Shown here: positions 1 through 64,000 of the stretch, piece by piece
Numbering within the stretch: position 1 is the first letter of the stretch
Layout: each line of letters starts with the position of its first letter
Origin: Microthyrium microscopicum
Lineage: Eukaryota
Length of the DNA stretch: 64,000 nucleotides
Direction: 5' to 3'
NCBI GenBank assembly: GCA_010405405.1
Contig: MU004235.1
Coordinates: 1,933,539-1,997,538 of the forward strand
Position numbers and translations under genes: made by a program
Notes under the pieces: model-generated
What the model was told of the DNA's origin: nothing
Seen by the model: only the letters and a program-made list of their open reading frames with translations
The model's database searches: none

Positions 1-58
1 TCTCTCTTCTTGGCTTCCGTGACGATAGCCTCACTTCTTCAATCCCAAATTCTCCAAA

Positions 59-1872
59 ATGGCTACTCACGACGGGCATATCCCAGAAAAGGTATTTCTT
101 ATCCATCATCAAAGTCCATTAGGCCACCCAACGTACTTACACACGTCCAGGAGCGACATGAAATTGAAGAAGAGCTCCATACGGAGCTTTTGCCCGGCAC
201 TGAAATCATGGCCGACGTTGGGAGACACAGCTTCGTTAAAAGCGGCGATGCATCCCACCGGGTCCTCGTGCCTCAACCGACAGATAATCCCCACGATCCC
301 TTGAATTGGACACCCTTCTGGAAACTCGCTGCCATCACCGCCGCCTCCTGGGTGACATTTACCCAAGGTTTCGCGCCCCTCTCACTCGCGCCACAGTTTC
401 CCTATTACATGAAGGAATTTGATCGCAGTCTCGCCGATGTCGTGCAATTCACCGGCGTATGCATCCTCGTCTTAGGCTTCTCCAATTTCATTTGGGTGCC
501 TCTCAGCACGTCCTTCGGTAGACGGCCGGTGTATATTGCAAGCCAGTGTGTCTGTTTTGGATCGATGATTTGGCGTGCAAAAGCGACAAGTTATGGGAGT
601 TTTATGGGGGCTTGTGTGCTCAATGGTATTGGCGCGGGGCCGTGTGAGACGATTCAGCCGGCGGTTATTGCGGATATGTTCTTTTTGCATGTTCGGGGTA
701 GGTGGAATACTCTGTATTGGGTTGTGTATATGGGGAGTTTGATGGTTGCGCCGATTATCTCGGGAAGCATGGCGGAGCATTCTGGGTGGCGGTCATTTTG
801 GTGGTATGTATGACTTGTATTGTTTAGATCACTTGAGACTAATAAGTGTGTATAGGCTGAACGTAGGGATGACTGGGTTGAGCATTCTTCTGTGCATATT
901 CTTATTTCCCGAGACGAAATGGGATCGGCGAGAGAACCCTCTGGCAGACTTGGACAAGAATAATGCATTCAAGGAGAAGAACGATGTAGCAGACGGGAAC
1001 GATGCAGGTTCTGCGCCTATTGAAGCTCTGACTACAGCAGATGTGATCGAGCGCGATCCATATCTGGGTAAAGGGACACCTAGTAAAGCGCAATTCCGAT
1101 TTTTCACACCCAACGCCAACCCTTGGAGGAATATGGGTTTAGATCTCTGGATCCCATGGAAACTATTTGCCTTCCCCATTGTCGAATTCGCCAGCTTCGT
1201 TGTTAGTTGGAGTTGCAGCTCTTTCCTTACCATCAATCTCACACAATCTCAAGTGCTCGCGGCACCGCCTTACAACTGGAGTGCTCAGAATATCGGCTTC
1301 ACTAACTTCGCTATCCTAATCGGCGCCTTCATTGGCCTTGCTACAGCTGGTCCATTTTCAGATTGGATCTCCGACCGAGCAACCCGGCGAAATGGAGGCA
1401 TTCGAGAACCAGAGATGCGGTTACCAGCTCTAATCCCATACGTGATCATCATGTATCTCGGCAACATTATTGTTTCCGTGGGCTATCAAAATCACTGGCC
1501 ATGGCAAGCCATCGTTGTAATCGGATTTGCTTGTGCTGGCATCCAAGTTGCAGCGATTCCAGCCATTGTCAGCACATATGCTGTTGACAGTTATAAACCA
1601 GTCGCTGGAAGCTTATTCGTTAGTATAACGGTCAACAAGAATGTATGGGGATATGGATTCTCGAAATTTATCACGCCTTGGAGTGAAGAAGCTGGGTAAG
1701 ATAATGAGATGCACTTCGTATAGGGACGATGCTAACAATGACAAGATTCATCAAGCCGATTATGACAAACGGAACTTTGACTTTGGTATGGTGTCTCTTT
1801 GGCATCCTGTTCTTCTATTATGGCAAAACATTCCGACGCTGGACGAGAAAAAGCAACGTCCATAGGCTATAA
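59..1872 (+). CDS. MFS transporter (DHA1/polyamine-type fungal MFS), 4 exons
   Basis: ATG at 59; introns about 92-150, 804-855 and 1696-1745; motifs VLVPQPTDNPHDPLNW, PLSTSFGRRPVY, IADMFFLHVRG, GIREPEMRLP; multiple TM helices; stop TAA at 1870-1872. Confidence 0.9.
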
Positions 1873-1958
1873 ACATGAAATCGAGGCTCGAAATTGTGAT
1901 GGAAAAGAGTTAACAAGATGTCTCATGGACTTGTAGATCCGAATATGTAGTGTGGGAA

Positions 1959-3559
1959 TCATATTCTAACCAACACGAGACTTTCAGAGGAATTGCAGCT
2001 ATCCAGGAAATCATCCAACGGGATACCGCATACTTCTCGTAGATGTATCAAAATAGCCTCACACCAGCTGTTCTCCGGCAGATTCCAGTACTGGAAAAAT
2101 CCCATTGCAACTGTGATTGGAAGAGCTATAAGGCTTGCTCCATTACCGGCAACTTCAGGCCCCAGAAAGTGATCGAGAGATTTTGCAATGTTCCTGGCAC
2201 AGGTGTAGGCCCTGTTGTATACATCTAGCTCCTGTGACGAGAAATCTCCGAACTGAGGCACACCTTGTTCAGCCTGCCTTGGCTTGTACGGAGTCTCAAA
2301 TGTGGCCAGTGCGGTCCAGTGATTGCTGTATATCAACAACAGTGCTGTCCAGTATAGTATTTGAGAGTACGCAGTCGCTGAATCTGGGAACAGAAAGTTT
2401 CCAGAAAGTTTGCCGATGTGGGCCTTGCTGGGAGAGATACTGAGTAAAAAGGAGAGGTGGGAAGCTCTTTCAATATGCAGCTTATCTTGCGTCGACAGTA
2501 CTCTCTCGCGCTGCCATGCTTCAAGTTCATTGATAAGTTTGTGAGTCTGGTCGATAAAGCATTGCACTTGTTTGACATCTCCAAATAGAGACACATTATC
2601 TCGCAATTCATCGGCGGCTTCCATGTATGCAGGCAATTGGGCCATGATTTGTAGTATTTCATGTACTGGATCTGTACCTACTGCTAAATTAGCAGTAACA
2701 GCATTCTCAAGGAAAATGGATTTTCTTCTTCCAATAGCATTAATAATCTGTGGCAAAATATTAACAGCAACACACGTCCAGAGTCAAATGACTTACTCTA
2801 TTGTTCCTGTAACCGAAGCTAAGAGTCGTTTCCAGTGATGAGGTTGCATCATTTTTCGGCATATGTTGTATCAACAACCTCGTGGCATTGACGTGACTTG
2901 TCCATCCAAGGCAACGATTTTCCGAGTATCCATAAATTTCATACAGTCCAAGTAGCATGACGGTTGCGAGCAGCTCCAAACTATAGTCTCCTGCAGACTG
3001 CCCGACCAGTTTTTGTGTTTCAAGCAAAGCCTTACTATACAAATGGACACTACAGTTTCTCATGGCGGCATCTTTTGTGGACATCGATATCCTAGCCGCA
3101 CCTAGAGCCTCTAGAGCGGAAGATATGGCTGGGCTGGAAGGCAAATCGGGGACATATCTGAGCCAGTCGTCTGATTCTGTACCAGAAGCCGTAGCTGACC
3201 GGAAGCTTGCTGTCAGATAGAAATCCAGAAATACATTTCGTAACAAAGTAGAAAAAGCACTCTGTTCACAGGTCTTGGGAAGTGAGAACACTGTAGGTGA
3301 CCTTGCCGTTCGCTTCTGAGCGCGGATCGAATTGCTTGATTTGGTATCGTAGTTGATGAATTTCATTTCTCGTTCGTATCCTGCGCAAATAAGTCCAGAT
3401 TTGGTGCATGTCCCGCAGGAAGGACGTTTCAAGTCACACTATTTGGGTCAGAACGCTTAGGCTCAAAAGGTATGAACTTCATGTATCAGGGTGACTTACT
3501 CCTTTCTTACGCCTTCTACACGTGTCGCAGCGTCCTGAACGCCCAGGTGCACCTACCAT
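1959..3559 (-). CDS. Zn(II)2Cys6 fungal transcription factor
   Basis: Spliced N-terminus MVGAPGRSGRCDTCRRRKKG|CDLKRPSCGTCTKSGLICAGY gives all six Cys; downstream LLATVMLLGLYE...GWTSHV is typical of the fungal-specific TF region; introns near 3441-3499 and about 2745-2797. Confidence 0.9.
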
Positions 3560-4387
3560 TTCTGTTGCAGAGAATAAGTTCCGGAAGGATGCGAGGAAGA
3601 ATAGGTTAAGCACTAGATCATAATGCGACTTGATAACTTTGTAAGATTGATGGAAACTGCTACTTTTATGTGCGGGGATAATGACAGTCTAACATTCTAG
3701 AGGATTGACTTGAGCTTCAAGTTAGCTGCTCCCAGTATCTTTAAATAACCTTTGTATGTTGTGTCCAGCATGAATACGACCGCAAGAGCGGACAAGGCTG
3801 AGAACGATGCTTATGATTGGCGCGCACCTTGACTCCAAAAAGGGCCTAGTGTTCAGCCTCATTCTCAGCCTTATGGTCTTTTATGCCGAGCTTCAATGCA
3901 ACATACAACTAATGACCATTAGAAAGGTTATCGCTAGAATTCGCAGCTGCCAAGCAAGAACTCCATTGATTACCAAGATAGTATTTCTATACACATCAAT
4001 GTGGTTGTAGCCAAATACATCCATCGAAGAGTCAGCATCTTTCCGGAATTTACCAAGGTCTTGCCTTGTCAGGTAAGAAATAAGAAGGACAATTCATCAG
4101 CCTAAATCTCAGCATTTGAAGCCTCGAACTGAAGTCTGCCTGTTATCAAAATCGCTGGTGCCTCTTACCATCAGTGACGTTTGAAGTCCTCCATTAGCAG
4201 CAGCCTTACATGCGTCCCTCTATCAAACCAATACACCAGTACTGTTTACCTTTCTCTACTTTAGCTCGATACCACGAATCTGTACCACAGATTGTTTGCC
4301 AAGTCTCACACTTATTCCAATCTTCTTTACTCTTGGTGGCTGAGCTAAGGTTAAACCCCAATTCCTTCTAGAGTCCTCTCCTTGCAA

Positions 4388-6170
4388 TGGCATCCTACAA
4401 TTCTGGACCTTTCGGTGGTTCTTACGGTTCGCTTGCTACAGCCAGTCCAAGTGTAGCTTCTAGTGCATTCACGTAAGCTCTATTTCCAGTGCTCCGTATC
4501 TTTGAGACCTCCTAACCCCATCGAAAGGCCTTACCTCTCCGGCAATCGCTTGATATGCGCGAAGGTTCGGGACGATGACCCTCCCGATGGCGTCTTACCT
4601 CCTCGGGGTAGCCATCTGTTCTTTGCCATAGGCGCAAAGATTCTGGTTGGCTTTACGAACATGAAAAGCTGGAACCCTTCGGCCACTACATCCTACCGGT
4701 GGGACCAATTCAATGAATGGAAACATCGACTCGACTACGCCGATGGCTATGACCCTCGAGCATTCCCCGGAACTGGAATGGCTTGGAAGCAGTCCTATCA
4801 ATCAGTTCTTCGACTCAAATTTGGTCAATTGTCTGGCAAAGGCCTGGCATCAACCACATACCCCTCGTGGACCCAAAATCCCTCCTCTCAGGCTCCTTCA
4901 CAGACGCCTCAGCCTGCAATGTTCCAAAATGGCACACCCTCACTGTTCTCACAGGTCAGTGAATCTTATGACAGCTAGGGGAAATATATACTTATCTATT
5001 TGAAGGTCAATCAACCGCAGTCAAATCAGACAGTTCTGTCTGCAGGTTCATTCGGAGCGCCTTTACCACCATCGACCCAAAAGTCGTATGCATCGAGTCA
5101 CTTCAATTTAACGCCCCAAGAGACTCATCCTTTCCAACATCAGCAACCATTGTTCCAGACTTCTCAGCATTCGTGGCATCAAAGCAATCATCAGATTCAG
5201 AACGCTCAGCAAGTAACAGGGAGTCAGACCCAAATATTTCCAACTGTAAGTAAGGAGATATCGTGGATTTTGAATCATTGACGACTTAATTTACTAAATG
5301 CTCAAGCAGGCAGCTCCACAGATCTCTATTGGAAACTTAAACCATGAGGAATTGACCAGCCTGGCAAAAGCTTATCTGCATTATGAAGGTCAGGCAAAAG
5401 AGCAGTATAATGCTACCATGAACTCTGTTGTTCAAGGCTTTGTCTCTTCCTTCCCACAGCTACAAAATCGTCAGGGTTGATCTGCACGAAGAGCGTGGTT
5501 GGTTTCTCGGGGCTATGAGAAGCCTTTACAACTGTCCAGTGCTCTGTCATATGTTCGCCAGGGGACATCAGCTGTGTTTGCAATGCTTATGACTCAAAAG
5601 TTTGGAATGTTGCATGCCTTCAGTTCACCTGCCATTCGTTGCTTTTCCTAAGATTATTGCTCTTGCTAAAATGATAAATTCAATATAACCAGGTTAGACC
5701 ATGAAGACCCTGTGCGGACAAAACGAGCTTTTCAGAGCACATAGAACCTGGACAGGAACTTTATTATTGTTTACACTCGGCTCCCATAATGGGAAACACG
5801 ACCTGCTCAAACTCAAGGAATGGTAGTCGAAAATCCTCAAAGTCTTCTGGGCGGTACATCCCAAAGACTTGAACCTCGCTCTAAGCATGAAGTGAAATGT
5901 GCTTCCTGTGTTCACACGAGATCCACTGGGGTGTTTTCTAGGCTATCAGACACGGAATCACAAGTGGCTCAGCTAGTGACTGTGATGACCAGCCATTTGG
6001 TAGTCTTTACACCATCGATCAAAACTGCAGCATATTTTTTATAAGCACACTCATGCCCAATGTCTTTGCAGGGTCAGATTCCCGCTGATCGTGCATCCCG
6101 ACCAGGTTGATGACCTGGTAAACCTATCCACATGGCTTTTGCACCGATGCTATTGAGCCAGGACTGGGTA
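4388..6170 (+). pseudogene. Multi-exon S/Q/P-rich hypothetical gene, probably decayed; possible PHD-like remnant at the 3' end
   Basis: ATG at 4388, splice-like sites, low-complexity Q/S/P ORF pieces (4463-5480); Cys/His pieces VKCASC, EIHWG/GCFL and TWL..RC lie in different frames. Confidence 0.3.
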
Positions 6171-6706
6171 CCCAGAGTTGGAAGTTCATTTATAGACCAG
6201 TTCGCCGAATTCACCGACCGGCGTTTGACTAAGGCCCTGGCTTGGTAGGTCCTGACTTGCGAAGCATCCAGTAAACTGTCTTCGGGACATTACTAGTAAT
6301 CGCAGTTACGGACAGCTTCACCATTTTCGGAGTATTTCCTATAATCCTTTGCCAATTCAATTCGCTATGTTCCGTATTCACTTATTCATTCAAGCACACA
6401 AGTTCAAAATAAGTCAAATGGATGGTTGAATCATTAGAGATTCACTCAACAATAGAAATCTTTACACTCGGACGAGATGGGCTAGCTTTCACGCAAACTT
6501 CCTTCACCAGCTTCTTGACCGCCACAGAAATATACACCCCCCGAGCTGATCAGTCATCAACAGTTGCCCTTGGAACCACAGTTCCTTGCGACTATATTCA
6601 GTTTTGCGGATCCTCTGGTAACCCGAAATCTGATTGGATCTAGTGATGTTAGTCAAATTAGAGTCAAGGCCGCGAGAACTCCGAATTTGAGTAATGAGCC
6701 TGATGA

Positions 6707-7633
6707 TCAACTTACCTGCTCCACGAGCTCCCCTAGGCTGCCTGTACAAAAATGCTTTTGTATCACAGCGGCTTCACGAAGAAAGCGAGAAACCTTTTCG
6801 ATGAGCTCCTCCTGGGCAATGTATCCTAGGTGCTCGATGAGGCAGAAGACTTCTTTGTCGGTGAGTAGTTTCTGAATCTTCTTGGCCATGACACTCTTAC
6901 GAGTATCTACAAGCCAGCCTTCTTTCAGCCAGGGTCTTCCGAGAGCTTCATTCAGGTCCATTGGGGGCCGTCCTGTGTTGTTTCGATCTTGAAGCCATGT
7001 CTCAAAGCTCAAGAAGCCATACTGGCATAAGTCGCGATTTGCTTTCTCCACTCGAGTGGACATGTCATCATACAGGATTCTGGCCGACCCAACTTGTCTT
7101 GCAGACTTCTTAGTGAATTTGTGGTACCAACAGTCCAGTGCGATTCCCGCTGCTTCAAGCTGCAGCTGCAAAGACTGCTGCTCAGTTAAACTTAGACCAT
7201 CGAGTAACAGAGCTTGATAAATATCTCGAATCCGTACAAGGTTTGGCAAATCATGACACGTTATTTGAAGCTCGTGATTCAACTGATTCAAAGCGTCAAG
7301 ACAGCTATACATCACGGCATCGTTCATCATTGATGTGGCCTTCTCAAAGTTCGTGTCAGAGCACGGATCGGAGATATATGCTACTAGACTGTTAGAGCGC
7401 TTTGCTGACTTGATAGAAGATCGTGACTTACGTTTGATCTCATGCTTTTCGACCCTTCTGATTGTAAAGAGCGTGCTACCACATGGAATGAGTGGCGCAT
7501 TGTGCTCGTTGATAGTACACCCTAGGAGTGCGAGTGCAGGAGCACAAATTTGTCTCATGCGAGCAGTCCAGTAGTTGAGTCGTCTTATATGATGGTTCAG
7601 ACGGACCAGAGCCTCGGGATGGGAAATAGCCAT
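6707..7633 (-). CDS. Hypothetical helical protein (308 aa or more); paralogue of the 8860-9960 locus
   Basis: Long uninterrupted ORF with ATG; may splice further at GTAAGT near 6715; colinear similarity to the neighbouring locus. Confidence 0.6.
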   Translation of the reverse strand: MAISHPEALVRLNHHIRRLNYWTARMRQICAPALALLGCTINEHNAPLIPCGSTLFTIRRVEKHEIKRKSRSSIKSAKRSNSLVAYISDPCSDTNFEKATSMMNDAVMYSCLDALNQLNHELQITCHDLPNLVRIRDIYQALLLDGLSLTEQQSLQLQLEAAGIALDCWYHKFTKKSARQVGSARILYDDMSTRVEKANRDLCQYGFLSFETWLQDRNNTGRPPMDLNEALGRPWLKEGWLVDTRKSVMAKKIQKLLTDKEVFCLIEHLGYIAQEELIEKVSRFLREAAVIQKHFCTGSLGELVEQVS

Positions 7634-8859
7634 GGTGACACTTGCCTGAGGAGGATAAGTGGAGCTTCTGATGTACTTTTAGTAGGTGATATCATGACTG
7701 GCTTCGAGACACCAACGTAATTTCTCCACTTTCAAGTGAAGCAGAAGACATACTAGCCTAATCCTGATCCAAAATAAAAGCAGAATTTACTAGGTCCAGT
7801 CAAGTCTAGAAGACGAACTCGCAGGCCTGGTCTGAAGTCCAAAGGCGCAAATATTCCGTTGGTAAATACAACAGGAAAGCGGAAGTGTGAAGCGGTGTTG
7901 AGGAATAGCGGCAATCATTGAGAGGGACTTCGCGTGTTTTATATAGCTCTCCTCACCCCCACAAGTGAACGAGTCGAAGGGCTAGCTACCTGAGAACTTT
8001 CATTTGCTAACCCGTTGGCGTTAGTCTGCCTTCGTAAGGCACAAACCAGCAAGTATGAACTTGAGTCCGAGAAGTTGAGGTGAATTGACATTCGCCCCTT
8101 CACAAATTTGGCTATTGCAGTTCTGGGCTAAAGAATCTGGATTTGGCACCTACTGATTAAGCAAAAGAAAAGCCATCCTGTTCTATTGCAGAAGCAAAGA
8201 TCGCAGCTTTGGAATTGTCTACTTCTGTCGCTCAGGCGACGAGTTGGTCGATAATAAGAATTACTCACTTAATAAGGAAATAGGTAGGTACTTATTCACG
8301 AAAGAAGGCAAAGTCCCAACATCTGTCGCTGGTCTTCAATATGAAATACGGAAATATAATGGCGTACTGAATATGTTCAAACAAAAAGACACGCCACTCA
8401 ACTGAATGATAAAGCAGAAAAGGCAAGTTAAATAAGGTGAATACTGGTCATGCCGCCGATCCATGGGCAGAGTCGCTGTGAAAGCGGTAAAGTGGGAAAT
8501 GCATGCCATGCACGCAGTAAAAGAAAAACGATGACTTTCAGGCTGATTCCTGAAGGATAGCAACGGATCATCAACCGGTACAATGCATGAAATCTTTCGA
8601 GGTATAGAATTGGATCCAAAAGAAAACTGACAAACACAGAGTATATAAATCAATAATCACAACTTCAGACTTGATCTCCATTATTGTAAGAAAAAAGTGG
8701 CGAACAGCAAAGTATTGCTGAAAGTATTTTCCAATCCATCAAGATGCTGAAGCAAAGCAGACCAGAAACCAGCAGACAATTGCCAAGCTAGGCCAAGCTC
8801 CATGAATTTTTATAAGGCAGGGCTGTTAATTGTCAGGCTTCTTGATCCACCATACATCC

Positions 8860-9960
8860 TTATAGCGGGACCAGGTCGTCTGACAACTTAAACTCTGTCC
8901 AAAGCTGAGTAATCGGCTTTGTTATCCCTCCATCCGGCTCGAGCTGTCTAAATACTTCCCCGGCCGCTCGATAACTGGCGGCACATCTCTCGACAGAGTA
9001 CTCCCAAGCAAGAGTGCCCACATCCTCTGCTAATTCAATGAGTTGCGGAGGGGACCATTGCAGATGTTTCTCGGTTCCCATCTTGATAGAGGTGGCTCGG
9101 ACCTCCTCGAACCATGTTTCTCGACGAGCGGAGCACTCCAGAGCGCGATCCATATGCAGGTTAGGCTCCTCCGTATCTTTGAGCCATTGGAGCCAAGTTG
9201 GAAAATCTTTGATGCCGAAGCGACGCAAGGTCTCGTAGGATTTCCATTTCAAATGCCCTACTCGCATGCCTGCGGTCTATTAGCATTCGATCACCGGAGA
9301 CAAACTGAATGCGGATGATATATCCGTTCATTGCTATTCAGGTCTTGGGTAAATTCATCAAGTACACGCGCAAATACTTACTTCTGGAATTCATCTCCGC
9401 CCATGAAATGGTGGGTGGATCCAATTCGCGTCGGAAGCGCTCAATAGTCTGTCCGAGCTTCAACTGCTCCTGTTTAAGCATAATATGGTGTGCCCAAGTG
9501 GTGTCTCGCTCACGGGTGGCTTTGTCTAACAGCGTGAAGCATGACCCAATTCTGCCCAGATTTTCGGTAGATGGAAGGTTGTGCAAGAGCTGTGCAACCT
9601 GTCTAGTAAGGTGAAAGAGATCAACCCAGCAATCCTGCAGGGCGGCTTCAGTCATTTCTTTCACCAGCTCAGCGAAAGTCCACTGAACACGGAGTGGATA
9701 TATAACTGCAGATACCTGTCAGACAATGCAAGACGACGAGTAAATTCCGACCTACCAGCAATAGTATGTTTCGTTGTCCATATCGGCAAAGTTGAACCAC
9801 AAACTCCGGCCGCCTCTGCTTGTAGACTCTGGAGCGAGCCTATGGCATTTAGTGAGTCAGTGGCGACTCGTAGAAGCCTACACTCCCAGTAAGCTATCTG
9901 CGTCTCACGGCAGTGTAATCGCTGGATAGCGGCGGGATATGTTTCGAATCGTCCGTCCTG
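8860..9960 (-). pseudogene. Disrupted paralogue of 6707-7633
   Basis: Split over three ORFs (9661-10185, 9338-9664, 8860-9267) with colinear matches: YPAAIQRLHCRETQIAYWECRL vs HPEALVRLNHHIRRLNYWTARM; MTEAALQDCWVDL vs MNDAVMYSCLDAL; HNLPS vs HDLPN; FGIKDFPTWLQ vs YGFLSFETWLQ. Confidence 0.55.
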
Positions 9961-10821
9961 GATAGGGTCTATGATGATCTTTAAATTGAGAAAACAAGAA
10001 CTTGCTGGAGAAAAAGCGGACGCAAAATTCGATTTTGAACGTGTTGTGCTGGGTAGACGTAGAATGATGAATGAGAGATGGTACGGAAGACAATTAGATG
10101 CGCCGGGGCCTTCAAGTATCAAGTCCTCTAAGTACCAAGTTCTCGGAGTACACGGACCGATTGTCCGAGGGAACAGTAACTCCATAATCGAGAAGAAGAA
10201 GGAGCAATGTTGTTAAAAGGTATGCGCATCTCTATGAACAGATATTAGGAAAGATTGCTGAAAGTTGTGGTGGCTAGCGCAAATCTATAAAAAGCAAGGT
10301 GACCAATCAGAAGCCAGCTTCATTTCAGGTGCGAAGCAGTGGACCAATGGCAATGCAGCATTTCGCTACCTCCAACTTCATGCCATCAGATCGAGCTCAT
10401 AAGCAGAGCTGTAAGCAACCATAGGTATCGGCTAAGGCTTACATCTGATGCCGGCAGTGTGAGAACAGCGAGATGATATACATGTAAAAAGAGGTACCCA
10501 ACAAAGACAGCACATACAAGAAGCTGGAATAATCACGACAGCACGTGAATGCACGAGTCAGCAATTGCTTGTCGCAGAAAGCGTGCTTTTAGCAAGTTGT
10601 TTATAGGAAGGATTCACTGTTAGAATAATTTCTCCGCAACAGTGCAGAATTCGGTATTTGCTGTGCTTTTTGCCTAAACCAGCAAACGGGCGCGAGTCTC
10701 AAACTTGGATTTAAAAAGTTGAGACGGATGAAAAAGCTCATGAAAAGAAATAGCTGCGCATTGCCTTACTTCAAGGATGTTAAAGCTACATAATTATATG
10801 CCCAGGCGTCGTTCTCATCAA

Positions 10822-12144
10822 CTACATCTCCTCCTCAACAAGGAGCAAGCGTTTGAGGGCCGCAGTAGTTAGCCCTTGAAATTTTTCGTAGCAGCGATCT
10901 TCGGCCTCAAGCCAAGCTGAATGGTGATCGTTATAATATTGCTTCACCTGTATGTTATCAGCAGACTGCGCGATAGCTTTCAGACAGATAGTAAAGTCCC
11001 GCATCCGCTGAGTGCCTTGATTGGGATGGTTGAGCAAAGCACTTGTTCTGAGATTTCTGGTTTGCCAGCGTATGATTTTCACGAGCACGAGTCATCAAAG
11101 ATGGTGGCCCGATTTTCTCATGATTACCATCACGAGGGCATGATTCAATAGAAAGGTAACCTAGGGAAAACTTACCGCGTTTCGCTTGGCCTTGCCACTT
11201 CAGTGTTGAGTTCGAAAGAACCCTTGATCCCACCACGAAACAACACGCTCAAAGGCTTCAAGTTGAAATCCAATAGCATGGCCATATCTCCACCAATGCC
11301 TTGGTCCGGCTTGGAAGGGCGAATTATAGTTGTAATATCACGGCACACGTCCTGCCGGATACGGAGCGCCACCCAGCGCATATCTCCGAACATTATTTCC
11401 GCCAAGGTGATAGTCTTTAGACGGTTTGGACCCTCTATTAGACGTTTGCTAATGGTTGCGGTTGGAGGGAAGGGTACTTGAAGCATTTTGCATGTCATAT
11501 AGTCGCGGTATTTGTTGTGCGTTCTTGCATTGATGTCGAGCTGTACATTGGCAACATGACGCATCGCGCCTCTGCATTGGCTTTGCTAGTCATATGGAGT
11601 CAGATTGAACTTCTGAACCAGGTCATAACCGCTAAGGTTAGGAAGATTTGGGGTAGAAATATATATTCTAGAACGGATGTCAAAAAGTATGGCTCATGCA
11701 GAAAGATCAGAGCAGCCTCGACACGATGAAGGAGAATGTATAAGAAAGGGATAAAAGTTGTCTTGTAAAACAATTTGAAGTATTGTAAAGCAATATTGGT
11801 AAGTCGGTATCGAAAAGCTTGCTTCTGTATACCTATTTTGTACACATTGCTTGTTGTGGCAAGCATCCCCGGAGTTCCAACTCAAAGTAAACAAGTAACA
11901 ATGGATTCCGCCCCTGTGAAGAACAGGTAGCAAATCACTTCTATACATCATCAGCTTGACAAGGAAAAGAAGAAAGGAACAGTATTGTTTGCCGATTCTT
12001 GCTCGTTTCCAATCCTCGCGAGAACATCTCTTGCTCCAGCATTAGCATTTTAGCTTTTGATTGAACAGAACCGTGCTCATGAATCTGTGACCTGCTCTTG
12101 CATTCTGTTGTATGCGAGCCTTTCTGACCGATGCCATTTAGCAT
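10822..12144 (-). pseudogene. F-box-like array copy 1 (degraded)
   Basis: GPNRLKTITLAEIMFGDMRWVALRIRQDVC...LDFNLKPL aligns with copy 3 (GPNRLKTVMFSHVTFQDPSWMALRIRQELC...LDWNLAPL); N-terminal part is fragmented over several frames. Confidence 0.65.
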
Positions 12145-12265
12145 GATCGTTGTTGTAACGTGTGTACACCTGCGTATTAATTTAGTAGGCTGCAGAAGAA
12201 GTTTTGTACCCTCATGAGGTTCTCTATGATTGCAATGCGTTTTGTTTTGTCAAGAAACTTACTGC

Positions 12266-13205
12266 TTATGCAATTGCTAAGTCTGCGTTATAGATGACAT
12301 GTGTAATAGAAAGAGCGATTCTTTTGGCTTGCAAGTCTATCACCAGGCCCTGATGGAGCAGAACAGAATGGGGGAGTAGGGAAACATACCGCATTTTGCT
12401 TGGCAAAGCTGGCTTCAAGATCATGAACGTATCGGACAGTGTTACCATCACGAAGCAATCCCTTCAACGGTGTCTAATTCCAGTCGAGAGAGGAGCCCAT
12501 GTCTCCGTCTATGCCACGGCCAGGCCCGGGAGACGCAGCTTGGTGAGGTGCATTGCAAACTTGCTGCCAGATGCGATATGCTGCGTGGCCTGGTTCGCCG
12601 AAGGTGATATCCGAGATGCTCACGCTTTTGAGTGCATCCGGGCCCTCCAACATGCTGCGGAGTGGCTGAGTCGGAGGATCAGATTCAGGCAGATGAGTTG
12701 CTGGATCCGCGCCAATATCAAGCTGCAGCTTGGTTATACGACGAAGAGCATTGGGAAGCTCGCTATTACGGTCGTAACATACGCCGAGGAACCAGAGACT
12801 AGCAACGTCAACCTTAATTTCGAACATAGCGGTTTTATAGAAAGTTTGGACGGCTTCGCTGTGTATTTACCGACGAACAAGGAGCAATGCTCTCGACTCT
12901 CGTTTCTGGTAGCCTTGGCCGAGAGAGCTCAAATACTTCTCGTCATTCTCTTTGACGTAGACGGTCGAATTCCGAATGATCAGTTCGTAGATGTCGAGAC
13001 GTAGTTCGGTAGGAAGGCGCATGAACGGAAACGGAGTCTCATCCTAAAAGAACATCAGCCTGCGCACATAAGAGACCATAATCTTCTGTGGAAGGCTTAC
13101 CTGGACGACTTCACCAGTCTGAGTCTGCTAGCTTTGAGACTCACAGCCAGCAATAGCGATGTCTTCAGCAAGAGACAGGTTCTCCATTGTTGAAGCAACT
13201 TCCAT
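12266..13205 (-). pseudogene. F-box-like array copy 2 (recent duplicate of copy 3, premature stops)
   Basis: MEVASTMENLSLAED vs MDALSSMDNLSLADD; PFPFMRLPTELRLDIYELII; LWFLGVCYDRNSELP vs LWFLGVSYDRNSQLP; in-frame TAG near 13129 and TAA near 12867. Confidence 0.8.
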
Positions 13206-13994
13206 TCTTGCGAAAGAAAAGAACTTGTGCGTTGAATGCAAGTGAGGGAAAAGAAATATATAAGCTGGAGGGTTTAAATAGGGTCAACACGAATTGAGAT
13301 ATAGGCATGCGGTGAGGTCGGTGACGATATAGAATGATCTTAGCTTTAAGTAAAATAACACATAAGAACAGGAAAGTATAGTCAGGAGCAAGTTTCCCGT
13401 TACCCCCGTCGCCCGCTATGGTAGGCAGGTACGGAATAGGCGGTGTGATATCAAGAAGGAGAACTTATGCACTACGATTGCAAGTTGTACGGTATATGAA
13501 GAATTGTTTCAATTATCTTAGCCGGAGGCAGTAGCTCAAAGACTGCAGTTTTGTGCCCACGATTAGAGTATCTTGTTTGAGCTTTGCTGAGTTCAGCAAG
13601 CTGCCTCAGGTTCAGTGGCGCTGGATCCACGAAAAGCGTTCATCGGGCAAGGTGACTGACTTCGCCAATAGCTTTTCGATGAATGCTTCGGCCTCAACAT
13701 AGGTCAAGTCAACAAATTCAGGCTCTCCAATCCACAGAACTGCTTCTACTCCCATCTTGACAATTTTGTCGTATTCCCAGTCGACTAAGAAAACATAGTC
13801 GTTATGAGTATCGCGATATGCTTTGCGTACCTAGAACGAGTCAGTGAGCCGTCGCAAGGTTTCTCTAGCCGTATTCAAATCATGCGCTAGCAATTTTTGC
13901 TTTTCTTCAGTAGTGCAAAGCCATAATCCTGGAGGCCATGATGAAATAAGACCACACACCGCTGACGCAGGCACATGTCTTAGCAACCATGACA

Positions 13995-14879
13995 TTAAGG
14001 TTTTTTAGCACTAAAGATCATGGAGAGTTGGACACTTACCGCTTCTCGCTTCGCGAAGTTAGCCTCGGTCTCGGGCGTGATCACAAGCTTCGCACCATTC
14101 TCGAATAACGACTCCAGTGGAGCCAAATTCCAATCCAGCGCGTCTGGCATGTTTCCGGCTACGGATACTCCTTGGTACGGTTTGAGGCTTGGATGCTGTG
14201 GAGTAGGTCTGAAACACAACTCCTGTCGGATGCGAAGAGCCATCCATGACGGATCTTGGAACGTAACATGAGAAAACATTACTGTCTTCAGTCGATTTGG
14301 TCCCTGCTCCAAGCCGAGCTGAACCGGCAGGGTTGGCGATTTGTCCCATGGCCAATGTATGCCTCCGGAGCAGCCGTGTTCTTCTGCGCTGATGTCAAGC
14401 TGCAGATTCACAATACGAAGAATTGCACCAGGAAGCTGACTGTTACGGTCGTAGCTAACGCCGAGGAACCAAAGGCCGCTAGCGTCAAGCTTGATATGAA
14501 AGATCGCAGTCTCGTAGAATAGGGATATAGCTTCGCTATAAACCTGTCGGCTGAGGAGTAGTAGAGCGACTGGACCACTTGCCTGGTTGTCGGCTTCGAG
14601 GCAGCAGACTTGTTTGCCATGAACGGGTTTGGCGCAGACAACGGTATTCGGAAGGATGAGTTTGTAGATTTCAACACGAATTTCCGCAGGAAGACGCATG
14701 AAAGGGACGGGCTTTTTGTTCTGGCGATTAATATCAGCTTCTGACAATCCATGGCTGTCTGGATTCTGGGAAATACTTACTGGGACGACAAGAGCGACTT
14801 GAGTCTGCTCGCTTGGCAGTTCGCAGACAGGCTTGTCATCAGCGAGCGATAGATTGTCCATGGATGACAGAGCGTCCAT
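13995..14879 (-). CDS. F-box-like (2EXR/DUF7730-like N-terminal motif) protein, array copy 3; further 3' exons likely toward about 13620
   Basis: PVPFMRLPAEIRVEIYKLILP ... ALLLLSRQVYSEAISLFYETAIFHI; in-frame intron before the motif; GTAAGT donor near 14039. Confidence 0.75.
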   Translation of the reverse strand: MDALSSMDNLSLADDKPVCELPSEQTQVALVVPVSISQNPDSHGLSEADINRQNKKPVPFMRLPAEIRVEIYKLILPNTVVCAKPVHGKQVCCLEADNQASGPVALLLLSRQVYSEAISLFYETAIFHIKLDASGLWFLGVSYDRNSQLPGAILRIVNLQLDISAEEHGCSGGIHWPWDKSPTLPVQLGLEQGPNRLKTVMFSHVTFQDPSWMALRIRQELCFRPTPQHPSLKPYQGVSVAGNMPDALDWNLAPLESLFENGAKLVITPETEANFAKREAVSVQLSMIFSAKKP

Positions 14880-15634
14880 GTTGGCGATTGAAGTGAGAGA
14901 TGTGTGTAGAAAGCAAGTGAGTGAAAAGAAATATATAAGCTGGAGGGTTTAAATAGTGATGAGCAGCCAGCAAAAGTCCCAGATCGAGGCTAGCGCAGGA
15001 CAAAATTTGCCAAATCGGTGACCAATGTCCCAAAACGAAGCACGATCTGCACAAGTTACCGGTTGACGACATGTTTAAAGGTGGAAGACGGCTTAGCGGC
15101 GGTTTAGAGAGCAAGAGCGTAAAGACGCTACGCTCATTTCAGAACGAAGGTCTTTTGATTGGAATGGTTATGTGAAGGAGGTGGAATACGCTATACCGAT
15201 CACAGAATATCGCTCATGTTGAGGTAGAATGTGGCAAAGTTATGGCAAGTGCGACATTAAATGTGTAAATCACCGCTGGGTACACCTTCCCAAGATCGCG
15301 GGAAAAGGGTGAAGGTGATGGAAAAGAGGAATGGAGCCATATACCATGTCACGGTTGACTGGCAGGTATTTGAGGACTTAATAGACAACTACCTAGGTAT
15401 TTTATGTTTGCTGGCGACTCAGGATGATGGGATCACGCATCGCTTATTTCAAATCAGTTTTTGTCATTTGCAGTGGATTTAAAAAAGCAGTGGAGTCCCA
15501 AGAACATAGAGACCGACAACTGCTTGCATGACCGCAGCCTGACTACTTCTAGGAAGGGGGTTTGACAAACATGGATTATACGAAAGCATCCATTAATGAA
15601 ACGATGGTAAACACCAATTCCACGCCTGCGACGT

Positions 15635-16598
15635 TCAAGCTTTCTCTTTCGGTATCATTGAACGTATCGCTTCTCTCGCCATCTCCACGACCTTATCATG
15701 AACCTTCTCCGCCTCGTGGAAGCGACCACAATCCTCTATATAATTGAGCCAGTCCAATTCGCCATGTCTTCGTTTGCTAAGCTCGACTGCGCTTGCGGCC
15801 TCAAACACTACTTTGGCACCCCGGCTTACAAGCGGCCAGAAAGATTTGAGATTCCAATCAATCACCCGCTGGAAGATCGCCGTGGCCTCCAAGTCTAGCT
15901 CTTGACGTCCCATTTGTTCTTTGATAAGCCTCACCAGTGTCATGCTCGCATCCAGTTCAATGTGCTTAATCACCACGGTCCTCAGTTGATTTGGATGATG
16001 AGCGAGACTTCGCACAACCGGGTGGGTGCTGGAGTTGGTCTCTGCTGTAGGATTTGTTCCAGAGTTTGGACAGAAAAGGGCGTCTGGGACGGAGAGCGTA
16101 AGGTGTACGTGTATTTTGGTCAGCCAACGAAATGGCTCCAAATTGTTGTTGTCGTGAACCAGTCCCATTTGGTATATGCTGCCGGCAAATTTCAACTGAT
16201 CAACCGCGTACTCCATCGCGAAAACAGTAGTTCCGTAGAAGAATTCCATAAACTCCTCGCGTAGACTTGGCGGTTGGTGCATAGTAAAGAGGGAGCGCAG
16301 GATTTTTCATCGACGCGATATGAGCCTTTGGGTCGATAACATATGGAAAAGGTGTTGTAGGGGATCAACGGGCAATCTGGAACGATATATTTGTAGATTC
16401 CCCAGCGCATCTCCAAAGGTAGACGCAGGAATGCCGGGGCCTTTGCCGTCTGCGAGCAACAGTTAGAATACGCAAGTCAGTCAATTCCTCGATTGGTGCA
16501 AAACTCACCTCTGATAAATCTTGAACCTGAGCCAATTGCGGAACGTTCTGGTTGACGGGCGGACCAGTCAATTGTGTAGTCGAATTACTGGACGCCAT
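15635..16598 (-). pseudogene. F-box-like array copy 4 (single frameshift)
   Basis: Exon 1 MASSNSTT..., intron, then APAFLRLPLEMRWGIYKYIVPD...APSLLCTNRQVY, a 1-nt frameshift near 16260, then EEFMEFFYGTTVFAM and an open frame to 15635. Confidence 0.7.
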
Positions 16599-17446
16599 TG
16601 CGCCAACCGAAAAGAATCTTTTGAGGATATATAACATGGTCGTTGGTGGATTCGAGTCCAGAGATTCGGTGAGATTAAGGGTCTAAAGTTTAAAGCCCAA
16701 GTAGAAGCTCAGCGGCGTCGAAAGGCTTTGCAAGTGAAATCACGAGAGTCACTGCGTCACCATGCGAAGACAGGTGTTTGGAGGTGGTGCTAGCAAGCTT
16801 CTTGCTTATATGCGATTGGCAAGGACGACCAGTTGCTCTTAGTCATCGAGAGAACCGGGTCTCCGACATTCATCGAAAGAACATCTCCCATTTTTTGGCC
16901 TGCTTGGGGAAATAGTTGGACAGTTCGAAGTTGCATTAACGCAATCTGGATATTGGAAAGGACGGAACTGGTCAGCCACTATATTTGCCGTTCTTATTTT
17001 GATACCGGTACTACAGTTAGTCGAAGCAATTGGGCTTTTGTAGCAATTGGCATGTACATCACACGACCAAATAATCGGAAAAGATATTTAAAACAATTTG
17101 ATTTTTGCAAATACTTTTTGTCAAGTGTACAGTACTGACTATCTTGGACCCCGAAATAACCTTTGGCTATGCGGTTTATCTTGTTTGTATGTCTTTCGAA
17201 TGATATGCAAGACATGAGGGTGACAAAGGCAGGAATAGATGTATTGAGACCGATTGAGTGTCGTAAACAAATGATTCCCTTCCGTGTATTGCCAATATCC
17301 TCACAGGCTCCCGTGATGTTGTTCAAGATACCAAGGCTTCCCTGGTGAGATGGCAAAAATAGGTACAAAAAATCCATGAAAGCGGACAAGTCGTTTGGAC
17401 AGTCATGTAATCATCTGTGCCACTTGAGATCCAATCTTTGACAACT

Positions 17447-18421
17447 TCAATTCTTCACATTCAGGTTCCCCGCCACCTCCTCTACAATCTCGGCGACCTT
17501 AACCCATGCCCATCCGTGAGTTGACCAGTAACGCGACATGCGAAATTCGGGCGTTCCGAAATCGTGCTTCTCTGGGACGAAGTTCATCTCTGCGCTTGGA
17601 AACCCTCGGACGTGGAAGAGACGCAAAGTTGGCTTGAGCAGACGCTTGACTTGTCTTCGAGCTCGTGCATCTCTGCCATGTCTAACTTCGTTACGGAGCG
17701 CCTCCATCATCGCGCAATCGAAGCCAATGGTGGAGATATCCAAGGTTTGCAACTTATTTGGAGCCCCTACGAAGCTTCGCCAGACGGTTTTGCCCAGGGG
17801 GAAGCCTTTGTGTACGTTGAGATTGCCGCCGTCAACGTATATGGCCACTTTGAGGTGGGCGATACGTCCTACAGGGTCAGGCGGCAAAGGTTGTTTTGGA
17901 TCATAACGCTGACCAAGAAGATATGCAGTGCCAAGGCCACCTATCTCAACGTTCATATGGAACGTGGCTTTGGAATACCACATTTCCATGAGCTCGATAT
18001 GTATTTGGTGGTTGACTCGCAGCATAGCCGGAGTGCAGGGCTCTTCATCACGACGAAGAAATGGTGGGTCGCCTTGAGGCCACTTATGGTGACCGCACTC
18101 GCGCGGCTTTAGCTGATGAAAAGCTGCGGGGACTTCTGCATCCGGGATCAGATAGCTGTAGATTTCGAATCGCAGCTCGAGTGGAATGTGCATGAATGGC
18201 GAAAAGCCATCGCTAGGCGGCACATCGGGCGAACCAGTGTTCAGGGCGGAAAGGGTTGTCTCTTGGTTGGGACCAGATTGCTGAGAAAGTTCTCGGACCT
18301 GAATGGGTTTTAGTAGGGGGTTTGTAGTCCTGTATTTGGTTCAAAAAAATCGGAAGCTTGCCCCACTTACAGTGTCAACGTGCAATGGCGCACGCAGAGC
18401 TGAGAACTGTACGTTTCCCAT
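17447..18421 (-). CDS. F-box-like protein, array copy 5
   Basis: Exon 1 MGNVQFSALRAPLHVDT, intron about 18299-18370, then SPFMHIPLELRFEIYSYLIPD...DEEPCTPAMLRVNHQIHIELMEMWYSKATF. Confidence 0.75.
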
Positions 18422-18755
18422 GATTCTCCTATGGAGCCTGACTGTGAAGTTTGAGATGTCAACGATAGTTGAGGGGAAGAAGAAAGTTATGGAGTCGTCA
18501 GTGGCTGAGGCTTTATAGAGGAGGCCCAATCTTAAGTGAGGTTTGGACAACGCTAACTCAAAAGTTCAGTTGATGCTTTCCTGAATCGTGACCATTGAGG
18601 GAATGCGCTACCGTTCTGGGCGAGTATACTCCATGACTCAGTTTTTGAGGTCTTTCCTAATATGATGATGTCGAGCGACGAGATTGCTTAATTCCGGAGG
18701 ATGAGTCTGGCGGTGTAGAGTGTTAGAGTAGTGCTAATTTTTTGACTTTTGATAA

Positions 18756-19586
18756 TTATTTGCCCGATAAATCGTCTTCCTCGTCCGTGATCATTGATCG
18801 CGGTTGTGATACAATCGTTTTCAGCTCCTCTAAACTCTTGATCATTTTGCGTTTCATTTTCTCAGCCGTTGTAAAAACAACATCTTTAGAGTGGCCCGAT
18901 CGATCGACGATGTATCGCAAGTTCTTCCGAGTGTTGAACGGCAGAACATAGGAGAACCGGAGCTGTACACCTCGAAGCTGCCGCCAAGGATCAAAGTTGT
19001 ATTTGACAACGGTATCAAAAAGCCTCGGGCCCTCGAGGTATGCTTCCAGTAATTTGGTGTACATGACCTCAGGTCCCATAAAGTGGATGCTTGTAAATGA
19101 AACATCACACAAGCTATTACTTCCACTTGCAAGAGCATCAAAAAGAACAGTTGGGCAAGCATACTGCTGCCAGTCGCGCAAGTTACCGCCGTACCAGTAA
19201 AGACGATTGAATACCATGAGACGGCGCACGTGTCGAAAGGTAGAAGGCAGTATTTTTGGCTCACCCAAGCCGCCGTATTTCTTTCCAAGAAATTCGATGG
19301 ATGGTCCGGTAATTTCGATGTCAAATGGCAATACAGCGTAGAAAAGACTGATGGCTTCATAGTAAATTTGACGGCAGACACGAAGAATCGCTGGGCAGCA
19401 AGGCTCCTTGTCAAGTCGAAAAAACGAGTCGGGCGGCAGGCGGGTATATTCGTGGTATAAGAACATATTCATGGATGGGTCTGGAACAAGCTGCTGATAG
19501 ATTTGGAGTCTTATCTCAACAGGAAGTCTTAGAAAGGATGAATCCGATGCCATTGGCGTTTTTGGGGCACTGCGAACGTGGGCCAT
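18756..19586 (-). CDS. F-box-like protein, array copy 6
   Basis: SSFLRLPVEIRLQIYQQLVPD...DKEPCCPAILRVCRQIYYEAISLFYAVLPFDI; intact ORF. Confidence 0.8.
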   Translation of the reverse strand: MAHVRSAPKTPMASDSSFLRLPVEIRLQIYQQLVPDPSMNMFLYHEYTRLPPDSFFRLDKEPCCPAILRVCRQIYYEAISLFYAVLPFDIEITGPSIEFLGKKYGGLGEPKILPSTFRHVRRLMVFNRLYWYGGNLRDWQQYACPTVLFDALASGSNSLCDVSFTSIHFMGPEVMYTKLLEAYLEGPRLFDTVVKYNFDPWRQLRGVQLRFSYVLPFNTRKNLRYIVDRSGHSKDVVFTTAEKMKRKMIKSLEELKTIVSQPRSMITDEEDDLSGK

Positions 19587-20066
19587 TTTCCTGGTGTATA
19601 CAGGCTGTTCATTCTTTATATGGCGCAAAGTGGTTTTATCATACTTTTTGATGGTAGAATCCTACATAGTGCGTAATGCCGAAAACAATGAAGTGCTCAA
19701 CAAAAGACGGGATGAAGTTAAGACGAGATCCCATTATAGTAAGAGGCAGATGCTGACTAAGAAGGAGTTCGAGGCAAGAGAAAGCACGAGTCTCAAAGTG
19801 GTTAGTGACAGGACGCAGCCGAAAGCTTTGACTTCAAATGATGGCTGCAGAAACGGGAAAATGGAATTTCAGAAAGAGAGACAACAACTTTCCACCAACA
19901 CCATCGTCAATCCTCTCTTTTCCCCCATTTCTCATCAACACCCTTCAACTACCTCCAATCCTCGCCCTTTATTATTCACATAACTTAAGTGATCTCTTCT
20001 GGCGAGCAACCCCCTGCGCGACCTTACGCCAACGCGCTCCTCCATCCAGCTCAGATCCAGCTCGAT

Positions 20067-22403
20067 ATGGCTGACCTTAATGGCCTGCACGACGATGAGT
20101 ACTTCTCGCTGAAGGAGCTAAACACCGCGGTGGTAGGTTTCGCACCTGCTCTTGATTTAGATCTACGCTAACTGATTCCAGCTTGAAGACATAGACAATT
20201 TCGAAGTTTGGGAGAAGCTCGTTCGTGCCACCGAGACTCTTGACGGAGGTCTAAACCGTAACTCGAGCCCCAATACCATCCATGCCACACGCGAAATATA
20301 CAACCGCTTCCTTGCCAAGTTTCCTTTGTTCTTTGGCTACTGGAAAAAATATGCCGACCTCGAGTTTTCCATCGCCGGTACTGAATCAGCCGACTTGGTA
20401 TGGCTCCCTCACATTGTGTTTGACTTGTGTCGTGCTAATACTCGACTTAGATCTACGAACGCGGCGTTGCCAGTATTTCAAATTCGGTTGATCTTTGGCA
20501 AAACTACTGCAACTTCAAAGTAGAAACATGTCACGACGTCAACGTGATTCGAGAGTGAGTATTACCCGCTAGCATTCCCTTAACCATCAAGCAAAGCATG
20601 CAATACACGCTGCACAAGAGGTTTCCAAATCGAGACGCGATTTACTCCACTTTCGGCTCTATAGCCTACTGGTATATCCCCTCCAACCTGGAGCCTTATT
20701 TTGCTTCTCACTCTTGCGCTCAGACCGTCTGCAAATGATGAATTACACATTCCATCCGCTCCTCGAGACACTATCACATACTGCCTCCATCTTTTTACAT
20801 CCATCGTCCTAGCCCCGTGATTCATGGCATGAACTAGGTTTCTCCTGTTCAGAATAGCATACACTGTTCGACCCCTCTTCCTGCTCCCCTCTCCCTATCT
20901 TTGTTTTCCTGGCTAACAATTCCCCTCTAGGCTTTTCGAACGGGGTGCGCTATGTGTTGGCCTAGACTTCTTGTCTCATCCATTCTGGGACAAATACATC
21001 GAGTTTGAAGAGCGTCAAGAGGAAACCGCGACGACCAATGTCTTTCGAATCCTCAATCGCGTGATTCATATTCCAATGCATCAATACGCCCGCTACTTTG
21101 AGCGATTCCGCCAAATGTCCCCTTTCCAGCCAATATCAGAGCTCTTCGAGTCCGAAATTATAGATCAATTTCGAGGCGATGTTGAAACCGAACTTGGCAC
21201 CGATTCTTCCAATCCAGAAGTGGATCGTACCATGCGAACCCGCCTTGACAATCTACATCTGGAAATTTTCCACCGGACTCAAACCGAAACCACCAAGCGC
21301 TGGACCTACGAGCAGGAAATCAAAAGACCATACTTCCACGTCGAAGAGCTGGACGAGGCCCAACTTGTCAACTGGCGTAAATACCTCGATTTCGAAGAAG
21401 TTGAAGGTGTCTTTCAGCGAACCTCTTTTCTCTACGAACGCTGTGTTGTGGCTTGTGCCTATTACGAGGAATTCTGGCTTCGCTACGCTCGATGGATGTA
21501 TGCCCAGCCAGACCGCGAAGAGGAAGTGCGCAATATCTATATTCGCGCAAGCTGCATCTATTGTCCCATCTCTCGGGTCTCTATTCGCCTAACGTGGGCT
21601 ATGTTCGAGGAAATGACAGGCCGAGTGTCGGTTGCTAATGGCATTCACGAGGCCATGTTAGAAGCGGTTCCAGGCCACTTGGAGACCATTGTGTCACGAG
21701 CCCATCTTCATCGTCGCCAAGGTGGACTCGACGACGCCATCAAAATTTTCAAAGAAGTTCTGGACGATCCTCAGTGCAGTATCACTACGAAGGGCCGAGT
21801 GGTTGCTGAGTGGGCACGTCTTTTGTGGAAATACAAAGGCAAGCCTGACGAGGCGCGTCAAGTGTTCAGCAAGAACGCCCATTGGTACATGGGCGTGGGT
21901 GGATTCTGGATCTCCTACTTCAAGTTCGAGCTGGCTCAACAGCCCGACCCAAAGCAGTCAGACTCGCAATACAAACGTCTCCGTCAAATAGTTGACGATG
22001 TCCGCAAGAAGGGTCAATTGCCACCGAGCATTGTCAAGGATATCACACACACTTACATGGAATACCTCATTGAAGAAGGCCCATCCTCCATCGCGAAGGA
22101 ATATATGGAACTCGACTGCGAAGTCAATGGGTAAGTCTTAGCAAACAAGCGTGATGCTGGACTCACTAACCCTTCCCCAGCCCCTTTTCCATCAACATTA
22201 CCCACAAAGCCAAGCTAGCTACTGACGGTAAACCAGAGACAACACACCGCCGGATGGTGCTGGAGAACGGTCACCCAGGAGTGGAAGTAAATGAAGCGCA
22301 ACTACGAAAAGGCGAATCGCCATACACAAAATACTACCTACAACAGGGCGAACAGGGTCCAACCGGATCGAATGGGCAATCAGCGGCGATGCGGTTCTCT
22401 TAG
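20067..22403 (+). CDS. PRP39: Pre-mRNA-processing factor 39 (U1 snRNP HAT-repeat protein), 5 exons
   Basis: RFLAKFPLFFGYWKKYADLEF, VGLDFLSHPFWDKYIEFEER, IHIPMHQYARYFERF, RWTYEQEIKRPYFHV, NWRKYLDFEE; introns 20133-20181, 20398-20450, 20555-20930, 22131-22180. Confidence 0.95.
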
Positions 22404-23534
22404 AAAGATGAGCCAAAATCCTCTGAGTCTCCTGAACCTCGAGCCCCTCCCAAGAAACGCGTTGTTATTCCACCCTTTCGCCGACAAAAAGACGTCTGGA
22501 ATCACGAAATCTCTCGTTCGGGCCATTCATCGCCCTTCTATCAACACGATTCGCTCTCTGAAAAAGAGGATTCGTACATCAAAAAGGAGTACTGAAGCAT
22601 ATGAGCAGAGATGTGCGAATTCAACACGTCAGTTTTCGCACTTCTAAGGTGCATGCAAGCCGAGTTTTTCTGTATGTGCTGGTAAAAGTCAGGTTAGATT
22701 CTTCACCATAACCACTGTTCAGTGTTAAAATGTATGTAGTAGCCGTTGAAATGAGAATCATTATTCCATTATTGACTGCCCAATGGCTTGAATGAATACG
22801 TAGCCGGCTCCCATCAAGTGCGATGGCTGCCATTGCCCCTTCACAATAAAAGATGCTTTATCTACCATCGCACTCGATAATTGCCATCAGATCACCTCGA
22901 AACATCCGGGAGGCCTACCCAAGCTTCGTATTTTGCCGTTTCATGAGTTTGGTGGATTTTTCCAGCACATTCGCTGGCTCCCATCGCCGTCGATGGCCAC
23001 CACCACCTCTTCTAAGAGAAGAAGCTGTCATCTCCCATCGAATGATTAGTGAATATCAAGCATTGATAATCGCTCCGTTCAACATACATGAAGCTAATTA
23101 AGGAGATAAAATAGCGATAGTTCACATCAAGACAATCTTCCCACTCATCAACTGGAGAGAGAAAACTTGGTTTGTATTGAAAATAGGCACTTTTTAGAAC
23201 CATGGAACGGAGCAGTTACCAGTCATACCTTTAGCTCACTCTTGGAGTTACAGTGCAACTTCGTATTCTACGAACCGTACCTGACTTGACTTGGTTATGT
23301 GAATTTCCAGGCACATAAAGCACTTGCTGCATGACTGTAGCCTACTGAGAATTTGCAACTTCCCATCTCCACACCCAGCTTCCAGTTCATCAACATCGCA
23401 TGCGACAAATCCAAATCTCAATTCATCAAACTCCCATCAAATTGACTCAACACTACGAAGTCAAGTCGACAATCTTTACGAATCAACGAACATCATCAGC
23501 CAGACCAAATTATTCGCCACCATCATACCTCATC

Positions 23535-24503
23535 ATGTCCATGTTCAATCCCCAACTTCAAATCATCTCCGACCTTCATCTCGAAACTCCTTTAGCCATC
23601 CCGAGCTACTCAAAATTCCGACTCCAACTACATTCAAACATTCTCTGTCTCTTGGGCGATATTGGCCTCGTAAAAGATGCCGGTCTATTCACTTTTCTGG
23701 AAAACCTCCTCAGCTCAACCTCAAATCTAAGAATATTCTACGTCCTAGGCAATCATGAAGCCTACCAAATGACTCTACAAAAGGCATGTCAAACCTTGGA
23801 ACAGTTTGAACAGCGTATGCGTACGCGCTATGGCCATCGTTTCCATTTTCTCAATGGGACGAGATATGATCTCACTCCCGAAATCACAATTCTTGGATGC
23901 ACTCTTTGGACACATATTCCCAAGCAAGCAGCCTCAGAAGCGCAAAATCGGCTCACCGATTTCAATGACCGGGGCATCAAAGACAGAGACGTAAACGAGC
24001 ACAATTCAGACCATGAAAAGGATCTTTCGTGGCTCAATTCGCAAGTCCAGCAAATCGAAGAAGCCGAACCACATAGACGTATCATCATTTTGACACATCA
24101 TAGCCCAACAACAGATCCAAGAGCCAACGACCCAAGGCACAATGACAGACCGGAAAACTCGATTCAGAGTGGATTCGTCACAGACCTGTCCAAAGAGCAC
24201 TGCTGGATCTCTCCTGCTGTAAAAGCGTGGGCCTTTGGCCATACCCATTACAGTTGCCTATTTCGGGACGAGCAAACAGACAAACTCGTCGTCGCCAACC
24301 AGAAAGGGTATTCTAGCATCGACAGAACAGTCGTCTGCCCTTCCCTTATTGTCGAAGCAGCACCAGATAGAGTAATCTCCATTGCCATCAACGACAAGAT
24401 GTCACGGCAAACTAAACCTACCATCAAGAAACCTCAAGAGCACCTGCCTGCCCGCCAGTCGAGGTGGCAAAGTCTTGCTCAAGTCTTCAGAAAAAAGAAC
24501 TGA
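23535..24503 (+). CDS. Calcineurin-like metallophosphoesterase
   Basis: Motifs IISDLHLE, LLGDIG, VLGNHE, ILTHHSP, WAFGHTH. Confidence 0.92.
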   Translation: MSMFNPQLQIISDLHLETPLAIPSYSKFRLQLHSNILCLLGDIGLVKDAGLFTFLENLLSSTSNLRIFYVLGNHEAYQMTLQKACQTLEQFEQRMRTRYGHRFHFLNGTRYDLTPEITILGCTLWTHIPKQAASEAQNRLTDFNDRGIKDRDVNEHNSDHEKDLSWLNSQVQQIEEAEPHRRIIILTHHSPTTDPRANDPRHNDRPENSIQSGFVTDLSKEHCWISPAVKAWAFGHTHYSCLFRDEQTDKLVVANQKGYSSIDRTVVCPSLIVEAAPDRVISIAINDKMSRQTKPTIKKPQEHLPARQSRWQSLAQVFRKKN

Positions 24504-24613
24504 ATTCAAACATTATATACCCATGTAAACTTTATGACCGTTAGCAATGTCAAATAATCAACTGTTCTCCCATCAACTCTGCTGGCTGCCACCAATGCTC
24601 TTAAACAAAAGGT

Positions 24614-24885
24614 GCTATGTTTCCCAGTGTACTCGATAAATTATTCGACTCAGAGCATCCTTGGTGGCAAACAAAGTACTCGATATAATAGCGTAGCGTT
24701 TGAGATTTGGCTGCAACCGCGCTGATGGATAAAAGATCCTATATTCCCCATCGTACTCGATAAATCATTCGACTTGAAACATCCTTGATGGCAAACAAAA
24801 CACTCCACATAAGAGCGTAGCGTTTAGGATTTGGCTGCCAACGCCGCTGATGGATAAACGATGCTATATTTCCCATCATACTCGA
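24614..24885. repeat. Imperfect tandem duplication, unit about 124 bp, about 2.2 copies
   Basis: Repeated ...GTACTCGATAAAT(T/C)ATTCGACT...CATCCTTG(G/A)TGGCAAACAAA...AGCGTAGCGTTT...GATTTGGCTGC...GCTGATGGATAAA. Confidence 0.85.
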
Positions 24886-25095
24886 TGTCTGCCACGAACA
24901 AATGTTGCACTATGTTGTTCTGCCGAAGAAACCTTGATTCTGTTCTGGTCCTCAAGCAATGTTTGACTTTGCTAGTACTAGTAGATCAGTTTAATTTACA
25001 GAACGGAAATATGGCCAATTCCGAGATACAGCTTCGCAAATTGTTGGTACTTCTCAACTGATGTTAGTCTCCAAGAATTGACTGCACGGTTTACT

Positions 25096-26486
25096 TTATG
25101 CTTTGTATGTACTTCCTATCTCACCACTGCGAATCTTCGAGAACGTCACTTGCGCATTCGGCTGTTCAGCAAGGATTTGCGCCGGCTTTCCTCCTGTCAC
25201 CGGGCATGGCCCTCGTGCAGCTCCTGGTGTTCCGGGTGCCGCATTTTCTGGGATAGTCGAATCCATCCAGTGCATCGATCCACCAGCATCGTCCCAGATC
25301 GCCATTGCTAAAACCATTCCTCGACCAACAGCTTCACCCATTGTCTTCAATCCTCCTTGCGTTGCAAACGTGTTAGGTGCACTTGCGCCACCGCCGAAGA
25401 GACTCTTCTGCTTCGCGCAATATCCGTCGGTCATGCTATTCACGTCTTCCAGACCCTTGGCGGTCGCTTTAGCTTCCTGGTGGACTTTGCCGTCTTGGAC
25501 GTACAGGCGACGAATCTCCTTGAGTGCACCAGAATCCTTATTGTCAACAGTGACAAATTGAGTGACGACAGTAAATGGCTTTGCAGAATCGATAGTCTTG
25601 CCTTTTCCGTAGAAAGACTGAACACCATTGCGGTACGCATTGATCTCACAGCCATCCTTATCGCAGACACTGCGTAACTTGTTCTTGCCGCCTGGCGCAT
25701 TACCACAATCCGGCTCGGAGCACGCATAGGGGCCAGTGACATTGCACGGATGAGGCGTATATGTCATGGCCGCGGAGTTGGCCTCCCAGATATCCATCTC
25801 GTTGCAGCAGGATCCTTTACCAGCAAAGTTGGCCTATATGATCGTCAACTTAAAGTTCAAACGCCATTGGAAGTACCAAAACTTACCCGACCCATAAGCC
25901 AATTTTGCTTTGGACACTGCGCATCACAATATCCGACTCCATACTTCGCACCCGCCACATTAGTCGCGTCTTTATGCCCATTCAAGCTCATCTCGCTCAG
26001 ATACAACGCGCCATTAACACCACACCCGGCCTTGCTAGTATCCACATCAAAGGCAAACTCCTTATTTAACAAGCTGAATTTCGCATATCCCTCCACGGCC
26101 TCATCATACAGATAGATTCTCGGCGAACTCTTTTGGATCTTGCCATCCTTCGTCACAAACAGATTCATTGTCACTGCATTACCAGTGGTCTTGAGTCCCA
26201 TGCCGGGGTAATCAACTCCTTCAACAGCACAGGCTTTCGTGCAGGACTCGGCGTCAGTGCAGATGGTCTTGTTGAAGACGTCATTGACAACGCAATTAGT
26301 GTAGCCGCCAACATTATGCAGCCAGCGGAAGTTGGCGTCGATCACGATGGAAGTGTTGGCGGGTTTGCAGCCGCCGGCGATGGTGCAGCGCTCAGAGGGA
26401 AGGGAGGGATGGACCTCGGGCGTGTTGGTGCCGATTTGCTGGGCGATGGCGCTGGCGATGAAGAGGAGAAAAGGAGTGTATGCCAT
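25096..26486 (-). CDS. Secreted glycoside hydrolase family 7 (probably endoglucanase-type, no CBM1)
   Basis: Signal peptide plus QQIGTNTPEVHP; GCGVNGALY, YGVGYCDAQCP, catalytic CCNEMDIWEANS, CDKDGC; one intron about 25835-25886; short loop between CDAQCP and CCNE; ends EIGSTYKA without linker or CBM. Confidence 0.95.
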
Positions 26487-27894
26487 GGCTAGCAATACTA
26501 GGTGGGCTAGAAATGAGTGACTAGACCGGTACCTAAAGAATGATAGGATCGAAAGAAAGACGTAGAGGAAGGACGAGAAAAGGCATCGTGAGATCTGCTA
26601 TAGGGAGATGCATAATTTCGAATTAATGTGTGTATAGAGATGGAATTACGGTGCTACGGCATAATTTCATTTCTAAATACGTGGATAGAGAAATATGTAA
26701 GTAAATTATAGATGAAACAGCATTGACCTCAAGACACTTTCTGAAGTGAGATATTGGTTACCTGGTATAACCCTATTGCTATTGGCACATTCTGTAGCTA
26801 TAGTCCCGCAGAGCCTCTTCTCTGTTTAAATACTTAGATATGTGAGAAGGAGAACAAGGGGAACAAGAAGACCAATAATATAGTGGGCCAAACATTCATT
26901 TTTGAGTCAGATGTGTGTCGGAATCAAAATTCCATAATTTGCAAAGCTGTGGATCAAAACATCATGTCACTGCGAACTTCAATATTACTTATAGGCTAGA
27001 GAACAGGGTGGTAGCAGTTACTACATACATGGCTTTGTATTACATGTTCTTCATGCTTCCTCGAGTTCCAAGTCGCGATGCTTGCTAGGTACCTTATAGA
27101 TGCCAAGAGGCATTGTTGCCAACGTTTGTATGCTGCGTTACGTGAGGCTCCTTTAATCTGTCAAGCTTCGCACATTGTCCCTGCTTGAGATTTCAATGCT
27201 CTCGTAACAGTGCCTCCGGCGCAGCCTCGATCGACAGCTTCCACTCACGTGGTTGGTCTGCAATTCGGATTCATTGTCGTACATGACTGGGGCGGTAGTG
27301 AGCCTGTGTTGCAGGCTGCAATTCTTCCAAAATCCTCGACATCATGACCATTATTAACATGAGAGGATCAAGTGAGTTCATCTTCAAGACTCAACAGTAG
27401 CCAGTACGCTGTTTAAGAATACAAAATCATGGAAGACCTAAGCAAGCAAGACAACGTCGATTCCTTGCATGGCCAGGTACGGAAAATGCTACCTGTTATA
27501 TCTCTAGATCTCTTTTCTCCGTGCTTAGATCCTACAAAACTACCTGGCTACTTTCTGCTTGCCTGCCGTACCCGTTAGCTCCCCACACTCTAATAATCCT
27601 GTCTTCATTCTTCAATTCGATATTACTAGCTTCTTTAGGCAATGAATATGGTCGCAATAAATACAGCATTCCCTTATTCGTCCAGCATCAATATCGCCTC
27701 ATCCTTCCGGTTTTTGATATTTGCTACTGAAACCTTGACAGAGCAATAAGAAATTAAGAGAAAACTGCAATCCCCTGGTTTTCAAATTACTTTAAGCTGA
27801 GCCTTTCTCTTTACTAAATAAAGTCTACAACAACTTTCCTTGCCTCACCATTTTTTTGGGTTTTATCTAGCAATCAGAGCACCGGACGAAAGCT

Positions 27895-29449
27895 ATGAAG
27901 TACCAGGCAATTGGGGCCATTTTTCTACTGGTCTCGAGGGGAACTTATGCGTTTCAGAAGCGAGATGTCGTGAGCAATCCAAAAACACCGCCAGTTTCGG
28001 TCAAAGGCAATGGTAATTGCACAGGTTTTGTCTTGTTCTACTGATGCTAATTACTGCAAGCCTTCTTTGCAAATAACAAGCGATTCTATATTCGTGGTGT
28101 TGACTACCAGCCAGGTAATTCTTCTGTCACCGAATAGAATCAGCGCACCTCATTAAGATCTATTTAGGAGGTTCTTCAAAGGTCATAGACCCTCTAGCAA
28201 ACCCGACTATTTGCAAACGCGATATCGAGAAATTCAAAGCTTTAGGACTCAATACCATCCGCATCTACTCGGTGGACAATTCTGCAAACCACGATGAATG
28301 CATGAAGTCCTTGGCAGACGCCGGTATATACCTCGCTCTCGACACTAATTCGCCAGCGTATTCCATAAATCGAAAAGACGAGGTATCAGCCCATGCATCT
28401 TACAATGAGGTAGGTCTTGTCCGATTTTCAAGCCAAGTAAAACAGCACTTTCTGATCCAACACACCTATAGGTTTATCTTCAGAACGTATTTGCAACGAT
28501 CGACGCGTTTCAGAAGTACGATAATACACTACTTTTCTATTCTGCGAATGAGGTCATCAACGAACAACCAGTGACGACTTACGGGGCACCATATGTCAAA
28601 GCCGTCATTCGTGATATGAAGAACTATATTAAAGCCCGAAACTACCGAAAAATCCCTGTAGGCTATTCAGCAACAGATGTAACGGAAAACCGCTACGAGA
28701 CAGCCACATACCTGAACTGTGGCGGTAGTCAAGCTCGAACCGACTTCTTCGCATTCAATGATTATTCATGGTGCAACTCTGATTTCAAGACATCAGGCTG
28801 GGATCAGAAAGTTGAACAGTACAAAGACTATAGTGTTCCATTTTTGTAGGTAACTCGGCATCCTTGTGCTCACGTTTTAATCCTGTTTAGTATGTCTGAG
28901 TACGGGTGTGACAAGATACGTCCGAGAGCTTTCACCGAAGTCGAAGCATTATACTCAAGACTGATGACGCCGGTATACTCTGGAGGACTCGTGTACGAAT
29001 ATACTCAAGAACCGAATGGATTCGGGCTAGTCGAAATTGAAGGTGACCAAGTTCGCGAACTTAAGGAATTTCAGATTGTCCAAGCGGCCTTCAAAAAGAC
29101 ACCGTTACCTGCGGATGACGGCGGATACAACCCAAATGGAAGTCCCAGCAAATGCCCTACGAAGTCCGCCAATTGGCTCGTAAGAAATAGTTCAACTCCA
29201 TTGATGCCGGCAGGAGCTCAGAAGTACATGCAGAACGGTGCTGGGCCCGGAGTCGGTCTCAGGACTGGAGATAAAGGAAGCCAATGGGCAGGAACGCCTA
29301 GTACTGGATGGACAGAAGACAAAGATGCGGATGTGGATGTGGTGAAAAACAATACCACAGCGAAAAGCATTGGGAACGTCAACTTTCCAAGATTCGGTTT
29401 CTTGGCGGTGTCTGTATTTGTAGCCTTGGCTGGCCTAGGTACCTTATAG
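27895..29449 (+). CDS. GPI-anchored beta-1,3-glucanosyltransferase (GH72, Gel/Gas family, no CBM43)
   Basis: Signal peptide; RFYIRGVDYQP, DPLA, NHDECMKSLADAGIY, FYSANEVIN, IPVGYSA, DFFAFNDYSWC, MSEYGC, YSGGLVYEY; hydrophobic C-terminus; several short introns. Confidence 0.95.
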
Positions 29450-30495
29450 ATGAACCTCTCTAATTTCACTAGGCTTCCGGCTGTCCTCAGGGACTGGAAT
29501 ATCAATGGCTTCTCAATTGCCACTTCAGCAATCTTGTGCTTGCCAACCAAGGGTCTAAAATTGGCGGAACGCGCAAAGGAGAGGTTGGTGACCAGGACCA
29601 CAACCGACTCCTCCCTTGAGAACCTGGAGAAAGCTATGCCAGAGCTCTCAGTCACCTCTGCTCACGTCTACGCTATGCCATGATACATCAATATGGTGAA
29701 AGACGCACTGAAGAAGGCTAAAGAAATAGAGAAGGATTATGATAAACTCTTCGGCTACTATGTCAGAGCTACTACCGAAAACTTCCATTCAAACGCTCTA
29801 TGCTAGCGTGGTTTTCTAGCAATGTTTTGTCCCTAGCAATAGTGAGAGCCCCCCTAAACAAGCAGCACTGAGAAGGGGCAACCAACAGGGGCGTTTCAGC
29901 CAAGAACTGGGTGTTATTTAGATCTCCGAAGGGGCAGAGATTCTGGTTCCTTAAGCATATTTTAACCAATACAATTATCATCAAGATCCTCTATTGCCGT
30001 CCCAAGAACTATCAGCACCCCCTGCAAAGAAAATCACGCTAGAATGGAAGTTTTCGGTAGAAAGATGATGCGGGCTGCGTGGTACACGTGCACTTTCCCT
30101 AGCCGTCTTGGCTATCATTTTAGCCTTGAGCTTAAATCGACCTCGCCGCAATTTTAATATACTTGTCTCCGCTGTCCACCAGTGATTTAAGACCAAGGAG
30201 AACATTATATCAGTTCCGGCGACAATTTACGAAAGGAGGAAAGGTAATGCAACTAATAGATTGCTTGCTAAGAAACTAGTAGGGATGTGCTCTAGGACCA
30301 AAAAGAGGCTAGTACTATTTGTCCTAACACTCGTGTGCTCACTAGCTTCTTATCTACATGATTGGCTAAGTCCGTTGGATAAATCCAGGATTGACTATGA
30401 GCGGGGAGGGTGGCTGATAATTACATTTCGTGAACTCGTGTACACACTCGATGGTTCGCGGACAGTGTTTCTAGAACAATGCGGCTAGCCTTGTT

Positions 30496-32394
30496 TCAGT
30501 GCCCTTTTAGCCATTCAAAAGCCCATATTGTGTCTCTTTCCGCGTCACTGTGCTCTTCAAAAATTGTGACTGATTGGGACTCGTACATTTCTTCCTTGCT
30601 TAGCTCGTGAAGGACAAAGTCAACCCCAACCGTCCGAAATCGAGCTTGAAGTGGCTGAGTCCTTGAGAGTATTTCGTAGGGAGAACCACGTTCAGTAAAC
30701 CGAATAACGATTGTATGTAGTCGGGGGAAATCTGGCTTTGCATCTGGCAACTGGTGCAACATATGTTGAATGCTTTCGAAACGACCTGAGCGGAATCTAA
30801 GGCGAAGAACTTCAATTGATTTTGGTAGAACTTTGACGAGAGAGCGTGCTCTGCATTTAGGTGGCATATCATAAGAAAAGCCTCTTGCAGGGCGCACAAT
30901 GTAAGTATCGAGCTCAAGATGGGTTAATTTGGTGAAGCGTTGAAGGTCGGTGATTTGATGCTGTCTCAGCACCATTTGATTTCGATACGAGCTGGGATTC
31001 ATCGTCAAAACAAGACATTGAAGACTTTCAGCGTGAAATCGTGATAAACGATCGACTATAGCATGAGCATCGAAGAGCATGGCTGGGTCGACCTTGGTTG
31101 ATATGGACGCCGGAAGCAACTCATCCTTGTCCTCGTCTGCTTCCACATCAATCGATTCTTCGAGTGGTAGCCAATACATCTCTCGAATCGTCTCAACATT
31201 TTTGTTTTGGCATAGCACAGCAATTCGCTCGTCATAATAGTCTTTCAACTCAGCATAATCCATTCCTAGAGGTCCTGACTTCAAAGTACCTTCGCGGTCA
31301 CAGATCGGAACCATGAGGGTCGAGTCCTGATGTCTCTGCGCCGCCATATTCTCTGTATTGACTGTTTGCGTGGGGAAACTCTGGGGTATGATGTCTGGTG
31401 AAGATATTTCCTGCTCGCTTTCCGAACCGGAATCGGGATCTGGAGGCAACTTGTAGATCATGTTGTCCTCCCAGATAAAGGTTTCGAGGGACTGCAGTGA
31501 ATCAATTATATGTGCCAATTGCTTCATGTTGGCCGACGACGTTGTCAGGCACAAGTGTTTAAGACTGCAGTTGAGTTGAGACGGCCAATCATAGACCATA
31601 CGATCCCAGGGGCGGTCCCAGTAGGTATCAGGCCACAGCTTGTCCAGCACTATAGCTTTGAGCCTTGGCAGCAAGAGCCAGGCAGAGAGATCTCCAAGAG
31701 AAGTATATCTGGCAAGCCGGAGTTGAAGCTCTTCTAGATTTTGAAAATAGTGTTGGCCACCTTGATGCTTAATAAACCAAGTCAAACTTGCGTAGGAACC
31801 TAGCCAAGGCATGCTACTAATGCTCAATCGTCGGATATTCCAGTAGAGAAGCAATGCAGATATGTCGAAATAAACCGGATTGGGACCGCGGATCCAATCT
31901 TCTTTGTTGTCAGGCCATATTGCAAACCTTCCAAACTTTGCAATCATAGCATCCTTATTGCGAATGGTGGAGAACTGCGCTAAATCTGACGAGAACGCAT
32001 GCAGATGAGACAGTGCTGTCGCTAACCAAGTGGCCTCCTCTTCTAACCTGGTCAAGATATTCGCAGTCTCACTGCAAGTGGGATGAAAGTGAGAGACGTG
32101 AATGTCCGATAGATAGGCCAGTATCCAAGCCTGTCTCCGCGGCAGGGCGGTCATTACTTGGCCGAGTACTTGCATTGGCGTAAGATAGCCGGGGTGGGCC
32201 TCAGGACCATTCTTATTTTGTTGGACCAACCAGTTTTTGCAGAAGTTGTGTTCCTGTATCAAATATTGGCCTGCAGAATAAGTGCGCTTGCAAGTGAGGA
32301 TAATATTCTCAAATCCATCTGGTCGAGCAAAATTGAGTATACGGCAAAGTAGCTCGGACGGCAGAAGTAGTAATTTTGACTGTAGGTGAGCCAT
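30496..32394 (-). CDS. F-box protein with LRR-like C-terminal region
   Basis: MAHLQSKLLLLPSELLCRILNF...ILTCKR F-box; repeated LxxLxL segments (NLEELQL, SLKHLCL, SLETFIW, KLTHLEL, LPKSIEVLRL); acidic insertion. Confidence 0.75.
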   Translation of the reverse strand: MAHLQSKLLLLPSELLCRILNFARPDGFENIILTCKRTYSAGQYLIQEHNFCKNWLVQQNKNGPEAHPGYLTPMQVLGQVMTALPRRQAWILAYLSDIHVSHFHPTCSETANILTRLEEEATWLATALSHLHAFSSDLAQFSTIRNKDAMIAKFGRFAIWPDNKEDWIRGPNPVYFDISALLLYWNIRRLSISSMPWLGSYASLTWFIKHQGGQHYFQNLEELQLRLARYTSLGDLSAWLLLPRLKAIVLDKLWPDTYWDRPWDRMVYDWPSQLNCSLKHLCLTTSSANMKQLAHIIDSLQSLETFIWEDNMIYKLPPDPDSGSESEQEISSPDIIPQSFPTQTVNTENMAAQRHQDSTLMVPICDREGTLKSGPLGMDYAELKDYYDERIAVLCQNKNVETIREMYWLPLEESIDVEADEDKDELLPASISTKVDPAMLFDAHAIVDRLSRFHAESLQCLVLTMNPSSYRNQMVLRQHQITDLQRFTKLTHLELDTYIVRPARGFSYDMPPKCRARSLVKVLPKSIEVLRLRFRSGRFESIQHMLHQLPDAKPDFPRLHTIVIRFTERGSPYEILSRTQPLQARFRTVGVDFVLHELSKEEMYESQSVTIFEEHSDAERDTIWAFEWLKGH

Positions 32395-32499
32395 GGGCGA
32401 GGCGTGGGCGTGGGCGTGGGCGTGGGCGAGGCGTGGGCGTGGGCGAGGCGTGGGCGTGGGCGAGGCGTGGGCGTGGGCGAGGCGTGGGCGTGGGCGAGG
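32395..32499. repeat. G-rich microsatellite (GGGCGT)n with GGGCGAGGCGT variants
   Basis: About 105 bp of GGGCGT/GGGCGA/GGCGT units directly upstream of the F-box ATG. Confidence 0.95.
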
Positions 32500-33421
32500 T
32501 GTGGTATGTAGAGAAGCAGGTAAGTGGTGAAGCAATTAAGAAAGCGGATGTACTTGACGATAACCGCTGTTAGTAGATTACTAGCGACTCCATCCTTCTA
32601 ATATATCTGCCAGTGCACCTCTAAATAAGCAATCTAGAGGTTGGGACATGTTTGCGCCCTACAAGTCTGTGCGTCAGATCAGTACCTGAATTTGCGATTG
32701 GATTATAACGAAAGCATCAAGTACGGAAGCTCACCATGGCCTACCCAACAAGATCATAAAAACCCAAAAGCCCATGCCAAACCGATATTGCCGGGTAGGC
32801 CGTAGTGAGCTTCCTTGCACCTCGTTCACTGAAGAACAAAGAGTTGACGCATGTTTTCGTGATTCGACGCGCGTGGCCAGTCGATCCTTTGACGCGCCTT
32901 CGCAACCTCTTAGCAGTAGGTCTTGAGCATCAATCTCTTTCTGTGATCTGTAAGACATAAAACAAGGTTAGTACTCAATTCAAATTACTTCAGAAAGCGA
33001 AGCACCGAGCCTTGTCAATCAGATGTGATTTCAGTCTTCAGGGAGTTTTGCATAAGGTAATTGTGTGGAACAAGTCGCATAACTGGTGAGTAAAGTGTCA
33101 GACTAGTCCCCATGGACACAAAATTGAATGGCATATGCTATATTTCGATTAGCTGTAGTAGAAAGCAGTTATTGCACCTTGCCATATAATGTATCAAAGA
33201 TGCCTCGATGGCAATCCAGTCTATTGCAGCCAAAGATCTGGCCCAGTTCAGACTATGTGAACATCAAGAGGGGGGAGACCTATAAAACAGATGAAGAAGT
33301 AATCCGCCGAGTAGTCCACCCAAGGCGCCGATGCCCAACCGGATAATATGCCATGTTGTAGACAAAATTTGTAAGTGAACTCGCAATGCAATAATACATA
33401 TATCTTAAATCAGAACAAGCT

Positions 33422-34336
33422 TCAATCGCTGGGGAACACCGTTTGACGGGCAAACTGTAAGTTGTTAGCTTTAATCCGTCAATCCACAGTTGTGTTACTC
33501 ACAGCCCAAGCTCCGGCCGCCGATGCAACCAACCCGCCTGATATCAACATTGGCTTCACGCCTTTTGTGCTTCTGAATAACATTCCGCTTAGAGCTCCTG
33601 CTGCAACGCTGTTACCAGCATCATCTACTTTCATCAGTCCAATGTCTTGAATGTCCTGACTCGTGAGAACTTACGCTTTCCCCGTACATATCCGATATAG
33701 GAGTTGACGCCTGAATATGATCACATTAGCCTTTTCCTGAGAGCTTTCAGGGACTTCCTACCATTGTACAACATGGCTATGACACCCGCTGAATTGCCCA
33801 AAAATGGACCTCGTCTCGTCACGCCGTTGAGTATAGCATTCAGTTGGATTCTTCCGGGCGCACCAGCTGGAATACTACGCGCCCCTTCCGCAAACCCGAG
33901 TCCTCCACCTATTCGGCTTTAGTATTTCCCAGGGGTAGTCACTTTTGAAGGCATACCGATCATGAGCGCTGTTAAGTATGTACATCCGGTACCATAACAC
34001 AGATCATCACTCCATCCTCGACTCGGCAATGCAGACTTGCCGCCTGGTAGATCCGATAATACCGAGTCTTCGAGTTTTAAGTAATCGAGCGCGTCTTGTG
34101 AAAGGTTTGAAAGGGGATGTAAAAGTGATGGATCGTCTAGGAATGAAGGGACTGTAGGGCCGCTGGAGCTGTTGCCAGATGATGGAGGGAATGCGGAGTC
34201 TGTAGGTACGGCATCGAATGGATTCGAGGATTGAGCAGATGGCGATGCTGTGCTTTTGCGCCCTGTAAGGCTATCCCATCTATTAAATGTTAGCAAAGTC
34301 GATGAAGCGTTTCCAAAGCAGCACTGACATGGTCAT
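33422..34336 (-). CDS. TIM23: Mitochondrial inner-membrane translocase subunit Tim23
   Basis: MTI|WDSLTGRK, LHPL, LDYLKLED, SALPSRGWSDDLCYGTG, LNAILNGVTRRGPFLGNSAGVIAMLYN, STKGVKPMLISGG; multiple short introns. Confidence 0.95.
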
Positions 34337-36241
34337 CGCGAAAATCAGAAAGAACGAAAAGTGCAAGCGCAGTGTAACAAGCTCAGGAGTTCGACGATCT
34401 TTGGCAGTGAAGGCAATCAACTTTTTTGCAAAAGTCTTGATGATGTCGGAAGCGCACTGACGGCCGCCTCGGCTCAAAGCCGAAGGATGATCCCCAGGTG
34501 CCCCAAACAGCCTTCGATCCGGCCCGATACTTAATTCCTCCGAGGACCTCCGGGCCGATGCGGAGATTCAGCCACATGGGCTCGCCACGCCATGTGCCAC
34601 GTTTTCGACAGGACTCCACAATTCTCAACTTCACCTCATCTCCAAATACAGCGACCTCCTGTATCATATATATTAATATTTGAGTATAGCAGAAGCCTAT
34701 GTTGTTTCATTACTACTCCAGGTACAGCTCAGCCTCCAGATCTTCTCTTCGAGTAGCCGACTGAGGCTACTCTATCCCCAGCGGCCTAACCTTCCTTGAT
34801 GCTCATCATCGCATCAGGTCCATATCATAACATTTGAGCCTTCATATCTCTTCCTTCGCGCAACTATGCCACCTAGCTGAGACCCACGAAGCTTTTGTTA
34901 TGTCTCAAAGAAGATCAATGACTGTCTAGGCTCGTATGACCGTCTTTATTAAGCTGCATTCTGGACATAAATTGATCAAATTACTCTACGTAAGTAGGCC
35001 AGGCTTTCTTGTGCTACCAACAATCGACTACTGGCACATGGCAAGAAGACGAATTCTCATCCACTCAGAGTTAGGATCACTGGCTCGCTGACATTAACCA
35101 TCGTCTCAATCTATCCTTTTCCACAACGAGGCCTATTTTAATCCACTTGTTTCGAATGACTGCTATATCTGCACTTCTATCCCCGTGCTTCGCGCAATGA
35201 TCTGCTGGTTGATCCAGGAAACTGGCCAAGAAAACCCTTAGTAGCATTCCAAAAGGATCCTCCAGGCCGTCAAAGCTTACATCTCTGCCCCAGGAAGCCC
35301 TGTCACCAGCTATTTCCGCCCTAGTCACTCAATCTCTTTTCAGCGATCACCATATTATCAAGCTATAATTTCTTATGGCCTAGTTCGTGTTTCTTGTCTC
35401 CTGCTTGTGCCGCACTCTCTCACATTGGCTGGCTTGTCCTGGTTGATTGCTGACAGCCAATAAAGCCTGGTTTGCTCTCAAGCCAAGATTGTTCACCGAT
35501 TCGATTAATGAGTTATCAGATCAAATCATATTAACTATTTTGATCCTCCGCTCCAGATTTGCCAGGAGACCCAGGTGTGGAATACTCTTCGCCGCTTTTT
35601 CGGCCCGTATGCTAGATTGTTGGCCGTCTAATTCCAGTTGGAAAGCATTGTCAGTCAAGCTGAGTAACAATGGACGGAGACCGACGCCGAATGGAGATGT
35701 CAAGTTATGCGCAACTGCTGATGAAACGAGCTGATGGTCCCTTCTCAATTGATTTTCTTGGACGTACTGCTTCCATTGAATTACTGGTAATATATACATC
35801 AAATCTCCGTACCGCACGCCACATGGGCTAAGCTTTGGGGATGAAGGATCAGTCACAACCAAAAAGTTCAATACCTGCTTCGCCACCCCTATCATCCGAG
35901 AAATTGGAAAAACAGCGATCTTGAATACTACATTATCATTTCCTAGCAATGCTCATCCTGGCCTGGCAGTCTCTCATCAAGTCAAATTTGCTGCGATCCT
36001 CTCCCGAAATTGCGAAAGGGCTCGTGCACTCTATCTCGGAAGATTGTATTTTAATCTACTTCCTTTCGTGTCCTACCCTTACAACAGTGTAATATAAGGA
36101 AACAGGGTGGTCTGTTTCAATTCAACACCTTTTCTTCTGGAGCCTCCAAGTAACACCACGGCCAAACCCAACAACGTAATTCGAAAACGAAAACAATCAG
36201 TGTTGTGTGCGCAACACAACACTCTCTCCCGATCGCCAACG

Positions 36242-37424
36242 ATGCGACTGACAGTAGGGGTGTTACTGTCTTGCGCTGCGTTCGGCATCGTCGGAGCCTC
36301 GCCGCTGCATAGTTTGGATGCACGGCAAGATCTCCACGATGTGAACCGAATAGCAGACCCATTGAATGCTCCAGAGACGCAAGAATCACTCGAAGCGCAA
36401 GAATTACAAGAGGCCCGAGAGGCAAGTCCGCAAGGTACGTACGAAATCGCGACTCAAAAATCGCACAACCCAAAAGACGTCATACACTGCATGGTTATCA
36501 TTTCTTTTGATCAATACTGATTGCGATAAGTGACCCAAGCCGTTCCCACACTACCTTTCGTCCCAGGCTCAGTTGGTCCCCTCGATAAACCAGGCGGGCC
36601 TCTCGCCGGACTCACCCCCATCCATATGCCAACTCCGGCCTCATTCTTCGCTTCGCAATCAATAAAGAACCCCCCTTCCTCAACACATAACCCACCACCC
36701 CAACAACATACTACACAGCATAGCTCGCAACATAAACCAACCGCCAAACCGAGTCCCGCCCCTCAACATCCAAATCAACCACCGAAACCGCCCAATCCTC
36801 CCCAAAACGGCCAAAGACCAAACCCTCCACCCGGTCTACCAAATTTCCCGAATTTCCCGAATCTCCCAAATCCATTCGAAGGTTTTCCCAATCTTCCGAA
36901 AGTTCCACCAGGATTTGGAATAGGGCCTGGACATCCACAACCGCAATCGGCGCCCCAGGACCACATCAAGTGTACCAACCAGGAAGTCAATTGCGAATTC
37001 CTCAAGAAACAATCCTTTGATCTTCAAAACGATGACGACGAGTGCTTGCGCATAGCGACCAGCTTTGACCAGGAAGGAAAGATTGATATCAAACCTCTGG
37101 CACAAGGCAGTGATACTGTTGTGTATGGGATCACCACAGATGGGTTGACTGCTTCGGCATGGTGTAATGATATTGGCTGGACCTTGCGAAGAATATACAG
37201 CAAGTGTCGGCGTGGCAAGCAGTGCTTTGGCGGTATGTTGAAATCGTATTCCTGGTTTCGTTATACTGACAGATATCTTAGGACAAGGTTATGCTGCTCG
37301 TAATTCCGTTTTTATGGTCTCCGTCGGTCCAAAAACTGGCGGGCCAAAAATTGTTAATAGATACCCCAACATTGAATTCTGGGATACGTCGCTTTTCAGG
37401 TGGAATGGCACTTGGACTAGCTGA
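36242..37424 (+). CDS. Secreted protein with Pro/Asn-rich linker and Cys-rich C-terminal domain (effector-like)
   Basis: Signal peptide MRLTVGVLLSCAAFGIVGA; introns about 36434-36530 and 37233-37281; (PNF)n repeats; C-terminal domain with 6 Cys. Confidence 0.7.
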
Positions 37425-37598
37425 TGATATCCTTCTGGCATGGCGTTGGGAGGCTACTGTAAAAGTAGATGTTGTATCATACTGTAGAATATTATATTCC
37501 TTCCTAACTTGGTGTCGTCATATCTGTATCCCCATTTTGTCGAGCCCATCACTTGGTGGCTTCGTTTCAGATTTCTCCCTCATTCGTACAGTTGAGTC

Positions 37599-38297
37599 TC
37601 ACAGTTCACGCAGACACTGCTCTTCTTCATCCCACTCATCACCATACCAGTTTCGCTGCATGTCCTGGAACATATAGCGATCCATTCCACCCTTCTTCTT
37701 CAACCATCCCGCCATACACTCGATCTGCTCCGTCAAAGCCTCGGCCTGCACCCGCATATCCACCGCCATTTCGCGCTGTCTCTCCAATTCCACCGGATCA
37801 TGCTCCGCATATCTCGCCATCTCGCTCTTCAGCGCCGCAACCTCCTTCATCAACTCCGCATTCTGCTGCGCCAACACCTTTTTGCCCTCCTCATCATCCC
37901 CATCACCCTCGCGCTCACTCATCTTGGCCTGCACCGCAGCTTCCGTCTCCTGCACACTCAACACCACCTTGTCATACTCGCTCTGCGCCGCATGCAGAGC
38001 TGCCCCACGCATGGTGGCCACGTCGGAAGCGAATGTCCAGTACCAATTGCCGGAACCAATCTTTTCGACGCGTAGTTCGCTGTCGTCGATGAGCGCTTGG
38101 ATGTGCTCCTTGAGCTGCATGGCGTGGATGCCGGCAATGGCGGGGAGGGCTTTTTCGAGATCTTTGAGGGTGTGGCAGGTGTTAGAGGCGCGGAGCCAGT
38201 TGAGCATGAGGGCGCGTTTGGCGGCGGGGGATGTTGGTTGTTTGGGGGCCTGTTGAGATTAGTGGAGCTGCGGTGAGACGGGAATTGGGTGGACCAT
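37599..38297 (-). CDS. MND1: Meiotic nuclear division protein 1 (Hop2 partner)
   Basis: ATG-only exon 1, intron, then APKQ...; HTLKDLEKALP, GIHAMQLKEHIQALIDD, RVEKIGSGNWYWTF and coiled coil. Confidence 0.93.
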
Positions 38298-38581
38298 TGT
38301 GATGTTTTTTCGGTTTTGGAGAGACGGATTGGTCTTCGATTTTGTAATGAAAGACTCTAGTGAAAATTATGATTGTAGTTGTCTTGTTTTTCAGATGTGG
38401 AGAATTGGGGTTATTATGGTTGGGGATAGGATGAAGTTAGATGGACACCGCTATCGTGCGTTCCCCTTTGGGATCTCTGGTGTTCTAACTTCATCCCATC
38501 CCCTTCTCCGCAACTGTAATCCCATTTCTCAAGATCACTGTTGTTTCAAGAGATGTTATTCATCAAAGCTTCAATCTAGCT

Positions 38582-39115
38582 CTATTCGGAATCTTGCAGC
38601 TCTACCCCTTTGGCTTTGGCCCATGTCTTTTGTCGCAGACGATGAATTGGTTCCGACTTCAAGCCAACAATCCCAAGTCCTTCAACCCCTCCTACGAGCC
38701 ACTTCCCAAGCAGCTTCTCTCTTCGCCAAGCATACACGCTGACATCCGCATTACTCGTCATTCCATGGTTAACCTTCGAGCGAGCAATATCGTTGCCAGA
38801 TAGCTGCACACTGTAGAGATTCACTTCTTCCTCTGTGCTAGCATCGATGAGATCTCTGGATGTTATGGGGTTGGGAATAAATTGCTCGCCGCTGCCCTCA
38901 AAATTATAGGTGATTTGAAGATGGGTTGCTGGGTAGAGCGGGTCGTTTGGCCGAGCAGAGGGTAGGGAGAGGGTGAAACAGAGAGGCGATGTAGCGGCAG
39001 CGATGGTTCGGGAAGAATGGATTGCGGACTTGAAATCTGAGGGGTTGATGTCATCCGGCTGCGCTGGTAGCGTGGGCGGCGTGAAAGAGTGGATGGAGAG
39101 GCTAAATCTCGACAT
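38582..39115 (-). CDS. Hypothetical protein
   Basis: Intronless ORF of about 177 aa from MSRFSLSIH; no recognised motif. Confidence 0.5.
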   Translation of the reverse strand: MSRFSLSIHSFTPPTLPAQPDDINPSDFKSAIHSSRTIAAATSPLCFTLSLPSARPNDPLYPATHLQITYNFEGSGEQFIPNPITSRDLIDASTEEEVNLYSVQLSGNDIARSKVNHGMTSNADVSVYAWRREKLLGKWLVGGVEGLGIVGLKSEPIHRLRQKTWAKAKGVELQDSE

Positions 39116-39660
39116 GATAACTTCTGATGTAGCGCATTTGGAAGCTGAGGTGAAGTTAAAAGTCTGTTCTGTTGGCAAGCGAAATGGTAAATAAAGGGTG
39201 AAAAGTTGGATTGACCCGGATTTTATGAATTCCAACGACGGCGAAGCACACCGCCGTTAAAGCTTGAGGATTTCGGGAGGGGATTTTAATGAATGGTAGG
39301 TGAATCACATCCATGCAAGTATTTCAATCCTTCATCCTACGAGCTTGATGGGGTCTGATTCCAGGCTTGTTCTGTTCTGCCTGGCCGCCTTAGTGAGCAA
39401 ATAGGGCATAAGCAGATGGGAATCGACATGATCATGCTGGATTCGAGACTGGAAAAGGCTTTCTATGAAAATAATTTTGACTCATTGTTATCCGCTATGA
39501 TCTGCTTAAATAATTGCAAAATCACTCTCGATTATAAAGACTAGTGGTATCTGAACTATAACAAGCACTCCAATTCGCAATGTAAGGCTGTAACGCCGAC
39601 CTTTTGCGCACATTTCTTTTGTCCTCGCGCACTAGAGCAAACCAACAGCCTGTCTAGATC

Positions 39661-41668
39661 TCAAGCTTTAAAGTCCTTGGCGTCTTTAATGTCGCCGTCG
39701 TCCTTCTCGTCCACTTTGTTGACTCTATGAACTGAGATATCCACGCTCTTCTTGACTCCATTGGTGTTGACGCGTTTGAGCTCATTAGCATCGCCTCCGT
39801 ATCCGGCCTCGAGCGCTCGCCCAGAGGCCGCAGCGCCGCCGACAACAGCGTCTTCGCCGTCGAAATGTTTGGTGATTTCTTCGAGCGGCGTATTTCTGGT
39901 CTCGATATAGAACCACCAAACAACAAAGAGCTCAATGGTAAGCCACACGCACTGGCAATTATTAGCGAGGGATTGGCGGGTAAGGAATTGAACAAACTTA
40001 CAAAAACAATGTAGTATTTCCAGTGTATAGCTTCAAGAGCAATAGGATTGACGTATGAGTTGAAGAACAGGGCGATATCAACGCAAAGCCACACCACAGT
40101 CATACCCTACTAACCTTAGTATTTTACCCTTCATTCGGAGTGTTCTGCTAACATACCTTGGCGCGAATACTATAAGGCAAAATTTCAACCGTATACCCAA
40201 CCAACAAACCGGACCATGCAATGTTATAGAACATGTAGAAGATAAAGATCATAGCAACAACAGCATTACCCGCTGCTTTCGATTTCTTGACCTCCTGTTG
40301 CTGAGCGCAAATGGTCCAGACAATAAAAGTTCCTAACATTCCAGCAGTCGACACCAAGAATAGCTTCCTGCGACCAAGTTTGTCCACGAAAAAGCACATG
40401 GTTACAGCCACGATGAAGTTGAAAATTTGCAGAATTCCGTTGATGTTGAGCTGCGTTTTCGAGTCTGTGATGCCGATGGACTTGAGGACAGGCGCCATAT
40501 AGTACGACACGAGGCCATTGCCAGACCATTGAGAAAAGATTCCGGCAGTTGCTAAAATCACTAGACGGTGGCGGTTTCCTTTCGTTCTCCAGAGTTCTGA
40601 CCAATTGGTTTGTTTGCTCTCCTGCTCCATTCGAATGGTTTCTTTGATTTCTTCATATTCCAGAACAACAACTTCGTCGTCGTCTATACACTGTTAGAAC
40701 ATTTCAAACTGCCATGAAGCACGGTAAACTCACAGTTTCCATTCGCATGTACTGTGGCGAGAGTTTTGAGGGCCTCGTCTGGTCGGCCTTTATCTATATG
40801 CCAACGTGGGCTCTCTGGTACGAACCATACGGCGCACACTTGTATGATCGAGGGTAGCGCCTGAACAAGGGATGGTATTCTCCAGGACCAATTGTTTGGA
40901 ACACTTTCAGTTCCTCGGGTCAACCACGCAGCTATAATTGAACCGAAGTACCAAGTAGTGTTGTAGATGGTTGTAAAGACAGCTCGGTCTTGTGGATGCG
41001 CCAGCTCGGTAATCAACAGTGGACTATCGTCTTGTTAGCAAAGCGATAAACATAGAATGATAAGGAGGAAAAACAAACCTCGCACCATGCGCAATGGCAA
41101 CACCGAAACCAATCAAGAATCGAGCCGCAATGAACATCTGAAGATTTATACTTATGGCTTGAAGAGTTACGCCTATCAGCCTACTTTTATTAGCGAAACT
41201 GGTGGCCTCATCAATTACTCCTGCTTACATGATAACGCATCCGATGAAGATACCCATCCGGCGACCGGCCAAATCAGCAGCGTAAGGTACAAATGGGATA
41301 GCGACTAATGAACCGATGGGCATGATAGCATTGAGTAAACCGAGTTGTGAACTTGAAGGATGAAAATCTACTCTTGTCAGCACATTTGTCAACAAAGAAT
41401 AAAATTGACTTACAATCTACCCATGGCTTGAGCGACTGAAGGCCATTAACCATGCTGCCATCATAACCATTTGTAGCCTAAGATGTTGGTTAGCGTCTAT
41501 TCGCCGAATCCTCGTCTAGAAAGTGTCACATACGCTCGTGAGCACAACCAGCATCAGCAAGACGTATGTCTTTCGTAGAGCCGTGTCCTTATACCATGAT
41601 TTCCTTGGAAACTCACGATCCGCCAGGACAAATGTGCCCTTTGTGGGAGCTTTGGCGACATAGACCAT
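39661..41668 (-). CDS. Sugar porter MFS, lactose permease/cellodextrin transporter-like
   Basis: SATNGYDGSMVNGLQSL, ADLAGRRMG, LITELAHPQDRA, WSWRIPS, VPESPRW, FSQWSGNGLVSYY, VDKLGRRKL, YTVEILPYSIRAK, YIETRNTPLEEI; about 7 introns. Confidence 0.92.
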
Positions 41669-42838
41669 GATACCGCGACTCGAGGTCAACTCACAGCATC
41701 CGAGGAAGCGATCAAAGAAGCTTCAAAAAGGCCAAGAAATTGACCGGAATCGCCAAAAGTCAAGATGGATAACCAACAAAATGAACGAGATCAAGTCTAT
41801 TGTAGTAAGAAAAGCGCATACCGCATTTTTCCCCAGCTAAATTCGGCCGTCAATGTCCCGAGCTTTTTAGAACAGGTCACACACCCAGCTCAGGGAAGAA
41901 AAAAGTCCGACCAGGTAATATGCCACAACCAGTTGTTCCGGGAGCTAGTACACCATGTCCCTGGCAGTAGTGCAGTAGTTTCTGGGGCGAGGCTCCGCGT
42001 GTGCAGATGAAGGTATTGGCTATTCTCGGGTGAGCAGACCAGAAGAAGGCCTGTTGCGCCGCGGATTATGTCGTGGTGATTCGTGGATCATTTTTACCGG
42101 TGCGGTTGCAGTGGACGAACCGTTGAGGATTGCTTCTAGAAGTACGGTACTTGGCGGGCGAGGGGTGTAAGATGTTCTGTCTGGTTATTGGGGGAACAGG
42201 TGCTGTGCAATGATCATTGGGGCAAGGGAGCGGGGATAGATGAATTTTTATATTGGTCCGAGATGGGGTGGACGGATATGTGCACGGTTCTGGAATTGTT
42301 GCGGTCTGGGTTGTTGAGGTTAAACACTGTGGAATAACCTGAAGATGTAGTACTTATGCGGCGCGAGCATATAAAAAGCTGATGGAAAGGTTGCCACTGT
42401 TGATATGAGAAGTTCTTTAGTTTACCGAGGACCAAGAATGATCCACCCAGGCCTGGTGTGGAGTTACTGTTACTTGAGTGCAGCAAGAATAGAATCAAAT
42501 CATTCCGGCTAAACTTAAAGGCATGCAGAGAGATCTTCGGTGGAGTAAACTCACGTTTTGTATCGAATTTATAATAGTCTTGGTAGATTGGTTTGTATCA
42601 AGCACAGAACTATCGGAGAGGCAGGTACCTCTACATTCAACCATGAATAGTTAATTGCTAGATGTTGCACGAATAGTCGATATCGCAAAAAGTATTGACA
42701 AAACCTACTAAGTCGCGACGACCTCATACGCCTGTCATGTCGTCCTGGTGGTCGGGTCCTGCGTAGAGCTGCTCTCCGGGAATTCATAGCAGGTATCAGA
42801 GTCCTTTAAAACTCCATAAATACTTACACATAATACTA

Positions 42839-43463
42839 CCATAGCGTGGGAGGGGGGGTAGAGGAAATGATGCCGTGAGATCTTATGGTAGACATTTTAT
42901 CAACATGATATTCGAATTAGTGGCTAAATAGGCCAGCATGGCGTAGACGAGAACCATGTCTTAATTCTGGCAATAAGTAATTAGTTTTATTGCCTAGGAA
43001 GGATCACGATAAGAGACTAAGAAGGAGCAAAAGTGGTAGTTGGCAAGACTAAGAAATGAAAAATGAAAGTAGTCTATATGTACCAAAAGTGCAAAGTTGT
43101 ATATTTAGTCTTCGTGAAACTAGTAGAAGTTTGAACACTATATCTTGCTTATAAGTAAAATACGAGCCTAGCCTAAAACGTAAAGTAAAATATCGTAATC
43201 TATAAAAATGCCTAATATCTCAAGTCTAGTATTATCAATAAACTATAACTCTAATCATAGAAAATTGCCTATTTAGGCAATTTTTTTTGGTTCTATCTAA
43301 TAGCTTAGACATGATTTTTTTGACAAAATAGTCTTACTAGCTAGACATAATACTAAAATCTGACATTATGTCTACAAAGGATGCTGGAAAAAGTACCTTT
43401 TTAGAAAATGATATAGCGATAGTAGTAGACATTATTTCCTCTACCCCCCGTCGCACGCTATAG
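42839..43463. mobile_element. Non-autonomous TIR element (MITE, Tc1/mariner-like TA target), RIP-like decay
   Basis: Left end TA|CCATAGCGTGGGAGGGGGGGTAGAGGAAATGATG vs reverse complement of right end TA|CTATAGCGTGCGACGGGGGGTAGAGGAAATAATG; AT- and TpA-rich interior with no ORF. Confidence 0.8.
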
Positions 43464-45003
43464 TACCTACCTACTGATAGCGAGTAACTTCAGAGGTACA
43501 CGTGCATGTATCGCTGAAGGACATTTAATAAGAGTTGTAGTACAGAAAATGCTGGATTCATTCGACAACGTAGATTTCAAGATATTGAGAAGTACTGTAC
43601 ATGGGTTGCGAGTAACCAAGCAGTTGCACTCTGCCTGCTAGTATTTAAGCTGAGCCAACAGTACGATAGGTACTGCTATCACGCGTCGATGTTCACTTGG
43701 TGTCTACTCCCATTTGTTACGTGTCCGCGGTTATGGCACCATATTTTTCCTCGGCAGCTTCTTGCTCATCCGGTGCTTCATTTGTTTGGCTTCTTATAAT
43801 TACCTGTTTCCTGCGCCGGCCTTAGGCATCGGCATAATTCGAGAATTGACTTTTCTGAACTCAAAGGTTTTGGGTTGATATCGCAAGTATCGTAAACGGT
43901 GCAGCTTGAAATAATGTATGCATTAAACGTGTTCGTTTCTCGAAAGGAGAATGGGTGGTCTCCATGCGGCGTGTTGAAGTAGGGATTTCAATATGACGAT
44001 CCTTCGCTATAAGTCACAAGTATGAAGATGAAAGAAGAGATTCGACTCGCACAGTCCAAAGGTATCACAGGTTTAGGTACCTAATCTTTCATCATTTCGG
44101 GGCTGCTCTGGACTTACATAACTAGCATGGGCTACGACTATCTCCTATTTTCGACGGTTGTGGTATCTTACTGTTAGGCAACCCGATTGCGGTGCCCCTA
44201 TTTTGCTTCACGGCTCCTGTTGGTCGTGCTTCATGATTAAGTGCTTGTTCGGCAGCCTTGTATTGCCGATCTAGTCTCCATCAGTAAGCAAATTATGCTT
44301 ACAACTGTTAGTTCGGAAATGTGCATCCTTAGTCTACTGATTGTCACTCAACTAAGAGCTTACGGTAAGTACCTAGTTAAAATGGAGATAGGTCTACTAT
44401 GTGATTCATCTGTACTCTAAATAATTGCAAGACGTGCCAAAATAGGTACTCTAGTATCCATAGGTAGTACCTAAGGTCATTACCGTTCAAGTTGAAGGAT
44501 TCTGTTGTAACCGGATGTTTTGACAAGGGCGTCAATTATCTTACCGTAAGGTTTTATCCTCTCCATAGCGTACTTGCTACCACCTAGATCTATGTTTATC
44601 TCCTCTTTGGGCCTAGTGCGAGCTTCAAAGCCAGACCGAAACCAAACTGCAAATCTAGGTGGTTGATTGACCATTATCCAGTTCATTATTTGACCATTTG
44701 ATTCGGCTATCAAGAAATTTGTACCCACAGTACCTGACTCAATAAGATTGAGTCAATGTTCCATCGCCTAGACTAGCGAAAAGCCAACCAGTGGTAGCGT
44801 GGAGGGTGGTACAACTACCTAAGTAAGCTGTCCATCCCTACTTGGATATGTCGCATTTTTTGCTTTTATCTCAATACGTCATATGGTGGGCAGGTTATAT
44901 TCAGAGTAGAGAAGATTAAGATCAACATCGACATCCAATTTACGTTGTGTTTCCTGTCCCTAATAGCGCTACCAAAGCTCGACGTGGAGCGTATCTTCTT
45001 TTC

Positions 45004-45756
45004 TTACAGACAACTAGGAGGCAGTCCGTGAAATTCCAATCCATGTCGATGGTTTACAATCACGGCATACGCCATAGCTTGCTCCTTGTTTTGACTTTCA
45101 TCTCTCTGTTTTGCGGTCTGTTGGTACTTTTCTTTCCAGCTAGCAAGATCCTCAAACTTGCCATCTATGTTCTTCCTATCTGATTCATATCCATTACGGC
45201 ACCAGCTCCACGGAGGACCATTTGAAGGAAAAGGGACGGGTTCGAACAGTCTACAATTCTTGCACACCTGATATCCAGCCCCTTGTACTCGAATATTGTG
45301 TCCTCTACTGTATCCTCTTGCTCCAGGCGTTCTCCAAGGAACCGTTAGCCCACATTCGATGCAAAATCGTAGGGACGCCTCTTTACGGCCGCGGCCGCGG
45401 CAACGCTTCCAGTTTGCCATCACCATCTTGTCCGCGAACTTGACTGATTGTCTTAGTCGGAGGCAGTGATTGCAGGTCAAGAGTTCGTTCTGGATAGCCC
45501 ATTCAGTGTCCTCTATGATAAGCAGTGCTTCTTGAGAAGGCTTAGGGATAAAGTCTCGAAACTGTCTGCTGGTCATCCTAAGGTAAACAGTGTCTTCAAA
45601 CGAGAGGTGAGAAATAACTTCAAGTAGAAGCTCAGCTGGCAGTGCTAAGAGAGCAAAGGGCTTAGTCGCAACAGCCTCCAAGGATTCGGGGTGGCTTCGA
45701 ATCCTTCTTCTGATCCTCTGGAGAAACTGCCCTGCTTTTTCCAGTTGCCACTTCAT
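45004..45756 (-). CDS. F-box protein with Cys-rich (CxxC) C-terminal region
   Basis: LLALPAELLLEVISHLSFEDTVYLRMTSRQFRDFI; LTCNHCLRLR...FAD...RFCIECG...VCKNC. Confidence 0.8.
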   Translation of the reverse strand: MKWQLEKAGQFLQRIRRRIRSHPESLEAVATKPFALLALPAELLLEVISHLSFEDTVYLRMTSRQFRDFIPKPSQEALLIIEDTEWAIQNELLTCNHCLRLRQSVKFADKMVMANWKRCRGRGRKEASLRFCIECGLTVPWRTPGARGYSRGHNIRVQGAGYQVCKNCRLFEPVPFPSNGPPWSWCRNGYESDRKNIDGKFEDLASWKEKYQQTAKQRDESQNKEQAMAYAVIVNHRHGLEFHGLPPSCL

Positions 45757-46985
45757 AATTTGCCGCTCCGTATAAAGTGCTCATACAAGAGGTGCCGCAA
45801 AGTCAGCCGAAGTATCGAAACGCAATTGCCCCAGTCAGTTCTATCGATAGTGTGAGGATTAATTGAAAAGTCCTACCAGCAGCTAGAATTTCATGGTGAT
45901 TCCTGGCAGGTGGTTTGATTCAAGTTTCTTGAAGTGCAGTTGAGCAGTGCAGAGGAGTTATGTATAAATAATTAGAGAGCCATGAATAATGGTCCTAGGT
46001 AGGGAATATTAATGACCTTGTCGGTCTGATTTGTTCTAGGGCTGCAACCGAACCAGATTGTCTCCTAATAGAATATAGCTCCTTCAAGCTTCGGATTCGA
46101 AGAGCATCCATTGCCCTTCCGCCCAATGGTAGTCTCCAGCAGAGCATAGCCAGTTGAATCATACAACAGGCCTCAGAGAATTCAGTATACATAACATGTG
46201 CATTGTTGGACTTTTGTAGGTCCAGTAGGTTATAGAACTATCTGAACGTTTGGTAGTGCGCCGCCTCATCCAGCCTTTGCGATATGTCACGTTACAATTC
46301 AGGTTTTTTCTAGCCAAAGCGGACAAAACTCAGTGTAGCCTGGGGCGCCGAATAGCGCGGGACATCTATCAGTTCTCAATGGCAACTCTCTAGGTAGCGC
46401 ATCTGCTCTTTCTGATTTACATCGTGACGAATATTCGCAAGAACACACGGTCGAAACCTCGGCCCTTGATATCGATTGTTGTTGTCCATTATGCAAGCCT
46501 GAGGTGTAAATCAGACAACCTAAGGTAAGTTAGGTAACGGCTGGTTGTCTCTGCGAGAATATCCTTCGACGTTTTGAAGTTTGTCCGCCCAAATGTTGCA
46601 GTGTAGTCGCAGTACAGCATTCAAGGTGTCAAGGGAGACCATCAATTAGGTTATATTAGTGAAAGTCTTTGCGTAGATACGGAATGGCGTTGATTTGCTC
46701 AAAACATCGTTAGTTCATTGCTTCTAAGATCAAAATCTACTTCGATAAGAAATAGAAAGAACTAGGCGGCTAGATTAGGTATCTAGATACCTGTTAGCAG
46801 CAAGCCTTAACGTGGGGCACACTTGACGCAATCAAATAGTAAATAGTATTTCCAGTTTCTAGTCGTCATACTGATGGTTCGGGATGAAGACTAACTTAAC
46901 GACAATATGATGCCACATCTTCTGCGATTAACATAAGCGTTGTCTGCAGGGACTAAGTATAGAAACGAAGCTACTCACTCAATCT

Positions 46986-47428
46986 CTACTTCTGGCTTCC
47001 CTGCTCCTCCTTTCTCTTCTTTTCTGCCGCTCTCAGATATGGACAGAGTAAGCTACAAAAGCTTTCCTGGCATAGCGGGCAATCTGGAATTTGTTAACGT
47101 AGAGTTTCAAAAAAATATGTTTAGGCCAAAAAGCGCTGAAATGAGTAGACAGTGCCAACTCAAGGTATTCTTACCTCGAGGCCAGGGTTTGGGTGCTTGC
47201 GGATCTATGAGCAGAGTTAGACAAGTCGCCTCATGCTGTTATAAGCTTCAGTTTACCGTCCAATTTGAAAGCCTCCTCCCAGTTCATAGATCTTAGCCCG
47301 TCTAACATGAGCTCCAGAAGCGTTGGCCCAGTGTGAGCGTCCGGCGCTTCGGAACATTGCGGCTGGACTCCAGCAGCGACTTGAATAACTTGGTACCCGG
47401 ATCGAGGGTTGTTCACGTTTCCGCTCAT
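46986..47428 (-). CDS. WPRxCPLC array unit A (intact, with an extra intron inside the motif)
   Basis: MSGNVNN...QCSEAPD...; introns 47205-47256 and 47084-47174; spliced PKPWPRDCPLCQESFCSLLCPYLRAAEKKRKEEQGSQK*. Confidence 0.75.
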
Positions 47429-47979
47429 CTTGCAAGGAACTGATGGACTAAATTTGAACTTGAAAGTTTGAAGTTGTGGATGGGCCAGAGGTGAGTAAGT
47501 TTGCGTCAATAGATTGGAGACGCGAGTGTTTATGTGTGGTAGTGAGCGAGAGAAGTTTTGGGGTAGATGATCAAGAGCGGATTCGAGGTTATTGTCACTG
47601 CGTTAAATTTATAGGTGACGATCAAACTACGCTAAGCTTCTTCTGAGTATAGCTCAGAGAAGAAGTCATTTGTCGAGGCTTCTATTCATCAAGAAAAGAA
47701 AGAACGATTTGACGTTAGTAAGGGCCAAAGTAGTAGGTAGAAGGTAGTATTTTGAGTGACAACTGCATGTACATTGGATGGAACCACAACAATAGTATAG
47801 AACCCAACCACTTTTGCTATCGCTACTTTTTGATTTGCTTACTTGCCTTCAAGCTTGGATACATGGAATTACATTATCTGTCTCGACCCAAGGAACAATC
47901 CCCGACGCCACAATTCAGTCGACTTCGATTGTAACAAGCGATGAGTAACGTAGACGGCAAGGAGTTCAGAACGCACTTT

Positions 47980-48354
47980 CTCTATCCCTTCTCTGGCTCT
48001 TCCCCTGTCTCTTCCTCTGGCACAAAGCTGGGCCACGACATATAGGTGTGGAGTTATATTTGAGGAACAATAGAGTAGCTAACGCATTGTGCCTAGCTCG
48101 CTTACAAGGCAAACGCGTCGCGTCAGACCACCCTATATACGCTCTTGGGCTAGTGGCTGTTGAATCGGTTTGGCATTTCGTCTCTCAGGCGGATCATATT
48201 GGATGGTGATCCATTCGCCATTGCGTTGAGTAGATACAACGATGGTCAGACTTTTGTGGAAATTGTGGAGACGTTGTTTGCGAGACGCGATTTCTGCCCC
48301 TGCTCTCGCAACACAGCACTCGCAGGGTGGTGGGGAGAAGATGGCCATTGGCAA
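47980..48354 (-). pseudogene. WPRxCPLC array unit B (highly decayed)
   Basis: TCGTGGCCC...TTGTGCCAG (WP..LCQ in different frames) followed by a purine-rich charged tail; GTAAGC donor near 48104; position fits the 1 kb spacing. Confidence 0.3.
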
Positions 48355-48832
48355 ACAGATGGAAGCAGGTAGTAGAGTAATGAGGTTTGCAGATGAATGT
48401 TTGCAGAGTTGAGAGATCTGAGAGGTTTGAGCGACTTGGAAGGTTTGGGAGGTTTGGGAGGTCTAAGCCCGGATTGCTTTGTACTGCTATGCTATGCCAC
48501 TTTGATGAAGGGTCAATAAGTGAAATATCGGAAGAGCAGGTGCTCAAACTTGAAAGTGAACACCGTAAATGTGAAAAGACAGAGGTTGGGAATCGCAGCT
48601 TTTAAAGTCATGAATGGGGAAAGGGGCGAGATGCCGTTAAGATACGGGCACGATTAATGGGCTGCGATATCGCCACCTTGAAAGAGGAGTTAAGGTTACA
48701 GAGACATCGTTTTCAAATTTGGGCGTAAGTGACTAGACAATTCGAGCTCAGTCGGAAATGAGGTGATGGTGCAATATCAACAGGTTCGGGGTCTTTCGCA
48801 CCACCTACATCAAGCAGATCACGATTGAGCTA

Positions 48833-49323
48833 TTAATTCTTCTCCCCATCATCTTCTACGAAATGCTGCTTGGCCTGCGGATCTTGAACCTCCTCTTGAC
48901 CTTGAGCCTCCCCTTGATCTTGAACCGCCTTCTGGTCTTGACTTGCCTCCTGGTCCTGGATGTCCTTCTGGCGCTTTATTGAGGCCTTCATGTATGGACA
49001 CAACAAATGACAGGCTCTTTCTTGACAGAGAGGACAATCACGAGGCCATGGCTTCGGTGCTTTTGGCTCTATGCGATTATCAGTCTCACCATGACATAAG
49101 GAAGTGAGGTCTACATACCCTGTGGTGAGTCATCTTGCATTTGGGTCTCTTCGTACGCCGAACAGTATCGAAATAGCCAGGACGATGAGCCGGTATTTGG
49201 AGGAGCATGGTAGGCAATGCAGCTTGACTCGAGATAACTCATCTGCAACATTAGGTCTTGTAGGCTAGTAGCGTGTGAGGCCGGTTCCGCTGCTGGTACG
49301 TAATTTGTGGAGGACGACGACAT
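48833..49323 (-). CDS. WPRxCPLC array unit C (intact)
   Basis: MSSSSTNY...RYCSAY...; phase-1 intron; EPKAPKPWPRDCPLCQERACHLLCPYMK plus QDQxxx repeats. Confidence 0.75.
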
Positions 49324-49507
49324 GATTCTTCCAAAGAAGCCTTTGCGGGTTGCAGCTTTGAAGTGGTCGCGGGCGATGCAATTTTTCTGCAAGGAATCTG
49401 AGAGAAATGAACGCACGTAATGGTAAGTAAAACAAGTTGCAAAGTGGATGTTAAAGACTTTGAACGAGGAGAAGCTCTGTTGTTTTAAGCTCGATTGAAT
49501 CTATACT

Positions 49508-49598
49508 GTGGTGAAATATGCTGGTAGTGAAATTTGCTGGTGGTGAAATATGCTGGTAGTGAAATATGCTGGTGGTGAAATATGCTGGTGGTGAAATG
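49508..49598. repeat. 16-bp minisatellite GTGAAATATGCTGGT(A/G), about 5.5 copies
   Basis: Direct reading; lies upstream of unit C. Confidence 0.9.
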
Positions 49599-49774
49599 TC
49601 AGACTGCACCGGGTCTAACTTCTTCAAGAAACCTGAGGTACAACTAAGTTTCAGGATGGAGGTGTCGTTTTAACATATCACATAGGCCGAACTCGTTAAG
49701 GAGCAACAGCTTCGCCATGCCCATCTCTACTCATCATCCTATATATGTGTTCTTAAATGTTGCATTTATCGGCA

Positions 49775-50221
49775 TTACCTGGGCCGCTCTATGACGACTT
49801 TAGATGGGGACACCAGCAGCTGCAGTATCGCTTTTGGCCGAGCAGGCACCCACGATGCCATGTCTTAGACTGCTCTGCCTCTACATATCTCTCAATGCAT
49901 TTGTAGCACGCAAAGCGTCAGGATGACCGTACTCTTTGGCTCTATTTATGAGAAAACCAAATTTTCGGACTGCTCATCCGGGGCAATAGAACATTGGGCG
50001 CTATGGGGAGAAGTACTTCATGACCAGAATTGAGAGGATCATTGCATCATTGGTGGTACCGCGCCCTTGAGACAATCAAGCAGGAAATTGGCGTCGCTTT
50101 TTACGCTCATCTCAAATTCGATTACGGCAACCTGTGAGCAAAAGTTGATTGCAAGGCTGTGAATGTTCTTCAGGGCGCTCAGACTCGTGCCAGAAGAACT
50201 CACACACTCCTCGCTGGCCAT
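49775..50221 (-). pseudogene. WPRxCPLC array unit D (stops, eroded motif)
   Basis: MASEEC... stop at 50039; QCSIAPD; phase-1 intron; KTWHRGCLLGQKRYCSCWCPHLK. Confidence 0.6.
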
Positions 50222-50662
50222 TTGTACGCTCGGTCGGACTGGCAGGGACGTCGCGAGCTTGGCCAATAGGAAATAGATGGTTCGTGAGTATATAATAGAC
50301 GCTTCCGAACATGCCGGCTATCTGTTTCAAAAGTCTGTCGAGAAACAGGAAGGTATTAGGTTTCTGATGTAGGTTCTGGCGCAGTTGTACTAGAGGCTAG
50401 GCACGTTACATAGCAAGATTCAGTATGAGACGGGTATTGAAGCAATTGATTATCAACAATGACCATAGCTGGTCTCACAAAAGGCCGTAACCAAAGATCC
50501 GACGGCACTTGAAATTCCAACAGCAGACAAGAAAAATGTGGCTCCTCTGGACTTTGCTGCTCTGCTGCTTTGCTGCGCTAAGAAACGACTGTGTTTGCCA
50601 GAGCCTAAGAATACCTCAAAAGCAAACGCTCTGATCACGAGAAGCATGAAAACATCATCTCT

Positions 50663-51125
50663 TCAATATTTCCATTTGCCCTCGTTGAAAGCCTTCAGGT
50701 ATGGGCAGCGAAGGTCACAGAACTTTTCCTGACAAAGCGGGCATCCACGAGGCTATGGCTTTGCCTCGGATTTTGTCTTCGTCTGCGTCTCTGTTGGTTG
50801 GTTGTTAGCACCTCACGTGGAAAGGAGATTTCGTTGCCTTACCGTCTTCTTTGGGTGGCTCATTATATAGAAGAGCACCAAAACAGATGAATCGTGTGTT
50901 GGGACAAACAGCTGGAGCTTGTACTAGAGGTCGGAACGCTAATATGTCATACCTGCCGTTCGTCCACGAAGGAGGCCAACTTCGATAAACAATAGTGCTA
51001 GTACCGTAGACATCGCATACAATAAAGGCCCTTGGTGGGTTTAAGCCCGCACGAGGAGCCGTCAGGTGCAAAATCATTCTTGTGCGACGGGGCGTAAGGG
51101 GGAAGGAGAGATTGTTATGGGACAT
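50663..51125 (-). pseudogene. WPRxCPLC array unit E (single TAG in place of the invariant Trp)
   Basis: MSHNNL...FICFGA...; phase-1 intron; AKP*PRGCPLCQEKFCDLRCPYLK with TAG at 50753-50755. Confidence 0.7.
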
Positions 51126-51454
51126 TGCTGGAGGCAGATCGATTTCCGTATTTTGTGTCTAAACAGGTTCTAGACGGATGTATAACTGATGAGCAACAGT
51201 ATGGAGAAATGGGGTAATGGAAACTGAATAGTACGGGGGAGCTCAATAGTCAAGACAAGGTTGGGGTTCGACCGGTGGCCAAACAAACACAGCTAACATT
51301 AAATAGAAAGAACGACAGCTATGGGAGACAGCCCAACTTCTGGCTCTAAATCTAAAGCTCCTTCTATAATTTTCAGTCCTGGTCCAGAGATGCTCGAGCG
51401 CACAATTATTTCATCAGAACGCTAATCACAGCCACAACACCATTCAGCTCCGAC

Positions 51455-52017
51455 CTATGTCTGCCAGATCTCCTCCTTCCACTCTTCTTCCTGGGCCTGC
51501 TCCTCAGCCTTATTCTTGTTGGCCGTCTTCAACTACGGGCACAGCAAGTGGCAATAACGGTCTGGCATAAAGGACAATCACGAGGCCAGGGCTTGCCCTC
51601 TTGGATACAGTCAGCACAGGTAGGTATGTAAGTAGTTAAACAAGACTTCTCTATTTTCACACCTTTCTTCTCGACCTCTTTGATCTCCTCGGCAGCTGGC
51701 ATAAGCTCAGAGAGCTCACAAAGTCCTCCTGCCTGCAAAGGTATCGAAGACCAAGCCCACACGCTAGCGATATTGACCTCTTGGCCATCGTCATATTGTG
51801 CGCGCCTGAGTTTTGTTGACATAGAAACGCCCCGTAAAGCACATGATGCATATATTTGCTCTCAGGTCCAGCGCAAGTCCAAGGCTACTTCAATGCTGTA
51901 ACGAGTGTATGGGGCAGACATATGTTGTGGAGGGTCTGGAGGTGGTCGAATATGTGGCGGTGGAAAGAAAGGTGCAGCACAGGGCGCGAAGCCTCGCGGC
52001 AGGAAGCTGCCGTTCAT
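51455..52017 (-). pseudogene. WPRxCPLC array unit F (frameshift and stop)
   Basis: Phase-1 intron; GKPWPRDCPLCQ, then a frameshift to RYCHLLCP*LK. Confidence 0.7.
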
Positions 52018-52385
52018 TTTTGTCGAGGAATAGTCTGATTAATAATGACAGCTTTTATCCCTGACGCGGAATGCTGAAGGAAGTGGTGAGCTTTTGAACG
52101 GGAACGTACGTGCGAAGGCAGGAAGGTGATAGTACGTATTTCGAAGAGCGGGTCGTTGTGAAGAATAGCAATATGTAAGTAGGTGCTATGGGTAAATGGC
52201 TGGAAGGAGTTGAAAAACATTCCGGTGGCAGCTACATTCCTCTTTCTGTGTCCAAGTGCAAGTGCAAGTGAAATGGCAGGAGCGGCCATAAATCTGGAAA
52301 ATCCTTTGTAGCCGTTGACGAGATGTATCGATTTCGCTCTCATTTTCTTCGCCAGAGACTCGCAACCGGTCCATCGTTCGCAGAC

Positions 52386-52993
52386 TCACTTCTTATCCTT
52401 CTTTCCATTATCTGCCTTTAGATATGGGCAGCGGAGGTCGCAGAAACGGTCTTGACAGAGTGGACACCCTCGTGGCCAAATCTCTATCTCTTTCTTTGGC
52501 TCTTCTGTAGATCGTTAGTCCGGAAATATTAGAACAGTCGAACTCGCGTACCAAGCCTCACCACATCGAGTGGCAGATCCGGCCAAGCTATCATATAAGA
52601 CCATTCTGGCCACTCTGCAGAGCATTGAAACCAGCGTGGAAGATCATAGGCACAACAAAGTGGAAATCCCACATGATCGTAAGCAGTTCGACCTGGGAAA
52701 CCATTTGGATCTGTCCACCTAAAGATGGTAATATCTCGCAATAGGTTGCCATTTGAATTGTCGTACATAGCCTCTTTCAACCGCTTTGCTCGGGCCTGTA
52801 TTTGTTGCAGCTGCTTGGTTGTAGGAGTATAAGGTCTCGGTAGGTTATGGGTATAACTGTCATATGGAAGACCAGCATAGTTACAGAAATCGTCTACCTG
52901 ACCGACAGCGAGGTTCCAGGCCATGCGAATTTGGTTTTCATTCATGCTAGATTCTGGCTGGTCCTTATTTTGCCTTTTATCAGTGGTATTCAT
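52386..52993 (-). CDS. WPRxCPLC array unit G (intact)
   Basis: MNTTDK...WFQCSAEWP...; phase-1 intron; EIEIWPRGCPLCQDRFCDLRCPYLKADNGKKDKK*. Confidence 0.78.
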
Positions 52994-53249
52994 CTCGAAA
53001 GAGGAGGATGGAAGTTGATGAAGAAAAAAGAACTTCAAGCTGTAGAAATTTATTGATAGGAACTACCGTCCTTGCAAGCGGGTATTTGAGTTTGCTCGGA
53101 GGAAGGTTTCAAAAACTTTGAAAGACTGAACAAGCTAAGCAGAAAGTAAGTGAGTGAAAAGTGGGAAAAAGGTGACTTATTGCAAGGTGCTGTCAAGATA
53201 ATTGAAGGTGAGGCGCAATGAAAGCTTCTTTGATTCTTATGTCTAAGGT

Positions 53250-53952
53250 TTACTTGTTTCCTCCGGTTTTGAGCCGCTTCATCTCATCTTCCTGCCTTTT
53301 CGAGGTCTTTAGTTACGAACGCAGAAAATAGCGGAAATGGACCTGACACAGCGGGCAATTTCGAGGCCATGGCTTCTCTTGCCCATCTGGAAATACATTA
53401 GCAAGTTGACTTGGATGCGAAATACGTTTCGCATACACTTGTCTTCTTTCTGATCAACATCCTCGAGATACCAATGATATATATTTGGCCGTCCATGTCG
53501 CTCTGCGAATTTGCGCGAGGAAGGCTGAGAATCGAGGGTAAGGAGACAACGATGCTCCGAGTCGTAAACTCGTCCCAAGCTCGCCACCAAATTCATCATT
53601 TTGGTCCGCCTAGTAAAGATTACTCCAGCTAACAGGTAGATGTCCGGGGCATCTCCTCGCCCGCTTCTGTCTACTGCCACACTTAGGTTTGCATGGTCCG
53701 AAGCTCTTGTAGAGTAGGGACATGAGAAGGGCCAAATTAGTAGGCAACAGGATCGTCAGGAAGGTCAATGTCATGAACGAGCTGTGCCATTTGGTGTGTA
53801 GCGCGAAGCCATGCAGAGCGGATCAGCTCAACTAGTTCGGGACAGGTCGTATTATGGAAGACGATGGGACTGCTATTCTTTTCAAGTGGTGGATATGGAG
53901 CGTGGCGGCAAGGGTAGATACGTCTGTAAGGATCAGTGATGATTGTAGGCAT
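53250..53952 (-). pseudogene. WPRxCPLC array unit H (multiple stops)
   Basis: MPTIITD...; several TAA/TAG stops in exon 1; EKPWPRNCPLCQVHFRYFLRS*LK. Confidence 0.7.
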
Positions 53953-54344
53953 TTTGGTTCCGGGAACTGGATTGAGATGGATATACTTCGAGGAGGGGGT
54001 TTTCCGGCAGTTGAAGGAAAAGATGGATAGATTTGGAAAAAGGGTTCGCAGTTGGAGGAAAGTGTTGACAGATAGAGCAGCGTGTTGATGAAGTTTATGT
54101 TGTCTCGAGTAGGCCACGGACAAAAAAGGAGCAAAAGAGGTCGCGGTTGAGGAATCCGCATCACGGTAGGCATGAGTAGACGATGAGATATCAGTGTACA
54201 AGAGATTCGAGGTAAAACAAGCGACACGAGAACTTCCAAAGCTCGATCTGGATTTGAGTTGGTTTTATTCTAACACAATGTGACCTCTAGACAATCAACC
54301 CTGGCCATGACAGATTCCCAGAGGAAAGAAGCCCATAACGTGGC

Positions 54345-54977
54345 TTACTCGCGCTTCAATCGCTTTTCTTCCTCCGCCTTCTTCAAGTAAGGACACAGCA
54401 GATGACATAACGACTCTTGGCAAAGAGGACAATCGCGAGGCCATGGTTTTTCTGCCTTCTCTGACCCGTAGTTAGCAATGCAGTGGTAAGGTAACAATAA
54501 GCTTAACATACCAGTCGGTACCAATGGAGTCGGCTTTTGAATGTGGTGTTCATCGCGAATATGTGCTGGAAGAGGCCCAGCCCAATACGCGCTCACAGTC
54601 TTCTCGGAGCAGGTATAACCATGCGTGTTCACATACATCACTGGTCGACGATTCCTATCCAAAATTGTCGTACCAAGAGGGCTGCGTCGAAGCAGCGCCG
54701 AGAAAGTGACGCCAGGGTTCTGAGCGACGTTGCATTCCATCAGCTGTTGTAGTCTAGCTTCAAGGTTGTTGAGGTCATCGATAGTTGGCTTGAACAGAGG
54801 CGCTTGAGCAACTCGAGGGACGTGGCCGAAACCAAGGCCTGTCATTATTTGTCCTATTCGACCCATTGCGATACCATACATTTTGGCGATGTGCGCGTTG
54901 ACCTGCGCTTCATTCTGTTCGTCGGTCTGCGCAGATGATGGCTCGCTTTTCGCTGCTGTCTGGTTGGCGCTTTCCAT
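54345..54977 (-). CDS. WPRxCPLC array unit I (intact)
   Basis: MESANQ...YTCSEK...; in-frame phase-1 intron; EKPWPRDCPLCQESLCHLLCPYLKKAEEEKRLKRE*. Confidence 0.82.
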   Translation of the reverse strand: MESANQTAAKSEPSSAQTDEQNEAQVNAHIAKMYGIAMGRIGQIMTGLGFGHVPRVAQAPLFKPTIDDLNNLEARLQQLMECNVAQNPGVTFSALLRRSPLGTTILDRNRRPVMYVNTHGYTCSEKTVSAYWAGPLPAHIRDEHHIQKPTPLVPTGMLSLLLPYHCIANYGSEKAEKPWPRDCPLCQESLCHLLCPYLKKAEEEKRLKRE

Positions 54978-55234
54978 GATGAACGAAGGGATGGATGCGA
55001 CTGGCACGAACGTGAGGTATGAAAGTCAATTCAACGTCGTGGTTGAATGAACTTGCTTCGGTCAGGAAGTTGTCGAAGGTAAGGATCAAGAATTGCAAAA
55101 GTCATGAACGAAATAACAGAGCAAGGTATAGGGATTACTCCGGGTGAAATAGCTCGGAGTGGTGGAGATACGCCACTTATTCTACCTAAACAGGAACCTG
55201 AAAAGACACCTACCAACTTCTAGTCCCCGTAATA

Positions 55235-55896
55235 TCACGATAGGATCCGATCCGAGATGTCGCCCTCATTTAAAGTATGTTCCAGGTGCCTCTGTGGATC
55301 TCGTTCGAGCACCCTTAGCTTTTCCTTCTCAGCCTTCTTCAGATAAGGACACAAGATGTGACAGGGACTCGTCTGGCATAATGGACAGTTTCGAGGCCAC
55401 GGCTTATCGACATCTCCTAGAAAGTTTTATATTTTCCGAGCATGAAGCTGGGCTGAACATACCACTTGACATGGATCGAGGAAACACGTTGTGCTTGAGT
55501 TCACTGATTCGTGCTGCTGGAGGAAGGCCATCGAAGCAAACCAGGTGGAGCGTCAGAGCATCTATATCCTCTCGTGTTGACGTGCAAGATTGGATGACCC
55601 ATTCGATCAAACACTGTCAGACCAGATTGGCCAGAGGAGATGTTTAGATGGAAAGGTTCATCAGGGCGTTGAGCGGTATTTGCATCCCGCAATCGCTTCA
55701 CGCGACGCTGCATGGAGCGCAAGTGTTTGATTGTAGGCGTGGGCGCAGTATTGTGGTTATAAATGACAGTGCCGCCGATGGTCGCGAAGATTTCGGTCAG
55801 CTCACGTACTGCGGCATCGTACATATCCTGAATTTGCGCGGCAGTGAGTTGTGGAGATGTCTCTTCAGTTTCTTGCCCTTGATTTTTGGCTTCCAT
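55235..55896 (-). pseudogene. WPRxCPLC array unit J (apparent single frameshift near 55545)
   Basis: MEAKNQ...YRCSDAP; continuation CFDGLPPAARISE... is in another frame; DKPWPRNCPLCQTSPCHILCPYLKKAEKEK. Confidence 0.7.
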
Positions 55897-56336
55897 TTTG
55901 GCTTGAGGATTGGTTGCGGGTATTGAAGAGGCGAACATTACAATTTGGAGCAATGCACATGTGAGTAGTCCGAACATGTTTTATACTAGTACAAGTTTAT
56001 TGCCGCCTCGAGAGTTTCACATAGCTTGAACAGTAGGTTACGGGGACAAGAGACTGCATAGACTCTAGAGAACAGGTTGCGTAGAAAAGGCTTAGCTAGG
56101 CGATTATAAAGCTAATAATAGGTAAAAACGTAGCTTAAGGGTAGTCGAGGTTAAGGCATACAAAGTGAAGAGATGAATTCTCTACCTTGCGCTAATTTCA
56201 ACAAGATCCGCTAACGCCATCCGTAACCTCGACATCGAGTCCCTAGCTTCTCAAAATATAACCTCGAAGGCGCATAACTAAGCCTCAATGGCGAGTAGAA
56301 CTAACGAAATATCTTTCTGTTACAAAAGGGTACAAG

Positions 56337-56992
56337 TTAAAGTCTCTGCCGCTTCACTTGTCGTTCCTCTTCGGCTCTTCTCAAGTACGGGCACAATAAG
56401 GAGCAGAAGCTCGTCTGACAAAGGGGACAATCCCGCGGCCATGGCTTTTGCTCTGCTTTTGTCTAAGAGTCAGCATGATGTTGATAACAGTGCACACTTG
56501 TTGTGATATACCTTTTTCTTCCGGCAATACTGTTTCAGGTACTTCAAGAGATTCTGCGGGTTCGGGATTCTGATCGTGGATTGGGTATTCCGAGCAACGG
56601 ATTACTCCTTGTCGCAACAATCTCCGGCGGTATCGTGCGCGCGCTGTACGGATATTGGTCTGTATCCGGTGTTCCTCAGAGTTGCGGCTATTCATTCGCC
56701 TTTGGAATGCTTCAGACTGCTCTCGAATTTGCTTGTATATTCCATCAAGTCGGCTGTGCAACCGTTCTAAAAGCTCCGGTTGGCCGGCGCCTCCATTTAT
56801 TGCGAGATGAATATCCGCTCTGAGGAAGAGTTCTTTCATTAGTTCGCGGTTGTTGGCATGATCTAAATTCTGTTGAGTTCGAATGGTAGCCAGTCTTGCC
56901 AGGAGATGGGGAGGTGGCGCAAAAGGTGGCGCAAAAGGTGGCGCAAAAGGTGGCGCAAAAGGTGGCGCAGCTTGGCCGTTGTTGTTACTCAT
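56337..56992 (-). CDS. WPRxCPLC array unit K (intact, N-terminal APPF repeats)
   Basis: MSNNNGQA(APPF)4...IRCSEYP...; phase-1 intron; QKPWPRDCPLCQTSFCSLLCPYLRRAEEERQVKRQRL*. Confidence 0.78.
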
Positions 56993-57387
56993 TCTGAGAC
57001 TTATAAGCGATCAAGATGATTTTGAAGAGCAAAGAATTGGCGCTTTGTTGTGAACAGAAAAAGTCTTTACTTATTTCTTGTAGAAGGGAGATTAAATCAA
57101 AGGTACAATATTTCACAGGAGTTCAGTCACTTTTATGTCAGCGCCACAACCTCAACCAAGGTTGACATCTACCAAATATCGAGATACCGACACTTTAACC
57201 AGTCAAAAATAGATAAACGAAGTTTGTTTGATTATGGTATCTTTTCTTATTCAATGACGAGCAGACGCTCGAATATTACGCCTTTTAAGGCAAACAACCT
57301 ATCCGCTCAAGACGTTGCAAATAGTGACATTATACCCAGATGGAGCGCCCTCCCCCATCCAAAATGTCAACCCTTTACATCTTCATG

Positions 57388-57999
57388 CTACTCACCCGGC
57401 TTCATTTGCGCTCTAAGGTAAGGGCACAAGGGGTGGCAGAAGCTTACCTGGCAAAGCGGACATCCACGAGGCCATTGTCGCTCCACCGCCACCGTGTCTC
57501 CTGAGGAGTTGTTAGCACAACTATACCCTGCAGTATTGAAAGCATAGATACCTTCAGCGTCTATTCCTATCCGAGCAATAGCACGAGTCGTATGTTTCGG
57601 CCGCTCTGAACAACGAGCTGCACGATTTCGATTGCCTCGTACCGGGGCACGTAATTGTTGGTTCAATGCAGTTATTTGTCGCAAGTTGGCTCTCAGTTGG
57701 TCGAGCTCTGCCCTTATCTCATCGGTGTCCCCCGCTGTGTCTTCGGTTCTCGCGTGAGTAGTTCGGATGTTCGCGGGCGTTGTGATTAGACGCGCTGAGT
57801 TTGCCTGGGCGTGCGCTCGGGGGGGAGTTATTCGTGAGTTGTCGGACTGAGAAAGCTGGTGTAGTTGATGCTCAAACTGCGTCAAATCGTGGGAGACTGA
57901 GCGAGAACCTGTCAGCACCAGTGCTTTGTGGTCTTCAAATTCTGATTCTATCAAATTGTCGTTGCGAAGTGTCAGCTTGGAAATAATGTAACGGAACAT
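57388..57999 (-). CDS. WPRxCPLC array unit L (intact)
   Basis: MFRYII...ARCSERP...; in-frame intron; RQWPRGCPLCQVSFCHPLCPYLRAQMKPGE*. Confidence 0.8.
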   Translation of the reverse strand: MFRYIISKLTLRNDNLIESEFEDHKALVLTGSRSVSHDLTQFEHQLHQLSQSDNSRITPPRAHAQANSARLITTPANIRTTHARTEDTAGDTDEIRAELDQLRANLRQITALNQQLRAPVRGNRNRAARCSERPKHTTRAIARIGIDAEGIYAFNTAGYSCANNSSGDTVAVERQWPRGCPLCQVSFCHPLCPYLRAQMKPGE

Positions 58000-58295
58000 G
58001 GCTGTAAGACGTGGATGCTCGTGGATAATAAGTGGGAATTTGGATGATCAAGGAGGAATTGGGTTTGGAGTGGGAGACAAATATTCCAGTGTTGTGGTAC
58101 CGGTGTGTTGGTGGAAAATGATGCTGTGAAATTGGCTACCTGTGACCTAATCCATGCAGGGGTGTTGAGGAAGTTGTCAAGATGAGGAAAGAGCGAAAGT
58201 CACCAAGCTTACTGAGGTCGTTGTACAATCTTCTATTTCGATCTATTAAGCAGCAATATGTATCGGCAGATTTTTCTGGAAAACAGAAAGTCGAT

Positions 58296-59601
58296 CTACT
58301 GCAAGTCCATTAAGCTCATTTTCACTTGCAGAGCCTCCTTCTCCTCAGGCAAGGATTTGTCGGCAGAAGAGTGCTCCTGAGTTGAACCTTCTCCCTCGCC
58401 CTTAGATTCATCTCCCAATGAAAGATCTCGCAAGTCCAAGATTGTATCGCCACAGGAAGCTTCCTCGCTATCAAGACTGTTCTGTACAGAAGATTCATGC
58501 TTGTTGAGTGTGTGCTCCCGAATGGTGTCGTCGTCGTCGTCAGAAAGGTCGTTTCGCGCATTTGACGCAGCTTTTTCGCACATCACTTTGGCAATGAAGC
58601 TCTCTAGAAACCCGATTTTCCACGGACAGGCACTAGAAAGAGCTTCCTTGGCTATCTTGGCCTTCTTGCTTAATTTGTCCTTCTCCATCAGCTCGGCGTT
58701 TTTGGTCAGCTCGGACTTCTTGATTAACTCAGTCTCTTTTTCTTTGTTCGCACGCTTCAAGCAAGGACATCGCAAGTCGCAGAACCGCTCTTGGCACAAC
58801 GGACAGCCTCGAGGCCAGATTTCGATCTTTGACGTCTCCTTTTCCTCCTCGTCATGGTGGTTCTCTACGTAGGTTTAGTTATTGAAAAGTTTGTAAGAAT
58901 TAGCCAGGCTTACCAGTTTGAGATGGCGATGGCGATTCATACACGGGCATCCCGGCGACAATACCAGCGAAATTACCAGCGACATAATCAGCGATCGCAG
59001 GATTCCAAGAACACCAGAGGCCCGCACGCTGTAGCCTAAGGACCATGCGAGGTGTTGTATTCTCATCCACATAATCTAGCACTGCAGCCAAAAGTGGGCC
59101 AGGAGGGGGAAGCCATGGATTTGGGTGGAGGGCATGGAAGTTTGCATGCACTTGTCGCCGCTGAGCAATGCGGTCGAAGCCAAGAATGCCTTCAAATGCA
59201 CTCAATTGAACCCTAAGAGGATATCTGCGGTTGGTCTGCTCTTCAAGTTGTCGGCGCTGGGCTTCCGAGCCCCTAGCAAGATGGTACAAAAACGCAGCTG
59301 TACTCATTGTCTTGGTCAAAGATTTGACTTCCTGATCCGGATCACCATATCGCCGGAAGTCGTCATAATAGCGAGAGCCTAGATAAGCTTTGTTTCGATA
59401 AGTCCCCATCCGGGATACGGCAGAAGGAGGTGGACGATGAAGCTCTGGTATTTTGGCGCGGGGATCTGCAAATCGCTGGCGCATGTTATAGGGATCGTTG
59501 AGAGAAATTTCCAGCCGATTGAGTATTGTATTATAGTAGTAGGTTTTGAGTTGGCGCTCGAACCACCCACATTCAGCGTTGTAGTACCATTTCTTCATCA
59601 T
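58296..59601 (-). CDS. WPRxCPLC array unit M (intact, long exon 1 and long acidic tail)
   Basis: MMKKWYY...LWCSWNP...; intron about 58868-58913; KIEIWPRGCPLCQERFCDLRCPCLKR plus about 150 aa of K/E/D/S-rich tail. Confidence 0.78.
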
Positions 59602-60245
59602 GAATGATAGTCAACAATTCAGCTTGCAGTGGCGATATAGTACGACAGTCGCGACTCTGAAGAGGTAAATAGGAGGATACGACGGATGGATGTTGGATTG
59701 TGGTCAAGTTATAGGTTTAAGATCTCGTGGAGCTTTAAAGGCAAAAGATTCCAACATTCGCTGGTAGAGGTGATAGTCAAAATACAAAAGGCGACTAGTT
59801 TATTTCACTCTTTTTGAGGTCGTTAAAGTGACCAATCTAACCTCAAATTCCTGTTCGTGAGGTCATGGCTAATATGTCTTATCTATCTGCAAATGGGGTA
59901 AGACAAAGCGAGAATCGGGCTCATGAATGCTCGAAATTCAAGAAATAGATCGCATCCTCCGCAGAAATCATAATTGATAAGCAGATATGCAAATGGACTC
60001 CTTCCCAAAGGACTTGTTAGCAGATTGCAGTTCACGCTGGCCGTCACACTCAATATAATCATGATGTTTGTTTTGCCAAAGTATTTCATTTTATACCCAT
60101 CGTGAAATTGAAAACATGTCTGGCTCTCAGGCGCAAGTACTATCTGAATTCAAGCTTTTGGTCGTCACCCCTTGGGCCTTCGCTTCCTCTAATATTAGAC
60201 TGTCTCCTCTTCTTTCAACAGAAAGGTGCCGATTCAAGTCGCATC

Positions 60246-60916
60246 TCAGTGAGAACCGGAGCCGTCATCAGCTGTATCCCGCTTTCGCTTCAAGCTCTTC
60301 TCGGATGCTCTCAAGTAAGGGCAGAGTAGACTACAAAATTTAGTCTGACAGAGCGGACAACCACGAGGCCATGCTGCTTCTGGCTTCTCCACTGGCAAGA
60401 GTCAGCATTATATAACACCACCGTTATCATGTGGAGCTTTCACATACCTTTAGGTTCGGGTTCTGCTGGTGATCTATCGAAAGCCCGGTTGCATACTCTA
60501 GGGCGCGGATACGCGGAACAACGATGAGCAGGCAAGACATGTCGTGCTCGATGATGAAGACGAACGAGACGAGCTGCTATCGGAAGTTGAAGGGCCGGGC
60601 GTTGGCGGCCAGGAGGTCCTCGACGGGAGCCCGTGCGTGTCGCGATCGGGAGCTGTCGTGGACGCAGCTGGTCGTGAATCATAGGTTGTTGAATCTTTGG
60701 AGGCGGAGCCTGCTGCATATCGGCGGATGGCTGTGCTGCTGGTGGCGGAGGAGGCTGCATCAAGGGGTTTTGGTTTTGGGATTGCGCGTTATACCAACGC
60801 CAAGTGGAAGACCAATGCACGGGGTGTACTGGATCAGTACTCGTGTATACTGGAATTGGTTGACCTTGTGCGTGGTTATTGGAGCTATTAGTATTGTTTC
60901 CGTCGCTGTTGTTCAT
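60246..60916 (-). CDS. WPRxCPLC array unit N (intact)
   Basis: MNNSDG...HRCSAYP...; phase-1 intron; AAWPRGCPLCQTKFCSLLCPYLRASEKSLKRKR. Confidence 0.78.
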
Positions 60917-61424
60917 CGCTACAGTGTTGTGTCGCTACAACACAGGCAGGACTGAGATGCAACACACCAGGATCTGTTCGGAGACGATCTGATCGCCGTA
61001 GAACCTGATCGAGTGACTAATATGATGCGTCAAGAATCTCAGAAGGAGCAATTTAGACAATGATGCGGATGGGTCGTGTAGAATCAGGTTATGATACAGA
61101 CGATGAAGCTAGGATTGTGATTTGGAGGTTCTTGAGGAGAGTACAAGTAAGAGAGTCGCATGGACAGCTGAAGTATAGAGATAAGCCACAGCCTTGATGT
61201 AGCAGTGACCTTATGTTTGAGGTGAAAATCAAAGCGCCTTTCTGATATAAGTCTAATCAGTTATCCAGATCCAACACCTCAAACTTCCTGCATTCGTCCA
61301 CAGTTCTTCTGCGCGCCTTCAAATAGAGTTACAATAGTGCCAACATGGTTGTAGCCGCGGAAGAACAAGAAGTGGCCTTGAAGCAACAACGGATGGAGTC
61401 TAACCCGCAGAGAATTTCTGTCAT

Positions 61425-61934
61425 TTAGACATCCTCTGCCTGTTTCTTTTCCTTCTCCGCTGCCTTCAGGTAAGGGCACATTAGATGGCAGTATTTGTCC
61501 TGGCATAACGGGCAGTTTCGAGGCCATGGCTTGTCAACTGTTGCATCTGACCGCTTGTATCAACATAGACATCTTTAATACTCGAGTCTAAAGTACATAC
61601 CCTTCAGTTCTGGAACCTCCTCTGCTGCTGTCACTATCCTACTCTGGAACATGTCGTAAAAGGAGCAAGGAAGAGTTATCTGGCCAGCCCGAACGCGTGC
61701 AATAATTTGCCAAAATTCGGGAGTGGTTGGACGGCGATAGCCTGTCGCGGTAACATACGCCTCTTCAGACAAATAAAACTGGAGGTCAAAGACTTCCCAG
61801 TACAGCAGTTGAATATCATCCGGCGAGAAACCGGTGGGAGGTGGCCAAACTCCTTCGAACTTTTTTCGGATACCTCCTATGGCGACGTAGACAGGTTGGC
61901 TACGGCGATCATTGATGCTGCTAGTGCGTTGCAT
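61425..61934 (-). CDS. WPRxCPLC array unit O (intact)
   Basis: MQRTSS...LPCSFY...; phase-1 intron; DKPWPRNCPLCQDKYCHLMCPYLKAAEKEKKQAEDV*. Confidence 0.78.
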
Positions 61935-62654
61935 TGTGTCGACTGATAGCAGAGACAGGCTCGTGTATTTTTGATTACAAGGTTAGGATGCTGTGAGAAT
62001 TACGACTGGTGTGAGCCTATTGGTTTATGATCGCAATGGAGCGGAAGCAGATCCTGATACAAAGTTTCGTTCGGGTTTTATAAGAGAAACCATCACACAT
62101 CTTACAGCACCAGTTACAGCTTCCTGTATCGCTTAGTTTTGACATAAAGAGCAAATGGTCACGCCAATTCTGTTTCTAGCTATATCTTTAAAGGGAGCCA
62201 TATCTTCAATAAGTTACAAGTGTCTTACTCAAATATATTATCAGATCATTCTTACATTTCGCAGTGATGACCTTTGTGGGCCAGGGGCCAATAGACAGAG
62301 GGAGAGAGAGATGCAGTAGGATATGTTCTTCAGCGTTGGGACGATTCATTCTTCACCGCTGATGTAACTGCGAGCATCGTCATGATTTTGCGAGATATGC
62401 GTTCTTAACTTTCTGCATCGCCTGGTTTGCTTTCTTGGTCGCCGTTGTACAGGGGCCTACTTTAGTATATAACCTGATGTAAGTGTGGAATCGATATTTA
62501 AGATCACAAGACTTTTGCCATAACTGCATCTTGGCAAGATGAAAGTGATAAGAGTCAATGATAATGACAAGCTATATTGGGTCAGTAAGAGAGCATCAGC
62601 TCAAGATGTGGCGAATATCTGTCTTGTATGTACTGAGAAGGCATAGTGCTCCAC

Positions 62655-63229
62655 TACTGACCCATCCTCTGCGCTATAGTTTCTTCTTTTCCCCTTCGAA
62701 GTTTCCCGTTTTCCCCTTTCTCTTCAAAAGGCGGGCTTGACGAAGGTACACAGAAGCAGCAATGGTGATCTTCACAAAGGGTTCACCTGGCTGCGGCTTT
62801 AACTCCTCCACTCTAGCACTTCTGTCACTATGGACTTGCCTTCACGACAAATGTAGATACCTATCCTTCTTCGTTTGGCTTCATGGTCGGGGGCTCGAGC
62901 TTGGGGTTCACTTGGAAACTTCCATCTGGTAAAAAGACCCCATATGGCTTGAAAAGCTCCTTTACCAACTGAGACATGCTCGGTGCGTCAGAACATAAGA
63001 ATGTGCCCACCGGGGGCATGCGAAGAGGGGGAATAGGATGAACCCTCGCAGGCAAAGTCTTGCCGGGGTTGTTCTGCATATACACATGTTCGCAGGTGTT
63101 CCAGATTACCTGACATATTTCAATATGTCTAGGCAGTACTACCCGTAATGGGGCAACCGCTGGTTGCTGAAACCGCTGTTGGTTTTGGCTGGGAGTTTGG
63201 CTTGAGTTTTGTGCTGGTAGAGCCGACAT
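62655..63229 (-). pseudogene. WPRxCPLC array unit P (exon 1 open, motif exon eroded)
   Basis: MSALPAQ...FLCSDAP...; TAG just before the GTATCT donor; exon-2 remnant KPQP...PL*...LLCTFVK. Confidence 0.55.
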
Positions 63230-63290
63230 GTTCGCTGGTGTTGCAGTGTGGTCTGAAAGAGCTTTGCAAGAGATTTGCTCCAGAGACGAC

Positions 63291-63358
63291 TGTCAATGTC
63301 AGTCCTTGGGTTCGAGATGTAAATTGTCAATGTCGGTCCTTGGGTTCGAGATGTAAAT
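63291..63358. repeat. 34-bp direct tandem duplication upstream of unit P
   Basis: TGTCAATGTC(A/G)GTCCTTGGGTTCGAGATGTAAAT x2, adjacent to a TATA-like element. Confidence 0.9.
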
Positions 63359-63809
63359 TATATAAAGAACGTCGAGGATGAGATCTATTCTCAAGATGCT
63401 AAATACCCGAGTACTGTGAAGTTACCTACTGAGTTTCAGTGAATAGATATACCAAAAGCGGGTAGGTGGACAGGCTAGAAGAAACTGATGAGTGACCACA
63501 TGAAGTCACTATTCCCGCTGGATATTTGGTGCGAAATGTTTGTTACTTTAATATTATAGATGAAGACAACATCTGAGGTAGATGAAATGCTTTGAAGAGA
63601 GGTACGTAAGCGCTAAGAAGGCGTTTCATGACTCTCATTTTTATTCCCGAATCCAGTAACGTTGACAAATGACTCGTGAGATCCTCTCATCAATCCCTTT
63701 TGTGTAGCTACCACGCTGAAGGACATTGACCTCAAACTCTGCGCCGTCTCATTTCTAGCTAGTAGCGACTAAGTATTCAAGTACGTTGCGTCGTTGTTCG
63801 AAGGCTCTG

Positions 63810-64000
63810 TTACTTGTGTTCGTCCTCCTCTTCGTCGACAGGTTCCAGCTCATCAATCTTTCTCTTCAGCTTAGCCTGTCTTTTGCCCTCAGCCTTAAGA
63901 TACGGACACAGCAAGCTACAAAAGCGATCTTGGCACAGAGGGCAACCGCGTGGCCAAGGCTTGTCCTCTAGGAAACATGGTTAGATCAAATTCTAATGCT
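63810..64000 (-). CDS. WPRxCPLC array unit Q (last exon; gene continues beyond the window)
   Basis: Acceptor TTCCTAG then EDKPWPRGCPLCQDRFCSLLCPYLKAEGKRQAKLKRKIDE...*. Confidence 0.75.

Follow-up and report, generated by a model that had tools for sequence, protein, structure and literature searches.

A tandem array of Cys-motif genes in Microthyrium microscopicum, with a candidate metal-binding block

Lineage-specific tandem arrays of small, fast-evolving fungal genes are exemplified by the MSDIN toxin precursors of Amanita and the wtf drivers of fission yeast. The array described here, in a 64-kb window (the whole stretch of DNA analysed), is like these in its clustered paralogues with conserved and divergent parts, its interspersed pseudogenes and its confinement to a single lineage. 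It has no sequence relation to them, and what it conserves is a five-Cys signature at the C-terminal end; TM helices, present in wtf products, are absent from its own, which also greatly exceed MSDIN precursors in length; and its copies are old (51-74% DNA identity even within the motif), not recently amplified.

A second set of comparisons concerns the spacing of the cysteines in the conserved block, C-x2-C-x4-C-x3-C-P. This is the spacing of a published [4Fe-4S] motif that occurs in proteins of the NfnB / glutamate-synthase-small-subunit type and in some 2[4Fe-4S] ferredoxin subtypes (PMC6405883, PMC11430716). As the motif is given there, the four-Cys spacing is identical, with Pro after the last Cys and Arg just upstream; the Arg is shifted by one residue, however, and no Fer4 Pfam model reaches its cut-off. 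The array proteins also differ in lacking a second cluster motif or helical ferredoxin-like domain, and in being short, predicted to be disordered and confined to one fungus. The same spacing, CX2CX4CX3C, is called a 'zinc finger-like motif' beside a basic stretch in the carlavirus cysteine-rich nucleic-acid-binding protein (PMC5179071); in the array, too, a basic or charged stretch adjoins the motif. The CCHC zinc knuckle (zf-CCHC) likewise has four ligands in 13-14 residues, the first three with the same spacing as in the array, but the array motif has Cys instead of His as the third ligand, a last gap of 3 and not 4, no Gly in the turns, and Pro after the first and last Cys; zf-CCHC matched 0 of 10 peptides. 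Unlike both the CCHC and the carlavirus motifs, it has no viral or element context.

Motif searches and three-frame translation place 17 co-oriented units on the minus strand between 46986 and 64000. They share a C-terminal block, W-P-R-x-C-P-L-C-Q-x3-C-x3-C-P-Y-L-[KR], followed by a K/E-rich tail. A strict regular expression for this block gave ten matches, all ten on the minus strand (48989-63956); the rest of the 64 kb contained no match. A position matrix trained on those ten gave 15 matches above a cut-off of 12 bits, again all on the minus strand (47093-63956), with none on the plus strand and none in 1-46900. A DNA profile (nhmmer) recovered the same 15 (E <= 1.4e-9) and added a further, weak match, the sixteenth (47844-47911, E 0.0013); the seventeenth motif, a frameshifted remnant at ~62650-62800, was seen by eye only, in the three-frame translation. 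The string 'WPR' occurs 26 times in six frames (9.35 in shuffles), 13 of them on the array's minus strand. This set corresponds one to one with units A-Q of the first-pass annotation, whose division into ten intact units (A, C, G, I, K, L, M, N, O, Q) and seven disrupted ones (B, D, E, F, H, J, P) holds as well. The array leaves the window, as had been stated: the intron and first exon of unit Q lie past 64000, and at least five further paralogues are found beyond the window. The units are as follows; Cys-Ser positions are those of the Cys codon, Trp positions those of the motif Trp codon.

Unit A (U47), 46986..47428, minus strand: intact, 99 aa, three exons (47257-47428, 47175-47204, 46986-47083); Cys-Ser 47356; spliced window equals P0013 letter for letter
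Unit B (U48), 47844..47911, minus strand: decayed motif remnant with in-frame stop (nhmmer E 0.0013, translation)
Unit C (U49), 48833..49323, minus strand: intact, 146 aa; intron 49069-49118 (50 nt, phase 1), skipped by an X1 contig; Trp 49048; Cys-Ser 49164; equals P0002
Unit D (U49b), 49792..49866, minus strand: pseudogene; motif WHRGCLLGQKRYCSCWCPHLK, second Cys lost (matrix 31 bits, nhmmer E 1.4e-9)
Unit E (U50), 50682..50762, minus strand: pseudogene; TAG replaces the Trp codon (50755), motif otherwise intact (matrix, nhmmer, translation)
Unit F (U51), 51515..51595, minus strand: pseudogene; frame lost past C-P-L-C-Q, stop at the Tyr codon (matrix, nhmmer)
Unit G (U52), 52386..52993, minus strand: intact, 186 aa; predicted intron 52505-52551 (47 nt, phase 1); Trp 52478; Cys-Ser 52624; spliced window equals P0001 residues 1-186
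Unit H (U53), 53297..53377, minus strand: pseudogene; third and fourth Cys to Arg, Pro to Ser, stop at the Tyr codon (matrix, nhmmer); first-exon ORF 53737-54264, minus strand, joined to unit I in P0005
Unit I (U54), 54345..54977, minus strand: intact, 193 aa; predicted intron 54461-54511 (51 nt, phase 1); Trp 54443; Cys-Ser 54611; spliced window equals P0005 residues 1-193
Unit J (U55), 55235..55980, minus strand: disrupted; exon 2 (55235-55416) and intron signals (55417-55462) intact on sequence reading; exon 1 frameshift between Cys-Ser (55560) and donor (sequence and frames)
Unit K (U56), 56337..56992, minus strand: intact, 199 aa; intron 56456-56511 (56 nt, phase 1), skipped by an X1 contig; Trp 56441; Cys-Ser 56596
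Unit L (U57), 57388..57999, minus strand: intact, 186 aa; intron 57501-57551 (51 nt, phase 1), skipped by a 1237-nt X1 contig; Trp 57474; Cys-Ser 57612; equals P0010
Unit M (U58), 58296..59598, minus strand: intact, 417 aa; intron 58865-58913 (49 nt, phase 1), skipped by an X1 contig; Trp 58817; Cys-Ser 59013; equals P0003; longest N-terminus of all units, 152-residue tail, motif Tyr replaced by Cys
Unit N (U60), 60246..60916, minus strand: intact, 204 aa; intron 60392-60447 (56 nt, phase 1), skipped by an X1 contig; Trp 60371; Cys-Ser 60520; no deposited protein found
Unit O (U61), 61425..61934, minus strand: intact, 151 aa; predicted intron 61547-61600 (54 nt, phase 1); Trp 61526; Cys-Ser 61667; equals P0007
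Unit P (U62), 62650..63292, minus strand: pseudogene; motif remnant ~62650-62800 across two frames, missed by nhmmer; first-exon ORF 62861-63292 with Cys-Ser 62995 (frames, translation)
Unit Q (U63), 63810..64000, minus strand: exon 2 63810-63967, Trp 63956; P0011 residues 57-108 map here

The second exons are small, and gene callers readily overlook them.

The phase-1 GT-AG intron reported upstream of the motif stands: all introns checked are phase 1, and contigs of one public run (X1) skip five of them exactly (49069-49118, 56456-56511, 57501-57551, 58865-58913 and 60392-60447). A sixth X1 contig matches 63529-63969, breaks at the unit Q acceptor and continues with 255 letters absent from the window; transcription and splicing are thus seen in at least six units, the transcript basis being this single run, with contigs on six of the ten intact units. 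The contigs are unit-sized (0.5-1.2 kb), and each unit would give one short spliced mRNA. Spliced at these sites, the window reproduces five deposited proteins letter for letter (P0013, P0002, P0010, P0003, P0007) and the leading residues of two fused models: P0001, which joins units F and G, and P0005, which joins the unit H ORF to unit I. Because several units are transcribed and spliced, this is a real new protein family.

Conservation acts on the protein and is not that of a DNA repeat, which supports the reading of the first-pass annotation as a gene family. The 11 invariant residues other than Trp are each encoded by 2-5 synonymous codons; the proportion of differences is 0.92 at synonymous and 0.18 at non-synonymous sites (45 pairs); at the nucleotide level the motif has an identity of 0.67, which falls to about 0.25-0.32 in intron, tail and flanks. 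The DNA repeated between units is the motif stretch alone (35-93 nt), and a repeat search of the region found no terminal or long repeats. The array region also holds two short local tandem repeats, its sole other repeats. Compared pairwise, the motif DNA of 11 units is 51-74% identical throughout, from which the copies are judged to be old and without homogenisation; with seven decayed copies among 17, the birth-and-death evolution proposed earlier is borne out. In ten units the first exon has stayed open over 68-229 codons and the motif is perfect, although synonymous sites are saturated; since these sites are saturated, fast neutral drift of disordered N-termini fits the data as well as diversifying selection does. 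The role in recognition, allorecognition, defence or drive suggested by the first-pass annotation is conjecture on these data.

The first exons had been called mostly unalignable, and the constant module had been assigned to exon 2. Neither statement holds entirely. A Cys-Ser dipeptide stands in exon 1, 22-53 residues upstream of the Trp, in 14 of 15 models, and in all 11 readable first exons of the window, where its codons are TGT or TGC plus all four TCN; the first exons of units G, I and J can be aligned with one another. Exactly five Cys are present in 8 of 15 proteins. With homologous N-termini that include a fifth conserved Cys, the constant part extends beyond exon 2. This fifth Cys is new here, as are the at least five paralogues past the window and, in unit A alone, an additional phase-1 intron (47084-47174) that interrupts the motif directly after W-P-R. 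The lesions listed for unit H likewise go further than its earlier description as disrupted.

The products are predicted to be small (about 100-420 aa), soluble and largely disordered. No member has a hydrophobic N-terminus, and no 19-residue window exceeds 1.27 on the Kyte-Doolittle scale, in agreement with the earlier statement that signal peptides and TM helices are lacking. AF2 gives a mean pLDDT of 61.9, with 68-77 in the motif; exon 2 by itself (69.2) is modelled as coil across the Cys block and helix at residues 22-40. That is, the Cys block has middling confidence and no defined secondary structure.

One way to understand the array, to which we give about an even chance, is as an old family in tandem whose Cys block chelates a metal and docks on a common partner, while the N-termini are free. 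Only three features would then be constrained: an open first exon, the Cys-Ser, and the W-P-R...[KR] block with its helical K/E-rich tail. Four close thiols, possibly with the fifth, would chelate a metal and so fold the block into a tiny knuckle; in the simplest case the ligand would be a single Zn ion, in a site sized like that of a retroviral zinc knuckle. Knuckle and charged helix would dock every paralogue on the one partner, protein or nucleic acid, leaving the N-terminal part to drift or specialise. Both the metal and the docking are read from the Cys spacing only; our best guess is that Zn is more likely than Fe-S. Against this reading, no zinc-finger or Fe-S model reaches its Pfam cut-off, the Cys block is modelled with middling confidence, and part of the intact units have no contig in X1.

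A second perspective supposes that the block binds an iron-sulfur cluster, through the C-x2-C-x4-C cysteines and a remote one (that of the exon-1 Cys-Ser or of a second chain, as in NfnB-type and some 2[4Fe-4S] ferredoxin motifs), in small redox or cluster-carrying proteins. We consider this unlikely. The Cys spacing matches exactly, as does the Pro that follows the last Cys, and a fifth conserved Cys does lie at a distance; the best sub-threshold Pfam match by E-value, in one of the ten peptides, is to the 4Fe-4S dicluster model Fer4_17 (E 0.021; 15.8 bits, cut-off 22.2). Yet in the other nine no Fer4 model is matched with the threshold relaxed to E <= 10; a second cluster motif is lacking, and proteins predicted to be mostly disordered are unlike ferredoxin folds; a large, fast-diverging paralogue array would be unusual for electron carriers.

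A third possibility, which we hold to be quite improbable, dispenses with the metal: W-x3-C-P-x-C would be a redox-active dithiol or disulfide staple, serving thiol-disulfide exchange or oxidation-dependent folding. An aromatic residue before C-P-x-C recalls the active-site turn of thioredoxin-fold proteins, and one of the ten peptides has a weak Redoxin match over exactly this stretch (E 0.062; 13.5 bits, cut-off 26.6). Against this, there is no thioredoxin fold, no strand being predicted and the constrained part spanning ~21 residues; no signal peptide would bring the products into an oxidising compartment; and four invariant Cys plus a fifth are more than a single CxxC dithiol requires.

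Very unlikely is the proposal that the units are not stand-alone cellular proteins but modified-peptide precursors or remnants of a mobile element with a Gag-like knuckle. The genes are indeed small and clustered, with one part conserved and one variable, and their Cys spacing is close to that of the retroviral knuckle, C-x2-C-x4-H-x4-C; but they have neither signal peptides nor repeated cores, domains of tailoring enzymes, reverse transcriptases, integrases or transposases are absent both from the units and from the 46 kb upstream, and the repeat and zf-CCHC results above also speak against it. An annotation artefact, or a relic in decay that no longer has a function, is a barely credible reading of the array and largely refuted here: seven of 17 units are broken, two deposited models merge neighbours and X1 gave no contig on four of the intact ten (among them A, G and O), but ten units keep open first exons and a perfect motif at saturated synonymous sites, six show splicing as predicted (five exact joints and one acceptor end), and Cys-Ser is retained with varied codons.

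The family was described earlier as unrecognised and lineage-specific; both descriptions survive, the second within the collections covered. No named domain or transposon was matched (Pfam, repeat search), and Pfam, PDB sequences, fold searches, one metagenome scan and the literature gave no relative. So far the family is seen in Microthyrium microscopicum only, no relative being detectable elsewhere by sequence; its absence from other fungi is based on predicted proteins and the metagenome scan, not on genomic DNA of fungi. Among 1.84 billion representatives, a profile search gave 13 true matches; all ten that carry names are from M. microscopicum, on one 2.5-Mb contig, and the annotated copies stand there as "hypothetical proteins".

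The array holds 17 two-exon gene copies (units A to Q), all on the minus strand, and they belong to an expressed, spliced tandem family of small soluble proteins in which only five cysteines and their immediate neighbours are frozen. Four of the five lie in the second exon, in the motif W-P-R-x-C-P-L-C-Q-x3-C-x3-C-P-Y-L-[KR], which a K/E-rich tail follows. A strict pattern for this motif gave 10 matches, all on the minus strand of the array and none elsewhere in the 64 kb. A matrix built from those ten found 15 copies on the minus strand, from 47093 to 63956, and drew a blank both on the plus strand and across the first 46.9 kb; a DNA profile recovered the same 15 at E <= 1.4e-9 and added a decayed sixteenth at 47844-47911. 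The seventeenth is a frameshifted remnant at about 62650-62800, after a first-exon-like ORF. Pattern, matrix, DNA profile and translation together match the 17 units of the first-pass annotation one to one, and its estimate of about ten intact copies (A, C, G, I, K, L, M, N, O and Q) and about seven disrupted ones stands as well. The disrupted copies are broken in different ways:

Unit B, minus strand: motif remnant
Unit D, minus strand: second Cys lost
Unit E, minus strand: Trp codon reads TAG
Unit F, minus strand: frame lost, and a stop at the Tyr codon
Unit H, minus strand: two Cys-to-Arg changes and a stop
Unit J, minus strand: frameshift in exon 1
Unit P, minus strand: frameshifts

The inactivating change in unit E, TGG to TAG at 50755 (minus strand), is on the other strand a C-to-T change in a CpA context, the type made by repeat-induced point mutation (RIP); as a single site among copies now too diverged for RIP, it is recorded as a remark only.

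An intron of 47-56 nt, with a fungal, GTATGT-like donor, a CTAAC-like branch site and an AG acceptor, precedes every readable motif, always after the first base of a codon (phase 1) and 3-15 codons ahead of the Trp; in unit A the motif is itself interrupted, right behind W-P-R, by another phase-1 intron, of 91 nt. Splicing the window at the predicted sites gives, letter by letter, the deposited family proteins P0013 (unit A), P0002 (C), P0003 (M), P0007 (O) and P0010 (L), and also residues 1-186 of P0001 and 1-193 of P0005. In both of these last two deposited models neighbours have been run together, in P0001 the intact unit G with F's broken motif (51515-52993, minus strand) and in P0005 the intact unit I with the first-exon ORF belonging to pseudogene H (53737-54977, minus strand). 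Unit N (60246-60916), spliced in sequenced contigs, matched no deposited protein in the protein searches. The present annotation of the family is 'hypothetical' and partly mis-modelled, with two neighbour fusions and one unit lacking a deposited protein.

Evidence of transcription comes from X1, a single public sequencing run kept as contigs and labelled RNA only by guess, no run being on record as RNA. It contains 35% of the words sampled from a 10-kb stretch. Nine of its contigs align to 46500-64000, with no mismatches listed, and skip the introns 49069-49118, 56456-56511, 57501-57551, 58865-58913 and 60392-60447, all GT..AG on the minus strand; one contig stops at the unit Q acceptor and continues for 255 letters that lie outside the window and read as the end of the first exon of the deposited protein P0011. 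Contigs of DNA would not skip GT..AG introns, so X1 is taken to be cDNA-derived; on that footing transcription and the predicted splicing hold for units C, K, L, M, N and Q, the five introns being skipped exactly and the unit Q contig ending at its acceptor. The contigs are 0.5-1.2 kb long, roughly one unit apiece. Those six units are covered; the lack of a contig over A, B, D (which a low-depth bin may touch), E-J, O and P says nothing about their expression. The contig over unit L (56940-58227) runs on as far as the opening codons of unit K, which starts at 56992; transcripts of neighbours therefore meet or share about 50 nt (56940-56992), as judged from contigs, not single molecules.

One way to account for a recurring motif of this size is as a DNA repeat, in which case its conservation should show no synonymous bias. 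The first-pass annotation had raised this point against itself, and the codons point to protein constraint instead. Residues invariant across the ten intact motifs are encoded by 3-4 codons for Pro, 4 for Arg, 5 for Leu and both for Cys and Gln; synonymous differences amount to 0.92 vs 0.18 for non-synonymous ones (uncorrected proportions, 45 pairs, 21 codons), and synonymous sites are saturated in the family. Aligned without gaps, the motifs share 0.67 of their nucleotides, against 0.32 for the tail, 0.28 for the final 45 nt of the intron and 0.25 for sequence lying further away; the only direct repeats between units are motif stretches of 35-93 nt with 60-86% identity. Motif DNA identity lies between 51 and 74% whichever two units are compared, which means that the copies are old and that homogenisation is not at work.

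The first exons tell a different part of the story. They were initially described as mostly unalignable, which is fair, as only 5 of 120 pairs of N-terminal parts reach BLASTP E <= 0.002 (three of the five among units G, I and J); they are nevertheless homologous, sharing a Cys-Ser dipeptide that precedes the Trp by 22-53 residues in 14 of 15 models, usually as x-C-S-[EDA]-x-P. The one model without it is 86 residues long and may lack the first exon. All 11 first exons that can be read in the window have the dipeptide, its Cys encoded by TGT or TGC and its Ser by each of the four TCN codons; the family signature is therefore C-S-x(20-51)-W-P-R-x-C-P-L-C-Q-x3-C-x3-C-P-Y-L-[KR]. Eight of the 15 proteins have exactly five cysteines. 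First exons of 68-229 codons have stayed open in ten units, an argument that exon 1 is translated and in some form needed. The proteins range from 86 to 417 aa, and no member has a hydrophobic N-terminus, in keeping with the original remark that signal peptides are not evident. A conserved coiled coil before the Cys-Ser was considered and rejected as a family feature, as a heptad scan beat shuffles (<= 1 of 300) in only 1 of 15 members. K[KR]x[KR] is present in 9 of 16 tails, indistinguishable from the chance expectation for a Lys-rich tail, so it is not read as a nuclear import signal. The N-terminus of unit K (56900-56990, minus strand) carries a four-fold A-P-P-F peptide repeat (PPFAPPFAPPFAPPFAPP) that is absent from all other units.

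The family appears to be narrowly distributed. Run against 5.8 billion word-indexed proteins, the exon-2 profile returned 10 matches, all named 'hypothetical protein BT63DRAFT_...', all from Microthyrium microscopicum and all on one contig of 2,506,003 bases. A HMMER pass over 1.84 billion representatives gave 15 matches at E <= 0.001, of which 13 are this family and the other two unrelated repeat proteins with weak multi-stretch matching. A full-length alignment search of the word-indexed proteins found three family members and nothing else among the matches listed, and residues 1-230 of P0003 found P0003 itself only among the matches listed. In metagenomes (241 million records, pattern scan) nine loci passed tblastn, all short chance matches in high-GC or unrelated frames; both motif halves together were found in none of the nine. 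Eight of the 13 members are encoded within the window. The other five (P0004, P0006, P0008, P0009 and P0012) have no counterpart there above 76% identity; they therefore lie elsewhere on that contig, and the array continues beyond 64000, its copy number there being taken from deposited proteins only. The profile search thus bears out the lineage-specific reading in predicted-protein collections, with 13 members, the named ones all from one species. Confinement to this fungus is suggested, short of proof, because the collections hold predicted proteins and metagenome contigs, not fungal genome DNA. With co-oriented units, 7 of 17 broken, motifs 51-74% identical and named members all from one species, this is a tandem lineage-specific family under birth-and-death evolution.

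Comparison with known domains and folds leaves the family without relatives. No Pfam model reached its cut-off on 13 exon translations or on 10 exon-2 peptides searched at E <= 10, and the exon-2 profile had no match at E <= 10 among PDB sequences, so that the label 'unrecognised family' is retained. Structural searches agree: Foldseek with the exon-2 model found nothing in the PDB at E <= 10; VIA-align against 48161 chains gave a best Z of 3.0 and none at 5, all of it helix-like noise; and the ESM Atlas, queried with P0004 and P0003, gave no usable feature match, its structure rows all at TM <= 0.29. The AF2 model of P0010 (mean pLDDT 61.9) has one confident helix, at residues 89-117, with the motif at 68-77; exon 2 alone (pLDDT 69.2) is modelled as coil across the Cys block and helix from Pro-Tyr-Leu on. 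Full-text searches of the literature, covering main texts, turned up nothing on this family. It is new as a family; the phenomenon, a lineage-specific tandem array with a Cys motif under birth-and-death evolution, is a variant of something known in fungi.

What the conserved block does is approached by likeness. The retroviral CCHC knuckle is close in size to the Cys block, and its ligand pattern (zf-CCHC, PF00098) is C-x2-C-x4-H-x4-C. The motif departs from that pattern, reading C-x2-C-x4-C-x3-C in 10 of 10 intact copies, and the zf-CCHC model matches 0 of 10 exon-2 peptides at E <= 10. A published 'zinc finger-like motif', CX2CX4CX3C, in a cysteine-rich nucleic-acid-binding protein of carlaviruses does have the spacing of the family, and it too lies beside a basic stretch (PMC5179071). 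A metal-binding plug, in which zinc is likelier than an Fe-S cluster, is a reading of the module in which we place about even trust. The thiols would bind the metal and fold the Cys block into a minimal knuckle; knuckle and following charged helix could then form a common docking or nucleic-acid-binding element, held constant while the disordered N-terminus varies. A predicted homodimer with Zn scored 0.02 (mark 0.32), which weighs neither for nor against.

That the module holds an Fe-S cluster specifically is unlikely, although the spacing invites it. An excerpt on NfnB gives its [4Fe-4S] motif as RCx2Cx4Cx3CPV (PMC6405883), and part of a second paper has some 2[4Fe-4S] ferredoxin subtypes beginning CX2CX4CX3C (PMC11430716); as far as these excerpts go, the family is like the NfnB type in having that spacing followed by Pro in 10 of 10 intact copies. 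The remote fifth Cys, that of Cys-Ser (14 of 15 models), would be a candidate for a further ligand, and no second C-x2-C-x2-C-x3-C motif is present. One of ten peptides reached 15.8 bits with Fer4_17 (cut-off 22.2); the other nine matched no Fer4 model. Judged by sequence, the Fe-S and zinc-knuckle resemblances are probably likeness of spacing, not membership.

A redox or disulfide role is quite improbable. The thioredoxin fold is built of about 100 residues around a CxxC turn, whereas the AF2 models of the family have no strands and a Cys block in coil; a single peptide of the ten matched Redoxin (PF08534), at 13.5 bits where the cut-off is 26.6. That the units are peptide precursors or a mobile-element remnant is very improbable. 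Fungal ribosomal-peptide precursors have a signal peptide and repeated cores (Kex2-type), or are 35-residue MSDIN-type precursors, and lie beside tailoring enzymes; here there is no hydrophobic N-terminus, lengths are 86-417 aa, and tailoring-enzyme domains are found in none of 23 neighbouring ORFs (window side only). For a transposable or retro-element, the exons lack element Pfam domains and the units lack terminal repeats. An array with no function, though 7 of its 17 units are broken, is scarcely credible.

A further perspective builds on the metal-binding plug. The array might be a new class of intracellular adaptor, in which a long-unchanged five-Cys plug (Zn or Fe-S), itself a new minimal metal-binding fold, links a single cellular machine to disordered N-termini that number in the dozens and diversify freely; the whole would serve recognition or genetic conflict as a repertoire, for instance in allorecognition, in spore killing or drive, or in defending against mycoviruses or mobile elements. 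This full reading is distinctly unlikely. The array's shape is the one thing here that speaks for the recognition or conflict role first suggested. The first-pass annotation stands, and is sharpened, in what it observed, and its interpretation is supported in part.

The family is an unusually clean orphan: it has more than 20 copies and saturated synonymous sites, yet a 21-residue block and a distant Cys-Ser are frozen. What chiefly makes follow-up worthwhile is the tiny size and sharp definition of the conserved module, which can be tested directly; a peptide of 30-50 residues should suffice for metal analysis and structure work. It offers a test case for the origin and persistence of new protein modules in fungi, and for the contribution of disordered, fast-diverging N-termini. 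Should the plug prove to be a novel metal site, or to dock on a partner common to the paralogues, a domain family would be added and perhaps a repertoire-type system, both of them new; failing that, a well-documented lineage-specific family is still in hand.

The surroundings are those of an ordinary ascomycete chromosome in composition and gene content, with GC of 0.42-0.50 throughout the window and no AT-rich block. Rfam families are absent from 46000-64000, and no promoter word of 7-8 nt is common to six or more units upstream of the starts, a weak test in which 3 of 10 start coordinates were wrong. Direct repeats in 46500-64000 comprise the motif stretch, a 16-nt microsatellite (about 6-7 tandem copies at 49492-49613, between units C and D) and one adjacent 34-nt duplication (63291-63358, 97% identical), just upstream of the first-exon ORF of pseudogene P. 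Domains in neighbouring ORFs are MFS transporters, a Zn2Cys6 factor, 2EXR/DUF7730 (three ORFs), PRP39, GH7, GH72, Mnd1, a sugar transporter and an F-box. The F-box ORF (PF00646, E 5.2e-7; 45004-45780, minus strand) adjoins the array at its low-coordinate end and shares its strand. The three ORFs with 2EXR and/or DUF7730 (13995-14948, 17447-18340 and 18756-19661) form a second small tandem family at 13995-19661, also on the minus strand.
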